Of a stretch of DNA of 64,000 bases, positions 1-64,000 are shown one piece after another (the stretch's first letter is position 1; each line of letters starts with the position of its first letter). Source of the stretch: an uncultured Planctomycetia bacterium (GTDB taxonomy: Bacteria > Omnitrophota > Gorgyraeia > 2-01-FULL-45-10); the NCBI GenBank assembly GCA_964450115.1, contig CAYVCD010000001.1, positions 8,410 to 72,409 of the forward strand, written 5' to 3'. Both the position numbers and the translations under genes were made by a program. A model generated the notes under the pieces. That model saw nothing but the letters and a program-made list of their open reading frames with translations. It did no database searches and was not told the origin of the DNA.

Positions 1-680
1 TTGAGCGCATGAATAGAGAGAGAGTTGTAAGGGTAGAGAGCAATGTATACAAGAGATCGCCCGGCAAAGTAATAGAAGATATTAAAGCAGGCTTAAAGAA
101 ACTCACATTACCGTCCGATACCATGGTCAATTTCGGCGGAGAAGCCGAGGAGCAGGGGAAGGCGTTCATGGACCTGACGCTTCTTTTGGTCCTGGGCATC
201 ATACTGGTCTACATGGTAATGGCGGCGCAGTTCGAGTCGCTGATAGATCCGTTAATAGTCATGTTCTCCGTGCCATTCACTTTCACCGGAGTATTGCTCG
301 GATTTTTGATCACCCGCACGACACTCAGCGTAACAACATTTCTAGGTATGGTAATGTTGATGGGCATAGTCGTGAATAACGCCATAGTACTGATAAGCTA
401 CATATCGATATTGCGCCAGAGGGGGTATTCCATGATCGAGGCCGTGACCTTGGGTGGAAAAGACAGATTAAGGCCCGTTCTCATGACGACTATCACGACC
501 CTGGCAGGACTTCTGCCCATGGCGCTTTCGCGTGGTGAAGGTTCGGAGACGTGGCAGCCCCTCGGAATAACGATGATAAGCGGGCTCACGCTATCCACTC
601 TTATAACTATGATATTTGTACCTACGCTGTATGCGGCGGTCGAGGGCCGTATGAAGAAGAAGGTAGAGGTTAAGCCATGA
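1..680 (+). CDS. RND (AcrB/HAE-type) efflux transporter permease, C-terminal fragment (5' truncated by window edge)
   Basis: Translation shows the typical AcrB C-terminal TM10-12 region (…AAQFESLIDPLIVMFSVPF…GIVVNNAIVLISYI…GLLPMAL…). The frame is open to the window start, so the M at 9 is internal. Confidence 0.8.
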   Translation, partial: ERMNRERVVRVESNVYKRSPGKVIEDIKAGLKKLTLPSDTMVNFGGEAEEQGKAFMDLTLLLVLGIILVYMVMAAQFESLIDPLIVMFSVPFTFTGVLLGFLITRTTLSVTTFLGMVMLMGIVVNNAIVLISYISILRQRGYSMIEAVTLGGKDRLRPVLMTTITTLAGLLPMALSRGEGSETWQPLGITMISGLTLSTLITMIFVPTLYAAVEGRMKKKVEVKP

Positions 681-967
681 AGATGGTCATGATATCGTAT
701 AACGAGGCAGTCGAGGTCGAGGTCATGGGATCTCTTACCGAATGCGCTCTAAAGAATTACACAAAGATAACGGATACATACGGCAGCGGTTTGACTTCGG
801 GCACGCACCTGGGCAACGATATATGGCCCGGAAAGAACTGCATACTTTATGTTGCATGCGAAGATAAAGAGGCGAAGCAATTGTTGGCCTGCATAAAAGA
901 ACTGCGCAAGACCATCGGCAAGGAAGGTTTGAAGGCATTCCTTTTGCCGCTCGAGGATATGACATAG
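677..967 (+). CDS. small PII-like (DUF3240-like) protein adjacent to an RND transporter
   Basis: 96 aa with a beta-alpha-beta-beta-alpha-beta pattern and a Gly-rich loop. ATGA overlap with the upstream RND gene. The family assignment is tentative. Confidence 0.35.
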   Translation: MKMVMISYNEAVEVEVMGSLTECALKNYTKITDTYGSGLTSGTHLGNDIWPGKNCILYVACEDKEAKQLLACIKELRKTIGKEGLKAFLLPLEDMT

Positions 968-970
968 CTG

Positions 971-1039
971 TGTCATACCCGCGAAAGCGGGTATCCATAC
1001 ATCAGCATTGTTTGGATTCCCGCTTGCGCGGGAATGACA
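971..1039. repeat. REP-like palindromic doublet (two inverted hairpins ATACCCGC-GAAA-GCGGGTAT and ATTCCCGC-TTGC-GCGGGAAT-gaca)
   Basis: Two 8-bp-stem hairpins in inverted orientation in the gap before greA. The same hairpin recurs at 2714 and 31961–32043. Translating through it gives the recurrent artefact peptide SRLRGND / PRKRES in the ORF track. Confidence 0.55.
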
Positions 1040-1065
1040 GTAATAATGAAAATGGAGGACTTTTG

Positions 1066-1545
1066 ATGAGCTTAGGAAATGTTTATCTGTCTCATGACGG
1101 TTACGAAAAATTAAGAAAAGAGCTTGAGCAATTAAAGACCACAAAACGCAGAGAGATATCAAAAGCTATCGGAGAGGCGCGCGCTCACGGGGACTTAAGC
1201 GAGAACGCCGAATATACATATGCCAAAGAGGCTCAGGGCATGAATGAGAAGAAGATATCAGAACTGGAAGAGAAGCTCTCGAGAGCGAAAATTATAGACG
1301 AGAGCGCGATGTCCAAGGATGAGATCCTGATAGGCGCGAAAGTGAAGCTTAAAGATATGGACTCCTCCGAAGAGCTGGAGTATTCTCTAGTCGCTGAGGA
1401 AGAGGCCGACTATTCCGCAGGCAAGATCTCCGTCACTTCGCCGGTCGGCGAGGCTCTTCTGGGTCACAAAGTGAGCGATACGGTCAAGATAAAGATACCT
1501 GCCGGCACATTAACGTATAAGGTGCTTAAAATAACTAGAGAATGA
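1066..1545 (+). CDS. greA: transcription elongation factor GreA
   Basis: 159 aa. N-terminal coiled-coil (…LRKELEQLKTTKRREISKAIGEARAHGDLSENAEY…) and C-terminal FKBP-like domain. GGAGGA RBS 7 nt upstream of ATG 1066. The upstream part of the longer ORF (from 970) is the REP element. Confidence 0.85.
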   Translation: MSLGNVYLSHDGYEKLRKELEQLKTTKRREISKAIGEARAHGDLSENAEYTYAKEAQGMNEKKISELEEKLSRAKIIDESAMSKDEILIGAKVKLKDMDSSEELEYSLVAEEEADYSAGKISVTSPVGEALLGHKVSDTVKIKIPAGTLTYKVLKITRE

Positions 1546-2693
1546 GCCGTCCCCTCTGTAAACATTTCGGAGTCTGCGGAGGATGTGATTCGCAGGACCT
1601 GCCTTACGAGAAACAATTAGAAGATAAAGAAGCCCGCCTGAGAGATATATTTTCCCAGTTCAATATCAAAGAGACAACGCGAATCATCCCTTCCCCGGAG
1701 ATCTACCACTACAGGAATAAGATGGAGTATGCTGTAGGCACGTGGGATGCCGTCAAAGTCGTCGGCTTAAGGGAGAAGAAGAGATTTTACCATGTGGTGG
1801 GCCTTGACGAGTGCAGGATATTCAGTAAAGACGTCTCTGATATATTTGGTATCTTTTCTAAATGGATCGCAGATAACAATATAGAACCGTATCATAACTC
1901 AAAAGGCACCGGACTTTTGAGGTACCTGGCGCTCAGGCATTCAAAACATTACGACGATATCATGGCTATAGTGGTCGCAAGATCGGACAAAATAGATAGA
2001 TCCTGCCTGGTAAGAGAATTGCGCAAATTCAAAAAGATAAGATCCATCTACTTATGCGTAAATGACGGGGTGTCCGATGTCTCGGTGGCGGGAGATCTAA
2101 AGCTTATAGATGGAGATGAGCGCATAAAAGAGAGGATCAACGGCATTGATTATTTTATAGGCCCTGAGTCCTTCTTCCAGACCAACTCCTACTGCTCGGG
2201 CTCTCTCTACGCGGCTATTAAAGAAGAGGCGAAAGGCATTGGAGGCAAGGCGCTCGATCTATGCTGCGGGCTGGGCGGCATAACGCTGCAGGTGGCGGAT
2301 ATATTCGCGTCATTGACCGGCGTGGATATATCGGCACGCAATATTGAAGACGCTCTCCTTAACGCAAGATCGAACAATATCGATAATGTGGATTTTATAT
2401 GCCAGGATGCAGAAAAATATATCCAGAATATCCATTCCTCAGGCGCCATCAAACAATTTTCCGCCATCATTCTTGATCCGCCGCGCGCCGGCCTTGGCAA
2501 GAAGACCAGAGTAGCCGTGCGCGACAGCCAGGTGAAGAATATCATATATGTGTCATGCAACCCAAAGAACCTGGCAGAAGACCTGAAGGTTCTTACAGAG
2601 GCTTACGACATAGAGAAGATGATCCCGGTCGACATGTTCCCTCATACGAAACATGCAGAGGTTATTGCTATTCTTAAATCGAATAAGGTATAA
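1542..2693 (+). CDS. class I SAM-dependent RNA (uracil-5)-methyltransferase, RumA/RlmD/TrmA family (no TRAM domain)
   Basis: N-terminal Fe-S Cys cluster CKHFGVCGGC. Motifs FFQTN, DLCCGLGG (SAM site), DPPRAGL and YVSCNP. ATGA overlap with greA. Confidence 0.8.
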   Translation: MSRPLCKHFGVCGGCDSQDLPYEKQLEDKEARLRDIFSQFNIKETTRIIPSPEIYHYRNKMEYAVGTWDAVKVVGLREKKRFYHVVGLDECRIFSKDVSDIFGIFSKWIADNNIEPYHNSKGTGLLRYLALRHSKHYDDIMAIVVARSDKIDRSCLVRELRKFKKIRSIYLCVNDGVSDVSVAGDLKLIDGDERIKERINGIDYFIGPESFFQTNSYCSGSLYAAIKEEAKGIGGKALDLCCGLGGITLQVADIFASLTGVDISARNIEDALLNARSNNIDNVDFICQDAEKYIQNIHSSGAIKQFSAIILDPPRAGLGKKTRVAVRDSQVKNIIYVSCNPKNLAEDLKVLTEAYDIEKMIPVDMFPHTKHAEVIAILKSNKV

Positions 2694-2713
2694 TTACATT
2701 GATATCTACTATT

Positions 2714-2741
2714 GTCATTCCCGCGTAAGCGGGAATCCATT
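2714..2741. repeat. REP-like palindromic element (tgtc-ATTCCCGC-GTAA-GCGGGAAT-cc)
   Basis: Same hairpin as at 1016–1039 but in the opposite orientation. Intergenic, immediately 5' of the protease start. Confidence 0.55.
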
Positions 2742-3515
2742 ATGCTAAAATATAAGATAATATCTATCTTCTTTGCGTCTTCCCTATGCGTCGTGTTGTT
2801 GGCGTATGCGGATACCGTATACTTAAAAAATGGCGGCAGCGTTTCCGGCGTTATAGAAAAAGAAGGCGATAATACGGTAGAGGTCAATACGGGTTTTGGC
2901 ACAGTCACTTTCAAGAAAGCCCAGATAAAGAATATCGAAAGGTCGAGCGCTGAAGAATCTCAGGAGATGGCCCAGGAGTGGGAAGAAGAGAGAGAGGAAT
3001 TGAAGTCCAAGGAGAAGGAGTTCGAAGAGGCGCGCGATAGTAGATTTAAGGGAGCCTACGAGAACTGGGTGGAGGAAGCGAAGGTGAAGAGAACCGAGGA
3101 AGGGCGCGTCACGAAGCAGATCGATATAAAGCATGAGCCCGGCGGCAAAGGCATAATAGTCGAGGTCTTGTTGAACAACAGCGTAAAGGTGAACCTGGTA
3201 TTGGATACTGGCGCGTCGATCATAGTCCTTTCGCGCAAAGCGGGCGAAAAGCTTGGTCTAGACCTTTCCGACACAAAGAAAGATGTTATGGAGATGCGTC
3301 TTGCCGATGGCAGCAAGGCTAAGGCCAGGGCGATGATCCTCGATAGCGTAAAGATAAAGGATGTCGAGGTAAAGGGCGTGATGGCGGCCATCCTGCTTGA
3401 CGAAGTTCCCACGATCGGTGTTACAGAAGGCCTTTTAGGGATGTCATTCTTAAATAAGTTCAACCTAAAGACGGACCTTAAGAATATGTCGATGAGCCTG
3501 GAAAGAATAGAATAA
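2742..3515 (+). CDS. secreted retropepsin-like (clan AA) aspartic protease
   Basis: Signal-peptide-like N-terminus (MLKYKIISIFFASSLCVVLLAYA). C-terminal domain carries a DTGAS active-site motif (VLDTGASIIVLS). ATG 2742 is chosen over TTG 2712 because 2712–2741 is the REP hairpin. Confidence 0.7.
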   Translation: MLKYKIISIFFASSLCVVLLAYADTVYLKNGGSVSGVIEKEGDNTVEVNTGFGTVTFKKAQIKNIERSSAEESQEMAQEWEEEREELKSKEKEFEEARDSRFKGAYENWVEEAKVKRTEEGRVTKQIDIKHEPGGKGIIVEVLLNNSVKVNLVLDTGASIIVLSRKAGEKLGLDLSDTKKDVMEMRLADGSKAKARAMILDSVKIKDVEVKGVMAAILLDEVPTIGVTEGLLGMSFLNKFNLKTDLKNMSMSLERIE

Positions 3516-3533
3516 TATATAAAGGAGCCCGAA

Positions 3534-3917
3534 ATGAAAGTCAGGATATATTATCATGATACTGATTGCGGCGGGGTGGTGTATTACGCAAATTATTTGA
3601 AATATCTGGAAGAGGCAAGGAGCGAATATTTTGAAGAGCGCGGCCTCATCATAAAGGATATGTTGAAGGATGGCATAGGTTTTGTGGTGGCGCGGCAGGA
3701 GATAGACTACAAGTCGCCTTCTTTTTACGGAGACACTCTGGAGGTGAAGACGCGCATCACGGATGCGACGTTGACGAGGGTCAATTTCGAATATGATATA
3801 GTTAAGGACTCCGGCGCTCTTGTGGCAAGCGCCAAGACGGTGATAGTATTTGTGGATAAGACACTCAAGCCAAAGAGAATACCGGAGGATATACTGAAGA
3901 AACTGGAGACGAAATGA
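3534..3917 (+). CDS. YbgC/FadM-family acyl-CoA thioesterase (hotdog fold)
   Basis: YHDTDCGGVVYYANYLKYLEEAR signature of 4HBT/YbgC thioesterases. AAGGAG RBS. Confidence 0.8.
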   Translation: MKVRIYYHDTDCGGVVYYANYLKYLEEARSEYFEERGLIIKDMLKDGIGFVVARQEIDYKSPSFYGDTLEVKTRITDATLTRVNFEYDIVKDSGALVASAKTVIVFVDKTLKPKRIPEDILKKLETK

Positions 3918-4846
3918 AGGTAGGCGATTGCGAAATAAAAATTATACATAGCGATATCACCGGTGTGGCCGTCGATGCTATCGTCAATGCCGCTAATAAT
4001 AAATTGCGGATGGGCGGCGGCGTTGCCGGCGCTATTAAAAAGGCAGGCGGTACCTCAATAGAGGAAGAGGCCGTTAAGAAGGGCCCTATCGAGATAGGCG
4101 GCGCGGTAGCGACCGGAGCGGGCTCACTCAAGGCGCGTTATGTCATTCACGCGGCGACTATGGGGCTGGATCATAAGACCGATGAGATAAAGATAAGGAA
4201 TTCATGCGCCAGCGCATTCAAGGTGGCGGACGAATTAAAGATCAAGTCGATCGCCTTTCCGGCTCTCGGATGCGGGGTCGGCGGTTTTCCTCTGAAGGCG
4301 AGCGCCAAGATAATGGCGCAGGAAGTCATGAAGCATCTACGAGAAAATAAAACATCTTTAAAAGAGATCGTATTCTGCATGCGCGAAAAAGAGGCCTATG
4401 AGATATTCGATAAGAATGTCGCCGGATATATCGATTACATGCTGACCAAGCAGGGCAGGGGCCCATTCGTGGCAGTCGACGCCATCATAGAGATCGACGG
4501 CGGCATAGTGATAATAGAGCGCTCCAACCCGCCGTTCGGATGGGCGCTGCCGGGCGGATTCGTGGATAACTACGAGAGCCTCGAGGATGCGGTGAAGCGC
4601 GAGATGAAAGAGGAGACTTCGCTCGAGCTGCTTGATCTCAAACAGTTCCACGCATATTCAAAACCGGGCCGAGACCCGCGCTTCCACACGATAGGCATAG
4701 TCTTCACGGCAAAAGGTAAGGGAACGCCCAAGGCAGGAGACGACGCGGCCAATCTAAAAGTCATCAAGCTAACCGACATAGACAATATCCCATTCGCCTT
4801 CGACCACAATCAAGTCCTCAAAGACTACCTCGCAAACAGGAAATAA
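3914..4846 (+). CDS. macro domain (ADP-ribose/O-acetyl-ADP-ribose binding) fused to a NUDIX hydrolase
   Basis: N-terminal macro domain (…VDAIVNAANNKLRMGGGVAGAIKKAGG…IHAATMG…). C-terminal Nudix box (GGFVDNYESLEDAVKREMKEETSLEL). Confidence 0.75.
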   Translation: MKVGDCEIKIIHSDITGVAVDAIVNAANNKLRMGGGVAGAIKKAGGTSIEEEAVKKGPIEIGGAVATGAGSLKARYVIHAATMGLDHKTDEIKIRNSCASAFKVADELKIKSIAFPALGCGVGGFPLKASAKIMAQEVMKHLRENKTSLKEIVFCMREKEAYEIFDKNVAGYIDYMLTKQGRGPFVAVDAIIEIDGGIVIIERSNPPFGWALPGGFVDNYESLEDAVKREMKEETSLELLDLKQFHAYSKPGRDPRFHTIGIVFTAKGKGTPKAGDDAANLKVIKLTDIDNIPFAFDHNQVLKDYLANRK

Positions 4847-4881
4847 TCACATCCTTAGAATTAATTTTTCACCTCAACCAT

Positions 4882-5079
4882 TAGGCGGGAACTTACGGTG
4901 CCCGCCTTCCGCTTGACGCAAATTGCATTAGGCATGCAATTTGCTATGTAAAAATTCTGACAAAAATTCAGCCCTAAGACTTATTCCAGCATCATTGGTC
5001 GTCTGAATTTTTTCTGTACCGCCATAAGGTGTCAGAATTTTTGACATTCGCTCCAGGCGGATCACCGTAAGTTCCGCCT
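4882..5079. repeat. ~200-bp nested-palindrome element (outer IR GGCGGGAACTTACGGTG / CACCGTAAGTTCCGCC)
   Basis: Outer 16–17-bp inverted repeats at 4882–4899 and 5063–5079. An inner perfect 11-bp-stem hairpin GCAAATTGCAT-taggc-ATGCAATTTGC. A 13-bp IR AAAAATTCTGACA / TGTCAGAATTTTT. A 7-bp IR AATTCAG / CTGAATT. Confidence 0.5.
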
Positions 5080-5107
5080 TCAGTATGAATGAAAAATTTC
5101 TAGTGCT

Positions 5108-5442
5108 GGCAGGCGAGACCTTGCGGGGTGGTTGCCGGAGCGGCGTTACAAATTTCACTTCGCTCTACGCGAGAAATCCCCGAGCTCCGTGGAATTTCCT
5201 ACTTGTAAGCGAGGGAAATTTTGATACCTTATGGCAATATAGAAAGGCCGGACAAACTGCTCAAGCTATGTATGGTTGGCAGGTTGGACGGCCATCAAAA
5301 TTTGTCCGAGCAAATTTACTTGCCTAATGTAAATTTCACTTCGCTCTCCATGAGGAATCCCCGAGCTTCGTGGAATTTCCTACTCGTAAGCGAGGGAAAT
5401 TTGCGTCCGCGCAGGCAATTACCCCGCAAGGTCACCGCCTGC
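5108..5442. repeat. 335-bp TIR-flanked structured repeat element, copy A (MITE-like or structured ncRNA)
   Basis: Near-identical copy at 9245–9578. Terminal inverted repeats GCAGGCGAGACCTTGCGGGGT … ACCCCGCAAGGTCACCGCCTGC. Contains two tandem ~72-bp imperfect-hairpin units (AAATTTCACTTCGCTC…GGAATTTCC…GCGAGGGAAATTT) separated by a ~110-bp foldable spacer. Confidence 0.7.
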
Positions 5443-5555
5443 TGGCTAATGTAAATTCAAATCAACTTAGGAAATTTCGAAGAGCTTGGTCTTTGAGGTT
5501 TCGCCGCTCTTTTTATTGGCTAAATCAATTATTTTGAACTATAATTGAAACCAAT

Positions 5556-7433
5556 ATGATATATGACCGTTTTCAGCAGGAGGCGATCGAGCACATAAAT
5601 AACGGTTATTCTGTTATCGTCTCCGCTCCCACCGGCGCCGGCAAGACGGCCATCGCCGAACATGTCATCAGTAAATGCCTGGATGAGAAGATAGGCGTGA
5701 TATACACGGCGCCGTTAAAAGCGCTCTCGAACCAGAAGTTCCGGGACTTCCAGGTGAACTTCAAGGACGACATAGGCATCCTTACCGGCGACGTCTCCCT
5801 TAACGCCAGCGCGCCCGTTCTTATAATGACCACCGAGATATTCCGCAATAAGATCCTAGATGACCCGGAGAGCCTCGCGCAGTATCAATGGATCATATTC
5901 GACGAGATACACTATATAGATAACCCCGAGCGCGGGACGGTCTGGGAAGAGTCCCTGATATTCCTGCCCAAGCACATGAAGATACTCGGCCTTTCAGCGA
6001 CGATACCTAATATAAAAGAGTTCGCCTCCTGGATAGAGTCCATCCATAAGAAAGAGGTCAAGGTCGTCATTGAAGAGACCAGACCCGTGCCGCTACACTT
6101 CTTCTACCAGTGCCATAACCAGGTGGTCGATAAGATAGAGCTCTTGAGGAAGATGCGCATGAGAAAGCCGAACATCCTCAGGACCATCATACACTACATA
6201 AGGCAGAAGAACGGCCTGCCCTGTATATACTTCGTATTCGGCAGACGGCGCGCCGAAGAACTTGCATTTGAACTCTTCAGTGAAAACTTCCTTACTAAGG
6301 AAGAGGAGATCAAGATAAGGGATATGTACGACTCTCTTTGCGAGCACTACGATCTCTTACACGAAAAGACGGCAAACTCCATGAGACAGCTGATAACCAG
6401 GGGCATAGCCTATCATCACGCCGGAATGCTCCCCACCCTCAAAGAGGTGGTGGAGAGGTTATTTACGAGCAGGCTCTTGAAGGTCATCTTCACCACGGAA
6501 ACATTCGCTCTCGGCATAAATATGCCGAGCCGCTCCGTAGTATTCGATGACTTGAGAAAGTTCTACGGCAGCTTCATCAGAAATCTGAAGACGCGCGATT
6601 TTTACCAGATGGCCGGACGGGCCGGAAGGCGCGGCATAGATACCGAGGGTTTTGTATACTGCCGTATAAATCCGAGACGGATCGAGTTTCCGGAAGTGCG
6701 TAGAATTATTTACGGAAAACCGGAAGAGGTAAAGAGCCAGTTCAATACATCATACGCCACTATCCTGAATCTTTATGAAGAGCATAAAGAGGACCTGTAC
6801 AAAATATATCCTTTCTCGCTGCATTATTATCAGAGTAAAATTCACCATCAGCGCGAAGCGCTGCGACTTATGGAGTCGAAGCTGAAGCTATTGAAAGAGC
6901 TCGGCCACATAGAGAACGGCATCCTCACGCCGAAGGGGATGTTCGCTAAAGCAGTTTATGGTTACGAGCTTTTGCTGGGAGAGTTCTTCCAGGAGAATAT
7001 TTTTGAACAGCTCGATGAGCTGGGCATAGGCATGCTGGCAGCCGGCGTAGTCTTTGAACCGAGGAAGAATCAGAGCGGAGTGGGGGTACCCAAAGAAGGC
7101 GTCCAGTTGGAAAAGATGTGTCGCGACATCCACGAGAATATAAGGCGTCAAGAGATAAAGTATAAGATCTATCCATTCTCCAAGGCACCCCATTTTCATA
7201 TGGCGAAAGCTATAAATATGTGGATGCGCGGTGAGAAGTTCGCTCAAGTCCTGCGTTTTACCGATACGGATGAGGGGGAGGTCGTGCGATATTTCCGCAT
7301 GTCTATACAGATACTGCGCGAAATGGCGGACTCCGAAGCCTCATCATATCTATTGAAGGACAGGATAAAAAATACCATACGCCTGATAAACCGCGATGTT
7401 GTAGATGCGGAGAAACAGCTTCGCGAGGGATAG
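5556..7433 (+). CDS. superfamily 2 DEAD/DEAH-box helicase (Ski2/HelY-like)
   Basis: Walker A APTGAGKT, DEIH box (FDEIHYI), SAT motif, helicase C motifs (HHAGMLP, QMAGRAGRRG). Confidence 0.8.
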   Translation: MIYDRFQQEAIEHINNGYSVIVSAPTGAGKTAIAEHVISKCLDEKIGVIYTAPLKALSNQKFRDFQVNFKDDIGILTGDVSLNASAPVLIMTTEIFRNKILDDPESLAQYQWIIFDEIHYIDNPERGTVWEESLIFLPKHMKILGLSATIPNIKEFASWIESIHKKEVKVVIEETRPVPLHFFYQCHNQVVDKIELLRKMRMRKPNILRTIIHYIRQKNGLPCIYFVFGRRRAEELAFELFSENFLTKEEEIKIRDMYDSLCEHYDLLHEKTANSMRQLITRGIAYHHAGMLPTLKEVVERLFTSRLLKVIFTTETFALGINMPSRSVVFDDLRKFYGSFIRNLKTRDFYQMAGRAGRRGIDTEGFVYCRINPRRIEFPEVRRIIYGKPEEVKSQFNTSYATILNLYEEHKEDLYKIYPFSLHYYQSKIHHQREALRLMESKLKLLKELGHIENGILTPKGMFAKAVYGYELLLGEFFQENIFEQLDELGIGMLAAGVVFEPRKNQSGVGVPKEGVQLEKMCRDIHENIRRQEIKYKIYPFSKAPHFHMAKAINMWMRGEKFAQVLRFTDTDEGEVVRYFRMSIQILREMADSEASSYLLKDRIKNTIRLINRDVVDAEKQLREG

Positions 7434-7445
7434 GATTATTATATA

Positions 7446-7474
7446 TTGAAGTTTTGTATTTTTTGGAGTAGAAT
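7446..7474 (+). promoter_or_regulatory. putative sigma70-type promoter (TTGAAG –17– TAGAAT) upstream of the OmpA/LysM gene
   Basis: Hexamers at 7446–7451 and 7469–7474, in the AT-rich gap before ATG 7514. Confidence 0.3.
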
Positions 7475-7513
7475 ATACCCGTTAATTAAAAACCGCAAAT
7501 TAGGAGAATCACC

Positions 7514-8455
7514 ATGAAAAGAGTCGTATCCCTCATATTAATGTCCCTCTTCGTAATCGTTTCGGTCGGCTATAGCTACGCTGCGGAGCTTGAAGGAAAA
7601 CATAAGGCCCAAATGGACGAGATGCAGAAGAAGTTCCATTGGTGGCCGACGGACGCCAAACCCAATCCCGTGAAAGATGAGCGCGGCGGATACTGGTGGT
7701 GGCCTAAAGATAAAGGCACGACAAGCGGACTATGGGGCAATAGAGGATATGTTTACGTATACAAGATAATTTATGACTACAAAGAGGGCCTGCCGGAGCC
7801 TAAGAAAGACGAGCTCAGGGCGTCGCTCCTGGTAAAGAAGATACATAAGAACGTAAAGGTATATTTTGATTTCGATAAGTCAGAGATCCGCGATGATGCC
7901 ATTTCCGTGCTTGAGCAAGGCGTGGCGCTGCTGAATAAGAATCCCGAAACAAACATATTGATTACAGGGAATTGTGATCAGCGCGGGAGCGAAAAATATA
8001 ATGAGAAACTGGGCTTACGGCGCGGAGAGAGCGTAAAGAAGTTCATGGTGGATAAGGGCATACCCGAAGATCGTATAAAGATCGTAAGCCGCGGCAAGCT
8101 CGATGCCATCGCATATGTTAAAGATCTTTTAGGGATGGCCAAGGACAGGAATGCGCAGTTTATGGTGGCCGAGGTAGAAGAGATCAATATCCCATATGCC
8201 GGCGATATACCTGAGGGCGCTACAGCAGTTGAGGAAGGCAAATATATAGAGGAGAAAGAGGTGATAGTCGAGTCCGAGCCTAAAGTCTCAACCAGGGAAT
8301 ATATCATCAAGCAGAACGACTCCCTCTGGAAGATAGCCCAGAGCCAGTTGGGCAGCGGACATCGCTGGAAATATCTGTACGAACTGAACAAAGACAGGAT
8401 AAAGAACCCGAAGAAACTAAAAGCAGGTACGACGATAATAATACCTGTAGAATAG
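7514..8455 (+). CDS. OmpA-family peptidoglycan-associated protein with C-terminal LysM domain
   Basis: Signal peptide. OmpA_C-like region (…ILITGNCDQRGSEKYNEKLGLRRGESV…). LysM (YIIKQNDSLWKIAQSQLGSGHRWKYLYELN…). Confidence 0.8.
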   Translation: MKRVVSLILMSLFVIVSVGYSYAAELEGKHKAQMDEMQKKFHWWPTDAKPNPVKDERGGYWWWPKDKGTTSGLWGNRGYVYVYKIIYDYKEGLPEPKKDELRASLLVKKIHKNVKVYFDFDKSEIRDDAISVLEQGVALLNKNPETNILITGNCDQRGSEKYNEKLGLRRGESVKKFMVDKGIPEDRIKIVSRGKLDAIAYVKDLLGMAKDRNAQFMVAEVEEINIPYAGDIPEGATAVEEGKYIEEKEVIVESEPKVSTREYIIKQNDSLWKIAQSQLGSGHRWKYLYELNKDRIKNPKKLKAGTTIIIPVE

Positions 8456-8460
8456 GTCAT

Positions 8461-8949
8461 ATGATAGAGGTAGATTCGGCAGCCATAAAGCTCTCGAGCC
8501 TTTTAAAAGAGAATCTTATAGAACTAGGGCTTGAGGGCAAAGATAAAACAGAGATAATAGACGAGTTAGTAGATATAATAATCAAGTCGGGCAAGTCAAA
8601 GAACAAGAAGGCTCTCGCGGCCGCTATAATGGGGCGCGAAAATCTGGGGTCTACGGCCATAGGCAACGGCGTCGCCGTGCCTCACGCCAAGATCGACGGT
8701 ATAAGACAGACGGTGCTGGCCTTCGGCAGGTCGGCCGTCGGGGTGGACTTCAACTCCCTGGACGGCGAAAAGACGCACCTCTTCTTCATGCTTATATCGC
8801 CGAAAGAGGATATAGGCTCCCATCTAAAGATACTCGCAAAGATATCGCACCTCATCAAAGACCGCTTCATGGTAGGCCTCTTCAAAAAAGCTCATAGCAA
8901 AAAAGAAGTCCTCTCAATGATCACCAATCTGGAAAAGTCCTCAAAGTAA
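8461..8949 (+). CDS. PTS EIIA type-2 domain protein (PtsN/EIIA-Ntr-like)
   Basis: …LGSTAIGNGVAVPHAKIDG… with the conserved His. 162 aa is typical of stand-alone EIIA-Ntr. Confidence 0.8.
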   Translation: MIEVDSAAIKLSSLLKENLIELGLEGKDKTEIIDELVDIIIKSGKSKNKKALAAAIMGRENLGSTAIGNGVAVPHAKIDGIRQTVLAFGRSAVGVDFNSLDGEKTHLFFMLISPKEDIGSHLKILAKISHLIKDRFMVGLFKKAHSKKEVLSMITNLEKSSK

Positions 8950-8996
8950 ACAGTTTTTAAGCTCAGGCAGGCATCGACCTCGCGGGGCCAACTCTC

Positions 8997-9231
8997 AAAA
9001 CCTAAGCCTTGTTATGTTCCGCACAAGGCCACCTAATAAGGTGGCAGGAAAAATGTTTCCCCTCACAGTAAAGCTTGAGGTCGGTCTTTTGCTCAGTCGA
9101 AAAACGGGGGCCTGCGGAACTCCCCCGCCAGAGGCGGGGTCAGACATCCTCGGCCCTTTTTAACCGTTTTTCTCCATCACAAAAGACCTAACATTTTTAT
9201 TGTGCGTCACATAACGAAGGCTTAGGTTTTA
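8997..9231. repeat. ~235-bp palindromic element (outer IR AAACCTAAGCCTTGTTATGT / ACATAACGAAGGCTTAGGTTTT) with internal hairpins
   Basis: Inverted repeats at 8997–9016 and 9210–9231. Internal hairpins CCTTGT…ACAAGG, GCCACC-TAATAA-GGTGGC, CGGGGG…CCCCCG and CCCCGCC-AGA-GGCGGGG. Same position as element 4882–5079 relative to the 335-bp repeat, but a different sequence. Confidence 0.45.
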
Positions 9232-9244
9232 CAGCACATAACCG

Positions 9245-9578
9245 GGCAGGCGAGACCTTGCGGGGTAGCAGCCGAAGCGGCGTTACAAATTTCACTTCGC
9301 TCTACGTGAGAAATCCCTGAGCTCCGTGGAATTTCCTACTTGTAAGCGAGGGAAATTTTGATACCTTATGGCAATATAGAAAGGCCGGACAAACTGCTCA
9401 AGCTATGTATGGTTGGCAGGTTGGACGGCCATCAAAATTTGTCCGAGCAAATTTACTTGCCTAATGTAAATTTCACTTCGCTCTCCATGAGGAATCCCCG
9501 AGCTTCGTGGAATTTCCTACTTGCAAGCGAGGGAAATTTGCGTCCGCTGAGGCGCTACCCCGCAAGGTCCACGCCTGC
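9245..9578. repeat. 335-bp TIR-flanked structured repeat element, copy B
   Basis: Near-identical to 5108–5442 (same TIRs, same two hairpin units). The ORF-track peptides from 5221 and 9358 are almost identical for this reason. Confidence 0.7.
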
Positions 9579-9646
9579 CTGTAGTAGAACGCCAGGTATT
9601 TCAGTGAAAGATTTGACTTGGATGAGAGTGTATGCTATACTTATTA

Positions 9647-9670
9647 TACTTTAAGTAATTACTATAACTA
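9647..9670 (+). promoter_or_regulatory. conserved operator-like motif TACTTTAAGTAATTACTATAACTA (10-bp perfect palindrome AGTAATTACT) upstream of merR-like gene 1
   Basis: 21 of the 24 nt are identical to 11644–11667, upstream of the paralogous regulator. Confidence 0.45.
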
Positions 9671-9677
9671 CTACTAT

Positions 9678-9899
9678 ATGGCCAAGATCTCCGCACAGGA
9701 CGTCGTAAAGAAGTTCGGCATCAAGTACCATACCCTCAATTTCTATACCACCATAGGCTTACTGCCCCTTTCGGGAAAGAACGGCAACCAGAGAATGTTC
9801 GATGAGGACGAGATCAGGTCGAGGCTGGCCCGGATCACACGCCTTTCGCAGGAAGGCTACCCCTTGAACCTGATACGCAAGAAACTGGTGGGCGTATGA
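9678..9899 (+). CDS. short MerR-family HTH protein (BldC-like, no effector domain), paralogue 1
   Basis: 73 aa. MAKISAQDVVKKFGIKYHTLNFYTTIGLLP… matches the MerR N-terminal HTH. ATGA overlap with the downstream secretin gene. Confidence 0.6.
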   Translation: MAKISAQDVVKKFGIKYHTLNFYTTIGLLPLSGKNGNQRMFDEDEIRSRLARITRLSQEGYPLNLIRKKLVGV

Positions 9900-11632
9900 C
9901 ATTCAAACGCTCTTATCCTATTGTAGTCTTCGCTATTCTTACTATGGCGATGGCCTTAACCTGTGCAGAGGGCGAGGAGGCGACAGCTCAAAATCCGACA
10001 CAGCCTGTCCAGGAAGCGACTACCGCGGTAAGGGGTGAGAACGCCATGATATCCCTGGACTTGAAGGGGATAGACATAATAGAGCTCTTAAGGATACTAT
10101 CTCTCAAGACCGGCCTGACCATAGTCCCGACCAAAGGCGTTTCCGGCAGGGTCAACGTGTATCTCAATAATCTCACTTTCGAAGACGCCTTCAACATAAT
10201 ACTCTTAAGCCAGGACTTAGCCGCAGACAAGAAAAGCGGCGTCATAAACGTCATGACATCCGCCGAATATGAGAAGATATACGGCAGGAGGTATGCCGAC
10301 AAGAGGAAAGTCAAGATCCTGACGCTCGCTTACGCCAAGCCCTCCGTAGTATTCAATGCTCTGGGACAGCTGAAGTCCGATATAGGAAAGATCATAGTAG
10401 ATGAAGCGACCGGAACAGTATTTTTGATCGATATCCCAGAAAAACTGAAACTGATGGAAGATACCGTAAAAGACCTTGATCAGCCTCTCGATACCGCGGT
10501 ATTTGAGTTGAAATACGCTAAACCTGCGGACATAAAGGCCCATCTCTCTACGGCCATCACAGCCGGACTTGGGGAAGTATTTGTCGATGAGAAGGCCGGG
10601 AAGGTAGTAGTATCGGATCTTCCGTACAAGATAGATAAGATACGTAAGATGATAAAGTCCTTCGATTCGGCGCCTCTACAGGTATTTATAGAGGCTGAGA
10701 TATTGGAAGTCCTGCTTGATGATAAATTTGAAAGAGGCATAGACTGGGATGCGATGATATCCGGGAAGGCATGGCAGAAGTGGCTAAGGGTAGGCACCAT
10801 AGATCTAAAAGGCTTTTTCCCATCCACTCTGACTATCCCTTCTCAAAAGATTACGGTCGGCACTCTGAAGGAAACAAATTACACCTCCATTATAAGATTC
10901 CTCCAGACATACGGCGATACGAGGACTCTCTCCCGTCCGCGTCTTGCGGTAGTGGATAACCAGGAGGCCAAGATATTGGTAGGGACGAGGCAGGCTTATG
11001 TGAGCCAGACCCTGAGCCAAGGGGGGACGAGCACTACCGTAACATCGGAAAGCATCCAGTTCGTGGACGTAGGCGTTAAATTAAACGTAGCCCCATCCAT
11101 ATCGAGTGACGGATTCATAGTGATGAAGATAAGGCCCGAGGTGAGCGCGGTCGAGACCACGATCACGACATATCTCGGAAGCACCATACCTATAATAAAG
11201 ACCTCTGAAGCCGAAAGCGTCGTTAAGGTCAAGGACGGCACCATGATAATTATAGCGGGTATGATCAAAGAGGAGAACCCGGATGATATCACAGGCTGGC
11301 CATACCTGTCTAAGTTAAAAGGCGCGGGATTTTTATTTGGCAAGAGAACCGTTCAAAAAAGGCGTACCGAGCTCGTGATATTCATTACACCTCATATTAT
11401 TTCGGGCGAAGCGCCTGTGGATGATCACACGATCGAAGACCTGATGCCGGCAGAGATCGTACCGTGGGACGCGAAGAAAGACATAATAGACGATAAGATA
11501 AGGGAAGATATAAATTTTAAGAAAGAACCCAAGGCCAAAAACTATGCTCCAAAAGGTCAGGCGGCTAATTCAGGTCCGGAGAGCGGCCGAGGAGCTGTTA
11601 TGGGGAAGTCGAAAGGGGTTAAGAGTTATTGA
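9896..11632 (+). CDS. secretin (GspD/PilQ family), paralogue 1
   Basis: Signal peptide and N-terminal secretin N domains. Conserved secretin C-domain (…SRPRLAVVDNQEAKILVG…IQFVDVGVKLNVAPSISSDGFIVMKIRPEVS…GWPYLSKL…TELVIFITPHII). Confidence 0.85.
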   Translation: MTFKRSYPIVVFAILTMAMALTCAEGEEATAQNPTQPVQEATTAVRGENAMISLDLKGIDIIELLRILSLKTGLTIVPTKGVSGRVNVYLNNLTFEDAFNIILLSQDLAADKKSGVINVMTSAEYEKIYGRRYADKRKVKILTLAYAKPSVVFNALGQLKSDIGKIIVDEATGTVFLIDIPEKLKLMEDTVKDLDQPLDTAVFELKYAKPADIKAHLSTAITAGLGEVFVDEKAGKVVVSDLPYKIDKIRKMIKSFDSAPLQVFIEAEILEVLLDDKFERGIDWDAMISGKAWQKWLRVGTIDLKGFFPSTLTIPSQKITVGTLKETNYTSIIRFLQTYGDTRTLSRPRLAVVDNQEAKILVGTRQAYVSQTLSQGGTSTTVTSESIQFVDVGVKLNVAPSISSDGFIVMKIRPEVSAVETTITTYLGSTIPIIKTSEAESVVKVKDGTMIIIAGMIKEENPDDITGWPYLSKLKGAGFLFGKRTVQKRRTELVIFITPHIISGEAPVDDHTIEDLMPAEIVPWDAKKDIIDDKIREDINFKKEPKAKNYAPKGQAANSGPESGRGAVMGKSKGVKSY

Positions 11633-11643
11633 TATAATTGCTG

Positions 11644-11667
11644 TACTTTAAGTAATTACTTTAACTA
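11644..11667 (+). promoter_or_regulatory. conserved operator-like motif TACTTTAAGTAATTACTTTAACTA upstream of merR-like gene 2
   Basis: Paralogous to 9647–9670. Followed by a hairpin CCCCGCA…TGCGGGG overlapping the RBS region. Confidence 0.45.
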
Positions 11668-11717
11668 CATAACCCCGCACCTTCTTAATGGAGATGCGGG
11701 GAGGAGAAGGTGCGGTC

Positions 11718-11939
11718 TTGAAGAAGATCTCGGCTCAGGACATAGTGAAGAAGTTCGGCATCAAGTACCACACCCTTAACTATTACACTACGATGGGGCT
11801 ATTGCCCCTTTCGGGTAAGAGCGGCAATAGGCGTATGTATGACGAGAACGAGATACGGACGAGGCTTGACGATATCATGCGCCTTTCGCAGGAAGGTTAC
11901 CCTTTGAACCTTATACGCAAGAAGCTGGTGGGGATATGA
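11718..11939 (+). CDS. short MerR-family HTH protein (BldC-like), paralogue 2
   Basis: TTG start with an AGGAGAAGG RBS gives a 73-aa protein colinear with paralogue 1 (MKKISAQDIVKKFGIKYHTLNYYTTMGLLP…). The longer ATG 11688 start would add an unmatched extension. Confidence 0.55.
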   Translation: MKKISAQDIVKKFGIKYHTLNYYTTMGLLPLSGKSGNRRMYDENEIRTRLDDIMRLSQEGYPLNLIRKKLVGI

Positions 11940-12772
11940 GCTATTTTAAGATATTAGGATTGGACAGGGAGCCTTTTTCCACGAGCCCCGACCCCGCCTT
12001 CTTCTATGAATCGCAGGAGCACCACGCCGCTCTCATGAGGCTCATGATAGAGATACGTTTGAAGAGGGGCTTAAGCCTTATACTCGGAGACGTGGGGACT
12101 GGGAAGACGACGCTTTCGCGCAAACTCTTCCAGATGCTGAAGGAACGCACCGACATAATATTCCATATGGTGATGGACCCTACCTATGATAGCGAGAAGT
12201 TGCTGCTCGAATCTCTTATTCGTACATTCGGCATAGATATGGGCCCGGGGCCCGATCGTTCGATATTGGATTATAAGGAAGAGATAAAGAAGTATCTGTA
12301 CAGAACGGCGGTTGAGGAGAATAAGATAGTGGTCCTCCTGGTGGACGAGGCGCAGAAGCTGAATGCGATGTCGCTGGAGATCTTAAGGGTAATGCTCAAT
12401 TATGAAACCAATGAATTTAAGCTCCTGCAGGTGGTCTTGCTGGGCCAGCTTGAGCTTTTACCGCGCCTAAGAGAGATAAATAATCTATGGGACAGAATAA
12501 GCTTGAAGTACATGTTGAACCCGCTGGATGAAGAAGAGACTAGACAGATGATAGATTTCAGATTAAAGGCGGCGGGCTATAATTCACGTGTGGAATTTTT
12601 CACCGATGAGGCGATAAAAGAGATATATCAATACACCCAGGGGTATCCGAGGCGCATATCTATGCTATGCCATAACGCGCTTAAGGCTCTAGTTATGGTG
12701 AATAAGCCTATAGTGGATGTGAATATAATCCGCGACATAATGAGTAAGGATATATGGCAAAAGACGACATGA
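11936..12772 (+). CDS. ExeA/GspA-like AAA ATPase (secretin-assembly ATPase)
   Basis: N-terminal LGLDREPF motif typical of ExeA. Walker A GDVGTGKT. Walker B VLLVDEAQ. ATGA overlap with the merR-like gene. Confidence 0.7.
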   Translation: MSYFKILGLDREPFSTSPDPAFFYESQEHHAALMRLMIEIRLKRGLSLILGDVGTGKTTLSRKLFQMLKERTDIIFHMVMDPTYDSEKLLLESLIRTFGIDMGPGPDRSILDYKEEIKKYLYRTAVEENKIVVLLVDEAQKLNAMSLEILRVMLNYETNEFKLLQVVLLGQLELLPRLREINNLWDRISLKYMLNPLDEEETRQMIDFRLKAAGYNSRVEFFTDEAIKEIYQYTQGYPRRISMLCHNALKALVMVNKPIVDVNIIRDIMSKDIWQKTT

Positions 12773-13380
12773 CGCCTGAAGAGAGGCTTTTGAAGATAAT
12801 CGAGAATCCGAACACCCCGAAGCGCCAGGAGTCTTTGGCCGCCAAAGTGAGATCGTTCGATCCCGGATCTATAAAGGAATGGTTCTCCGGCATTCGCATG
12901 GATAAGGACCTTCTTAAAAAGATAAACCTAAAGGCGATCAATAAGATAATAGCCGTAATATGCGCCCTCATTACCTTAATATGGATATTCGATTTTGGCA
13001 GGGGTGGCATAGCGCTGGCAAAGCGTTTTAAGAAGATCTCCTCCGGCGAATCTCTCGTTTCGTCGGATGAAGGTAAGTGGCCTAAAATAGACGTTACTAT
13101 AACAGATGCCACAATACAGGCAAGAAAACGGAATATATTTACATTTCTGCCTACAAAAGAAGAGGCAGCTTCTGCGGTAAGCGTGGGGCCGACATTGGGC
13201 AATTTTAAACTTGTCGGTATACTGTGGAGCGATAACCCGCAGGCGATGATAGAAAATTCGCAAGAGCAGAGAACATACTTCGTTTCAAACGGAGATAAGA
13301 TAGGCGAGCTGACTGTAAAAAAGATCCTAAGGGACAAGGTAATGCTTGGTAAAGATGATCAGGAGTGGGAGTTAAGATGA
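12754..13380 (+). CDS. single-pass membrane protein with C-terminal GspB/GspC/PilP-like HR domain
   Basis: One TM (IIAVICALITLIWIF). The C-terminus (FKLVGILWSDNPQAMIENSQEQRTYFVSNGDKIGELTVKKILRDKVML) matches the secretin-interacting HR/PilP pattern. Overlaps both neighbouring genes. Confidence 0.45.
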   Translation: MAKDDMTPEERLLKIIENPNTPKRQESLAAKVRSFDPGSIKEWFSGIRMDKDLLKKINLKAINKIIAVICALITLIWIFDFGRGGIALAKRFKKISSGESLVSSDEGKWPKIDVTITDATIQARKRNIFTFLPTKEEAASAVSVGPTLGNFKLVGILWSDNPQAMIENSQEQRTYFVSNGDKIGELTVKKILRDKVMLGKDDQEWELR

Positions 13381-15104
13381 GGCGAATATTATCGATATTG
13401 ATAATCGTCGTTTTCGTCTCCTCGTTCGTATATTGCGAGGAACCTACGCAAGAGTCCGAGTTGAAGGTTAGCGAAAAAGACTCCATGATATCCCTCGACC
13501 TAAAGGGTATAGATATAGTAGAACTCCTAAGAATACTCTCTCTCAAGACCGGCCTTACCATAGTCCCCACAAAGGGCGTATCTGGCAGGGTCAACATATA
13601 TCTCAACAATCTCTCATTTGAGGACGCCTTTAATATCATTCTCCTGAGCCAGGACCTTGCCGCGGACAGGAAGGGCAGTGTGATAAATGTCATGACATCC
13701 CCAGAATACGAAAAACTATACGGCAGGAAATATACCGACAAAAGAAGGGTCAGGCGCTTAAAGTTAAATTATGCTAAACCCTCTGTAGTATTCAACGCGC
13801 TCGGCCAGCTGAAATCCGATGTCGGCAAGATAATCGTGGATGAGGCGTCCGGGACGATAATACTTATCGATATCCCGGAGAAATTAAAGCTGCTGGAAGA
13901 AGCCGTGAAGAAGCTCGACCAGCCTCTCGATACGGAAACTTTCGAACTAAAATACGCCAAGCCCGCGGATATTAAGGCTCAGCTTTCATCGGCTATTACC
14001 CCGGGGCTCGGCGAGGTCTTTGTAGATGAAAAAACGGGCAAGGTCATAGTCTCGGATATGCCCGACAAGATAGCTAAGATCAGGCGCATGGTGAGAGCTT
14101 TCGACTCCGCGCCTTTACAGGTATTTATAGAGGCCGAGATAGTGGAGCTATTGCTTAATGATGAATTCCAACGCGGTATAGATTGGACCAAGGTCTTTGG
14201 AGAAGAGCAATGGATGAAGTGGTCCAAGCTTTTAGGCCTTTCTTTGGTAGGGGCATTTCCCGCGGTTCCTACTCTTGCGGCAGCTTTCCAGAAAGTCACT
14301 GTTGGAACGCTCGCTGCCAACAAATATACAGCCACATTAAAATTCCTCCAGACATACGGTAAGACGAGGACCCTCTCCCGTCCGCGTCTGGCGGTAGTGG
14401 ATAACCAGGAGGCTAAGATATTGGTAGGTAAGCGCGAAGCCTATGTGAGCCAGACTTTGAGCCAGGCGGGAACGGGTACCACCGTGACATCAGAGAGCAT
14501 ACAGTTCGTGGATGTCGGAGTGAAGCTTAATGTGGTGCCGTCCATCTCAAGCGACGGCTTCATAGTGATGAAGATAAAGCCCGAAGTCAGCTCGGTCGAG
14601 ACCACGATTGTTACATCCCTGGGGAGCCGTATACCTATAATCAAGACTTCGGAAGCCGAAAGTGTCGTTAAGGTCAAAGATGGCACTATGATAATGATAG
14701 CGGGCCTGATGAAAGAGGAGAATATCGACAGCATAACAGGCTGGCCATACTTGTCCAAAATGAAAGTGCTTGACGCTGCATTTGGGAACAGGACGACTAC
14801 AAAAAAGAATACAGAACTTATAATATTTATTACTCCTCGTATCATAACGGGCGAAGCGCCCGTAGAGGATAATGAGCTCGAAACGCTGATGCCGGCAAGC
14901 ATCATACCGAAGGATCTCAAGGAAGATATAATAGACGATAAGATAAAGAAAGATATAAATCTGAAGAAAAGAGAGAAAATGGGGACAGCGCCCCTTTTAG
15001 ACAAAAGCTATTTGAGTGCTAAAAAGGGCGCTGTCCCCATTTCTGAAAAGTCCGGCGTTAGCTTCGCCGACAAGATGAAAGGAATTAAAAAATATGAAAA
15101 ATAA
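13377..15104 (+). CDS. secretin (GspD/PilQ family), paralogue 2
   Basis: About 70% identical in translation to 9896–11632. ATG 13377 with an AGGAGT RBS gives a signal peptide MRRILSILIIVVFVSS. Confidence 0.85.
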   Translation: MRRILSILIIVVFVSSFVYCEEPTQESELKVSEKDSMISLDLKGIDIVELLRILSLKTGLTIVPTKGVSGRVNIYLNNLSFEDAFNIILLSQDLAADRKGSVINVMTSPEYEKLYGRKYTDKRRVRRLKLNYAKPSVVFNALGQLKSDVGKIIVDEASGTIILIDIPEKLKLLEEAVKKLDQPLDTETFELKYAKPADIKAQLSSAITPGLGEVFVDEKTGKVIVSDMPDKIAKIRRMVRAFDSAPLQVFIEAEIVELLLNDEFQRGIDWTKVFGEEQWMKWSKLLGLSLVGAFPAVPTLAAAFQKVTVGTLAANKYTATLKFLQTYGKTRTLSRPRLAVVDNQEAKILVGKREAYVSQTLSQAGTGTTVTSESIQFVDVGVKLNVVPSISSDGFIVMKIKPEVSSVETTIVTSLGSRIPIIKTSEAESVVKVKDGTMIMIAGLMKEENIDSITGWPYLSKMKVLDAAFGNRTTTKKNTELIIFITPRIITGEAPVEDNELETLMPASIIPKDLKEDIIDDKIKKDINLKKREKMGTAPLLDKSYLSAKKGAVPISEKSGVSFADKMKGIKKYEK

Positions 15105-15465
15105 TATGCTTATGGTATCGATCTTAGTCGTCTCTCTGTCGTTTGCGGGATGCGCAAGGGTGCTGCCGAAGCGGATAAGCGTACAGGAGTCGGCCGCGGA
15201 AAAGGGCGCGCTCTATGAAGAGCTGGGGACCGCTTATACGAAGGCCGGCCTCTATGATGAGGCTATAGAAGCCTATAAGAATTCCCTTGTATGTGATCCT
15301 AATAACGCGGATATACATTATTATCTGGGCCTGCTTTACCAGAAGTCGAATAAAGATGTGGAGAAGGCGGTATTCCATTTTAAGAGGTACCTGTACCTGA
15401 AGCCGGACGCCAAGAACAGAGAAGATGTAAGGTACCTGATCGAGATGGTGCTGAATAAAAGATAG
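15094..15465 (+). CDS. TPR-repeat lipoprotein (PilF/PilW/pilotin-like candidate)
   Basis: Lipobox LSFAGC. Two or three TPR motifs (AYTKAGLYDEAIEAYKNSL…IHYYLGLLYQK). Sits directly after a secretin gene. Confidence 0.55.
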   Translation: MKNNMLMVSILVVSLSFAGCARVLPKRISVQESAAEKGALYEELGTAYTKAGLYDEAIEAYKNSLVCDPNNADIHYYLGLLYQKSNKDVEKAVFHFKRYLYLKPDAKNREDVRYLIEMVLNKR

Positions 15466-15476
15466 AGGAGCCAAGA

Positions 15477-16061
15477 ATGGGCAAGAATAAACAGTCGGCG
15501 ATCAATTTACCTATCATCCTTTCAATAGTTTTGGCTGTGATCCTGTCGGTATCTTTATGGCAGAATCACAGGGCAAGGATATACGAGGCTATCCTCGAAA
15601 AGAACATATTCTTGCTGAATGAAAATCTTATGCAATATCAGAGGTCGGATAAAGAGATGGTCTTTGGCGCGGACAACGAAGCGGCATCATACCTTAAGTG
15701 GAAGTTCGTTCTTAAAGAACAGGTGGATCAGACCACCCAGATATTCAGCGACAAAGCGGCTGCGTTAAAGAATGCCGGCAAAGATAAGGTCCTCGCTTCG
15801 CTTTTATACTACAACGCTGGATTGGCCCAGACTGTCAATTCAGACTTCTCATCCGCAATAGCGGCTTTTGAAGAAGCAGTAAGACTCGATCCTAAAAATG
15901 GTTACGGCTATTACAATCTAGGCATGCTCTACTGGGCATACGGTAAGAATAAAGCCAAAGCGCTCCATTGTTATAAAAAATATATGGAGATATTTCCGAG
16001 AGGTATTTATTCTGGCGTAGTCAAGGCCAGGATCGATCAACTAGAGGAGCTTAAACGATGA
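15477..16061 (+). CDS. membrane-anchored TPR-repeat protein
   Basis: N-terminal TM (LPIILSIVLAVILSVSLW). C-terminal TPR (…YYNAGLAQ…AFEEAVRLDPKNGYGYYNLGMLYWAYG…). Confidence 0.5.
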   Translation: MGKNKQSAINLPIILSIVLAVILSVSLWQNHRARIYEAILEKNIFLLNENLMQYQRSDKEMVFGADNEAASYLKWKFVLKEQVDQTTQIFSDKAAALKNAGKDKVLASLLYYNAGLAQTVNSDFSSAIAAFEEAVRLDPKNGYGYYNLGMLYWAYGKNKAKALHCYKKYMEIFPRGIYSGVVKARIDQLEELKR

Positions 16062-16768
16062 AGAATAAAGCATATGTAATAGCCATAGCCGCGCTGGCGG
16101 CGATCTTAGCGCTGGCATCCATCTTTTTCATACTGCACGCGAATAAATTAAAGAGTCAGATCAGCCAGAATAAGAATGCTATCCGGAACATAGAATCTGA
16201 ACTCTCCCGCGCGCGTGAAGAGAAGGAGAACATAACAAAGGCCAATGAGAAGCTCCAGGCCGATAGCGTATCCTATCTTGCTATAAATTCTAAGCTTGGT
16301 GATGAAAAGGAAGAGCTTAAGACCAGGCTTGATAAAGTCCAGAAGACTATAGATACGAAAGAAGCAAACCTTCAGAGGGTTCAGCAGAGGTTGGATGAGA
16401 TAGAAAAAGCTGCGGCCGCAAATAAGAAGGCCGAGGATGAAAAGCTGGCAAAAGATAAGAAGGTGCTGGAAAAGAAAGTTTTAAAGACCGCCTCGGCTAT
16501 AAAGAAAGAGAGGGGCGTTTATCATTACAATCTTGGCGTAGCGTACGCGCAGGCAAAGTTCTACGGCGAAGCGATCGAAGAATATGAAAAATCTATCAAG
16601 TTTGCCCCCGAAAACGCCGATACCTATTATAACCTCGGCGTATTATATGAAACCGTAGAGGCTGATACCGAAAAGGCTATAGCTAATTACAGGAGATACC
16701 TTGAGCTTAATCCAGCGCCAGAAGATATTGATGAGATCCGAGAGCGGATAAAGAGATTGGGCGGCTAG
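16058..16768 (+). CDS. membrane-anchored coiled-coil / TPR protein
   Basis: N-terminal TM, long coiled-coil, C-terminal TPR (YHYNLGVAYAQAKFYGEAIEEYEKSIKFAPENADTYYNLGVLYE). Confidence 0.5.
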   Translation: MKNKAYVIAIAALAAILALASIFFILHANKLKSQISQNKNAIRNIESELSRAREEKENITKANEKLQADSVSYLAINSKLGDEKEELKTRLDKVQKTIDTKEANLQRVQQRLDEIEKAAAANKKAEDEKLAKDKKVLEKKVLKTASAIKKERGVYHYNLGVAYAQAKFYGEAIEEYEKSIKFAPENADTYYNLGVLYETVEADTEKAIANYRRYLELNPAPEDIDEIRERIKRLGG

Positions 16769-16777
16769 AGACTCTAA

Positions 16778-17065
16778 ATGCGAAATAATCTTTCGGTAGT
16801 GATCATCACCATTATAATTCTGCTGATGTCGGCCGGCATATATCTTTCTATAGATAGTTATGGTTTAAAGAGACGCATTGCGGAAAAGGAGAGAGAGTTC
16901 ATCGCCAGAATATCCGAGGAGCGCGATATATTAAAGAAGAGCTTGCAGGAGAGATACGGTGCGAGTATGGCATCTTACGAAGAGATGTATAAAATGATGG
17001 AAGCCCAGAAGAAAAAAGTTCGCGAAATAGAAGATAAGCTCCGAAAGACCGACGGCAATAGTTAG
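16778..17065 (+). CDS. small membrane-anchored coiled-coil protein
   Basis: N-terminal TM plus a coiled-coil. Shares a C-terminal motif (RYGASMASYEEMYKMMEAQKKKVREIEDKLRK) with the C-terminus of the 17374 protein. Confidence 0.4.
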   Translation: MRNNLSVVIITIIILLMSAGIYLSIDSYGLKRRIAEKEREFIARISEERDILKKSLQERYGASMASYEEMYKMMEAQKKKVREIEDKLRKTDGNS

Positions 17066-17092
17066 TCGATAAAAAAGTAAGATGCCGGCCTA

Positions 17093-17120
17093 TTGACTAT
17101 TTTTAAAGGCGTGATATACT
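17093..17120 (+). promoter_or_regulatory. putative sigma70 promoter (TTGACT –16– TATACT)
   Basis: Hexamers at 17093–17098 and 17115–17120. Would start a transcript near 17128. Confidence 0.4.
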
Positions 17121-17127
17121 TATAGTA

Positions 17128-17314
17128 GAAATAAATAGAAGTCGAAAATGGCAAACCTGGGGTGACCCAGGGACGCCCGCCTGCCCGCATGTTTTGAGGC
17201 AGTCGGGACTGTCCGCCAGCAGGCGGGCAGGCAAAGTCGTGCATCCTGATGTAAGGAAAGGCAGACTGCCGATGTGGGAGTAGAACCCAGGTCAGTTTGC
17301 CTGGGATTTTTTTT
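17128..17314 (+). ncRNA. candidate ~185-nt structured small RNA (promoter-to-terminator unit), family unknown; could instead be the hairpin-rich 5' region of the RAYT-like gene
   Basis: Hairpins CCTGGG-GTGA-CCCAGG, a 10-bp stem GCCCGCCTGC…GCAGGCGGGC, and a possible 5'/3' closing stem GGCAAACCTGGG / CCCAGGTCAGTTTGCC. Ends in an intrinsic terminator at 17286–17314. No ORF. Confidence 0.3.
17286..17314 (+). terminator. rho-independent terminator (CCCAGG-tcagtttg-CCTGGG + T8)
   Basis: 6-bp GC stem, 8-nt loop, then ATTTTTTTT. Confidence 0.55.
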
Positions 17315-17373
17315 CGGAATTTTTAAAAGTGCCACGCTGAATTATAGTTTTTGGTAAAAAAAGGAGAAATAAA

Positions 17374-18372
17374 ATGTCTAGAGTGCCACGCATATACATA
17401 GAAAATGCGGTATGTTACATCACCTCCAGAGGTGACCATGAAGGAGCTATATTTAAGGAGGATGGTGACTACAAGGCTTATATGGAGTTATTGAAAAAGA
17501 CAAAAGATCAGTTTAAATTTAAGCTCTTTGCGTTTTGTCTGCTTCCGAATCATGCGCATCTGCTCATTGAGCCTGATGAAGAGAGCACAATATCGCAGAC
17601 GATGCATGGGTTAAGCTCAAATTACACGAAGTATTTTAATGGCAAATATAAGAGTAGCGGACATCTTTTTCAGGAAAGATACAAGATGGCTCTCGTAGAA
17701 AAAGATCCCAATATCGCTAATATGACCGCATATATTAACCTGAATCCAAAAGCCGTGGGAGTCACCTCAGAACCAAAGAGTTATCAGTATTCAAGTTATC
17801 CGTCTTACCTATATTATGGCGGGAGTAAGGGAAGTTTAATTGGCATTCCGGTAATATCGATCGAGAAAGAAGTGCGGGAGGTGTCGACGCACCTTAACGG
17901 AAGAAGATACGAAGATTATGTTAATAGTATATCATCGGAAGTCCTGCAGAATATCGGTAAGGAATTATCCAAAAAACCTATCATAGGATCAGATGAATTC
18001 GTTACAAGAGTAAAGTCAAAGATAGAGAGCGAAAAGCTAAAAGCTGAAACAGAAAAAGCTGGGGCCGGCGCGGTGGCCAGGAACAGTAAGAGATTTATCA
18101 TTGTCTCCGGAATCGTTATCGCTGTATTGGGACTATTGACTTTTTACCTATATTCAAGAACCATTTCTTTTAAGAGCACTCTTAAGAACAGGGAAGTAGA
18201 GCTCAGGCTGGGAGCGGTAAAGGCCAGGGGAGAGATAAAGAAAGATTTGAATGAAAGGTACCATGCTGACATGGTCTCTTATGAAGCGATGACAAAGAGA
18301 CTTGAGATAGAGAAGAAGAGGGCGGTGGAGTTGGAAAATAAATTGAAAGCTGAAGGCGCCCCAAAGATCTGA
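17374..18372 (+). CDS. RAYT/IS200-like Y1 (HUH) transposase domain fused to a C-terminal membrane-anchored coiled-coil region
   Basis: N-terminal ~140 aa match COG1943/RAYT: YHxxxRG (CYITSRGDHEGAIF), HUH motif LPNHAHLLIEP, catalytic Tyr context AYINLNPKAVGV. C-terminal TM (FIIVSGIVIAVLGLLTFYLY) plus a coiled-coil. GGAG RBS. Confidence 0.6.
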   Translation: MSRVPRIYIENAVCYITSRGDHEGAIFKEDGDYKAYMELLKKTKDQFKFKLFAFCLLPNHAHLLIEPDEESTISQTMHGLSSNYTKYFNGKYKSSGHLFQERYKMALVEKDPNIANMTAYINLNPKAVGVTSEPKSYQYSSYPSYLYYGGSKGSLIGIPVISIEKEVREVSTHLNGRRYEDYVNSISSEVLQNIGKELSKKPIIGSDEFVTRVKSKIESEKLKAETEKAGAGAVARNSKRFIIVSGIVIAVLGLLTFYLYSRTISFKSTLKNREVELRLGAVKARGEIKKDLNERYHADMVSYEAMTKRLEIEKKRAVELENKLKAEGAPKI

Positions 18373-18382
18373 ACGAAAGAAG

Positions 18383-21300
18383 ATGATCTATATGAAAAGC
18401 TTAAAAGGTAATGCTATAGTATCGGGGTGTTTTAAACTCGCGTTTATCGCATTCCTTATGACAGGCCTATGGACCAGCACTACCGCGAGCAACCCGGATT
18501 ACTACGAGTGGACGCAGAACAACTGGAACAGCAGCGCCAATCCGGCAGCGCAGGGTTCCCACCCCGGTAGCCAGACCGGCTGGACCAATTATTTTAGTAA
18601 AGACACGCCCCTTGGCATAGATACTTCCAGCGGCAAGGTGAAGCTAGCAACACTACCGTATACAATTACGAATACGACGCCAACCGATTTTAATTCCACT
18701 GAATTTCAGAATATAGAAAAAGTGAGCGATGGAAATGGAGCGTTGAGGCTCTTACCTACTATTAATGACCCCTTTGCAAATAATGAACTTCGTAAATGGA
18801 GAGCGCTTCCGAGCACTCCTTATTTTAATGCCAATACCAGATTTACGCGTATGGGTGATTATATATACTCCATATTCGTCTCCGGAGACGGCAAGCAGTT
18901 TGGCCGTATAAAAGTAAGCGACATATCGGATCCTGCCATTCTTCCAAAATGGCAATTTTTGACTTCTCTGCCCGTTCCATTAGGCGCCGGCGCGGCGATA
19001 ACCAACGATGGCCAGTATATATTCGTCCTGCGCGGCGGTGGTTCCAACGCGGCTTATTTTTATCTGCCTCCGGAAGGAACTAACCCCGGAACTAATCCAT
19101 TCACCACGGCTGACAATCCAATAACTTTACCTGTGGCAGGAAGCGAGGATCCCGTTCTTGCATGGCCTAAATTCTCTAGTTTGTCTGAAGGTGCCCAGAA
19201 AGGATCGTCGGTGATTCATGTTGGTACGATAGCCGATCGTTTCGCAAAAGTGGCGGATAGAGGACAGTTGTATGCTGTGTCAGGTGGCAATAGAACGGGT
19301 TTTTTTTACTACGACACATTTAACAAGGAATGGAGAAGGTTCACTAATCCGTCAAGAGCGGCTGTGAATGTTGGAGCCACGCTTATCCATAGAGGCGGCG
19401 ATTCTGTTTATCTGGTATTTGGAGACGGCTATAATGGCCGTATAGATAGATTTAGCAGAAGTTCTGGGACATGGTCTAATGCCTCCAGTAATACGTTTTT
19501 TCCCAAAGATCCGAATTTAATTTCTTTTCCGACTCTATGGGAAGGCTCTGTCTGCTCGTATCCCGGCTCAGGAGATTACGTATATGCGGCATTCTGTTAT
19601 TATACCTATATGCAGCCCTATAGATCGGGCGCCAATCACACGCTCCGGGGATTTTTTAGGTTCGGGCCGCTATCCGACCCAAATCCTACCTGGCAAAGAC
19701 TTGATGATGCGCCTGCCTGGATAGAGACTACTGCTTCGATCATCTATGACCCCGGTGCAGGAACAGGCGCTGAAGGAAATAAGTTGCATCTCTTTTCCGG
19801 TAGGAATTATACCCGGCCCTGGGTATACAAAACAGATAATCCGGACCCCTCTCAAAACCATTGGGAAACAATGTCTATGCCCTTAACTTATACAACCAAC
19901 AGCTCGATGGTCTACGTAAAAGCGGATACTTATACGGGAAATAAGGATTATATGTATATGGTCGTCAGAAACACATGGTTTCTCCGCTACGATGTTGCAG
20001 CGAATAAGTGGGATCTACTGGCATATCTACCAGAGACTGCCGGAGATCATCCCGGTAATCGCCTTACCTACTTGAATGGATATATTTATTACCTGGCGGG
20101 AAATAACAGTGCTGATCCGCTAGATGGATATAAGAGCGGATTTTACAGATATAGGGTATCTCAGACGTTGAATGGAAGCGACTCATGGGATCCAAAAACC
20201 GTCCTTCCGCAATTCCCAAGAGTGGATTTAAATACGAGCGATGCCATATTTAATAATGTAAATGCAGGCTCGGGCATTATAGGCATATCGCAGGGCGGTA
20301 GGAATTTTATATACGGCATCAGAAGTTCATCAAGCAGCTATTTTTATGCGATGGAAATTGGTGCCGACAATGCTCCCGTAGGAGGCTGGATTACCATGCC
20401 CAGCACAAGGGATAAATATAACAATTTAACCACTTTTAATACAACAAATTTGGTATACCCGGGTTATCCGGAAGACGGCGGTCAGCATACCTACATATAT
20501 GCCATCACGTACTTCAATACCGTAAGTGTCAGAAGCGGTTATTGTATATATAAGTATGGACCTATCGAACACGACACTGATACGGATCCCTCTACCGCCG
20601 CGCAATGGACCGAACTTTCGGCTACCTATCCTCACGATGTTACCACCGGACATAACATGTCCATCGCGTATCCTGGCACAGGCCAATATCTATACACAAC
20701 TACCGGTACATCAGATACATCGCTTGGCAGGTATAACATGCCTACAGGTGAATGGACCAAGCTCGATACTGTAGTACCCGTTGCCTATGAATATTACAGC
20801 CATGCTGTCGGAGGCAATAACAGCGTATACTTAACGACATATTATTCACAAAATAGTTTTTACCGTTATGATGTGACTTCGGGAAGGTGGGATGATCTGC
20901 CGATGGATCAGGGCGGTTTCTATTTCGAGGCCGGCAATGCGGTCAAGGACTCAAATAACAATGTATATTTTGTGGGGGGTAGGTCAGGTGATAATATATC
21001 CTCACATCTCTGGATATACAGTACTTCGCTAAAGAAGTGGGTTGGGCTTATGCGGGCGCCATTTCATTTGTCCAGAGGGACTAAAGCCGAATATTTGAGT
21101 GGTAAGGACAACTCTATAAATTCAATCTATGTAACAGAGGGTAGGCAGTCGAATCGGTTCTGCAAGTATAATATCACAAATGACGCTTGGAGTTTTTGCA
21201 AGCCTATTAAAACGGCTGTTACTACCGGCAGCCAGATAACTACCGATGGTATAAGCAAGATATACTTTGTGGCCGGAGGTGATGCTATCGGTAAGACAGT

Positions 21301-24300
21301 ATGGATCTACAATGCGCTTCAGGATGATGGCCAGGCGGATCCCTGGGGTGAGTTTCGCGAAAGCCTTAAGTTGCCATTTGCCTCTACCGTCACCGCGGAC
21401 TTGATGGAATATGCTCAAGGTAATCTATATTTAGTGGCGCAAAACAGTAACACCTTCTATAAGTATCAAGTTGACGGTCAGTTGTCAGGGTGGGACTCAA
21501 CAAGCCTTAGGCCTGTAGGCGATTCCGGCTCAGGAAGCACCATAGTGCCGAGCGGCGGAATATGCCTTTATTATCCCGGCGCGGGATCAAAGCTATACTG
21601 TATACCAAGAGATGGATTTAGCGATTTTCTATCCTATGATATAGGTACCGACCTATGGAGCCCTTTAAAAGAGATGCCCTGGATACCATCTGCCGGAGTG
21701 TCGGCTATAATTGACGCCGGCGAAAGTTGGGTCTATACGTATAACTCAGCCTGGCGCGACATTCTGATACGGTATGATAAGACCGATAATATTTGGGACG
21801 CCATACCTTCCATGCCCGCTGCGCTAAAAGGGAACTCTGCGTTATGTGCATACAAAGGATATGTATATATTCTTAACGGAGGCGCCGGAGACGGTTCCTT
21901 TTCCCGCTATAATACAGAAGGAGAGGTATGGGAACAGCTTCAGTCACCCTATTCTGCAAACTCATCGTTCACATTTCCGAACCAGGGTATATTTGCGCTT
22001 CCGGTAGAAAATCCTTATGATGGAAAAGCGTATATATATTTTACAGAGGGGTATGGCCTCAGCCGGTTTTTCAGATATAGTATAAACGACAACACATGGC
22101 AGACAGTGACAGCTCCGCCCGGAGGAACGACTTGGAAATACGGCAACAGTATGACTCAGGTGGGAAATTACCTCTATATTGTTGATGGCAATGGTACGAA
22201 TTTTTGGAAGTATCGTCTTGATGACTTCTACGACATGTCGTTTTCTGTTCCTCTTCCCGAGTCCGTAGGCAGGGGCGCCAGCGTCGCCTATAGCAGCTAC
22301 GATGGCCGCGTCTATTTCTTCTCCGGCGCCAGATTCTCTTATTTTTATAAATGGCTGCCGGGCGCAACGGGATGGACCCCATTAGCGAGCTGCCCCGTGT
22401 CGGTCAATGACAGCCAATCTAACCTGCTTTATCCCGGATTTGGAAAGTACCTCTATTACATACAAGGCTCATCATATGGGTATAGCGACCCTTCATCCGT
22501 TTTCCTTAGGTATAGTATGGACCCGACGACACCGGCCTCGGACAGATGGACCGAGCTTACTCCCTCTTCTTTCGGCATATATGTGCCGGGCACATTGCTT
22601 TATGCGGGAGGTCAAAATTTTTATGTTGCAAAAGGATATGATAGCGTTTTCTTGAGCAAATATTCCGCATTCTGCTTCGGTGATTATGTTTCTAAGCCGA
22701 TAGAAGTGGGAAGGCATTGCAAATGGGGCACGATAAGCTGGGATAGCATAGGGAGCGGATCGGTGGGAGTGAGCGCAAGAACAGGTAGCAAACTGCTTAA
22801 CGCTAATCTTACCGATGCTCTTGACTGGGGGCAAGTCACGAGCGTTGGAAACGGACAGAATCTATCCGATCCTTCAAGGCCGTTATCAAGCATCAAAGAC
22901 ACAGATAAATATATACAATATCGGGTAGATTTTTCCACGGATGAAACTGGCGTTGGGGTGATAATGCCTCGACTGGATGAGATAAGGATAAATTGGGAGA
23001 AATATGCCTCAGAAAAGACCCTCGTCTCGTCGCCATACAACACAGGGTGGGATAAAAACAGATTAAGAAAATTGATGTGGAATAATGCGGGCGCTCTTAT
23101 GAATCCTACAGGCAGCGAAATACGTTTTCAACTGCGTACATCAGCAAATGGCAGTGCGTGGAGCGACTGGCTGGGACCGCTCGGTACAAGGATGTCAACC
23201 TACGCCTTAAGCGATGATAGCTTATACGTGCGCTCCGGAGACATAAAGCAGCTTAATGCATCCGATAGCTGCGCCTCTCTTTATTATGAATTGGAGAATT
23301 TCAACTTCTGGCAGGATGTCGCCATAAGCAATAATGGACCCAGCAGCATAGCGGCGGGTCAGGTAGCTCTGATAGACATAAACAGTTCCGCGACGCATTT
23401 TTGGAATAATGTAGCTTCATCTGGCCAGGATATTAGATTTTTTGACGGAACGAACAAGATGTCATATTTTCTGGCAAAGTTTGATAATCAAAGTGATATC
23501 GCGCAGATAGCCGTAAAACTAAATAGTGCCATAGCGCCAGGCGCTACCATGCATGTATATATGTTTTACGGAAACGCTAGGGCGTTCTCTGAAAGTAACG
23601 ATATAATCAGAAATCTTACTGCTATTAAAACCGATCCGAGCATAAGTAATATAGGATGGTGGGATTGCGACCAGAGGATGGTCGCCTCATCGGCCTATTA
23701 CACTCCTGACTCATCAGGCATGGGCACTCGACTATATATGAGAAAGAACATTGTGGTCAAGTCTGGTGAGGGTGTGTCCGGCGGTAATGCATTTTATATG
23801 GATGGCGCAAGCGGTTACATGACAACATATCGGGTATCGAGTTCTTTCAGCTATAAAGGGCTAGACAGGACATTCTCTCTATGGATAAAGCCGGAAGTGG
23901 ATCCCTCCGGATCGTGCTTACTATCCAGCTATCCCATCAATGGATACAATTACAGGATACAGTTAAATTCGGCCAGGGAGATGACTATCTATATTTCAAA
24001 TTCAACACCCGGCACGGCATTTAAAGACTTTTCAGTAAAAGCCAATGCAAAAATTCCGGCAGATAGTAGTTGGCATAATATAGTATGGGTCTTGAAAGGC
24101 AAAAATGGAGCAATAACAGGAGCTGTCAATAACGGTGCCGGCAAGGTTCGATATACCACTTCTTCCCCCCACAGCTTAACGCCTTTTACGCCTATTTCTG
24201 TATTCGCAATGGGCGAGCCAACTTATAATACGCTGCAAACAATAACAAGCGTTCCGGATGCAACGCATTTTGATACCGCTATTGACTATGTTGCCAATGC

Positions 24301-27300
24301 AGATGTAACCGGCACTTATTGCGCCGGGGGAACGACATCTCTCTATTTAGACGGCACCCTTGTCGGCGGGCCATTTACGCACTATATTACAGATTGGAGT
24401 TATGTCGACACTTCTTTCCCCAGTGGCACTAACTATATATTCGGTAGCTATACGGACTATGATAATTCTGACAGAAGCTGGCTCTACAAGGGGTATGTCG
24501 ATAATCTATCATTTTATAATTATGCCTTTGACGAAACGTTGGCAAAATGTATGTATGCCGGAGCAAATCGAAATCTGGCCACCGTATTTTCCGGCGGTTA
24601 TACAGACAATACGGGCGCGAATCTTAAGAATACCGGAAAATTTTATACTACCAATCCCACCATAGAGCCTATTTACGGCGTCTTCTATAATTACGGTGAT
24701 GGCGATACGCTGGCGTCGTTTGTGCAGGATCCCAGCGTAAATGCACTCGGCACGAGCATAAAGTACCAAGTTTCTCCGGACGGATATAACTGGTATTGGT
24801 GGGATAGTACAGCACCTGCCGGCGGAGCCTGGGTTATTGCTTCGGGAGGGACATCACAGGCAAACGTCTATACCGAGATAAATGCTAATCTCTCGACGTT
24901 CAGGAACATAAATCTTCCCACCGGAGTTTCTGCCGCATCGGGCGATTTTTACTGGCGCGCTTATCTTATGTCCACAGACGGCGGCACGAGCAATCCTCAG
25001 CTTAGGAATGTAACGATCAACGTTACGAATGGCGCCAGCTCCTACTATACCGATCCGGCGGGCTTAAAAAATATAAATATTGAGAACGAGAATTGCGTTG
25101 CGGACAGGTGGATACAGTACAAGGCTATTCTCTATTCGGATGGGGAAAATACCCCCACACTCAACGACGTTGTATTGAGGTACATCGAGCCGTATATTAC
25201 AATAGGATCGCCCTCTGGCGGTGAAACATGGGTAGCCGCCACTACAGAAAATATAACATGGACGTCCCATGGCCTCGAGGCTACAAAAGCGGCCCCTGCC
25301 ACTCACGGAGTTCAGCTTAAATATTCTATCGATAACGGGGTCAGCTGGGTAAGCCCCGCCATCACCAATGATGCTCCCAATAGTAATACTCTCCCATGGA
25401 ATATACCATTTGATCCGTCTCCGCAGGCTCGCGTCAGCATCGCTTCCAGCGATTACCCTGTAATAACCGCCACGTCTCCGGGCTCTTTCAGAATATTGGG
25501 TATTATACTTAATCTACCCAATGGCGGGGAGATATGGGAGAGAGGGTCTCTGCATTCTATTGAATACAGAACGTCAGGTTATGGGAGCCCAAGCACCAAA
25601 TTAAAATTACAACTATCAAATGACGGCGGGCTCAGCTATAACACTACCCTGGCGCAGGAACAGACCGACGCGCCGCCATGGCAGATCCCATGGAGAATCA
25701 ATCAGTCCGCATCAGACAACATTAAGCTTAGAATATACGATGCAAATCCTGTTTTCTGCACACCATCGATAAGGATAGTTGATGAAAGTAACAGCTTATT
25801 CAGCATAGTAGAACCTCCCAAAATAATAATAGACAGAGTGATGAAGGTTCCGGAGGAGGAAGTTATCGACGGAAAGATGATAGCAGGAAAAAGATATAGA
25901 ATAGAATGGCATACCACATCACAACACTTCGCCGAAAATTTTATACTCGAGTACTCCAAGGACAATTTTGCGACACCCGGCATTTCTATTGGCACGGCCG
26001 CATCCGGCGTGTCGGGCGGAGTATTTCCTGCTCCCGCATCGCAACTTCAGTGCAATTATGTATGGCTGGTAATTCCCTATGACATAGCGGATATCAAATT
26101 AAAGATAAGAGAAGATCCTGCTACTGTGCCGTCTCAGAGAGACACACCGGCCCCGCAAGAAGCGACAATAGCTTTGAGTATTATAGAGCCGTATTTTACT
26201 ATTGTAAGGCCCAATGCAGGCGAAATATTTGTCAGTGGTGACAAAGAAAAAATTACTTGGACCACGACTGGTAGTGTCACAGGGCCGTTTAAACTTGAAT
26301 ATTGCACAGATTATAACGAAGTCGATCCGGGCGCATCCAGCTGGATGACTATTGAGACAAATACTGCATATCCATACTTGCCCGGAAGCATACCGCCCGA
26401 TGTGCGTGAATATATATGGCCGGTACCTATTGTCACGCAGGACAAAGAAAATTGTCGCATCAGGATCACTGATATCAGTACTAATACGATAACTGATATG
26501 TCTGATGTCAGCTTTAAGATTATTTCGCATGAAAAGATAGCTATAACGACTCCTGATGGAGGCGAAGAATGGGTTATGGGAGTGCCTTACAATATAACAT
26601 GGGGTGCAAACGGCCAGAGCGTTCTTAGTAAACAGTCACCTGTCTATGTTTATCTGTATTATTCCACAGATGATGGGAAGACATACAATGAAATACCGGA
26701 GATCGGTCCACAGGTTGCATGGAAAGAGTCGTGCGAATGGACACCGGAATTACCCGTTTCTACTACGAAAGCTAAAATAAAAATAGAGGCTCTTGATTTG
26801 AATGCTCATCCGTATCTTGTGGATGCGTCTGAGGGAGTCTTCAGTATAAAAGATCCCAGCATAAGCCGCATATGGTTGGAGCATGACGGAACAGAGGTAG
26901 CGTCGGCTTATGCTACCGGTAATTACGATATAAGATGGGAGAGCTATGGCGCTGTAAGCAATAATATTAAGATTGAGTATAGGCTCAATGGCGCCGCATG
27001 GCAAACATTAACAGCATCTACGACAACACAGGAAGGCAGCGCCAGGCTAAAGCCGTGGGAGATCCCTAAGTCCGACGGAGCGCTGCTGGAATTTAAAATG
27101 ACAGATAATAACAGGGCGTCTGTTGTAAAAATATCGGACGTATTCAGCATAACAAAACCTGTTATTAACATAACTGCGCCTGCCGCTGATTTCCCATGGG
27201 TAGTAGGATTATCCGGTACGGTGAGCTGGACCACTCAAGGTGGGGATTTCCAGGCCATCAAAAGATTAAAAGTGCAGTGCATTGCCGATGCCACCCATAC

Positions 27301-30300
27301 TTACGATATAGGCGAGATCACTACGGGATTAGAAGCTAACGCAGGCAGCTTTGATTGGACGCTGCCGGCAAATGCGCCATTGTCGACCGCCGTGAATAAG
27401 GCAACTATAAAGATATTCGATCCGGATCCAAGCGGAAGCGGCGTTACCGCTACGCTGCAGTTCAATATAAAGGAGCCTTCGCTGATAGTAGATGTGCCTA
27501 CTCAAGCCGATTCATGGAGGATCGGAAGCCAGAATAAGACTATCTCCTGGCATCGCCTCGGCATGGTCACCTATCCTATACATATATACTGCAGGACGCA
27601 GGACGGCGCGGAACACCTCCTGGCGGACATAGGCGATACCAACGTATCTGCATCATGGAACTGGACGAGCGTGGATTTCCCGGGAATCATTCCCGGAACC
27701 TCTTACATTGTAATACGGGATTCGACCGTGCCGGTGCCGATCGTTACAAAATTTGATACGGAAAGAAACGGACTATTTACGATAGAAGCGCCGAGGATAA
27801 AGATACTGGGTCCCGGCGATCCTAAAAAAATAGATAATAGCACCGATAATCCTAATTACGGGCAACAGTGGACTACCACGGATAGCAGGGGCGTTGAATG
27901 GGAATGCGACGGCATGATGGACGGACCGCTATTTAAAGTCGAATGGTCCAGAAGCGTCGGGGAGACGGTGGCGGCAAGCGGTACCATAGCAGAAGGCATT
28001 AATTCCGAGTCGCGTCTTGCGCTTTGGAGTGATATCCCTCAGGAGGCGGTCGGTCCGAATGTGCGGTTAAAGATCACGAACACAGGCTCCGCCTATGGAA
28101 CGTTCGCTCAGTCCGCGCCGTTTACGGTATTTCCAGTGCCGGAATTTTTAACCCTTACAGCGCTTGATCCTGTTACGGACGCGTCTACTAATACGGTACG
28201 AATAGGAAATACCTATAAAGTGAAATGGACGCGTAATGTTGCCGCATTCAGCAATGCGCTGGAGCTATCATTTGCCCTTACCGGAAGCCCGGCAATGTCG
28301 GATTGGCGGCCCATAACAGAAACTCCTGTGGCAAGGGACCTGGAATATTATACGTGGACCATTCCTCATACGGATATGATGCCTTATGCGGGCGCAAAAC
28401 TCAGAATATATGATACCGCATCATGGAAAAGCTCTTCCGCGGCGCACACAGAAAAAATAGTATCAGTGGATATAGGTCGTCCGGTCTTTAATAATATCAA
28501 ACTGCTAAAGCCGGGTAGCGCGCAGGCCGTAAACTGCATTGCCCTGGCGGAGGTTGCGGATATCAGGTGGGGTTGGGATGGATATATCAGCGAAGACAAC
28601 AACTCCGTTTCGATAAAGCTGATAGAAGACCTTAATGACAACGGAAAGATAGATATTAACGAATACAGTGCGCAGATAGGGACCTCTTCCAACACAGGCA
28701 GTTATAACGGTTGGATAGTGCCGGTGAATGCGCCTGCAACAAATAAAGCCAGGATAGTGCTGCAGGACATCTTCGCAAATTACGGACTAGGGAATGAGGT
28801 TATTGATGCGTCCGAGAAGTTTACTATTATTAACCAGCCCGAGATAACGCTTGTCACTCCCAATGGCGGGCAGGACTATATTATAGGAACAGACAAGATA
28901 AGCTTTGAGTGGACTTCCAGGGGAATATCCGTAGATGAGGTCAAGATAGAGCTGTCTTCGGATGATTTTAACCCTGCTTCGACTCCATACTTGGTAACAG
29001 ATGCCGCTCATCCCGATGGCAAATTCCCCAATACGGGAGAATTGCGCGATTGGTTAATACAGCAGGATTCCGCCGCGGGCAGTCATGTAAAGGCCCGCAT
29101 AAGCATGGTCGGCAGAGAGTCTGAGATATTCGATGTTTCAAATAACTCTTTCCGTATAAGAAGCGGATTTATAGTAAAGACTCCGGCTTTGAATGAGAAA
29201 TGGGCAACTAATGAAATTAAAGATATTACATGGGACACAAAAGGCGCGATACAAAAAGTGAGCTTGTTCTATAGTATCGATAATGGGATGAATTTTAACC
29301 CTATTCCCGGGGCCAAGAACATAGATAATACCGGATCATTCTCATGGAGAGTGCCTAACGAGAGAACGGATATCAACGTTACAAAGGCCCAGATAATGGT
29401 CAAAGATGCCGGCGATACGGAAGGCATAATACAGAATAAGTCCGAACCTTTCGATATAATCTGGTACAAGATCAAGTTCTATATAATCGATAAGGACACC
29501 TACAGCCCCATAGGAAATCTGATAGTGAGGAGCAAGGATGATACCGCGCTGTACTATCCGGGATGGAACGTTCCCATTGATTTGGTGAGCGCGCAGGAAA
29601 ATGACTATCTTTCGTCTCCCATAAGCTATGAATTCCCCGCCGGTACATTTGTCGTTACCTGGTCTACGAGGCCGGATGCTTCCGGGAAATCGCCGTATTT
29701 CGACAGAGGCGTAGAGGTCAAATCGAATGTTGAAAATTCGAGAAAGGGCATCCTTGTTGAACTGGAAAGCGTCATCTCTGCTCAGATAGAATGGCACGTT
29801 ATTCTTACAAACTCCTATGTTGCCCAAAGCGATACGTTAAGCGCGACTGCCTGGATAGAGCGCCGGGGAAAATTGCAGGAGCCTATACCTATGGATACCT
29901 CAGAACCGCCGGACGGCATACCGGATACGCTTGATAAGAGTAATTTTAAGTCCTGCGAACTGAAGGTATACGACTATGATACCGATACCAACACGCCTCT
30001 CAAAGTCTTTACCGACGTTCTTCCGGACGATAAGGGATTGTATAAATTTGTCTGGAACCCTACGGGCCTCCAGGAGGGTAAGACATATTTTGTCAGGGCT
30101 ACTATAACATATGGCGTCAGCAGCACTCCTTACACATCGGGAGGCACTTTCGACATAAGCGTGACAAAGGCGCAGTCGCAGATGATAACAGAGCATGCCG
30201 AACAGAAGACGCTTTTGGAGACTATAACCGGGCAGGCTGCCGTTATACAGACGGCCGTTACGACTACCATCCCGCAAAAGATAGACGAAGCAACAAGCAT

Positions 30301-31135
30301 AATAGGATCAAAAATAGATACATCCACAAACGCGATAAAAACAGAGACGAGCGCGATAAAAGCTGAGACAGCCAAAATTTTAACGGCGACTGAAAGCACT
30401 ATTCCGACGCAGATCAGGGAGACGGTGGAGCCATCTCTAAGATCAGAGATCCTTAACAGGGAGAGCACGATGCGGCTCGGCAGTAAGCTTATGGTACGGT
30501 ATCGTACTTACCCGGGCCTCGAACCGGTTATTACTGTTTACGATCCGCGTAATAAGCTAAAGATCTCCCAATCCCCGATGAAAGAGGTTGCCGGTTCGTC
30601 GGGTATATATGAGCATGAGGTATTTCTTGCAAACGGGTGGACCGTGGGCGATTATACGATCGTTTGTTCAGAGTCCAGTAAGGGGACGATGGATGCATTG
30701 ATCATATCCGCGATAAGGACCGATCTTGAGGATATATCGGGGCAGGTATCCAGCATACTTGGCACGACCACGAGCCTAGCCAACCTTAAAGATGTCGCCG
30801 ATACGTTGAACAGCCAGTTCAGCATCATCGAATCGGCGCTTGGCAAGATAAGCACCGACCTCGTGAATAAGGTCAAAGAGGTTGCCTCAAGCGCCACCGA
30901 TATAGAATCCGTATATGGACAGCTCGTCAAGATAGGCAAGGAGCTGAAGACTCTCGGAGCCAGTCAGGATGTGAACCTGAGTAAGCTGCTAGAGGTCTCT
31001 AAAGAGAAGAGCCAGGATATGAAGTACCTGAAGAATAAGACGCAGCAGCTGAAGGCCGCTATGGAATTGAATAACAAGATGGTCGAGAACATGGCTCACA
31101 AGCCTGTAACCCAGACATGGTTCGAATATAAATAA
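18383..31135 (+). CDS. giant (4250 aa) secreted/surface protein: signal peptide, more than 20 Kelch-like beta-propeller blades, LamG/ConA-like domain, at least 10 tandem Ig-like ~100-aa repeats, Thr/Ser-rich coiled-coil C-terminal region
   Basis: Uninterrupted 12.75-kb ORF. N-terminal hydrophobic signal. Recurrent blade motifs (YIFVLRGG, YVYILNGG, IYFVAGGD, LYIVDGN…). LamG-like segment (FSLWIKPEVDPSGSCLL…WHNIVWVLKG). Repeats with an ITWT..G signature. C-terminal AIKTETSAIKAETAKIL heptads. Confidence 0.8.
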   Translation: MIYMKSLKGNAIVSGCFKLAFIAFLMTGLWTSTTASNPDYYEWTQNNWNSSANPAAQGSHPGSQTGWTNYFSKDTPLGIDTSSGKVKLATLPYTITNTTPTDFNSTEFQNIEKVSDGNGALRLLPTINDPFANNELRKWRALPSTPYFNANTRFTRMGDYIYSIFVSGDGKQFGRIKVSDISDPAILPKWQFLTSLPVPLGAGAAITNDGQYIFVLRGGGSNAAYFYLPPEGTNPGTNPFTTADNPITLPVAGSEDPVLAWPKFSSLSEGAQKGSSVIHVGTIADRFAKVADRGQLYAVSGGNRTGFFYYDTFNKEWRRFTNPSRAAVNVGATLIHRGGDSVYLVFGDGYNGRIDRFSRSSGTWSNASSNTFFPKDPNLISFPTLWEGSVCSYPGSGDYVYAAFCYYTYMQPYRSGANHTLRGFFRFGPLSDPNPTWQRLDDAPAWIETTASIIYDPGAGTGAEGNKLHLFSGRNYTRPWVYKTDNPDPSQNHWETMSMPLTYTTNSSMVYVKADTYTGNKDYMYMVVRNTWFLRYDVAANKWDLLAYLPETAGDHPGNRLTYLNGYIYYLAGNNSADPLDGYKSGFYRYRVSQTLNGSDSWDPKTVLPQFPRVDLNTSDAIFNNVNAGSGIIGISQGGRNFIYGIRSSSSSYFYAMEIGADNAPVGGWITMPSTRDKYNNLTTFNTTNLVYPGYPEDGGQHTYIYAITYFNTVSVRSGYCIYKYGPIEHDTDTDPSTAAQWTELSATYPHDVTTGHNMSIAYPGTGQYLYTTTGTSDTSLGRYNMPTGEWTKLDTVVPVAYEYYSHAVGGNNSVYLTTYYSQNSFYRYDVTSGRWDDLPMDQGGFYFEAGNAVKDSNNNVYFVGGRSGDNISSHLWIYSTSLKKWVGLMRAPFHLSRGTKAEYLSGKDNSINSIYVTEGRQSNRFCKYNITNDAWSFCKPIKTAVTTGSQITTDGISKIYFVAGGDAIGKTVWIYNALQDDGQADPWGEFRESLKLPFASTVTADLMEYAQGNLYLVAQNSNTFYKYQVDGQLSGWDSTSLRPVGDSGSGSTIVPSGGICLYYPGAGSKLYCIPRDGFSDFLSYDIGTDLWSPLKEMPWIPSAGVSAIIDAGESWVYTYNSAWRDILIRYDKTDNIWDAIPSMPAALKGNSALCAYKGYVYILNGGAGDGSFSRYNTEGEVWEQLQSPYSANSSFTFPNQGIFALPVENPYDGKAYIYFTEGYGLSRFFRYSINDNTWQTVTAPPGGTTWKYGNSMTQVGNYLYIVDGNGTNFWKYRLDDFYDMSFSVPLPESVGRGASVAYSSYDGRVYFFSGARFSYFYKWLPGATGWTPLASCPVSVNDSQSNLLYPGFGKYLYYIQGSSYGYSDPSSVFLRYSMDPTTPASDRWTELTPSSFGIYVPGTLLYAGGQNFYVAKGYDSVFLSKYSAFCFGDYVSKPIEVGRHCKWGTISWDSIGSGSVGVSARTGSKLLNANLTDALDWGQVTSVGNGQNLSDPSRPLSSIKDTDKYIQYRVDFSTDETGVGVIMPRLDEIRINWEKYASEKTLVSSPYNTGWDKNRLRKLMWNNAGALMNPTGSEIRFQLRTSANGSAWSDWLGPLGTRMSTYALSDDSLYVRSGDIKQLNASDSCASLYYELENFNFWQDVAISNNGPSSIAAGQVALIDINSSATHFWNNVASSGQDIRFFDGTNKMSYFLAKFDNQSDIAQIAVKLNSAIAPGATMHVYMFYGNARAFSESNDIIRNLTAIKTDPSISNIGWWDCDQRMVASSAYYTPDSSGMGTRLYMRKNIVVKSGEGVSGGNAFYMDGASGYMTTYRVSSSFSYKGLDRTFSLWIKPEVDPSGSCLLSSYPINGYNYRIQLNSAREMTIYISNSTPGTAFKDFSVKANAKIPADSSWHNIVWVLKGKNGAITGAVNNGAGKVRYTTSSPHSLTPFTPISVFAMGEPTYNTLQTITSVPDATHFDTAIDYVANADVTGTYCAGGTTSLYLDGTLVGGPFTHYITDWSYVDTSFPSGTNYIFGSYTDYDNSDRSWLYKGYVDNLSFYNYAFDETLAKCMYAGANRNLATVFSGGYTDNTGANLKNTGKFYTTNPTIEPIYGVFYNYGDGDTLASFVQDPSVNALGTSIKYQVSPDGYNWYWWDSTAPAGGAWVIASGGTSQANVYTEINANLSTFRNINLPTGVSAASGDFYWRAYLMSTDGGTSNPQLRNVTINVTNGASSYYTDPAGLKNINIENENCVADRWIQYKAILYSDGENTPTLNDVVLRYIEPYITIGSPSGGETWVAATTENITWTSHGLEATKAAPATHGVQLKYSIDNGVSWVSPAITNDAPNSNTLPWNIPFDPSPQARVSIASSDYPVITATSPGSFRILGIILNLPNGGEIWERGSLHSIEYRTSGYGSPSTKLKLQLSNDGGLSYNTTLAQEQTDAPPWQIPWRINQSASDNIKLRIYDANPVFCTPSIRIVDESNSLFSIVEPPKIIIDRVMKVPEEEVIDGKMIAGKRYRIEWHTTSQHFAENFILEYSKDNFATPGISIGTAASGVSGGVFPAPASQLQCNYVWLVIPYDIADIKLKIREDPATVPSQRDTPAPQEATIALSIIEPYFTIVRPNAGEIFVSGDKEKITWTTTGSVTGPFKLEYCTDYNEVDPGASSWMTIETNTAYPYLPGSIPPDVREYIWPVPIVTQDKENCRIRITDISTNTITDMSDVSFKIISHEKIAITTPDGGEEWVMGVPYNITWGANGQSVLSKQSPVYVYLYYSTDDGKTYNEIPEIGPQVAWKESCEWTPELPVSTTKAKIKIEALDLNAHPYLVDASEGVFSIKDPSISRIWLEHDGTEVASAYATGNYDIRWESYGAVSNNIKIEYRLNGAAWQTLTASTTTQEGSARLKPWEIPKSDGALLEFKMTDNNRASVVKISDVFSITKPVINITAPAADFPWVVGLSGTVSWTTQGGDFQAIKRLKVQCIADATHTYDIGEITTGLEANAGSFDWTLPANAPLSTAVNKATIKIFDPDPSGSGVTATLQFNIKEPSLIVDVPTQADSWRIGSQNKTISWHRLGMVTYPIHIYCRTQDGAEHLLADIGDTNVSASWNWTSVDFPGIIPGTSYIVIRDSTVPVPIVTKFDTERNGLFTIEAPRIKILGPGDPKKIDNSTDNPNYGQQWTTTDSRGVEWECDGMMDGPLFKVEWSRSVGETVAASGTIAEGINSESRLALWSDIPQEAVGPNVRLKITNTGSAYGTFAQSAPFTVFPVPEFLTLTALDPVTDASTNTVRIGNTYKVKWTRNVAAFSNALELSFALTGSPAMSDWRPITETPVARDLEYYTWTIPHTDMMPYAGAKLRIYDTASWKSSSAAHTEKIVSVDIGRPVFNNIKLLKPGSAQAVNCIALAEVADIRWGWDGYISEDNNSVSIKLIEDLNDNGKIDINEYSAQIGTSSNTGSYNGWIVPVNAPATNKARIVLQDIFANYGLGNEVIDASEKFTIINQPEITLVTPNGGQDYIIGTDKISFEWTSRGISVDEVKIELSSDDFNPASTPYLVTDAAHPDGKFPNTGELRDWLIQQDSAAGSHVKARISMVGRESEIFDVSNNSFRIRSGFIVKTPALNEKWATNEIKDITWDTKGAIQKVSLFYSIDNGMNFNPIPGAKNIDNTGSFSWRVPNERTDINVTKAQIMVKDAGDTEGIIQNKSEPFDIIWYKIKFYIIDKDTYSPIGNLIVRSKDDTALYYPGWNVPIDLVSAQENDYLSSPISYEFPAGTFVVTWSTRPDASGKSPYFDRGVEVKSNVENSRKGILVELESVISAQIEWHVILTNSYVAQSDTLSATAWIERRGKLQEPIPMDTSEPPDGIPDTLDKSNFKSCELKVYDYDTDTNTPLKVFTDVLPDDKGLYKFVWNPTGLQEGKTYFVRATITYGVSSTPYTSGGTFDISVTKAQSQMITEHAEQKTLLETITGQAAVIQTAVTTTIPQKIDEATSIIGSKIDTSTNAIKTETSAIKAETAKILTATESTIPTQIRETVEPSLRSEILNRESTMRLGSKLMVRYRTYPGLEPVITVYDPRNKLKISQSPMKEVAGSSGIYEHEVFLANGWTVGDYTIVCSESSKGTMDALIISAIRTDLEDISGQVSSILGTTTSLANLKDVADTLNSQFSIIESALGKISTDLVNKVKEVASSATDIESVYGQLVKIGKELKTLGASQDVNLSKLLEVSKEKSQDMKYLKNKTQQLKAAMELNNKMVENMAHKPVTQTWFEYK

Positions 31136-31154
31136 TTTTTGGAAAGGGAGTGAT

Positions 31155-31949
31155 ATGAGGAAGATATTCTGTCTCGCTATTTTTATGATAGCATTATCGA
31201 TCTTTGTTTCCAATTCCTATGCCGGAATAGTCCTGAAAGTCCTTGCCGCAAATCCATCTAAAACGGAAAAACAATCGGTCATTGTGAAAGCGTACTTGCC
31301 TAAAGAGGTGAAGCCCGAAGATGTTGTGGATAAGGGTGACCTCGAGATAGCGTATGACAATCAGCAGGGTTCTTACTATGTATATGGAGAATATAGCCTC
31401 GACCCGGGCCAGAGCATAGACCGAGATGTGGAGATGCACGATATATGGCAGGTGCCCGCCACAGAGATGGAGTCGATAAGGGCCGAAGCCGAAAAGACCT
31501 CAAAGTTACTGGAGAATACCGATTTCCGGGATAGGATGAGTTTCCTGAAGCAGAGTATAGACGCCAAATTGAAAGAGATAGAGGGTAGGCAGAGTATTCC
31601 GGCGGTGAACCCTGAGCGCCATATATCTAACTACCGCGATAACGTGAAGCTGTTAGAATCGGTGAAATCCGATCTTGTAGTATTAAGGAGCCTGCTGGCC
31701 CAGGCAAAAGGATTGCCGGCGACCGCGGTATGGCGCCTCATATTGATAATAATCAGTTTTCTCGGGGTTATCGGCGCGGGCTCATATATCATATGGCAGA
31801 GGCAGATGAAGCTGGTGGAGATACCGGCGGCAAAAGCCTTAAAGAAGGAAGAAGACGATAAGCAGGATGCTAGCAAAAAGGTCGAGTCCAAAGATGATGA
31901 TCTCGAAGCGGCGGAAAACATAGAGAAGCTGCTGCGAGGGGATAAATAG
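31155..31949 (+). CDS. signal-peptide protein with a coiled-coil, a C-terminal TM anchor and an acidic tail
   Basis: SP MRKIFCLAIFMIALSIFVSNSYA. TM AVWRLILIIISFLGVIGAGSYIIW. GGGAG RBS. Function unknown. Confidence 0.5.
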   Translation: MRKIFCLAIFMIALSIFVSNSYAGIVLKVLAANPSKTEKQSVIVKAYLPKEVKPEDVVDKGDLEIAYDNQQGSYYVYGEYSLDPGQSIDRDVEMHDIWQVPATEMESIRAEAEKTSKLLENTDFRDRMSFLKQSIDAKLKEIEGRQSIPAVNPERHISNYRDNVKLLESVKSDLVVLRSLLAQAKGLPATAVWRLILIIISFLGVIGAGSYIIWQRQMKLVEIPAAKALKKEEDDKQDASKKVESKDDDLEAAENIEKLLRGDK

Positions 31950-31960
31950 TGAGACGATCT

Positions 31961-32043
31961 CTCATTCCCGAATGTTTTTATCGGGAATCCAAACAAGATA
32001 AAATTCTTGTTATAGATTCCCGCTTTCGCGGGAATGACATATT
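31961..32043. repeat. REP-like palindromic doublet (ATTCCCGA-atgttttta-TCGGGAAT and ATTCCCGC-TTTC-GCGGGAAT-gaca, inverted)
   Basis: Same hairpin family as 971–1039 and 2714–2741. Lies in the gap and overlaps the GTG-31949 N-terminal extension of the next ORF. Confidence 0.55.
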
Positions 32044-32056
32044 CGATCTTTTTTTT

Positions 32057-32851
32057 ATGTTGAAATGCCGCGCAATCGCCATTGTCCTCGCAATGACGAT
32101 TTTTATTTTATACTCATCTACGGCCGCTAACGCCGCTACGCTCGAAGAGTCTTTTTGGGATTCCAAACAGAGCACCCATTTTACCGTATATTACAAGAGC
32201 ACAGAATCGAATGACTATGTGAACGAGGTTCTGCGGTACGCTGAAAAGTACTATGACAATATCACCGAGGAGCTCGGTTTCAGGCGATTTGACTTCTGGA
32301 CATGGGAGAAGGCCTGCAAGATATACCTGTATGCTACGGCAAAGGAGTATTATGACTCTACCGGCCAGCCCGAGTGGTCAGGAGCGACCGCTTACTTAAA
32401 AGAGCGCACCATAAGGACATTCATCCGCAGGGAGATGTTTCTGGATACTATATTGCCGCATGAGATGGCGCACCTCATATTCAGGGAGTTCGTGGGATAT
32501 AAAGTGCCGCTGCCTCTATGGCTGGACGAAGGCGTCTCCTCACTTATGGAGAATAATAAGAGGAAGGAGTATCTCTTTCTGGCGAAGTCGCTCGCGAAGT
32601 CTCAGATATTCATACCGCTTCCCAAGCTCACAAGGATAGTCAGGGAAGGGCTGGTGATGCCCGGAGTATTCTATGCCGAATCGGCCAGCGTTATAGAGTT
32701 CCTATTACAGAAATACGGCAGGGAAAAATTTGTTGATTATTGCAGAAGGTTAAGGGATAATAAGAACTGGGAGTTGTCTCTCAAAGAAGCGTATAAGTTC
32801 AAGGATCTTTCCGAGATGAATGATAAGTGGCTGGAGTTCCTTTTACAATAA
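32057..32851 (+). CDS. secreted HExxH metallopeptidase-like protein (peptidase MA-like domain)
   Basis: Start ATG 32057 gives a signal peptide MLKCRAIAIVLAMTIFILYSSTAANA. Zinc motif LPHEMAHLIF…WLDEG (HExxH plus a downstream Glu). Confidence 0.55.
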   Translation: MLKCRAIAIVLAMTIFILYSSTAANAATLEESFWDSKQSTHFTVYYKSTESNDYVNEVLRYAEKYYDNITEELGFRRFDFWTWEKACKIYLYATAKEYYDSTGQPEWSGATAYLKERTIRTFIRREMFLDTILPHEMAHLIFREFVGYKVPLPLWLDEGVSSLMENNKRKEYLFLAKSLAKSQIFIPLPKLTRIVREGLVMPGVFYAESASVIEFLLQKYGREKFVDYCRRLRDNKNWELSLKEAYKFKDLSEMNDKWLEFLLQ

Positions 32852-33091
32852 ATGAAAGTATATATAAATACCGTTTTTGAGGAAGTCTACTCCGGAGATG
32901 CGAAAGAGGTGGTTCTCCCCGGCGACGAGGGAGAGCTGTCTTTAATGAATTTTCACCAACCTATCGTCTGCCGCCTCGCAAAAGGTACAGTCAGGATAAT
33001 CTTACCCCAAGGCGTCAAATCGATCCCCATAACAGACGGAATAGCGCACATGGAAGGCGATACGTTAAAGATAATGGCGGAGGTGGCTTAA
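32852..33091 (+). CDS. atpC: F-type ATPase epsilon subunit, truncated (beta-sandwich domain only, 79 aa)
   Basis: MKVYINTVFEEVYSGDAKEVVLPGDEGELSLMNFHQPIVCRLAKG… matches the epsilon N-terminal domain. No C-terminal helical hairpin. Confidence 0.65.
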   Translation: MKVYINTVFEEVYSGDAKEVVLPGDEGELSLMNFHQPIVCRLAKGTVRIILPQGVKSIPITDGIAHMEGDTLKIMAEVA

Positions 33092-33093
33092 GA

Positions 33094-33306
33094 ATGCTGC
33101 GTAACCTTACTATCATAATAATAATGTTCCTGAGTACATTCGGGCCCGCTGTGGTCATCGCTCTCGTCGGCTCTTCGGCTGTAAAGGCGGTGGGCAGGAA
33201 CCCCTCAGCTTCCGCCAGGATACTGTCCGCTATGATAATAGCGTTCATATTCGCGGAGGCGATAGCGGTGCTGGCGATCCTCATGGTATTTAATATATTC
33301 AAGTAA
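33094..33306 (+). CDS. atpE: F-type ATPase subunit c
   Basis: 70-aa two-helix proteolipid with the ion-binding carboxylate in IIAFIFAEAIAVLAIL. Confidence 0.8.
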   Translation: MLRNLTIIIIMFLSTFGPAVVIALVGSSAVKAVGRNPSASARILSAMIIAFIFAEAIAVLAILMVFNIFK

Positions 33307-33328
33307 CGTAAAGAAGGGGCCTTATATT

Positions 33329-34054
33329 ATGCTGTCCCAGCTTATTGCACTGCAGGTCATCACCTTTATAGCGTTGGCGCTCCTATTAAAGATGTTATTC
33401 TCCCGCCATCTTGACTCCGCCCTGAAGAGACTGAAGAAGCTCCAGAATGAGACCCTCATGCGCGAAAACCAGCTTAAAGAGGAGCTCGATAAGGCCAAGA
33501 GCGATCGTCAGGCCGAGATCGATAAGGGGAAGGCGGAGGGCAAGGCTCTGGTTGAGCAGGCAAAGAAGGAGATAGAGGCCATGAGAGGCGGCGCTGAAGA
33601 GGACGCGAAGCGCCAGGAGAAGAAGGTCTTCGCCCGTGGCCAGGAAGAGCTTGAAAAATTAAAAGTAAAACTTACGCAAGGCGTAGAGGCCGAGGCCATG
33701 CAGATCTCGATGGATCTGATAGAGCGTACCTTTACCGAAAAGGGCAAGGACCAGATGCAGAGGCAGTTCATAGATGAGCTTATAGAAGATGTCGAGAAGC
33801 TCGAAAAGAGCAAGTTCTCCGTGAAGACGAATAAAGCCAAAGTCCTGACCAGCCTTCCTCTTACGGAAAAAGAGAAGGAGCGGCTTAAGAAGACGCTATC
33901 CGCGAAAATGGGTTCTGAAGTGACGATCGCGGAAGAGAAGAAGAAGGACCTTATAATGGGGCTTATCATACAGTTGGGTGCCCTGGAGATAGACGGAAGT
34001 TTAAGCAATAAGCTACGCAAGGCCTTATCGATGATAAAAAAAGACAGGGCATAA
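33329..34054 (+). CDS. F-type ATPase b subunit fused to a delta (OSCP)-like C-terminal domain
   Basis: N-terminal TM, long charged coiled-coil (b-like), C-terminus …DLIMGLIIQLGALEIDGSLSNKLRKALSMI like the delta C-terminus. Confidence 0.55.
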   Translation: MLSQLIALQVITFIALALLLKMLFSRHLDSALKRLKKLQNETLMRENQLKEELDKAKSDRQAEIDKGKAEGKALVEQAKKEIEAMRGGAEEDAKRQEKKVFARGQEELEKLKVKLTQGVEAEAMQISMDLIERTFTEKGKDQMQRQFIDELIEDVEKLEKSKFSVKTNKAKVLTSLPLTEKEKERLKKTLSAKMGSEVTIAEEKKKDLIMGLIIQLGALEIDGSLSNKLRKALSMIKKDRA

Positions 34055-35530
34055 TGGTATCCAAAACGAATATAGCCAGCCTCGATATACGCGAAGTGGG
34101 CGTGGTTAAGGAGCTGAAGCAGGGCATCGTAAAGGTCTCCGGGCTACCCTCCTGCATATTCGGGCAGCTTGTCGAGTTCAGCCGCGGCTCTAAAGGCATG
34201 GTGATGGGCTTTAACCTCGAAGAGGTGCTTATCATAGTGCTCGGTGACGACAGTCTCATAAATATGGGCGATACCGTAACGAGCCGCTCGGAACTATTGA
34301 GCGTGCCGGTAGGAGATAATTTTGCGGGCAGAGTTGTTGACTGCCTTGCCAGGCCCATCGACGGCAGGCCCGCCATAACAGCGACCGATCATTATCCGGT
34401 ATTCCGTGAGGCGCTTGGCGTCATGGAGAGAGAGCCGATAACCGTGCCGCTTCATACCGGGACGAAGATACTAGATCTTGTTATACCTATCGGCAAGGGG
34501 CAGAGAGAGCTCATCATAGGCGACCGTCAGACCGGCAAGACGAGTATAGCTATCGATGCCATACTCAGCCAAAAGGGCAGGAATGTCGTATGTGTCTACT
34601 GTTACATAGGCGGAAGTTATTCCGCTCTTAAGAAGACGATGAATCTCCTGAACGAGAAAGGCGCGCTATCTTACACTATAATAGTATGCGCTACCGCCTC
34701 GAGCACTCCGGCCGAGCAGTATCTGGTGCCTTATACCGCGGCAAGCCTCGGCGAATATTTCATGTTCAACGGAAAAGATTCTCTTGTAGTATTCGATGAC
34801 CTTACAAAACATGCATGGGCATACAGGCAGATATCGCTTCTTATGGAGCGGCCGCCCGGCAGAGAGGCGTATCCCGGTGACATATTCTATGTGCACTCAC
34901 AGCTGATGGAACGCGCCGGCAGGCTGCGCGCAGGACTTGGAGCAGGCACTATGACATTTTTGCCGATAGTGAATACTCTGCAGGGTGATATAACCGGATA
35001 TATACAATCGAACCTCGTCTCTATGACCGATGGACAGGTCTATTTGAGCTCGAACCTATTCTTTGAAGGCTTCAAACCAGCCATAGATCTCGGGCTATCC
35101 GTTTCGCGTATCGGCAGTAAGGTCCAGTCCGGCGCAATGCGATTTGCAAGTTCGGGCCTGAGGCTGCAGTACGCGCAGTACCGCGAATTGCAAAGGCTGA
35201 CCCGGCTGAGAACGAAGCTCTCCAAGGAAGCCATGAGCGATATAAAACGCGGCGAGACTTTAAGAGAGCTTTTGATACAGGAGAACGGAAGACCGTTAAG
35301 CCTGGCCGAGGAGATAGTGCTATTCTACGCGTTCAAGAAGAAGGTGCTCGAGATATTGAAGCCGGAGCTCTTGAAGACATTTAAGAAAGAGTTCTTCTCT
35401 TTTATTTGCAATACTAATCCGACGCTAGTAGATAAGATAGAGAAGGCAGAGGAGCTGACCGATGAGATCAGGGTCTCGCTCGATAAAGCGCTGATAAACT
35501 TTTTCCAGGACAGCAAAGAGGCCAGCAAGA

Positions 35531-35547
<17 letters not shown>
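34054..35547 (+). CDS. atpA: F-type ATPase alpha subunit
   Basis: P-loop GDRQTGKTSIAIDAIL. …AYRQISLLMERPPGREAYPGDIFYVHSQLMERA…. Confidence 0.9.
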
Positions 35548-39443
<3,896 letters not shown>

Positions 39444-39500
39444 CAGAACTGAAAGATTAGTAGGGCAGGTTTAAACCTGCCCTACCGATGTGAATAACTT

Positions 39501-40727
39501 ATGCCAAACTATTACTATAAAGCGAAGCACGGCCTCGAAGAGACCCTTGAAGGTTCGATAGAGGCGGCAAATCAGGACGAGGCTCTGCAGAAACTGATAG
39601 CGAAAGGGCTCTTTCCGATCACTATAAAAGAGTCCTCTCTGAGCGCGAAGAAAGCAGCAAAAAAATTCCGTATGAAGATAGGCCCGGACAAGATAAAGTC
39701 AGGCGAGCTATTAACATTCATAAGGAAACTCGCCACTCTTACCAGGGCTAAGGTGGAGCTGCTATCGAGCCTCAAGATACTTTACGAACAGACTGAGAAC
39801 GAACGCTTTAAGGCGATCGTATTGGATCTTTACAATGCTACGAAGGAAGGGAAGCCTTTTTCGGAGAGCCTGGCCCGCTATCCCGACGTCTTCTCGTTCA
39901 TACTGGTGAATATAGTGAGGGCTGGAGAGGCGAGCGGACATCTCGATGCGAGCCTCGACCAGATAGCCGAGTTCATGCAGCGCGAGGAGGGCCTGAAGAA
40001 CAAGATCCTGGTAGCGCTGGCGTATCCCGGCCTTCTACTTATGGTGGGGGTCGTGAGCATATTCGTATTGATAAATTTCGTCATTCCAAAGCTTAAGCCT
40101 ATATTCGATTCACTCGGAGCTAAAGAGCTGCCGCTCATAACTAAAATAATATTGAATATAAGCGTCATTTCGCAAAAGAGCTGGTGGATATTTGCTATAG
40201 CGTTCGCAATTTTGGCGGTGATCATATATCAGCAGAAGGGTCTGCCGTATTTTAAAACAATGGCCGGAAAATTAAAGTCAAGCCTGCCCATAGTAAAGAA
40301 CCTTTCCGTGAACCAGGAACTGGCACATTTCTCGAGGAGCCTTGCGCTCCTTTTGACTAGCGGTGTGCCGGCATTGAGGAGCCTGGAGATCGTGACGCCC
40401 AGCATAGAGAATAAGGCTCTTAAGGAAGGGCTTAAGAAGGTCTGCCAGCAGGTTGCCGCTGGAAAGACCATCTCGAAGAGTATGGAAGAGTCGACGGGAC
40501 TGCCCACCTTCTTCACAAAGATGGTCGCCGTCGGTGAGGAGTCCGGCAGACTGTCCGAGGTCCTGACGGAACTGTCGAGGTCTTATACTCAGCAGATAGA
40601 ATCCGATATAGTTTTAGTCTCCTCGCTTATAGAGCCCGTTCTGATACTTACTCTAGGACTCGTGCTGGGCACGATTGTTCTATCGATACTTCTGCCAACA
40701 TTCCAGGTAACACAGATGGTGCGTTGA
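39501..40727 (+). CDS. gspF: type II secretion system platform protein GspF/PilC family
   Basis: 408 aa, two T2SSF repeats, three TM segments. Confidence 0.85.
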   Translation: MPNYYYKAKHGLEETLEGSIEAANQDEALQKLIAKGLFPITIKESSLSAKKAAKKFRMKIGPDKIKSGELLTFIRKLATLTRAKVELLSSLKILYEQTENERFKAIVLDLYNATKEGKPFSESLARYPDVFSFILVNIVRAGEASGHLDASLDQIAEFMQREEGLKNKILVALAYPGLLLMVGVVSIFVLINFVIPKLKPIFDSLGAKELPLITKIILNISVISQKSWWIFAIAFAILAVIIYQQKGLPYFKTMAGKLKSSLPIVKNLSVNQELAHFSRSLALLLTSGVPALRSLEIVTPSIENKALKEGLKKVCQQVAAGKTISKSMEESTGLPTFFTKMVAVGEESGRLSEVLTELSRSYTQQIESDIVLVSSLIEPVLILTLGLVLGTIVLSILLPTFQVTQMVR

Positions 40728-42160
40728 TCATGGCCTCCCCTGTAGGACTGGAGATCGGCGACAGGTACCTGAAGATGGCGGCATCGAAGCCATCGAAAGA
40801 ATCTCCGGGATCATTTCAACTCTTAGCCAAACCGATCCAGGGTCTTAAGGACGAGGATATATCGAAAGCAATAAAGGAGATCATCGAGAAGGCTGCCATT
40901 AAGACGGGCACAATAGTGATCTCGCTTCCCAGAAACCTCGTTACTATGCGCAATCTGCATCTGCCAAGCCGCGATCCGGAAGAGATATCCCAGATGATAG
41001 ACCTGCATATCAGCAGGATCGTCCCCTATAAAAAGGATGAGATAGCGTTCGACCATCTCTCTTTGCGTACGGACTCTCTCGGATATACGGCCGAAGTTCT
41101 CGCTATAGTGCATAAGGACGTCCTAAAGCGCTATCAGAGAATAGTGGAGAACGCAGGCCTTGATATCGACGGCATATTCTTGAGCACTTACGGCATATGG
41201 CAATGGACGGTCGATAAGTTCAAGAGCGAGATAAACAACCAGGACCTCTATCTTCTTCTCGATATCGATTCCACATACACGGACTTCATCATATTTAATA
41301 AAGATAATATACTCTTCAGTCGCACCCTGGCATTCGAATTAAAAGATGTTGTACCCAACTCTGAGACTAACAAACTGATGGGTGAAATAAAGCAGTCGCT
41401 CCTCATATTCCATAAGAATGAATCAATAAATAAGAAACCGTCGGCTATCTTTGTTTCGGGCTCATATGACGATAATATTATGAACGCCATCAAGAGGGAG
41501 TTCACCATTCCGGTGAATATGGTACCCGATCCGGCTACGCAGGCCTCCAGGATCAAAGATACGGTCCTTCCTAAAGATACCTCGATGACTGCGGTCACGG
41601 AGTTCATCGCTGATGATAAAGGTCAGAGGCTTTCATTCGCCTTGCCGGAGATGCTGATAAGAAGATCACTGAAGGAGAAGACGAGAGAACTCACAATACT
41701 CGGGACGACATTGATATATCTCTTTGCCGCGATAATGGCGTTCTTCTGGGGCAGGCAGTATAATCAGCAGTCCTATCTCAAGCGTATCGTGAACCGCAAT
41801 ACTCTGATAGAGCGCGACGTCGGGAGCCTGCTCGGCCAATATAAAAGGATGGCTTTTGTAAAAGATTTTCTATATAAGAGATCAGTGCCCATGCTCTTAA
41901 TGAATGAGCTCGGAAAGATGACGCCGCCCGAAATAGTACTGAACTATATATCTATAGAGAATAATGAAGCCGTGATCATAAGGGGACAGGGCCTTAAGTT
42001 ATCGGATGTATTTAAGTTCGTAACAACATTAGAGAATTCGAAATATTTCCAGGACGTATCAACCAAATCCACGCGCACAAAGAAAGTCAAGGAGAGGGAT
42101 ATCACGGATTTTGAGATAAATTTCGCGATCTCGCTGGGGAAAAATGATAAAAATAAATAA
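40724..42160 (+). CDS. GspL-like assembly protein (PilM-type actin-like cytoplasmic domain + TM + PilN-like periplasmic domain)
   Basis: PilM-like N-terminal ~330 aa, TM LTILGTTLIYLFAAIMAFFWG, periplasmic C-terminal domain. ATGA overlap with gspF. Confidence 0.6.
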   Translation: MIMASPVGLEIGDRYLKMAASKPSKESPGSFQLLAKPIQGLKDEDISKAIKEIIEKAAIKTGTIVISLPRNLVTMRNLHLPSRDPEEISQMIDLHISRIVPYKKDEIAFDHLSLRTDSLGYTAEVLAIVHKDVLKRYQRIVENAGLDIDGIFLSTYGIWQWTVDKFKSEINNQDLYLLLDIDSTYTDFIIFNKDNILFSRTLAFELKDVVPNSETNKLMGEIKQSLLIFHKNESINKKPSAIFVSGSYDDNIMNAIKREFTIPVNMVPDPATQASRIKDTVLPKDTSMTAVTEFIADDKGQRLSFALPEMLIRRSLKEKTRELTILGTTLIYLFAAIMAFFWGRQYNQQSYLKRIVNRNTLIERDVGSLLGQYKRMAFVKDFLYKRSVPMLLMNELGKMTPPEIVLNYISIENNEAVIIRGQGLKLSDVFKFVTTLENSKYFQDVSTKSTRTKKVKERDITDFEINFAISLGKNDKNK

Positions 42161-42683
42161 GAGAGAGAAGATCCTGGCGTATGCCATCGGCGGGCTGATA
42201 GCCATATTTTTGATAGAGCATTTTCTCTTCTCCGGCATACGCGGAAAATCGAAGGGCGTATCGCAACAGATAAGGATAGAGGAGTCACGCCTGCAGGCCG
42301 GTCTCGATATTCAGAAGCGCAAAGATAAGATAACCGCAGAGTATAAGGAGCTGAAGCCATACCTGGAAAAATCGGAAGGTATCTCCGACAGGGAGATATT
42401 CGCAAAGTTCCTTAAGGAAGCGGAGAGGGTGGCTCAGGAGGCGGGGGTCTCCATAGTGAGCTTAAGTCCCCAGAATGAGACGCTTGATGAGCCTGAAGAC
42501 GTAAAATATAATGCCGATCTGCGCGCTGAGGGTAGCCTCGCCCAGGTGCTTGGCCTTATGGATAAGATACAGAAGAGCACCCTTCTCATAAAGCTTGATA
42601 AGATGAGCTTGTCTTCCAAGGACGAGCAGGCAGGAACAATGAAGATAGAGGCCGTATTAAGCCTTGTCGTACCCAAACCTTAA
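42144..42683 (+). CDS. GspM/PilO-like bitopic inner-membrane protein
   Basis: N-terminal TM (ILAYAIGGLIAIFLIEHFLF) and a periplasmic coiled-coil / ferredoxin-like domain. Sits in the gspL–gspM position. Confidence 0.45.
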   Translation: MIKINKREKILAYAIGGLIAIFLIEHFLFSGIRGKSKGVSQQIRIEESRLQAGLDIQKRKDKITAEYKELKPYLEKSEGISDREIFAKFLKEAERVAQEAGVSIVSLSPQNETLDEPEDVKYNADLRAEGSLAQVLGLMDKIQKSTLLIKLDKMSLSSKDEQAGTMKIEAVLSLVVPKP

Positions 42684-42690
42684 GACCGAT

Positions 42691-43092
42691 TTGTATAAAA
42701 GATCCGCGTTTTCCATGATCGAGCTGATGGTGGCAGTTTCCGTGCTATCGATAGGAGTTATTTTGATAGCTCGATCATTCCTTTCCGCCTCAGGTGCCTT
42801 ATCAAGCTGTGAAAGCAGGATAGTGGCATTAAACTTTCTTGAAAGTAAGATGGCCGAAGTCGAAGAGAAGGCGCTGAACGGCGACGATGATCTAGCCGGC
42901 CCCGGCGAATCGGTGTCGATAAACGGAAGGAAGGCCGATTTTAGTTCCAGCTCACAGGAGATTAAGATAGGCAAAGACGAGGATAAGCTGTTTATCAATG
43001 AGGTAATGCTGAAAGTAAGCTGGCGTGAAGCCAATAGGCCTTATGACGAAGAACTGGGGACGTATGTTGAGATCGGGAAGAATGAAAAGTAA
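42691..43092 (+). CDS. minor pseudopilin (prepilin-type N-terminal methylation domain), GspI/H-like
   Basis: TTG start gives leader MYKRSA|FSMIELMVAVSVLSIG with F+1 and E+5. ATG within FSMIEL would remove the leader. Confidence 0.55.
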   Translation: MYKRSAFSMIELMVAVSVLSIGVILIARSFLSASGALSSCESRIVALNFLESKMAEVEEKALNGDDDLAGPGESVSINGRKADFSSSSQEIKIGKDEDKLFINEVMLKVSWREANRPYDEELGTYVEIGKNEK

Positions 43093-43645
43093 ACGCTCTA
43101 AAAAGGCCTTCACGCTGGTGGAAGTGATCCTCGCCATAACTATATTTTCATTCATAGCCGTCGGCATATCCACTAGCTTCTTCTCCGGGATAAAACTTTG
43201 GGGCCGCGCCATAAGCACAGATTCCTGGCGTAATGACATATTGCTCGGCTTTGAATCGATAGCCGCTGCTTTAAGACAGACGGTCGACATACCTGATATA
43301 GGATATTCCGGGGACGAAAAATCCATATCGTTTCTTACCATCTCCGGAAATAATATTATAAGGGAATCGTACTCTTTTGACGCACAGAAGAAAGCCCTCA
43401 CAAAAAGCAAGACTAAATTGAAGGATATATCGGAGAACGACAAAGGCGGACAAGCGGCCGGCATACCCTTTCTCTCTTTAGATGAATTTTCGATACGGTA
43501 CCTTTACAGGGACCATTTGAAAAATACCTCCCAGTGGAGGGACGAATGGAAGAAGGAAGACGGCATATTTGCCGCCGTACAGTTTACAGCCAAAACACAC
43601 AATGAAGAATTCAACAAGACGGTATTCATACCTATCGCCGAATAG
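43082..43645 (+). CDS. minor pseudopilin (prepilin-type N-terminus), GspJ-like
   Basis: Leader MKSKRSKKA|FTLVEVILAITIFSF with F+1 and E+5. Confidence 0.6.
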   Translation: MKSKRSKKAFTLVEVILAITIFSFIAVGISTSFFSGIKLWGRAISTDSWRNDILLGFESIAAALRQTVDIPDIGYSGDEKSISFLTISGNNIIRESYSFDAQKKALTKSKTKLKDISENDKGGQAAGIPFLSLDEFSIRYLYRDHLKNTSQWRDEWKKEDGIFAAVQFTAKTHNEEFNKTVFIPIAE

Positions 43646-44459
43646 AGGGAGCATCCTCATAGTCACTATGTGGGTGCTGATATGTTTCTCTATTCTTAGC
43701 ATCGGATTATACAGGGTCGTCTCTTCGCGCATAAAGGTCACCCAGGTGATGACTAACAGGATCACAGGGCAGTACCTGGCCAAGGCGGCGTGCGCCTATT
43801 TTAAGGCGATAAAAAAAAGTGACGCGACGCCATCTGACACATTGGCCGAACTTAACACGGCCCAGGAGCGGGAAATGGGCAACGGAAAATTTAAATATAT
43901 CCTTAGGGACGAGAAGAGCAAAATAAATATGAATAGAGCATCCATAGAGATGATCTCCCGCCTCCCGGACTTCAGCAAAGATACGGCAACTGATATAGTT
44001 GTATCAAAGTTAAAACCGTTTAAGGCCATAGAGCAGCTGTTGCTTATTGACGGCGTGAATGAGGCTATGCTCGATAAATGCAGGGGCCTCATAACCGTAT
44101 ATGGCGACGGGAGCGTAAATATCAATACAGCATCTGCTGAGGCTTTTAAAGTGCTCGGGCTTGATGAAGGCCTTGTGGATATCATAATCGCCTTTCGAAG
44201 AGGATCCGATGGCAAAGAAGGCACTGCCGATGACGTGGCTTTTGATAATAAGTCCGGGATCATAGAGTACCTGCGCTCCAAGACCTCTTTATATGAGGAG
44301 CAGGAGGCGAAATTGCTTCAGTTGACGAGCCAGGATATGCTTTCCACGAGCTCGGACACTTTTACGCTGGATATAGAAACAACAGTTCTCGAAAAGCCCG
44401 CGATGCGGTATAATATTGTAATGGAGAAGGATAAGATCAAGCGCTGGACCGAGATATAG
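43602..44459 (+). CDS. GspK-like minor pseudopilin
   Basis: Hydrophobic N-terminus RGSILIVTMWVLICFSILSIGL and …VNINTASAEAFKVLGLDEGL… as in GspK. The start is uncertain; 43569 is the alternative. Confidence 0.55.
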   Translation: MKNSTRRYSYLSPNRGSILIVTMWVLICFSILSIGLYRVVSSRIKVTQVMTNRITGQYLAKAACAYFKAIKKSDATPSDTLAELNTAQEREMGNGKFKYILRDEKSKINMNRASIEMISRLPDFSKDTATDIVVSKLKPFKAIEQLLLIDGVNEAMLDKCRGLITVYGDGSVNINTASAEAFKVLGLDEGLVDIIIAFRRGSDGKEGTADDVAFDNKSGIIEYLRSKTSLYEEQEAKLLQLTSQDMLSTSSDTFTLDIETTVLEKPAMRYNIVMEKDKIKRWTEI

Positions 44460-44483
44460 AAAAAAAGAGAAAGGGCTAATGCC

Positions 44484-44906
44484 ATGATCAAAAGAATAAT
44501 TCACAGAAAAGGTTTCACTCTCATAGAGCTGATGCTTGTGGTTATCATCATAGGCATACTCGTCGCCATGATAGTGCCCAGGATGGCTGGCAGGTCTGAG
44601 CAGGCGCGCGTAGCCGTCTCCCAGGCCGACGTAGACCTGAATATAGCCACGGCGCTTAAACTTTATGAGCTCGACAACGGATCATTTCCCACGACCGATG
44701 AGGGGCTAAACGCATTATTGTCTGCTCCATCTACGGCAAAGCGCTGGAAAGGCCCGTATCTCGATAAGGCTCCGGTAGATCCATGGAGTAACCCGTATAA
44801 ATACAGATCGCCCGGCACTCACCGTACTGATTATGATCTCTACTCTCTCGGCAAGGACGGCACCGAAAGCTCCGATGACGTCACCAACTGGCAACAACAG
44901 CAGTAA
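44484..44906 (+). CDS. gspG: type II secretion major pseudopilin GspG
   Basis: HRKG|FTLIELMLVVIIIGILVAMIVP. LKLYELDNGSFPTTDEGLNALL. KGPYLDKAPVDPWSNPYKYRSPG…DLYSLGKDG. Near-colinear with PulG/GspG. Confidence 0.85.
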   Translation: MIKRIIHRKGFTLIELMLVVIIIGILVAMIVPRMAGRSEQARVAVSQADVDLNIATALKLYELDNGSFPTTDEGLNALLSAPSTAKRWKGPYLDKAPVDPWSNPYKYRSPGTHRTDYDLYSLGKDGTESSDDVTNWQQQQ

Positions 44907-44927
44907 TAAATAGGAGATCATATATCC

Positions 44928-46286
44928 ATGCATGACACAAAAGTAAATCTATCCGAAAAAGATATTCCGCAGAGCTGGTATAATGTCGCGGCGGATCTGC
45001 CATTTGAGCTGCCGCCGCCCATAAATCCTGGGACCGGAAAGCCCCTGGCAAAGGACGACCTGCGCGCCATATTTCCTTTGGCCCTGATAGAGCAGGAGAT
45101 GAGCCGTAAGCGATGGATAGATATACCGAACGAAGTAAGGGACATATTGAAGATATGGCGGCCGACGCCACTAAAGAGGGCGCTACGTCTGGAGAAAGCG
45201 TTAAAGACCAAGTCGAGAATATACTATAAAGACGAGTCCGTTTCTCCGACGGGAAGCCACAAGACTAACACCGCCATAGCCCAAGCCTACTATAATAAGA
45301 AAGAGGGCATAAAACGGATCACCACCGAGACCGGAGCCGGGCAGTGGGGATGCGCATTAAGCTATGCATGCAATGTATTCAATTTAGGATGCCGAGTCTA
45401 TATGGTCAAGGTGAGCTTTCACCAGAAGCCTTTAAGAAAATCACTTATGCATATATGGGGCTCAGAAGTCATAGCGTCACCTTCCGAATTTACAGAAAGC
45501 GGCAGGCAGATGTTGAAGCAGGATCCGCATTGCCAGGGCTCACTCGGCATGGCGATATCGGAGGCTGTCGAAGAGGCCGCGAAGAACAAAGAGGCCAATT
45601 ACGCTTTGGGCAGCGTGCTCAACCATGTTCTCCTGCACCAGACAGTTATAGGGCTGGAGACGAAGAAGCAGCTGAAGATAATGGGCGAGAAGAGGCCCGA
45701 TTATCTGATCGCCTGCGTTGGCGGAGGAAGTAATTTCGGGGGCTTCGCGTTCCCGTTCGTTAAAGACAGGATAAAGGATAGCAGGATAAAGATAGTGGCG
45801 GTCGAGCCATCCGCATGCCCAAGCCTAACGAAGGGCGTATATGCCTACGATCACGGTGATACCGCTTCGCTTACGCCTCTATTAAAGATGTTTACGCTTG
45901 GCCACACATTCATGCCGCCCGGTATCCATGCCGGCGGTCTACGTTATCACGGCTGTTCTCCGCTTGTAAGCGCCATAGCGGCGAAGGGCTTGATCGAATC
46001 TAAATCCTACCATCAGCTCGAGGTATTTAAAGCCGCTGTGCTATTCGCGAAGACAGAAGGCATGGTGCCGGCACCTGAGACCGCGCATGCCATTAAATGC
46101 GCTATCGATATGGCCACAAAGGACAAGAAGGAGAAGTGCGTCGTCTTCAATTTTAGCGGTCACGGCTTTCTCGATCTATCGGCATATGACAGGTTCTATA
46201 GCGGAGAGCTCAAGAACTATGCCTATCCAGCTCACCAGATAAAGAAGGCCTTAAAGAGCCTTCCCAAAGTCTTCTCACCTAAGTAA
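44928..46286 (+). CDS. TrpB2-type tryptophan synthase beta-like PLP enzyme (stand-alone)
   Basis: 452 aa with the TrpB2 N-terminal extension. PLP lysine context …[17 protein letters not shown]… GGGSNFGG loop. No trpA nearby. Confidence 0.7.
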
Positions 46287-46362
46287 AAGTGGTTAATCCC
46301 AGTCACCATTAGCATGGAATTTTGCAAAAATGTTAAGGAATAAAATAGATAGCTATTGAGTG

Positions 46363-46390
46363 TTGACATCAGGCTGTTTTAATGTATAAT
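46363..46390 (+). promoter_or_regulatory. strong sigma70-type promoter (TTGACA –16– TATAAT)
   Basis: Consensus hexamers at 46363–46368 and 46385–46390, 42 nt upstream of GTG 46432. ATAGGAG RBS. Confidence 0.5.
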
Positions 46391-46431
46391 CTATATACAT
46401 TTAAGAAAACAGAAAGATAGGAGAAACTCAA

Positions 46432-49400
46432 GTGAATTCAGACGTGAGCACTTGTGTTGCGACAAACACATCTATTATTAAGAATAAGCCATTTAGGGTA
46501 ATGGTCATCGCCATTACTTTGATGGCTTTTTTTGTCAATATATTTGCCTACGAACTGGCTTCCGCAGCGCCTGTCATAACAGCTCAGGCATTTAAGAGCC
46601 TAAGTCCCGATACATTCTCCTTGCCCAAAGACCTTGGCGATATAAAGGATTCCTGGGCCCCCTCAAAACAGAGTCTAAAGAATACCATTATCCACATCCA
46701 GGATGCCCATTGTAATTACGCCGCTCAAGCCAAGATAGCCCAGATCGTTGGGTATCTGAATTCAAGCTATGGCATCGATACGATCAATCTTGAAGGCGGA
46801 GCGGGGGATTACGACCTTTCCGCGTTTTCGGCTATTCAAGAGAAGGATAAGCGCGACAAGGCTGCCGACCATTTCGTTAAAGAAGGCCTAGTCAACGGCT
46901 CGGAGCTATTTGCGATAAATAACCCGGATAAAGTAAAGCTGTGGGGCATAGAGGACACTAAACTTTATGTTGAGAACCTATCAGTCTACAGGAACTCCCT
47001 CAAGAATAAGGACCGGATCGATAAGGTTCTTAAGTCTATCAGTTATATGTTGACCAACCTCAAAATGCATATCTACTCAAAAGAGCTTCTTGAGTTTGAT
47101 ACAAAATACGTCCAATACAAGGCGGGCTCTCTCGACTTCAAAGAGTATCTGATATATATAATAGGTAAGGCAAAAGAGAAAGCGGTGGGCTTGGACCAGT
47201 TCAAAGATATATCGCTCTTGAAACAGACCTTCGTTGAGGAGAAGAATATTGACTTCAAGAAGGCGAACGTTCAAAGAGATCAGCTTATAGACAAACTGCA
47301 GAAAGAGCTCTCTAAAGATGAGGTAAGCGAGCTGGTCTCTAGGGCTCTTGAATTCAGGTCCGATAAGCTATCGGAAGGAGATTTTTATAAGTATCTTGCT
47401 AAAAAGTCAAAGACGGTAGAAATAGACCTGGGTGCCTTCCCGGAGCTAAAAAAATATATCGCATACACCGCAACATATGCCGCCATAGATAAAGTAAGGA
47501 TAATGGAAGAGGTAGAGAATCTTGAGAATAGATTAAAGGAAATCTTGTGTGGCAGCGAGAAGGAGAGGGACCTGATACTTCTATCCAAGAACCTTATCCT
47601 CACAAAGAACATATTCAATATCTCAATTACGCCGGACGATCATAAGTACTATAAAAAGAATGTGGATGAATTCAGTACCGATAAATATGTTACTTTTATA
47701 AAGAGAGAAGCTTTGCTATATAAGATCACCACAAAGCTTGACGAAAATATAAGCTCTCTCGATGATGACCGCGAGGAGATGGCCAGTTTCTATGAATGTT
47801 CGTTCAAACGCGATGCCGCATTTATCAAGAACATAAAATGCAACAAGGCGGCTATAGTTGTAACCGGAGGGTTCCATACTGAAAATCTAAAGGCCCTATT
47901 TAAAAAGAATAATATTGCCTATGTTTCCATTATGCCTAATTTCAAAAACCGCAACGGTTACGAATCGCCGTACTACAAGCTGTTATCAGGCGAAAATAGC
48001 CTTGATGTAAAAGACGCGCTGCCATCGGTCATAAATAAAACATTAGCAATTGCATCACCGCAAAATAGAGCTATTACTGATGAGATTGCCGCAGCAGGCC
48101 TATCAGCCGGTATATCCGAAAGAATACCCGAAGAAAAAATCGCGCCTAAGAATATGATGAAGATCGCTTTCTGGAAGACTTTATTGGCTGTGGCGCTTGG
48201 CTGGAGCGCAGCGTATCTGGCCGGCCAGGTGGTCGTTATGGATCTCCAAATTAAGGCGGTGATTTCAGGGGTAGCAACCGGATTTTTAACCTGGGTCTTT
48301 CATTCGCACCATAGGTCAAACCGCAATGACCGAAAAGTTATAGGGCTCTCGGTAGGCGCGGCTGTTGTTGCGGAAACCCTGACAGCCGGGTTGATTTACG
48401 TCTCATTGTTATCTCTGTATATATTACGGATTGCGCACGTTGCGATCAACAAGGCGATATATAATTATGTCCAGGAGATACAGCGTGGAAGGAACGTCTC
48501 CTGCGGCACGATATGCGAGGCGGGACACCAGGAGCTGCTTGATGTCCAATTAAGATTGTATTATCAGGGATTGATCAATGGCGTGGCCGGAAAAGATTCT
48601 GTCAGCGAAGATATATTAAGCGAGAAGGCGGCGCTGAACGCGCTGAAACTTTCCGACAAACTGATAGACTACGGAACTTCAAAAGAACAATTGGAGGAGA
48701 TCGTAGAGTATATACACAAAAAAAGCGGCATACCCGATGACGTATCTATTTTATTCGCGATCCCTCCCGATGGAAACAATCTCTGGTATATCGATAACCC
48801 GGACAGGCCCGGAGAAAGGCTCTACGCCGGTGGCCACTTCAATCAAAAAGCAACACGTATTCATATTTCCTTGCCATTAATATTATCTCAAGAATACCCG
48901 CAAGAGGCTGCCTATGCCATAGCCATGCACGAATATCAGCACATACAGGTAATAAGAGACGAGCTCCGGGAAGAAATTAGCCACGATCCGGCGGAAGATG
49001 AAGGAATGAGGATCGTAACTGCCGCCGCCATAAAGGAGCTGGGGTATGGTGGATTAATAACTATGGGCCTTGATGAATTGTTCATAAATAATATGATTCG
49101 CTCGGGCTCGTTTAATAGAGAGATGGCTTACATATCGATGCAAGGCGCCCTGACGTCATTATTTTCAGACTATGATAAAGCGGGAGAATTTGTGGATATA
49201 ATGAAAGAATTTGAGAGGCTGGGGATATTTGATCCTTCAAATGAAGTCGACCTTGAGAATATGGCCGCAGCCGCTATAGGCTTATTAAAAACCGGCATAA
49301 TGGCGGTCTACATCCGCGGAGGCAAAACGTATTATCTGGTTCGGGTAAAAACGGATGAGTATGCGGCGAATTTCGATCTCGACAGGCAAGTAGGAAGGTG

Positions 49401-50799
49401 GGGCGGAAAACCTGTGTTTTTGAATGAGAGTGCAGGTGGCGAGGGAGATGGCCTGAGAGAACTCACCGGAGTCGATGAGGATGAGGGCGATGACAGGGCA
49501 GTCCCCGTAGAAATAACCGGCAGCGGGCAGATCAGGACAATACGTAACCCTGCGAATGGAGATATTATACCTATTGATGAAAGGCGGGTAATGCTTTTAT
49601 CGGATGATGGAGAAATGGATTACAGAATAGAGATAAATGAAAGAGACCGTATATTTGCGCTTAACAACCCAAAAAACAGGTACGTGATCGCCAAGGTTGC
49701 CGGAAGGCCTGGGGATCCTCTGTATCTACATTCCGTAACGGAAAACGGTATTACGGAAGAGGTATCTTATCAGCCTTATAACGGTAGGTTCTTATTTTGG
49801 GTATGTGAAATTTCACCGGGGACCTACAAGGTCCTTCCATACAAGCAGGTCTCAGAAGATGTAACCGCGCCTAAGCCCATATTGGCGTGGGTAACTTATA
49901 AAGACGGCGTGGTGGGCGATGTGACGAGGATAGACCGCCAGCCGCCGGACGGAGGCAGGGATTATACGCAGTGGGTCGCTGAATTCAGGGATGCAACAGA
50001 ACCGATAACAGCGCAGTCTCTTGTGCTGCGCACCGAGGGCAGCGGCACGCGCGATCTCGATATCGCCAATATCAGAAGAGCCATGCAAGAAGTCGGCGAG
50101 AAGAGGACCGATATTCTGGATGTTCTAAAAGAATTTAACCGGTTGATTGATATGAAAAAGAATGGGGAGCTATTAGGGGCGCTTTTGAAGTTCCTGACCG
50201 CGGTGAGGGCGCCACAGGAGCCGAGGGTATTCTTCATACCGCGCGATGAAAGTAATAAGGCTATATATGACGGCACAAAGAGCGATATAAAATATGCACT
50301 CGAGAAAGAAGGATTTAAGAATATAGGGATCGTCTTTTACGATGGCACACAAAAAGACCTCGACAATGCTTATGGCAGACAGCTTGCTAATTATAAGTCC
50401 GTGTTAAATATGCCCGGAGCGCTCGCGCTGGCGTATGTCGATTCCGGTATGGTTGATGAAGCCACATTTAATAAGCACAACGAAGATAACGCGTCCTACA
50501 AATGGATGCGTGAAAATATTCCCCAAGGTGTTTCAGCTAATGAACTATTCATGCATGTAGCATTCGGTCTGCCGGTCCTTGACTTCGCGAAAAATTCTAC
50601 AGACGCAGACCATAAACAGAAGCTTCTCGATATAATAGAGAGGATGGTAGACAGCGACTCCGTAAATATTGATCTGCTGAAATCGGATCCGAATAGCATA
50701 TTCACTTTCGCATTTATATTGGTACTACAGAAGCTCGATATAGATAAAGATATGCGCGAAAGAGAGCTTTCGCTCAAAGAGATATTGACTGCCGCATAA
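46432..50799 (+). CDS. large (1455 aa) membrane protein of unknown family; N-terminal ~500-aa domain paralogous to 51046 product; internal HExxH
   Basis: N-terminal TM. Conserved motifs IIHIQDAHCNYAAQ and VVTGGFHTENL shared with the paralogue. Cluster of TM helices around aa 580–670. HEYQH motif. Confidence 0.6.
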   Translation: MNSDVSTCVATNTSIIKNKPFRVMVIAITLMAFFVNIFAYELASAAPVITAQAFKSLSPDTFSLPKDLGDIKDSWAPSKQSLKNTIIHIQDAHCNYAAQAKIAQIVGYLNSSYGIDTINLEGGAGDYDLSAFSAIQEKDKRDKAADHFVKEGLVNGSELFAINNPDKVKLWGIEDTKLYVENLSVYRNSLKNKDRIDKVLKSISYMLTNLKMHIYSKELLEFDTKYVQYKAGSLDFKEYLIYIIGKAKEKAVGLDQFKDISLLKQTFVEEKNIDFKKANVQRDQLIDKLQKELSKDEVSELVSRALEFRSDKLSEGDFYKYLAKKSKTVEIDLGAFPELKKYIAYTATYAAIDKVRIMEEVENLENRLKEILCGSEKERDLILLSKNLILTKNIFNISITPDDHKYYKKNVDEFSTDKYVTFIKREALLYKITTKLDENISSLDDDREEMASFYECSFKRDAAFIKNIKCNKAAIVVTGGFHTENLKALFKKNNIAYVSIMPNFKNRNGYESPYYKLLSGENSLDVKDALPSVINKTLAIASPQNRAITDEIAAAGLSAGISERIPEEKIAPKNMMKIAFWKTLLAVALGWSAAYLAGQVVVMDLQIKAVISGVATGFLTWVFHSHHRSNRNDRKVIGLSVGAAVVAETLTAGLIYVSLLSLYILRIAHVAINKAIYNYVQEIQRGRNVSCGTICEAGHQELLDVQLRLYYQGLINGVAGKDSVSEDILSEKAALNALKLSDKLIDYGTSKEQLEEIVEYIHKKSGIPDDVSILFAIPPDGNNLWYIDNPDRPGERLYAGGHFNQKATRIHISLPLILSQEYPQEAAYAIAMHEYQHIQVIRDELREEISHDPAEDEGMRIVTAAAIKELGYGGLITMGLDELFINNMIRSGSFNREMAYISMQGALTSLFSDYDKAGEFVDIMKEFERLGIFDPSNEVDLENMAAAAIGLLKTGIMAVYIRGGKTYYLVRVKTDEYAANFDLDRQVGRWGGKPVFLNESAGGEGDGLRELTGVDEDEGDDRAVPVEITGSGQIRTIRNPANGDIIPIDERRVMLLSDDGEMDYRIEINERDRIFALNNPKNRYVIAKVAGRPGDPLYLHSVTENGITEEVSYQPYNGRFLFWVCEISPGTYKVLPYKQVSEDVTAPKPILAWVTYKDGVVGDVTRIDRQPPDGGRDYTQWVAEFRDATEPITAQSLVLRTEGSGTRDLDIANIRRAMQEVGEKRTDILDVLKEFNRLIDMKKNGELLGALLKFLTAVRAPQEPRVFFIPRDESNKAIYDGTKSDIKYALEKEGFKNIGIVFYDGTQKDLDNAYGRQLANYKSVLNMPGALALAYVDSGMVDEATFNKHNEDNASYKWMRENIPQGVSANELFMHVAFGLPVLDFAKNSTDADHKQKLLDIIERMVDSDSVNIDLLKSDPNSIFTFAFILVLQKLDIDKDMRERELSLKEILTAA

Positions 50800-50855
50800 G
50801 ATTTGACCGGATCGTCGGAACGCCCTTTAAGGGTCTCACGTCCCCTTAAATAAGA

Positions 50856-50876
50856 GCCGGCGGTCCGGTTTTTTAA
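50856..50876 (+). terminator. possible intrinsic terminator (GCCGG-cggt-CCGG + T6)
   Basis: Short GC stem followed by a T-tract, 57 nt after the 50799 stop. Confidence 0.3.
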
Positions 50877-51045
50877 TAAAATTATCCATATTTAGGCTCA
50901 ATTGTTAGCATATAAAAAAGCAAGCTTCCCTATGAGCTAATCCTATGGTATACTATATAGTGAAGAGAAAGGTGTTTTTTTTCGGGCCACTTTGTAAGAA
51001 ATTTTAAAAAGTGGTGTAATTCAACCAGATAGAAGGATGTGTTAG

Positions 51046-53889
51046 ATGTTTGACGCTAGATCTAATACGCCAAGATCCGGTTTTGTAAGGCCTACAAAGG
51101 TAAAAGAAGGCTTCTTTACCTTGAGGCCTTTTTTTATTGTTTCGCTGGCTCTACTCTTTTCATTCAATGCATTAGGAGGTGACTTGTTAGTTGGTGAACT
51201 TTGGGCTGCCAGGGAGTCTTCGGGGCTTACTAGCGTCGGCCTTGACAGCACGGGCAGCCCATCACCTCTTAAAATCTTGAGCGCGGCCAACTTCACCCTG
51301 CCTCAGGAGCTTGGATACATTCAGGAATCTACCGAAGTCCCGAACTCCGGCAGGACCGTAATACATATCCAGGATGCCCATTGTAATTATGCCGCTCAGA
51401 AGTCAATTGCGGAAATATTGAACTATCTTACTACCGAATATGGCATCAATACCGTTAACTGCGAAGGCGCTGCCGAAGGTTATGACCTATCTCCGTTTAC
51501 CGATATACCCGAAAAAGAGGTGAGAGAGAAGACTGCCGACTTTTTCGTGAAGGAAGGAGTCGTGAGCGCGGCTGAATATTACGCTGTGAATAATCCCAAG
51601 AAGGTGAGCCTGTGGGGAGTGGAAGATCCGAATCTCTATCTGAAGAATCTGAAAGTATACAGGGACTCACTGGCACACAAAGATGAGGTAGATCTGTACA
51701 TCAAGTCTGTAAGATATATCCTCGACAACCTTAAGCGGCACATATATTCGGATGAATTGCAGGAGTTCGACAGGCAGTACACCGGATACAAAGAAGGCAA
51801 AATACCTTTTAAAGAGTATATGCTCTATCTTACCGCCGCGGCACGCAAGAGGATGATCGATATAAAATCTTTTCCCAACATATACCTCTTAAGCCAGACG
51901 CTCTCCGAAGAGGATAAGATAAATTTTAAGCACGCCAACAACGAGAAGGATGAGGTCGTCGATAAACTTAAGAAGTCCCTGTCGAGGAACGAAATGGAAG
52001 AGCTTATGACGATGGTCGCCAAGCTAAAGACTGAACGGATCTCTCAGGCCGATTTTTACGCCTATCTTGCAAAGAAGGCAAGATCGGTAAAGCTGGAGCT
52101 GAAAGATTATCCGGAACTTCATAATTACATCATATACATCTCAATATACGGAGCCATAGACAGGACAAAGATCACAAAAGAGATGGATGAACTAGAGAAC
52201 AAGATAAGCGAATCTCTGTACGAGAACGATACGCAGAGAGAGCTCGGTATATTATCCAAGAATCTCACGCTCACTAAGAATATATTCAACATATCTCTGA
52301 CCAGGGATGATTTTACGTACTATATGGAACATAGGTCCACATTCGCAGTGGCGAATTATGTCAAATTTATCGACGCCAACGCGCCTCTTTACAAAATAAG
52401 CGCTATTCTTAGTAAGAATATCGACAGGTTAGACCAATATCGGGATAATATGGACCAATTCTACGAGACTTCGCTCGAAAGGGATAAAGCGTTCATAAAG
52501 AATATTAAATTCACGGATCACGACAGGCCGAACTCTATAATAATCACTGGAGGTTTCCATACGGAGAACCTGCGCGAGCTTTTCAAGAATGAGAATGTAT
52601 CCTATATCTCGATAATGCCCAAGTTCAAGAATGAGAAAGATTATGTAAGCCCGTATATGAAGCGCCTAGCCGGCCAAAGGACGGCGATCGAGAACGTGAT
52701 CGATACGGCCATACCGGCTATCCTGAACCTGCAGGTCGCCGAGATATTGGCAGCGAGGCTTGCCGATTCGTTTTACGGTAAAATAACGGTAGAGTTCTTT
52801 AAACGCATATTGGTGCCGATGGTTGCCGCTCTCATAAGAGGCCAGAGTTTCATACTGCGAGTGGGTAGGGGCATTCGGGTCAAAGGCTCTGACAGGGACG
52901 ATCAGGAAAAATTCGTCATCTTCCCCAGGGGGCCGGGTCCGGATATCTTAGGAGACCCTGTAGTCAAGGCATCGCTAGAACCGAACCAGCAAGCGAACGC
53001 GGTCCTCACGAGGACAGCCTCAGGTGAGCTTGAATTTGGACCGGTCACCGGACAGCCTCAGGAAAAGGTTACCGAAACTATGCCTGAAGAAGAAGCAGTC
53101 GTGGAAGCACCGGCTGTGCCGGTAGGCGTGACACCTGCGTTGACGGACGAAGAGAGATTTGCGCAGGATGTTATACGGCCTCTTTCAGGCGACGTAAGAA
53201 AAGGAGTTTTGAACATCTATCTTATTAAGACCACGCCTCAGACAATAGCGGGCATGGCAGCCTCGGCCAGTGGAGCCAGGAACGTATTTGAGAAGAAGCT
53301 CGGACTAGACACGGTCATACTGTACTATACGGATGCTAAGGGGCAGAGGGCTCAGTTAAAGCGGCTGACTCAACTATTTTCGCAGAGGGAAAACAAGGAA
53401 AGATATCCCATGGCATTTGCAAATTGTATGGATACACAGGAGCTCAAGGCGGTGCGGGCCTTTATCAGCAGGAATCGTTCACTTAAAGATATGATAGCCA
53501 TAGGCAGGGACTTCGGCAAAGGAAGGAATCGAATCCCCGAACAGGTCAAGGTCATGTTCGTTGGCAGCACTATAATGAACGATAGAAGGTTGAGTAAGAC
53601 TTTTAATATGAGCGCCGCATCTCTATTCGAGAGCAGGAAGAATATGTTACAGGCTTTCGAAAAGTACGGCATTATCAGCATCAGCGATATAAACAAGGTC
53701 CTGTCAGCTAAAGGGAAGATGATAGAGATTTCCACCATAGATAGTCTCACAGTAGAACATGCTGACTTACTGGCAGATATAATGGATAATATCTGGAAGG
53801 GTGCCTTGTTATTGAATTGCTCGAAAGTAGACTGGAAGACATTCGATGAGTGGAAGAAGTCCCAGGAACAACTCCTGCGATCCGTCTAA
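51046..53889 (+). CDS. large (947 aa) membrane/secreted protein, paralogue of the 46432 product over the N-terminal ~500 aa
   Basis: Shares VIHIQDAHCNYAAQ…NIFNISLT…IIITGGFHTENL with the 46432 product. Hydrophobic N-terminus. Confidence 0.6.
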   Translation: MFDARSNTPRSGFVRPTKVKEGFFTLRPFFIVSLALLFSFNALGGDLLVGELWAARESSGLTSVGLDSTGSPSPLKILSAANFTLPQELGYIQESTEVPNSGRTVIHIQDAHCNYAAQKSIAEILNYLTTEYGINTVNCEGAAEGYDLSPFTDIPEKEVREKTADFFVKEGVVSAAEYYAVNNPKKVSLWGVEDPNLYLKNLKVYRDSLAHKDEVDLYIKSVRYILDNLKRHIYSDELQEFDRQYTGYKEGKIPFKEYMLYLTAAARKRMIDIKSFPNIYLLSQTLSEEDKINFKHANNEKDEVVDKLKKSLSRNEMEELMTMVAKLKTERISQADFYAYLAKKARSVKLELKDYPELHNYIIYISIYGAIDRTKITKEMDELENKISESLYENDTQRELGILSKNLTLTKNIFNISLTRDDFTYYMEHRSTFAVANYVKFIDANAPLYKISAILSKNIDRLDQYRDNMDQFYETSLERDKAFIKNIKFTDHDRPNSIIITGGFHTENLRELFKNENVSYISIMPKFKNEKDYVSPYMKRLAGQRTAIENVIDTAIPAILNLQVAEILAARLADSFYGKITVEFFKRILVPMVAALIRGQSFILRVGRGIRVKGSDRDDQEKFVIFPRGPGPDILGDPVVKASLEPNQQANAVLTRTASGELEFGPVTGQPQEKVTETMPEEEAVVEAPAVPVGVTPALTDEERFAQDVIRPLSGDVRKGVLNIYLIKTTPQTIAGMAASASGARNVFEKKLGLDTVILYYTDAKGQRAQLKRLTQLFSQRENKERYPMAFANCMDTQELKAVRAFISRNRSLKDMIAIGRDFGKGRNRIPEQVKVMFVGSTIMNDRRLSKTFNMSAASLFESRKNMLQAFEKYGIISISDINKVLSAKGKMIEISTIDSLTVEHADLLADIMDNIWKGALLLNCSKVDWKTFDEWKKSQEQLLRSV

Positions 53890-53965
53890 TCCGTAATAAC
53901 CAAATCCCGTATTTTTTTCTTGACAAATGATACCATTATGGTATCATTATCGCACGAGGCTTAAG

Positions 53966-54370
53966 ATGAAACTGATATCGAGAAACACCGATTATGCAGT
54001 AAGAGCGGTCTGTTACATAGCGCGACAGGATAAAAGGATGGTATCCGTCGCAGAACTGGTGAAGGCTTTAGGGATCCCCAGGCCATTCTTGAGGAAGATA
54101 CTGCAGGTCTTGAATAAAAAAAGGATCCTCATCTCCAATAAAGGCTCCGGAGGCGGATTTAAGCTGGCTCGCAAGGAAGAGAAGATATTTTTATCGGAAC
54201 TTATGGAGGCGTTCCAGGGGCCTTTTAAATTAAATGAATGCACGTTCAAAAAAGAGTTATGCCCTAATAGAAAATTCTGCTGGCTTAAGAACAAGATAGA
54301 TATCATAGAAGATAAAGTGCTGTCAGAGTTAAGTACTGTTTCAATAGATTCCATACTGAAAGGAAAATAG
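53966..54370 (+). CDS. Rrf2-family transcriptional regulator (IscR/NsrR-like, 3-Cys Fe-S ligand cluster)
   Basis: MKLISRNTDYAVRAVCYIA… wHTH. CTFKKELCPNRKFC cysteine cluster. ATG 53966 is preferred over the upstream extension. Confidence 0.8.
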   Translation: MKLISRNTDYAVRAVCYIARQDKRMVSVAELVKALGIPRPFLRKILQVLNKKRILISNKGSGGGFKLARKEEKIFLSELMEAFQGPFKLNECTFKKELCPNRKFCWLKNKIDIIEDKVLSELSTVSIDSILKGK

Positions 54371-54373
54371 CCT

Positions 54374-55255
54374 ATGGCTAAGAGAAAGATAATAAAGATA
54401 GATGAAGATAAGTGCAACGGCTGCAAGCTGTGTATTCCGAATTGTCCTGAAGGAGCTCTGCAGGTAATAGACGGTAAGGCGCGGCTGATCAGTGATCTAT
54501 TCTGTGATGGCCTTGGCGCATGTATAGGCCATTGCCCTCAAGGCGCTATCAATATAGAGGAAAGAGAAGCCGAAAAGTACGATGAGAAGAAGGTTATGGT
54601 TAATATAGTGAAGCATGGCAAGAATACCATAATCGCGCATATAAAACACTTAAGGGAGCACAACGAGTTTGGTTATCTCAAAGAGGCCATGGACTATCTT
54701 GTTACCAAAGGTATAAAGATAAGGCCAGGTGATCTCACAGATACAGTTGCTTCGGGCCCATGCGGTTGTCCGGGTTCAAAGGTCAGCCAACAAAAAAATG
54801 CCGGTCTTGCTCCCGAAAAGCGCCTGCCCGACTGCACGCTAACTCCATCGAGGCAGGCGGGCCTGACCCCTTCGAAGACCCCTTCACGGCTTACAACATG
54901 GCCGGTGCAGTTAAAGCTGGTGCCGGCCTTCGCGCCGTTCCTAAATGGCGCGGATCTCCTGATAGCGGCGGACTGTGTGCCATTCGCGTATGCCGACTTC
55001 CACGAGGACCTCTTAAAAGGAAAGATACTGCTCGTAGGGTGTCCGAAGCTGGATGACATCGCGTATCATAAGGAGAAGATAACTCAAATCATAATGAATA
55101 ATGATATTAAGTCCATAACACACGCTCATATGGAGGTGCCGTGTTGTTTTGGTTTTCTATCTATAATAAAGGACGCGATCGCGCAATCAGGGAAGAAGAT
55201 CCCTTTCAGCGATGTTACTATCAGCATAACCGGAGAAAGAATAAAGGAGGTTTAA
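54374..55255 (+). CDS. 4Fe-4S dicluster ferredoxin-domain protein with a Cys-rich C-terminal domain (putative electron-transfer partner of Hcp)
   Basis: Two CxxCxxCxxxCP motifs (CNGCKLCIPNCP, CDGLGACIGHCP). Additional Cys pairs (CGCPG, CC). Immediately 5' of hcp. Confidence 0.65.
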   Translation: MAKRKIIKIDEDKCNGCKLCIPNCPEGALQVIDGKARLISDLFCDGLGACIGHCPQGAINIEEREAEKYDEKKVMVNIVKHGKNTIIAHIKHLREHNEFGYLKEAMDYLVTKGIKIRPGDLTDTVASGPCGCPGSKVSQQKNAGLAPEKRLPDCTLTPSRQAGLTPSKTPSRLTTWPVQLKLVPAFAPFLNGADLLIAADCVPFAYADFHEDLLKGKILLVGCPKLDDIAYHKEKITQIIMNNDIKSITHAHMEVPCCFGFLSIIKDAIAQSGKKIPFSDVTISITGERIKEV

Positions 55256-55257
55256 AT

Positions 55258-56547
55258 ATGTTCTGTTATCAATGCGAACAGGCGGCAGGTGGTACGGGAT
55301 GCACGAAAGTCGGGGTTTGCGGTAAGAATGAGGATATACAGAGTCTTCAGGATACGCTTTTATACGGATTAAAAGGGATAGCCGCCTATGCATATCATGC
55401 CAGAGAGCTTGGCGCCCGCAATGAAGATGTCGACGCGTTTATGCACGAAGCGCTATTCAAAACAGTGACGAATGTGAGCTTTGACCTTAATCAGCATATT
55501 GCGATGGTGCTGAAGTGCGGCCAGATGAACCTTAAAGTAATGGAGCTTCTCGATAAAGCGCATACTGATAAATTTGGCAAGCCAACTCCTGTCGAGGTCG
55601 ATACCGGTACGAGAGCAGGCCCCGGCATACTTGTTACGGGCCACGATCTTCTTATGCTCCATAGGCTTCTTGAACAGACAGAGGGGTTCGGCGTAAATAT
55701 ATATACCCACGGTGAGATGCTCCCTGCGCATGGTTATCCGGGGTTAAGAAAATTCAAGCACCTTGCCGGTAACTATGGCGGCGCGTGGCAGGACCAGAAG
55801 AAGGAGTTTGCGGCCTTTTCGGGCCCAATATTGGTGAACACGAACTGCGTAATAATACCCCCGCCAAATTCATATCTTGATCGGCTATTTACCGTCGGCC
55901 TGCCCGGAGTGCCGGGCGCCAAGCATATAGAAGGCCATGATTTTGCAGAAGTGATAAAGATGGCAAAGAAGCTTCCCGCCCTTCCGGCGGCTTCGGGCAA
56001 GAAGATATTGACGGGATTTCACTATACCGCCATACTCGGGCTTGCCGAAAAAATAGTGGGTCTGGTAAAATCCGGTAAGATCAAGAGGTTCTTCCTGATC
56101 GGAGGATGCGACGGAGCGAAGCCAGGGAGGAATTATTACACCGAATTTGCCGAGAGCGTCCCCAAGGACTGCGTGATACTCACCGTAGCCTGCGGCAAAT
56201 ACCGTTTCAATAAGCTCGATTTCGGTAATATCGATGGAGTACCGAGGCTCATAGATCTGGGACAGTGTAATGACGCTTATTCAGGAGTCCAGGTGGCCCT
56301 GGCGCTCGCCAAGGTCTTCAATTGCGGCGTAAACGATCTGCCGCTTTCGTTCGTCCTTTCGTGGTTTGAGCAGAAAGCGGTGGCGATCCTCTTAACCCTG
56401 TTATCTCTGGGGATCAAAGGCATCAGGATAGGCCCTACACCTCCGGCCTTCATAACGCCGAATGTATTTAAGGTATTGCAGGAGAATTTTGACCTTAAAT
56501 TGATCAAGACTCCGGAAGAGGACTTGAAGGAGATACTGAAGAAGTAA
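55258..56547 (+). CDS. hcp: hybrid cluster protein (hydroxylamine reductase), short class
   Basis: Begins MFCYQCEQAAGGTGCTKVGVCGK, the Hcp N-terminal Cys motif. 430 aa. The longer ORF from 55141 is an upstream extension into the previous gene. Confidence 0.85.
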   Translation: MFCYQCEQAAGGTGCTKVGVCGKNEDIQSLQDTLLYGLKGIAAYAYHARELGARNEDVDAFMHEALFKTVTNVSFDLNQHIAMVLKCGQMNLKVMELLDKAHTDKFGKPTPVEVDTGTRAGPGILVTGHDLLMLHRLLEQTEGFGVNIYTHGEMLPAHGYPGLRKFKHLAGNYGGAWQDQKKEFAAFSGPILVNTNCVIIPPPNSYLDRLFTVGLPGVPGAKHIEGHDFAEVIKMAKKLPALPAASGKKILTGFHYTAILGLAEKIVGLVKSGKIKRFFLIGGCDGAKPGRNYYTEFAESVPKDCVILTVACGKYRFNKLDFGNIDGVPRLIDLGQCNDAYSGVQVALALAKVFNCGVNDLPLSFVLSWFEQKAVAILLTLLSLGIKGIRIGPTPPAFITPNVFKVLQENFDLKLIKTPEEDLKEILKK

Positions 56548-56609
56548 TATTCTTTATTAAAAATTAGTTATATGTTAGAATAGAAAACCCAAAAGAAGGA
56601 GATCTTAAA

Positions 56610-56831
56610 ATGAAGGAGAAGATAGAGGCTGCGTTAAAGAAGATACGTCCGATGCTTCAGGCGGATGGCGGAGATATAGAGCTTGTAGATGTCTCCAAAG
56701 ACGGCGTCGTAAAAGTCAAACTTACCGGAGCGTGCGGATGCTGCCCGATGAGCCAGATAACATTAAAGAATGCCGTAGAGCAGAAGCTGAAGAAGGAAGT
56801 ACCCGGGATAAAATCAGTTATATCTGCGTAA
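56610..56831 (+). CDS. NifU-like (Nfu) Fe-S cluster assembly domain protein
   Basis: 73 aa. …[17 protein letters not shown]…GACGCCPMS… (CxxC). Confidence 0.75.
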
Positions 56832-56856
56832 CAAAGGCTTAAGAGGAGGATTTGGT

Positions 56857-57015
56857 ATGGATAAATATAAGTGCCTGATATGCGGTTATATTTATGATCC
56901 CGCTTTGGGCGATCCGGATAGAGGGGTTAATCCCGGGACAGCTTTTGAAGCTTTACCGAAGGATTGGGTATGTCCCGAGTGCGGCGCTCCGAAGAGCGAG
57001 TTTGAAAAAATATAA
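56857..57015 (+). CDS. rub: rubredoxin
   Basis: Not in the ORF track (52 aa). Hand translation: [52 protein letters not shown], with CxxCG…CPxCG motifs. RBS AAGAGGAGG. Confidence 0.85.
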
Positions 57016-57026
57016 ATAGGAGGTGC

Positions 57027-57215
57027 GTGGTGAAGGCAAGAGTAGATGCGGATGCATGCATAGGATGCGGACTTTGTGAAGGCACTTGTCCGGAAGTCTT
57101 CAAGATGGATGGCGATAAAGCGGTTATCATAGGCTCCGTAGTTCCCAAGGGTGCGGAAGATACCTGCAAAAAAGCGACCGAAGAATGCCCGGTCACGGCG
57201 ATAATATTAAGCTAA
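57027..57215 (+). CDS. small [4Fe-4S] ferredoxin
   Basis: CIGCGLCEGTCP … CP motif. 62 aa. GTG start; 57030 is also possible. AGGAGG RBS. Confidence 0.75.
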   Translation: MVKARVDADACIGCGLCEGTCPEVFKMDGDKAVIIGSVVPKGAEDTCKKATEECPVTAIILS

Positions 57216-57242
57216 ATATCGGCTGCAACATAAGAAGAGATA

Positions 57243-57758
57243 ATGGACCCGAACGTACTGCATAATATAAGCTACGGCATGTTTATAGTGTCGTCGAATA
57301 AAGATAAGGCCTTGAACGGCCAGATAGCCAATACGGTATTTCAGATAACGAGTGCTCCCGTTACGATAGCCATCAGTATAAATAATAAGAATATGACGCA
57401 TGAATTCATAAAGGCGAGCGGCGTATTCGGCATATCGATATTGAGCGAGGAAGCGACTCTTCCATTTATAGGGAAGTTCGGTTTTAAATCGGGAAGGAAC
57501 GAAGATAAGTTCAAGGACGTAGGTTTCAAGATCCTGCCATCAGGGTGCCCCATAGTGACCGATTATTCTATAGCGTATATAGAGGCAAAGGTCATAAACT
57601 GTTTCGACTGCCTGACGCATACGCTCTTTTTGGGCGAGATGACCGATTCTGCCATGTTAAAAGAGGGCAGGCCCATGACTTATGATCATTACCACCAGGT
57701 GAAGCGCGGGTTCACACCGCCATCGGCGCCCACATTCATAAAAGGAGAGAAGAGGTAG
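57243..57758 (+). CDS. flavin reductase-like FMN-binding domain protein
   Basis: …YGMFIVSS…ANTVFQITSAPVTIAISI… matches the flavin_reduct fold. Adjacent to the flavodiiron protein. Confidence 0.65.
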   Translation: MDPNVLHNISYGMFIVSSNKDKALNGQIANTVFQITSAPVTIAISINNKNMTHEFIKASGVFGISILSEEATLPFIGKFGFKSGRNEDKFKDVGFKILPSGCPIVTDYSIAYIEAKVINCFDCLTHTLFLGEMTDSAMLKEGRPMTYDHYHQVKRGFTPPSAPTFIKGEKR

Positions 57759-57762
57759 ATAT

Positions 57763-58947
57763 ATGAAGCCGGTTGAGATCAAAAAAGGTATCTACTGGGT
57801 CGGCGCGGTCGATTGGAACGCGAGATCTTTTCATGGGCACACATATACCACGCAGAGAGGCACTACCTATAATGCATACCTTATAGTAGACGAAAAGATA
57901 GCATTAGTCGATACGGTATATGGTCCATTTGCCAACGAGATGATAGAGAAGATCAGCGACATAATCCCTCTCGAAAAGATAGACTATGTAATAGCGAACC
58001 ATGTAGAGACGGATCATTCGGGCGCCCTGCCCGAGCTGATGAAGCTTTGCCCTAAAGCAAAGGTAGTCGGGACTGCCAAGTGCAAAGAGGGCTTATACAA
58101 GCACTACTATGGCAACTGGGATTTTCAGATAGTCAAGACGGGCGACTCGATAAAATTGGGCAAGAGGACCCTTTCGTTCGTAGAGGCGCCGATGATCCAC
58201 TGGCCCGACAGCATGTTCACATATTGCCCTGAAGAGAAGCTGCTCCTTCCGAACGACGCGTTCGGACAACATTATGCCACGAGCGAGAGATTCGATGATG
58301 AAGTCGACCAATCCGTTCTCATGGATGAGGCGACTAAATATTACGCCAACATTTTATGGCCGCTCGGTTCTATGATATTGAGAAAGCTGGAAGAGGTGAT
58401 GAAGATGGGGATCCCCATCGATATGATCGCCCCCAGCCACGGCATAATATGGCGCAAAGATCCGATGAAGATAGTGAACGCTTATCTCTCGTGGGCTAAG
58501 AATGAGCACGCGAAGAAGGTCGTCATCATATATGAAACTATGTGGGGAGCTACCGCCAGGATGGCAAGGGCTATTGCCCAGGGTATAGCAGATTCCGGGG
58601 TGAGCGTAAAGCTGTTCGATATAAATCAATCGGACAAGACCGAGGTCATAAGTCAGATGCTTTCCGCCAGGGGCTACCTTATAGGTTCATCGACCCATGA
58701 TAACTGCATGCTCCCGAGCATAGCCGGATTTCTGGAGCTCCTGAAAGGGTTTAAGCCGAAGGGTAGAAGTGCAGCGGCCTTCGGATCCTACGGCTGGGCG
58801 GGCGGGGCGGTAAATTCCATAGAGGAGATCCTTAAAGTTGCAGGCCTTGGCATAGCGCTGGCGCCGATCTCATTCAAATACGTTCCCGATGCTAATGAGA
58901 TGAAGAAATGTTATGATTACGGGAAAGAGTTCGTATCTAAACTGTAA
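57763..58947 (+). CDS. flavodiiron protein (FprA / rubredoxin:oxygen oxidoreductase-type)
   Basis: Metallo-beta-lactamase-like diiron domain (HVETDHSGALPE) plus a C-terminal flavodoxin domain. 394 aa. Confidence 0.9.
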   Translation: MKPVEIKKGIYWVGAVDWNARSFHGHTYTTQRGTTYNAYLIVDEKIALVDTVYGPFANEMIEKISDIIPLEKIDYVIANHVETDHSGALPELMKLCPKAKVVGTAKCKEGLYKHYYGNWDFQIVKTGDSIKLGKRTLSFVEAPMIHWPDSMFTYCPEEKLLLPNDAFGQHYATSERFDDEVDQSVLMDEATKYYANILWPLGSMILRKLEEVMKMGIPIDMIAPSHGIIWRKDPMKIVNAYLSWAKNEHAKKVVIIYETMWGATARMARAIAQGIADSGVSVKLFDINQSDKTEVISQMLSARGYLIGSSTHDNCMLPSIAGFLELLKGFKPKGRSAAAFGSYGWAGGAVNSIEEILKVAGLGIALAPISFKYVPDANEMKKCYDYGKEFVSKL

Positions 58948-58967
58948 CAAAACAAAGGAGGAGTAAA

Positions 58968-59444
58968 ATGGGCAAAGAAGGTACAAAGGTAGCAGCGGTA
59001 GACGTGAAGGAGTTGATAAAGGACCTTAATAGAGCTTATGCCGATGAATGGCTCGCTCACTATTCTTACCTCTATATGGCAAGGACATGTACGGGCATGA
59101 TGTATGAGGACATGGCCGAATTTTTAGAAGAGACCGCCAAGGATGAAGCGGAGCATGCCGGAGAGCTGGCCGACAGGATACAGGAGCTCGGCGGACTGCC
59201 GCTGGCGAACTTCTCGGATCTCGAGAAACAGTGTAATGCCCCTTATCCGAAGCCGCCTAAGAGCACATCGGACTACAAGGGCATGATAAAGGTCGTCATG
59301 GATGCCGAGGCCGGAGCTATCGATGTATACAATAAGATAGCAGAGAAGACAAAAGGCAAGGACCATGTGACGTATCAGCTTGTATGCCACATACTCGGAG
59401 AAGAGGTCGGACACGAAGAGAAGTTCGAGGATCTGCTCGGATAA
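58968..59444 (+). CDS. ferritin-like diiron-carboxylate protein (bacterioferritin/Dps-like)
   Basis: …YADEWLAHYSYLYMA…EFLEETAKDEAEHAGELADRI… (ExxH motifs). Confidence 0.6.
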   Translation: MGKEGTKVAAVDVKELIKDLNRAYADEWLAHYSYLYMARTCTGMMYEDMAEFLEETAKDEAEHAGELADRIQELGGLPLANFSDLEKQCNAPYPKPPKSTSDYKGMIKVVMDAEAGAIDVYNKIAEKTKGKDHVTYQLVCHILGEEVGHEEKFEDLLG

Positions 59445-59458
59445 TAGAGGAGGTTTTT

Positions 59459-59854
59459 ATGGCTGAATTAAAGGATACGCTCCAGTCGGCCGACTGGAAG
59501 AAGGAGAAGCATGTGCCCGCGATCGATTCGCCAGACAAGTGTAAAAAAGGTGAATTGGTAAATGCAACATTCACGGTGGGTAAAGAGATAGCTCATCCCA
59601 ATACGACGGAGCACCATATCAGGTGGATATCGGTATTCTTTCTGCCGGACGGGGAAAAGTTCCCCGTCCAGATAGCGAGGTCGGAATTCGACGCTCACGG
59701 CGAATCTGCGGGTGGACCGAATATGAGCACCGTCTACACTCATCCGGAGGCGACGGTGAGCTTTAAGACTGATAAGCCTGGGACGATACTGGCATCCAGT
59801 TACTGCAATATACACGGATTGTGGCAGAGCTCAAAAAGACTGGAGATAGCATGA
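59459..59854 (+). CDS. superoxide reductase (neelaredoxin / 1Fe-SOR class)
   Basis: WKKEKHVPAID (EKHVP signature). …HHIRWISVFF… C-terminal …CNIHGLW. ATG 59459 with GGAGG RBS. The ORF from 59384 is a 5' extension. Confidence 0.8.
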   Translation: MAELKDTLQSADWKKEKHVPAIDSPDKCKKGELVNATFTVGKEIAHPNTTEHHIRWISVFFLPDGEKFPVQIARSEFDAHGESAGGPNMSTVYTHPEATVSFKTDKPGTILASSYCNIHGLWQSSKRLEIA

Positions 59855-60087
59855 CGAAAAAGATAAAGGTATATTCCACACCCACATGCCCTTTCTGCAT
59901 AAGAGCGAAGCAGTTCTTGAAAGAGAGCGCGGTGAGCTTTGAGGATATCGATGTCTCAGTGAACCAGGAGGCTGCCCAGGAGATGATAAAGAAGTCAGGG
60001 CAGATGGGTGTACCGGTGATCGATATCGAGGGCGAGCTGATAGTCGGCTTCGACAAAGATAAGATAAAGAGATCGTTGGGACTGTAA
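59851..60087 (+). CDS. glutaredoxin-like protein (CPFC active site)
   Basis: MTKKIKVYSTPTCPFCIRAKQFL…GQMGVPVIDIEGELIVGFD. ATGA overlap with the SOR gene. Confidence 0.7.
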   Translation: MTKKIKVYSTPTCPFCIRAKQFLKESAVSFEDIDVSVNQEAAQEMIKKSGQMGVPVIDIEGELIVGFDKDKIKRSLGL

Positions 60088-60098
60088 ACTAAAAAAAC

Positions 60099-61001
60099 AT
60101 GTACGACCTCATCATCATCGGTGCCGGTCCGGCAGGGATCACGGCGACAGTCTACGCCGCCAGAAAGAAGATGGATTTTCTCGTCATCTCAGGCGATATC
60201 GGCGGCCAGGCGGCGTGGAGCGGAGACATAGAGAACTACACCGGGTACCAGTTCATTACGGGCCCGGAGCTCGCCTCGAAGTTTGAAGAGCATATGCGTA
60301 AATACGGCGTGGCGATGAGGGAGGGCGAGAGCGTCCTGGATATTAAAAAGGTGGATGACAAGGTCGTAGTAAAGACCGATAAGGGTCAGTATGAATCCAA
60401 GACCGTTATCATCGCTTCAGGAAAAAGATCCAGAGAGCTTTCGGTCCCCGGTGAGAAAGAGTTCAAGAATAAAGGTCTGACATACTGCGCCACCTGCGAC
60501 GGGCCTCTCTTTTCGGGCAAGGATGTCGCCGTAATAGGCGGCGGCAACTCCGCTCTCGACGCAGTGCTCCAACTGATGAAGATAGCCCACCGCATCTACC
60601 TTATCAATATAGTATCCCACCTGACGGGCGACCCGGTCATGATAGAGAAGGTGCATGAAAGCGATATAGTTACCGTCATGAACAACGCAAGGGTTCTCGA
60701 GATCATGGGCGACGGGATGGTAAGCGGCATTAAAGTAAGATGCGACGGTGAAGAGAAGGCTCTCCCCGTCGGGGGTATATTCGTCGAGATAGGCCTCATA
60801 CCGAACTCTCATTTTGCGCCTGATATTGAAAAGAACGCTCTCGGAGAGATAAAAGTGGATTGTCATAACCGCACCAATGTTCCCGGTATATTCGCCGCGG
60901 GAGATGTCACGGATGTCCCCGAAAAGCAGATAATAATAGCCGCAGGCGAAGGTTCCAAAGCAAGCCTGGCGGCATTCAAATATTTGAATCAACGTAGATG
61001 A
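60099..61001 (+). CDS. trxB: thioredoxin-disulfide reductase
   Basis: FAD site IIIGAGPAG. Redox-active CATCDG. NADPH site VIGGGNSALD. 300 aa. Confidence 0.8.
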   Translation: MYDLIIIGAGPAGITATVYAARKKMDFLVISGDIGGQAAWSGDIENYTGYQFITGPELASKFEEHMRKYGVAMREGESVLDIKKVDDKVVVKTDKGQYESKTVIIASGKRSRELSVPGEKEFKNKGLTYCATCDGPLFSGKDVAVIGGGNSALDAVLQLMKIAHRIYLINIVSHLTGDPVMIEKVHESDIVTVMNNARVLEIMGDGMVSGIKVRCDGEEKALPVGGIFVEIGLIPNSHFAPDIEKNALGEIKVDCHNRTNVPGIFAAGDVTDVPEKQIIIAAGEGSKASLAAFKYLNQRR

Positions 61002-61034
61002 GTTTTTAAGCCTTAAGCTGTAAGCTATAAGATT

Positions 61035-61655
61035 ATGCAAAATCATAGAGAGCTCCTGAAAGAATACAAAGCAAAAAAAAGCCCAATAAGAGAGAGGCTG
61101 CGAGAATTTAAAAAGGTGGGCTGTGGCAGCGACAAAGATATATTCACTGAGCTATGCTTCTGCATATTGACGCCCCAATCGAATGCCCGTCAATGTGATA
61201 AGGCCATTCGTGAGCTTAAGAAGAAAGGGTTGCTTTTTAAGGCTCCTGCTGGCGCGATAAGACCCGTCTTAAAGGGCAGGTCGAGATTTCATAATAAGAA
61301 GGCCGAATATCTGGTGAACGCGCGCCGGTCTTTTGACAGGAGCATCCTCTCATCCGGAAAGATCCTCGATGTTCGTAAAAAGATAGTGGAGAATATAAAG
61401 GGTATCGGATATAAAGAGGCCAGCCACTTTTTAAGGAATATCGGTCTTGGCAAGGATATCGCGATACTCGACAGGCATATACTTAGGAATTTGAAGAGAT
61501 ACGGCGCGATAAAGAGAGTGCCGGCATCCATCTCCGTGAAGTCTTACCTCGATATAGAGGAGAGGGCGCGCATTTTCGCCAGATCTATTGGCCTGGGGCT
61601 CGAGGAGCTGGACCTCTTATTCTGGTCACGGGAGACCGGTGAGATATTCAAGTGA
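61035..61655 (+). CDS. N-glycosylase/DNA lyase of the archaeal-type Ogg (8-oxoguanine glycosylase) HhH family
   Basis: …CFCILTPQSNARQCDKA… HhH-GPD-like IKGIGYKEASHFLRNIG…DRHI. Confidence 0.55.
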   Translation: MQNHRELLKEYKAKKSPIRERLREFKKVGCGSDKDIFTELCFCILTPQSNARQCDKAIRELKKKGLLFKAPAGAIRPVLKGRSRFHNKKAEYLVNARRSFDRSILSSGKILDVRKKIVENIKGIGYKEASHFLRNIGLGKDIAILDRHILRNLKRYGAIKRVPASISVKSYLDIEERARIFARSIGLGLEELDLLFWSRETGEIFK

Positions 61656-61673
61656 TGTTTGAATAGAATATTC

Positions 61674-61703
61674 TTGACAGGAAATCCGATAAGGGATTAT
61701 AAT
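61674..61703 (+). promoter_or_regulatory. putative sigma70 promoter (TTGACA –17– TTATAAT)
   Basis: Hexamers at 61674–61679 and 61698–61703, upstream of the lipoprotein gene. AAGGAGGAG RBS. Confidence 0.4.
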
Positions 61704-61742
61704 TCGGAATTGGTAATTACAAACGAAAAAAAGGAGGAGTAG

Positions 61743-62207
61743 ATGAAGAGAAGCACGATGTTGGTTTTTGCAGTTGCTTTAACGGTAATGTCGCTTGCCG
61801 TGGTCGGCTGTAAAGGTAAAGTCGACAAGGAAGCCGAGATGGCCAGGCTTGAGACGACCGAAGCGATGACCCCAGTAGAGGATGTTGTAGTTACGCAGTC
61901 GCCGGTGACAGAATCTTCGTCAACACAAGCCATAAGCCAGGAGACTATCCCTCCGACAGCGGCGGTCCCCCCGGTGGTCGATACTATGACGGCGTCGGGA
62001 CTTGATAAGCTATCCAAGAACAAAGATATACAGACAGCTCTTAAGGCCGCCAACTTTTATACCGGCACTATCGACGGCAAGATAGGCCCGAAAACGAAGA
62101 GAGCAATAGTGGAGTTCCAGAAAGCAAAAGGCTTGAAGCCGGACGGAAGGGTCGGCCCGAAGACCTGGGCGGAGCTCGAAAAATACTTAACTACTCAGCA
62201 GCAGTAG
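61743..62207 (+). CDS. lipoprotein with C-terminal peptidoglycan-binding domain (PG_binding_1)
   Basis: Lipobox LAVVGC. C-terminus ALKAANFYTGTIDGKIGPKTKRAIVEFQKAKGLKPDGRVGPKTWAEL. Confidence 0.65.
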   Translation: MKRSTMLVFAVALTVMSLAVVGCKGKVDKEAEMARLETTEAMTPVEDVVVTQSPVTESSSTQAISQETIPPTAAVPPVVDTMTASGLDKLSKNKDIQTALKAANFYTGTIDGKIGPKTKRAIVEFQKAKGLKPDGRVGPKTWAELEKYLTTQQQ

Positions 62208-62256
62208 AACCCTTCGACAAAAGCTCAGGGTTCTATCCCGAGCTAAGTCGAGGGAT
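62207..62256 (+). terminator. tandem hairpins after the lipoprotein gene (AGAACCCT…AGGGTTCT; ATCCC…GGGAT), terminator-like but without a clear U-tract
   Basis: 8-bp and 5-bp stems immediately 3' of the stop. Confidence 0.25.
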
Positions 62257-62277
62257 AGCAAGGGGGAGTATATCTTT

Positions 62278-62637
62278 ATGAAATTATTGAAGTTAACATC
62301 ACTCGTCGTTCTTATAGCGGTCCTTTCGCTTTCGCTCACAGGATGCGGTGTCTCCAAGAATAAGTACGAGGCGCTTCTTAACGAGAAGATGGCGCTTGAG
62401 GAGAAGGTGAATCTGCTGATCAGGTCTAGAGACGCCTTAAGAAGCGAATACGAGAGCCTCTTAAAAGATAAGATGGACCTGGCATCAAAGGTAGAGACCC
62501 TAACCAATGAGAAGAGCGCGCTTAAGGGTGAATATGACAAGATCCTTGATGAGAAGGTCACCTTGAAGGCAGCCTATGATAAGGTATCTCAGGCCCAAGA
62601 GATCAAAGCGGCGCCGGCCAAGGTTGTAAAAAAATAG
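62278..62637 (+). CDS. coiled-coil lipoprotein
   Basis: Lipobox LSLTGC followed by heptad-repeat sequence. Confidence 0.5.
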   Translation: MKLLKLTSLVVLIAVLSLSLTGCGVSKNKYEALLNEKMALEEKVNLLIRSRDALRSEYESLLKDKMDLASKVETLTNEKSALKGEYDKILDEKVTLKAAYDKVSQAQEIKAAPAKVVKK

Positions 62638-62707
62638 ATACGCATAACGTTGACATTACTATTGTGTTTATGTTAACATCTATTAGTAACGCTCAAGGAG
62701 GTGTGGA

Positions 62708-63172
62708 ATGAAGAGATATTTTGTTTGCATATTGGTTATCCTTGCAGTAATGGTTCTGCCGGCCATGTCGGCATTTTCTCAAGGCCCCGAGGCTCCCGGC
62801 AAAGACGACACAGCTCCGGCTCCCGCAGCGCAAGTAGTAGCGGTTCAAGCCCCTCCGGCTGCCCCTGCCGAACCGGCTGCTAAAACAAGCGAACTTTCCA
62901 TTTATGGTGAAGTTCAGGCAGTAAACGCACCCGCTTCCTCTATTTCGGTACAGTATTACGACTACGACAACGACGAAGAGAAGACGCTGGAAGTATCGCT
63001 CGATAAAGATTCTCGGCTGGAAAACGTAAAAGCGATCGGCGAAGTGAAGAAGGGCGATTGGGTGGATGTTACTTACACCGTGACCGGCGGCAAGAATATG
63101 GCTAAGATGGTTAGCGTTGAGGTCGAAGAGCCAGCCGCGGAAGAGAATGCTCCGGTAGAAACTGCTGAATAG
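62708..63172 (+). CDS. secreted Ala/Pro-rich protein of unknown function
   Basis: Signal peptide MKRYFVCILVILAVMVLPAMSAFS. AP-rich linker. C-terminal ~90-aa domain. Possible TTGACA–18–TAACAT promoter at 62650–62679. GGAGG RBS. Confidence 0.5.
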   Translation: MKRYFVCILVILAVMVLPAMSAFSQGPEAPGKDDTAPAPAAQVVAVQAPPAAPAEPAAKTSELSIYGEVQAVNAPASSISVQYYDYDNDEEKTLEVSLDKDSRLENVKAIGEVKKGDWVDVTYTVTGGKNMAKMVSVEVEEPAAEENAPVETAE

Positions 63173-63192
63173 CAGCAACATAAGGAGTCCGC

Positions 63193-63999
63193 TTGCGTAC
63201 AAAAGAGATGAGGCGATTTAATTTTCCTCAAGGCTACGGCGATCAAAAGATCGTCATATTGGTGCGCGATCCGTGGTGGATATTTGCCTACTGGGAGATA
63301 CGCCCGGAAAGAGAAAAAGAGATAATAGGCAAGATAAAGTCGGACGGCGATTTGCCGGTCAAGACGATCCTGCGTGTATACGACGTAACTGATATAAATT
63401 TCAACGGAAAGAACGCCCACTCCTATTTCGACATAGAATTAAAAGGCCTCGCCAGCACCTGGTATATCAACGTAGGCTCTCCGGATAAATCCTGGATAGT
63501 AGATATAGGCATAGTCACTAAAAAAGGTTCCTTCTATCTCCTCGCCAGATCCAATACTATAAAGACCCCCAGATACGGTATGTCCGATAAGCTGGATACC
63601 GAATGGATGATGCCTGAAGACGACTACTGGAAGATGTTCGGTCTCTCCGGAGGGTTCGGTGTGGGCAAGGGTTCTTTGGAAGTGAGAGAGATGGTGAAGA
63701 AGAGGCTCGAGGAGCAGATCACCTCCGCTCAAATATCGAGCGGCGCCTCGTTTTACAGAAAGTTGCAGGAGAGGTCGTTCTGGTTGGTCGTCAATACGGA
63801 GCTGATAGTATACGGGGCGACCGAGCCCGACGCTAAACTTACCGTGCAGGGCAAGGAGATAAAGTTACAGCCGGACGGAACGTTCACATTAAGGTTCGCT
63901 TTGCCGGACGGAAAGCAGGTCATACCGGTCGAAGCTACCTCCTCGGATGGTATTGACCGCCGTAAGATCACGCCTATAGTTACGAGAAAGACGGAATAG
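63193..63999 (+). CDS. DUF4912-like protein
   Basis: …KIVILVRDPWWIFAYWEIRPE… resembles the DUF4912 N-terminal signature. TTG start with AAGGAG RBS 5 nt upstream. Confidence 0.4.
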   Translation: MRTKEMRRFNFPQGYGDQKIVILVRDPWWIFAYWEIRPEREKEIIGKIKSDGDLPVKTILRVYDVTDINFNGKNAHSYFDIELKGLASTWYINVGSPDKSWIVDIGIVTKKGSFYLLARSNTIKTPRYGMSDKLDTEWMMPEDDYWKMFGLSGGFGVGKGSLEVREMVKKRLEEQITSAQISSGASFYRKLQERSFWLVVNTELIVYGATEPDAKLTVQGKEIKLQPDGTFTLRFALPDGKQVIPVEATSSDGIDRRKITPIVTRKTE

Positions 64000-64000
64000 C

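Follow-up and report, generated by a model that had tools for sequence, protein, structure and literature searches.

A 4250-residue putative adhesin with a conserved membrane-protein partner in a secretion/pilus and F-type ATPase locus of Omnitrophota

A giant open reading frame of 12.75 kb in the window, that is, the whole 64,000-nucleotide stretch of DNA that was analysed, was found to be a real gene, and similarity searches indicated that its product belongs to a large phylum-wide family that appears essentially restricted to Omnitrophota. We consider it probable, although well short of certain, that this protein is a non-enzymatic, Sec-exported, cell-tethered and fibre-like adhesin; its localisation, secretion, ligand binding, contact with a small neighbouring protein (p264) and mechanism are what we infer from architecture and synteny. 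A sequence-only reading of this DNA had suggested a secreted or surface adhesin or a host-interaction protein, and this role, which we likewise infer, is supported by the Sec signal, the lectin and propeller domains, the Ig-like rod and the lack of a catalytic domain. The source is an Omnitrophota bacterium and near kin of a Lac Pavin MAG. Widespread and ultra-small, Omnitrophota are believed to prey upon other cells or to live on them, and most of their huge proteins lack annotation. The family and its partner gene appear to be new, whereas the type of locus and the existence of giant adhesin-like ORFs in Omnitrophota have already been published.

The gene extends from an ATG at position 18383 to position 31135 on the + strand, on which all of the features described here lie, and encodes 4250 aa. 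No stop interrupts its 4250 codons, whereas the five alternative frames contain 5.2% stop codons over this stretch, a rate at which 4250 open codons would arise by chance with p ~10^-99. Its GC content (0.46-0.48) equals that of the flanks. No DNA-level tandem repeat was detected in the gene, and self-BLASTP of the protein gave no off-diagonal match; therefore, a repeat-driven misassembly is unlikely. A public protein from a 78-kb NCBI contig (P0041) is identical to the giant protein, and an independent ENA assembly (64.7-kb contig) encodes a protein of 4250 aa, 4248 of them identical and 2 different (P0162). The uninterrupted frame reported earlier thus holds in its exact coordinates and recurs at the same length in a second assembly, and more than 15 full-length relatives are colinear with its product. 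Breaks inside the giant gene are frequent in short-read MAG contigs (L007 and L001), and one relative (L002) appears to be split by insertions, as might be expected of an assembly artefact or a decaying pseudogene. However, the equal length in two independent assemblies, the colinearity with relatives and the absence of stops and DNA repeats all speak against this explanation, to which we assign a negligible probability.

The protein begins with a signal peptide (18383..18487, aa 1-35), recognised in a Kyte-Doolittle scan and consisting of a basic n-region, a hydrophobic stretch (aa 11-29) and a TTA|S site. This stretch is the sole hydrophobic segment of the protein (Kyte-Doolittle maximum elsewhere, 1.31), and relatives carry classic AxA-type cleavage sites directly before a conserved F-x-Q-T-D-W-S-G-G start; the signal peptide that had been proposed is thus of the cleavable type. 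The Sec/Tat signal peptide that serves as a criterion for T2SS substrates is accordingly present. The conserved N-terminal region that follows (18488..18772, aa 36-130) shows 29-36% identity to 6 full-length relatives and has no Pfam match; its start reads YYEWTQNNWNS in the window protein, as opposed to F-x-QTDWSGG in the relatives.

The next region (18800..22582, aa ~140-1400) is composed of ~22 Kelch-like beta-propeller blades, as judged from Pfam matches and a purpose-built blade HMM. In the tiles covering aa 751-1050 and aa 1051-1440, Kelch_6 (42.9 and 40.7 bits, Pfam gathering cut-off 25.3), Kelch_4 (40.0 bits, cut-off 21.6) and Kelch_1 (27.1 bits, cut-off 20.1) all exceeded their cut-offs. 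The blade HMM placed ~22 evenly spaced units between aa 200 and aa 1395, of which 11 were strong, 10 of these 11 being its own seeds, and it matched 6-19 blades in 17 relatives. These results agree with the earlier count of more than 20 blades. The whole-domain propeller models PF24681, PF24981 and PF25210 stayed below their cut-offs in the giant protein, and the region may form three to four putative propellers.

Beyond the propellers lies a conserved domain without a Pfam family (22703..23362, aa 1441-1660), which is colinear in relatives at 29-37% identity. It is followed by a DUF2341 domain (PF10102; 23423..23599, aa 1681-1739), which scored 30.8 bits in the whole-protein scan and 35 bits as a tile (gathering cut-off 23.4). 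A Laminin_G_3 (PF13385) or ConA-like lectin domain with an insertion occupies 23804..24532 (aa ~1808-2050). Its match (40.1 bits, cut-off 27.6) falls into two stretches, aa ~1808-1912 and a further one, and was obtained by the tile scan, while a scan of all 4250 aa misses it; the ConA/LamG-like domain of the sequence-only reading is thereby confirmed. In BLASTP, the LamG tile matched 2 of 27 family proteins (P0035 and P0057). This domain occupies a slot that is variable in the family: 10 relatives carry from 1 to 4 or more LamG and 1-3 DUF2341 domains there. The number of [DUF2341-LamG] cassettes therefore varies within the family, and the window protein has one. Another conserved domain without a Pfam family follows (24563..25195, aa 2061-2271), with 33-52% identity to relatives and many residues invariant among them. 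No NCBIfam model matched the giant protein, p264 or two other large ORFs.

Enzymes, among them sialidases and oxidases, also contain Kelch propellers and ConA-like domains, a point that counts against the adhesin reading. Pfam and NCBIfam scans revealed no above-threshold catalytic domain across the 4250 aa, whether glycoside hydrolase, lyase, esterase or peptidase. It has been hypothesised that giant proteins of Omnitrophota are secreted enzymes of predation that degrade or modify glycans (10.1101/2023.11.21.568195), and sub-threshold matches to NanM and to sialidase lectin and C-terminal domains did occur in the window protein and its relatives. However, these weak matches are to non-catalytic, lectin-type domains, and an enzymatic function appears highly improbable to us.

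The head is succeeded by 13 tandem Ig/Fn3-like beta-sandwich repeats of ~105 aa each (25196..29470, aa 2272-3696). The AlphaFold2 model of repeat 1, built on an alignment of its 12 paralogues, is a 9-strand sandwich (pLDDT 79.6, pTM 0.72), for which Foldseek ranked the Fn3-like module of CbhA, together with a CBM and Ig domains, as the most similar structures (TM 0.45-0.52). At least 10 such repeats of ~100 aa had been claimed, and both the number and the fold are consistent with that claim. Among the HMM families named in the same reading, Kelch and LamG lie above their cut-offs, as described above, whereas Big and fn3 had no match in the giant protein and Kre9_KNH remained below threshold (E=0.9, 10.8 bits, cut-off 24.6). 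Reelin_subrepeat-B was marginal (27.4, cut-off 27, over 24 residues). The 13 repeats are mutually 16-32% identical, and a recent repeat expansion was ruled out by this low identity and by the absence of a DNA repeat. Exactly 13 repeats are also found in 11 of 19 repeat-bearing relatives and in the orthologue of Ca. Velamenicoccus archaeovorus, at 22-40% identity.

The protein ends in a family-defining C-terminal module of ~550 aa (29471..31132, aa 3697-4250), which comprises macroglobulin/Ig-like sandwiches, a Thr-rich helix of 88 residues, a conserved sandwich, a coiled coil with heptads and the end sequence PVTQTWFEYK. A Thr/Ser/Ala-rich heptad region had been described here, and this claim holds in part. 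The Thr-rich stretch exists (aa 3928-4015; 23% Thr, predicted as a single long helix), but its heptad periodicity was not significant, the observed value being reached by 31 of 500 shuffles, and a heptad coiled coil in this helix was rejected. A clear 3.5-residue periodicity, which no shuffle out of 500 reached, is located instead at aa 4115-4238. The structure model of the module has a pLDDT of 65, falling below 50 over the last 130 residues; its fold matches are generic sandwiches only and include no known anchor, and PDB sequence searches with aa 1-1500, with aa 1501-2271 and with profiles of the tail and of p264 retrieved nothing but a designed coiled coil.

The absence of an LPXTG, T9SS or autotransporter C-terminus, which had been noted before, was corroborated by motif, hydrophobicity, Pfam and NCBIfam scans: the sole LPxT[GASN] match is internal (aa 549), the C-terminus has no hydrophobic segment, and there is no PEP-CTERM, Por_Secre_tail (T9SS), TIGR04183 or autotransporter signal. 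Anchoring by the LPXTG, T9SS or autotransporter route was rejected for lack of the corresponding signal. A giant T1SS adhesin with RTX repeats, of the LapA/SiiE type, was also rejected, given the Sec-type N-terminus, the lack of any RTX/HemolysinCabind match and the T2SS/T4P-type neighbours.

Tandem Ig-like sandwiches with a coiled-coil stalk also recall S-layer proteins, and the fold matches include the S-layer glycoproteins 7ptp, 8cka and 8qox, so that many copies of the protein might form an outer coat, or 'velamen', and not serve as a specific adhesin. According to Seymour et al. (PMC10066038), the name Ca. Velamenicoccus indeed refers to a coat, but the coat candidate given there is another protein, with 39,678 aa and 42 TM helices. 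In addition, neither an SLH nor another S-layer anchoring domain was found in the giant protein, the fold matches are generic, and the varying LamG/DUF2341 cassettes and the propeller head suggest ligand binding. We regard a coat as distinctly unlikely.

In the alignment, conservation is highest over the last ~250 aa of the protein, and the C-terminus is invariant, a feature that the sequence-only account had missed. The motif P[VI][TV]QTW[FY]E[YF][KR] stands at the extreme C-terminus of family members and was carried by 60 of 160 retrieved proteins. The tail was found in 64 genome loci, essentially all from Omnitrophota, and nearly always terminates ORFs that are open for more than 3,700 aa. 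Full-length members, typically of 4.0-5.7 kaa, carry it as their very C-terminal part, while remoter members have the tail alone in common, with Ig repeats present or absent. We searched for published descriptions of this 'WFEYK-tail' family or of p264 and found none. A variable head combined with a constant tail is a pattern typical of adhesins.

Directly downstream of the giant gene lies the gene for p264 (31155..31949, 264 aa), which the earlier reading had missed. Among the related loci with at least 6 kb of downstream sequence (n=50), p264 directly follows the giant gene in 49, with a median of 121 nt between the BLAST matches. The protein is predicted to comprise a signal peptide, one beta-rich and one helical domain, a single TM helix (aa ~190-212) and a charged tail, with aa 24-190 as its periplasmic part. 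It has 356 homologues and no Pfam family; the 120 homologues listed come from Omnitrophota or PVC-group MAGs and are all named 'hypothetical' except for one JGI name. We also examined whether the conserved ...DIE... motif in the p264 tail is linked to the adjacency of an ATPase, and this link was rejected, as 4 loci had the motif without the ATPase and 4 the ATPase without the motif. The next gene (31949..32851) encodes a Peptidase_MA_2 metallopeptidase (58.8 bits) with an intact HEMAH and a hydrophobic N-terminus, and it was found in 32 of the 50 loci.

The surrounding genes encode a secretion/pilus machine. Its upstream half (9896..16768) consists of a secretin, an ExeA-like AAA_22 protein, a weak GspC-like protein, a second secretin and three TPR proteins. 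A Y1_Tnp or REP-tyrosine-transposase-like ORF (17374..18372) ends 10 nt before the start codon of the giant gene and is found, differently placed, in 8 related loci. Downstream of the peptidase, an F-type ATPase cluster encodes epsilon, c, a b-delta fusion, alpha, gamma and beta but no a subunit (32852..37776). It is followed by a GspE/PilB-type ATPase with an MshEN c-di-GMP motif, GspF/PilC, a PilM-PilN fusion (GspL-like) and a weak GspM/PilO-like protein (37773..42683), and then by an N_methyl (pseudo)pilin, a ComEA-like HHH_3 protein and a GspG-type major pseudopilin (43025..44906; the last at 44484-44906, T2SSG 110.6 bits). The T2SS-like locus proposed earlier was thus recovered, with two secretins, an ExeA-like gene and GspE/F/L/M/G-like genes, GspC and GspM being weak matches. 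It corresponds to the published 'symbiotic' F-type ATPase/T4aP locus of Omnitrophota, a correspondence that the earlier reading had missed. The genes from the giant gene through the GspM-like gene lie on one strand with gaps of -17 to +57 nt, and no terminator-like site was found on the + strand after the giant gene; this packing is operon-like. Co-location and tight same-strand packing point to putative secretion of the giant protein by the GspD/E/F/G machine, although we know of no T2SS substrate as large as this. Because the F-type ATPase cluster is present in 37 of the 50 loci, being absent within 10 kb downstream of the giant gene and p264 in the other 13, and MshE/GspE was found in only 32, the link of the pair to the machine is frequent but not obligatory.

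PilY1 contains propeller domains, and pilin genes occur within the same cluster, which raises the possibility that the giant protein sits on the (pseudo)pilus of the locus, for example as a PilY1-like tip whose C-terminal strand docks to minor pilins. DUF2341 proteins of archaeal T4P loci have indeed been proposed as PilY-like tip adhesins (PMC4858521). However, Pfam and NCBIfam gave no PilY1/PilC-family or vWA match, leaving DUF2341 as the sole shared feature; just two pilin-like genes are present in the window; the tightest genomic partner, p264, is a bitopic membrane protein and no pilin; and the machine link is not obligatory. A pilus-associated adhesin thus seems unlikely.

The adhesin model that we prefer leaves the adjacent F-type ATPase without a role. 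The ATPase cluster lacking an a subunit lies downstream of the giant gene, p264 and peptidase genes, and in the window the reading frames overlap or abut. Seymour et al. (PMC10066038) group its alpha subunit with type 2/3 ATPases of Mycoplasma and suggest motility on the host surface. By analogy with Gli349/Gli521 of M. mobile, whose legs are 50 nm long and bind sialylated glycans (PMC4937208), the giant protein and p264 might be the surface part, or 'leg', of a machine powered by this ATPase. Against this, alpha and beta pass the NCBIfam cut-offs for canonical atpA/atpD, while their scores in the models of the Mycoplasma gliding ATPase, 430 and 438 bits, stay below the cut-offs of 600 and 850. 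The cluster also retains epsilon, c and b-delta, like any ordinary F1Fo. The 13 loci without an ATPase and the behaviour of the ...DIE... motif do not fit either. Moreover, secretins are encoded by Omnitrophota, which are therefore presumably diderm, and two membranes would hinder the transmission of force. An ATP-driven leg is very unlikely in our opinion.

Under the adhesin reading, Sec would carry the giant protein across the inner membrane, with folding in the periplasm, and the GspD/E/F/G/L/M-like machine would pass it out through one of the two secretins. The 13 Ig-like domains would serve as a spacer of fixed length (~50 nm, as estimated from typical domain sizes), and the distal propeller and lectin head may bind to the surface of a host or prey cell through glycans or other structures. 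The C-terminal module might oligomerise through its coiled coil and dock to the single-pass p264, so that the fibre would be kept on the cell; its processing or release may fall to the exported metallopeptidase encoded nearby. A more speculative and unlikely extension joins the giant protein, p264 and the a-less F-type ATPase into one envelope-spanning machine, in which a secretin-threaded fibre, held in the periplasm by p264 at its conserved coiled-coil tail, is actively moved or released; the ATPase, the c-di-GMP-sensing GspE and the MA peptidase would then move or free the fibre to catch, pull and release hosts. If true, such a machine would be the diderm counterpart of the leg/F1-ATPase apparatus of Mycoplasma mobile, and the combination of a secretin plug with an inner-membrane dock would be a new mode of anchoring giant adhesins.

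An anonymous 12.75-kb ORF has thus become a defined, phylum-wide family inside a locus suspected of host attachment. Its hallmarks are a diagnostic motif at the C-terminus, a spacer fixed at 13 domains, a lectin cassette that varies and a partner gene that stays constant. The family so defined provides a simple marker by which metagenomes can be screened for the system. The orthologue of Ca. Velamenicoccus archaeovorus, the only cultured representative, adjoins BU251_08365 and offers a concrete target, and proteomes of this organism exist (PRIDE PXD025008). If the tail and p264 act as an anchor, they would represent a new mechanism of surface tethering.

Among known systems, the closest is the 'symbiotic' F-type ATPase/type-4a pilus locus of Seymour et al. 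(2023, PMC10066038), which is of the same type, with a divergent ATPase abutting T4P/T2SS-type genes, and for which that paper proposes attachment to, or motility on, host cells. For the interval from the secretin half to the ATPase, the available part of the paper mentions neither a ~4-kaa protein nor p264 nor an MA peptidase, and its 'giant ORF' class begins at 20 kb, of which the 12.75-kb gene falls short. The giant genes of Omnitrophota (10.1101/2023.11.21.568195; 10.64898/2026.06.07.730766) are likewise very long and mostly unannotated, with adhesion domains and flanking secretion/pilus genes. However, the West-Roberts giants exceed 30,000 aa and have many TM regions, a divergent SecA DEAD domain and a flanking system with rcpC and a rotamase, whereas the window protein has 4250 aa, one hydrophobic segment, no SecA match and an ATPase-linked locus; membership in that class was rejected. 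DUF2341 is also found in very large proteins of other phyla: it recurs in large proteins of archaeal type IV pilus loci (Makarova et al. 2016, PMC4858521) and in Patescibacteria proteins of more than 4000 aa (PMC11809585). Their descriptions set them apart, as the C-terminal module and p264 are not reported there. Gli349/Gli521 of M. mobile (PMC4937208, PMC8406192) resemble the proposed window system in being multi-thousand-residue surface proteins associated with an F1-type ATPase, here encoded beside the giant gene, and their legs of ~50 nm bind glycans, as the giant protein may do. The likeness lies in these general features, and the window locus differs in its canonical atpA/atpD, in keeping epsilon, c and b-delta and in its secretins, which imply a presumed outer membrane. 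Finally, LapA with the LapG/LapD release system resembles in outline what is proposed for the giant protein, with a long Ig-like rod, ligand-binding domains, a tethering end and a periplasmic protease nearby. LapA is exported by a T1SS, its RTX signal being C-terminal and its retention module N-terminal, and LapG is a cysteine protease, whereas the giant protein carries a Sec signal but lacks RTX repeats, and its neighbouring peptidase is an MA-clan metalloprotease. The MshEN motif in the GspE-like ATPase makes a c-di-GMP input to the giant-protein system plausible.

The giant ORF (18383..31135, + strand) opens with ATG and runs for 4250 codons with no internal stop, exactly at the coordinates that the sequence-only reading had given for its uninterrupted 12.75-kb frame. 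Stop codons make up 5.2% of the remaining five frames of this stretch, a rate at which the chance probability of an open frame this long is ~10^-99. Base composition was uniform between the ORF and its flanks, no tandem DNA repeat was found within it, and self-BLASTP of the protein returned no off-diagonal match, indicating internal repeats too old and divergent to make an assembly collapse. In addition, a protein in public collections (P0041, from a 78-kb NCBI contig) was identical to the window protein, and an independent ENA assembly (P0162, 64.7-kb contig) also gave 4250 aa, with two residues different. The gene is real; a chimeric misassembly, a concern raised earlier, is excluded for practical purposes, and the chance that the ORF is an artefact is negligible.

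The sole hydrophobic segment of the protein (aa 11-29) is preceded by lysines and followed by TTA|S, and full-length relatives show AxA-type sites at the signal-peptide position and then a conserved F-x-Q-T-D-W-S-G-G start. The proposed signal peptide is borne out, and the N-terminus is predicted to be a cleavable Sec signal, not a membrane anchor. When aa 751-1440 were scanned as tiles, Kelch_6 (42.9 and 40.7 bits), Kelch_4 (40.0) and Kelch_1 (27.1) exceeded their Pfam gathering scores. An HMM built from ten hand-picked blades of the giant protein marked ~22 evenly spaced units at aa 200-1395, of which, beyond the ten seed blades, one was strong and ~ten were weak, in agreement with the more than 20 Kelch-like blades first noticed; in 17 further members of the family the same HMM found 6-19 blades. 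DUF2341 followed at aa 1681-1739 (35 bits, above threshold), and the suspected ConA/LamG-like domain was recovered as Laminin_G_3 from aa ~1808 (40.1 bits vs a threshold of 27.6), a match seen in the tile scan and missed by the whole-protein scan. Two stretches, aa 1441-1660 and aa 2061-2271, matched no Pfam family and are conserved in relatives.

Where at least ten tandem Ig-like repeats had been proposed, we counted 13 of ~105 aa each (aa 2272-3696), with 16-32% mutual identity, one invariant Trp and one nearly so. They matched no named Ig family in Pfam. An AlphaFold2 model of repeat 1, with the paralogues as alignment, was a nine-strand sandwich (pLDDT 79.6, pTM 0.72) whose nearest solved folds were Fn3-like, CBM and Ig domains (TM 0.45-0.52). 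The model thus supports an Ig/Fn3-like fold class. Of 19 relatives, 11 had this same number of repeats, 13, as did Ca. Velamenicoccus archaeovorus, at only 22-40% identity, which argues for selection on rod length. The C-terminal module (aa 3697-4250) is the most conserved part of the protein and ends invariantly in ...ANKPVTQTW[FY]E[YF][KR], directly at the stop codon. The supposed Thr/Ser/Ala-rich heptad region survived in part: aa 4115-4238 has a hydrophobic periodicity of 3.5 residues (reached by 0 of 500 shuffles), as in a coiled coil, whereas that of the Thr-rich helix was not significant (31 of 500). No LPXTG, PEP-CTERM, T9SS, autotransporter, RTX or SLH feature was found in the protein, as had been read for LPXTG, T9SS and autotransporter ends. 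The domain classes are established by these analyses. That the protein is an enzyme seems very improbable; that it is a coat protein, rather improbable.

Scanning one genome per species for the C-terminal module revealed 64 loci, essentially all from MAGs of Candidatus Omnitrophota, a few of which carry wrong labels; among them are a MAG from Lac Pavin (L007, 96% identity) and the complete genome of V. archaeovorus LiM (L059). At most loci the module-bearing frame is open for >3,700 codons and runs on to the limit of the retrieved DNA. When 1.8 billion representatives were searched with a profile, many full-length proteins of 4.0-5.7 kaa were recovered that start with a signal peptide and finish with the module. 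About 17 are colinear with the window protein from end to end, sharing with it the N-terminal region, the Kelch blades, the domain at aa 1441-1660, DUF2341, a variable slot, the domain at aa 2061-2271, the Ig repeats and the tail. The slot spans 250-1430 aa and in ten relatives contained from one to at least four Laminin_G_3 domains together with one to three of DUF2341, and in one case TSP3 repeats; that of the window protein is minimal, a single cassette. In more distant members only the tail is shared, in some cases together with Ig repeats, and the N-terminal parts are unrelated. Sequence comparison thus shows an architecture and a tail conserved across the family, of which one close relative is named 'DUF2341 domain-containing protein' at NCBI and the rest 'hypothetical'. 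In the only cultured Omnitrophota, V. archaeovorus, the orthologue (CP019384, 227-11527 of L059) has 13 Ig repeats and ends in ...PVVQTWYEYS; it starts mid Kelch blade at the beginning of its stop-bounded frame, and a frameshift, or an extension of the gene further upstream in a different frame, is possible. At another locus (L002, JGI Ga0260547_10000219, 1-11593), the gene seems to be broken into a DUF2341 piece, an Ig piece of 1536 aa and a tail piece of 530 aa, with insertions between them of a ParE toxin-antitoxin pair and of a set resembling a diversity-generating retroelement (FGE-sulfatase/C-type-lectin-fold protein, bAvd, reverse transcriptase).

Upstream of the giant gene are two secretins, with an ExeA-like AAA_22 ATPase and a weak GspC-like protein between them, and then three TPR proteins. 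The secretins (9896-11632 and 13365-15104; 578 and 579 aa) are tandem paralogues, each with STN, Secretin_N and Secretin; neither reached the NCBIfam cut-offs for GspD, PilQ or MshL. A Y1_Tnp/REP-tyrosine-transposase-like ORF (17374-18372, 332 aa) stops 10 nt short of the giant gene; its homologues recur in 8 related loci, there downstream of the MA peptidase, and it marks either an element hot spot or a domesticated gene. The 605-nt gap upstream of it holds a terminator-like hairpin and a good promoter-like site, consensus matches only.

From the giant gene to the GspM/PilO-like gene, all genes lie on one strand and are spaced by only -17 to +57 nt, and no + strand terminator-like site was found 3' of the giant gene. 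The gene of p264, a 264-aa single-pass membrane protein (31155..31949, +), lies 19 nt past the giant stop, followed by Peptidase_MA_2 with an intact HEMAH motif. The cluster further comprises F-type ATPase genes (epsilon, c, b-delta fusion, alpha, gamma, beta; 32852-37776), a GspE/PilB ATPase with an MshE-type c-di-GMP motif (37773-39443), GspF, a PilM-PilN fusion of GspL topology (40724-42160), a weakly matched GspM/PilO-like protein with a pilin and then a ComEA-like protein past it, and a GspG-type major pseudopilin (44484-44906; T2SSG 110.6 bits). The giant gene is therefore packed operon-like inside a T2SS/T4P-type cluster, and the secretins, GspE, GspF, the GspL-like fusion and the pseudopilin confirm the T2SS-like locus first suggested. 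That the giant protein is a pilus-borne adhesin is unlikely. Two more large ORFs (46432-50799 and 51046-53889; 1455 and 947 aa), each with a hydrophobic segment at the N-terminus, matched no Pfam or NCBIfam family. Ferredoxin-like, hybrid-cluster protein, flavin reductase, flavodiiron-type, rubrerythrin/ferritin-like and desulfoferrodoxin genes at 54374-60000 form an oxidative-stress set that would be consistent with an anaerobic lifestyle.

Among the 50 related loci that extend 6 kb or more downstream, p264 followed in 49, the ATPase in 37, and the peptidase and GspE in 32 each. In p264, a signal peptide precedes a conserved beta-rich domain and a helical domain, after which come one transmembrane helix and a charged tail. 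None of its 356 detectable homologues had a Pfam family, no relative was found in the PDB, and nearly every named homologue listed was an Omnitrophota 'hypothetical protein', BU251_08365 of V. archaeovorus among them. Its recurrence shows p264 to be the partner gene of the giant family.

The F-type ATPase might instead drive the giant protein as a leg, a reading encouraged by the tight linkage of its genes to the giant gene and by the missing a subunit, whose gene is absent both from the window cluster and from the annotated related loci L001 and L002. It is weakened because alpha and beta pass the canonical atpA/atpD cut-offs of NCBIfam but not those of the Mycoplasma gliding models, because epsilon, c and b-delta are all there, because 13 of the 50 loci have no nearby ATPase, and because the tail motif of p264 shows no co-variation with an adjacent ATPase; we regard it as quite unlikely. 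The c subunit retains the RNP loop and the helix-2 Glu. At L001 (4423-5435) and L002 (14564-15442), genes for response regulators and GGDEF proteins lie interspersed among those of the ATPase, which, with the MshE-type motif in the window GspE, hints at possible c-di-GMP control of the locus.

We somewhat favor a model in which the giant protein would be exported by Sec and then pass through a secretin; its propellers and lectin cassettes would form a distal head binding glycans, the Ig rod a spacer of fixed length (~50 nm, our estimate from typical domain size), and the coiled-coil tail would oligomerise and dock to p264, with the MA peptidase possibly processing or releasing the protein. The domain classes, the T2SS/T4P-type cluster and the partner gene support, as an inference, the secreted or surface adhesin or host-interaction protein originally suggested. 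What is added is a definition of the family, its partner gene, a spacer fixed at 13 domains and a hypothesis of anchoring that can be tested.

In the text consulted, Seymour et al. (PMC10066038), West-Roberts et al. 2023 (10.1101/2023.11.21.568195) and a 2026 preprint (10.64898/2026.06.07.730766) make no mention of the 4-5-kaa family, its tail or p264; their supplements may differ. In the former, host-cell attachment and motility were proposed by analogy with Mycoplasma, while the latter two describe giant genes flanked by T2SS/T4P genes. Those giants, however, exceed 30 kaa, are multi-transmembrane and have a different flanking system with rcpC and rotamase. Large DUF2341-containing proteins are also reported to recur in archaeal type IV pilus loci (PMC4858521). 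The locus type of the giant gene is already published, and the GspG-type pseudopilin and PilM-PilN fusion give the literature's 'type-4a pilus' locus a distinctly T2SS-like character. Giant adhesin-like proteins of host-associated ultra-small bacteria are a kind already known, of which the window protein is a well-defined variant.
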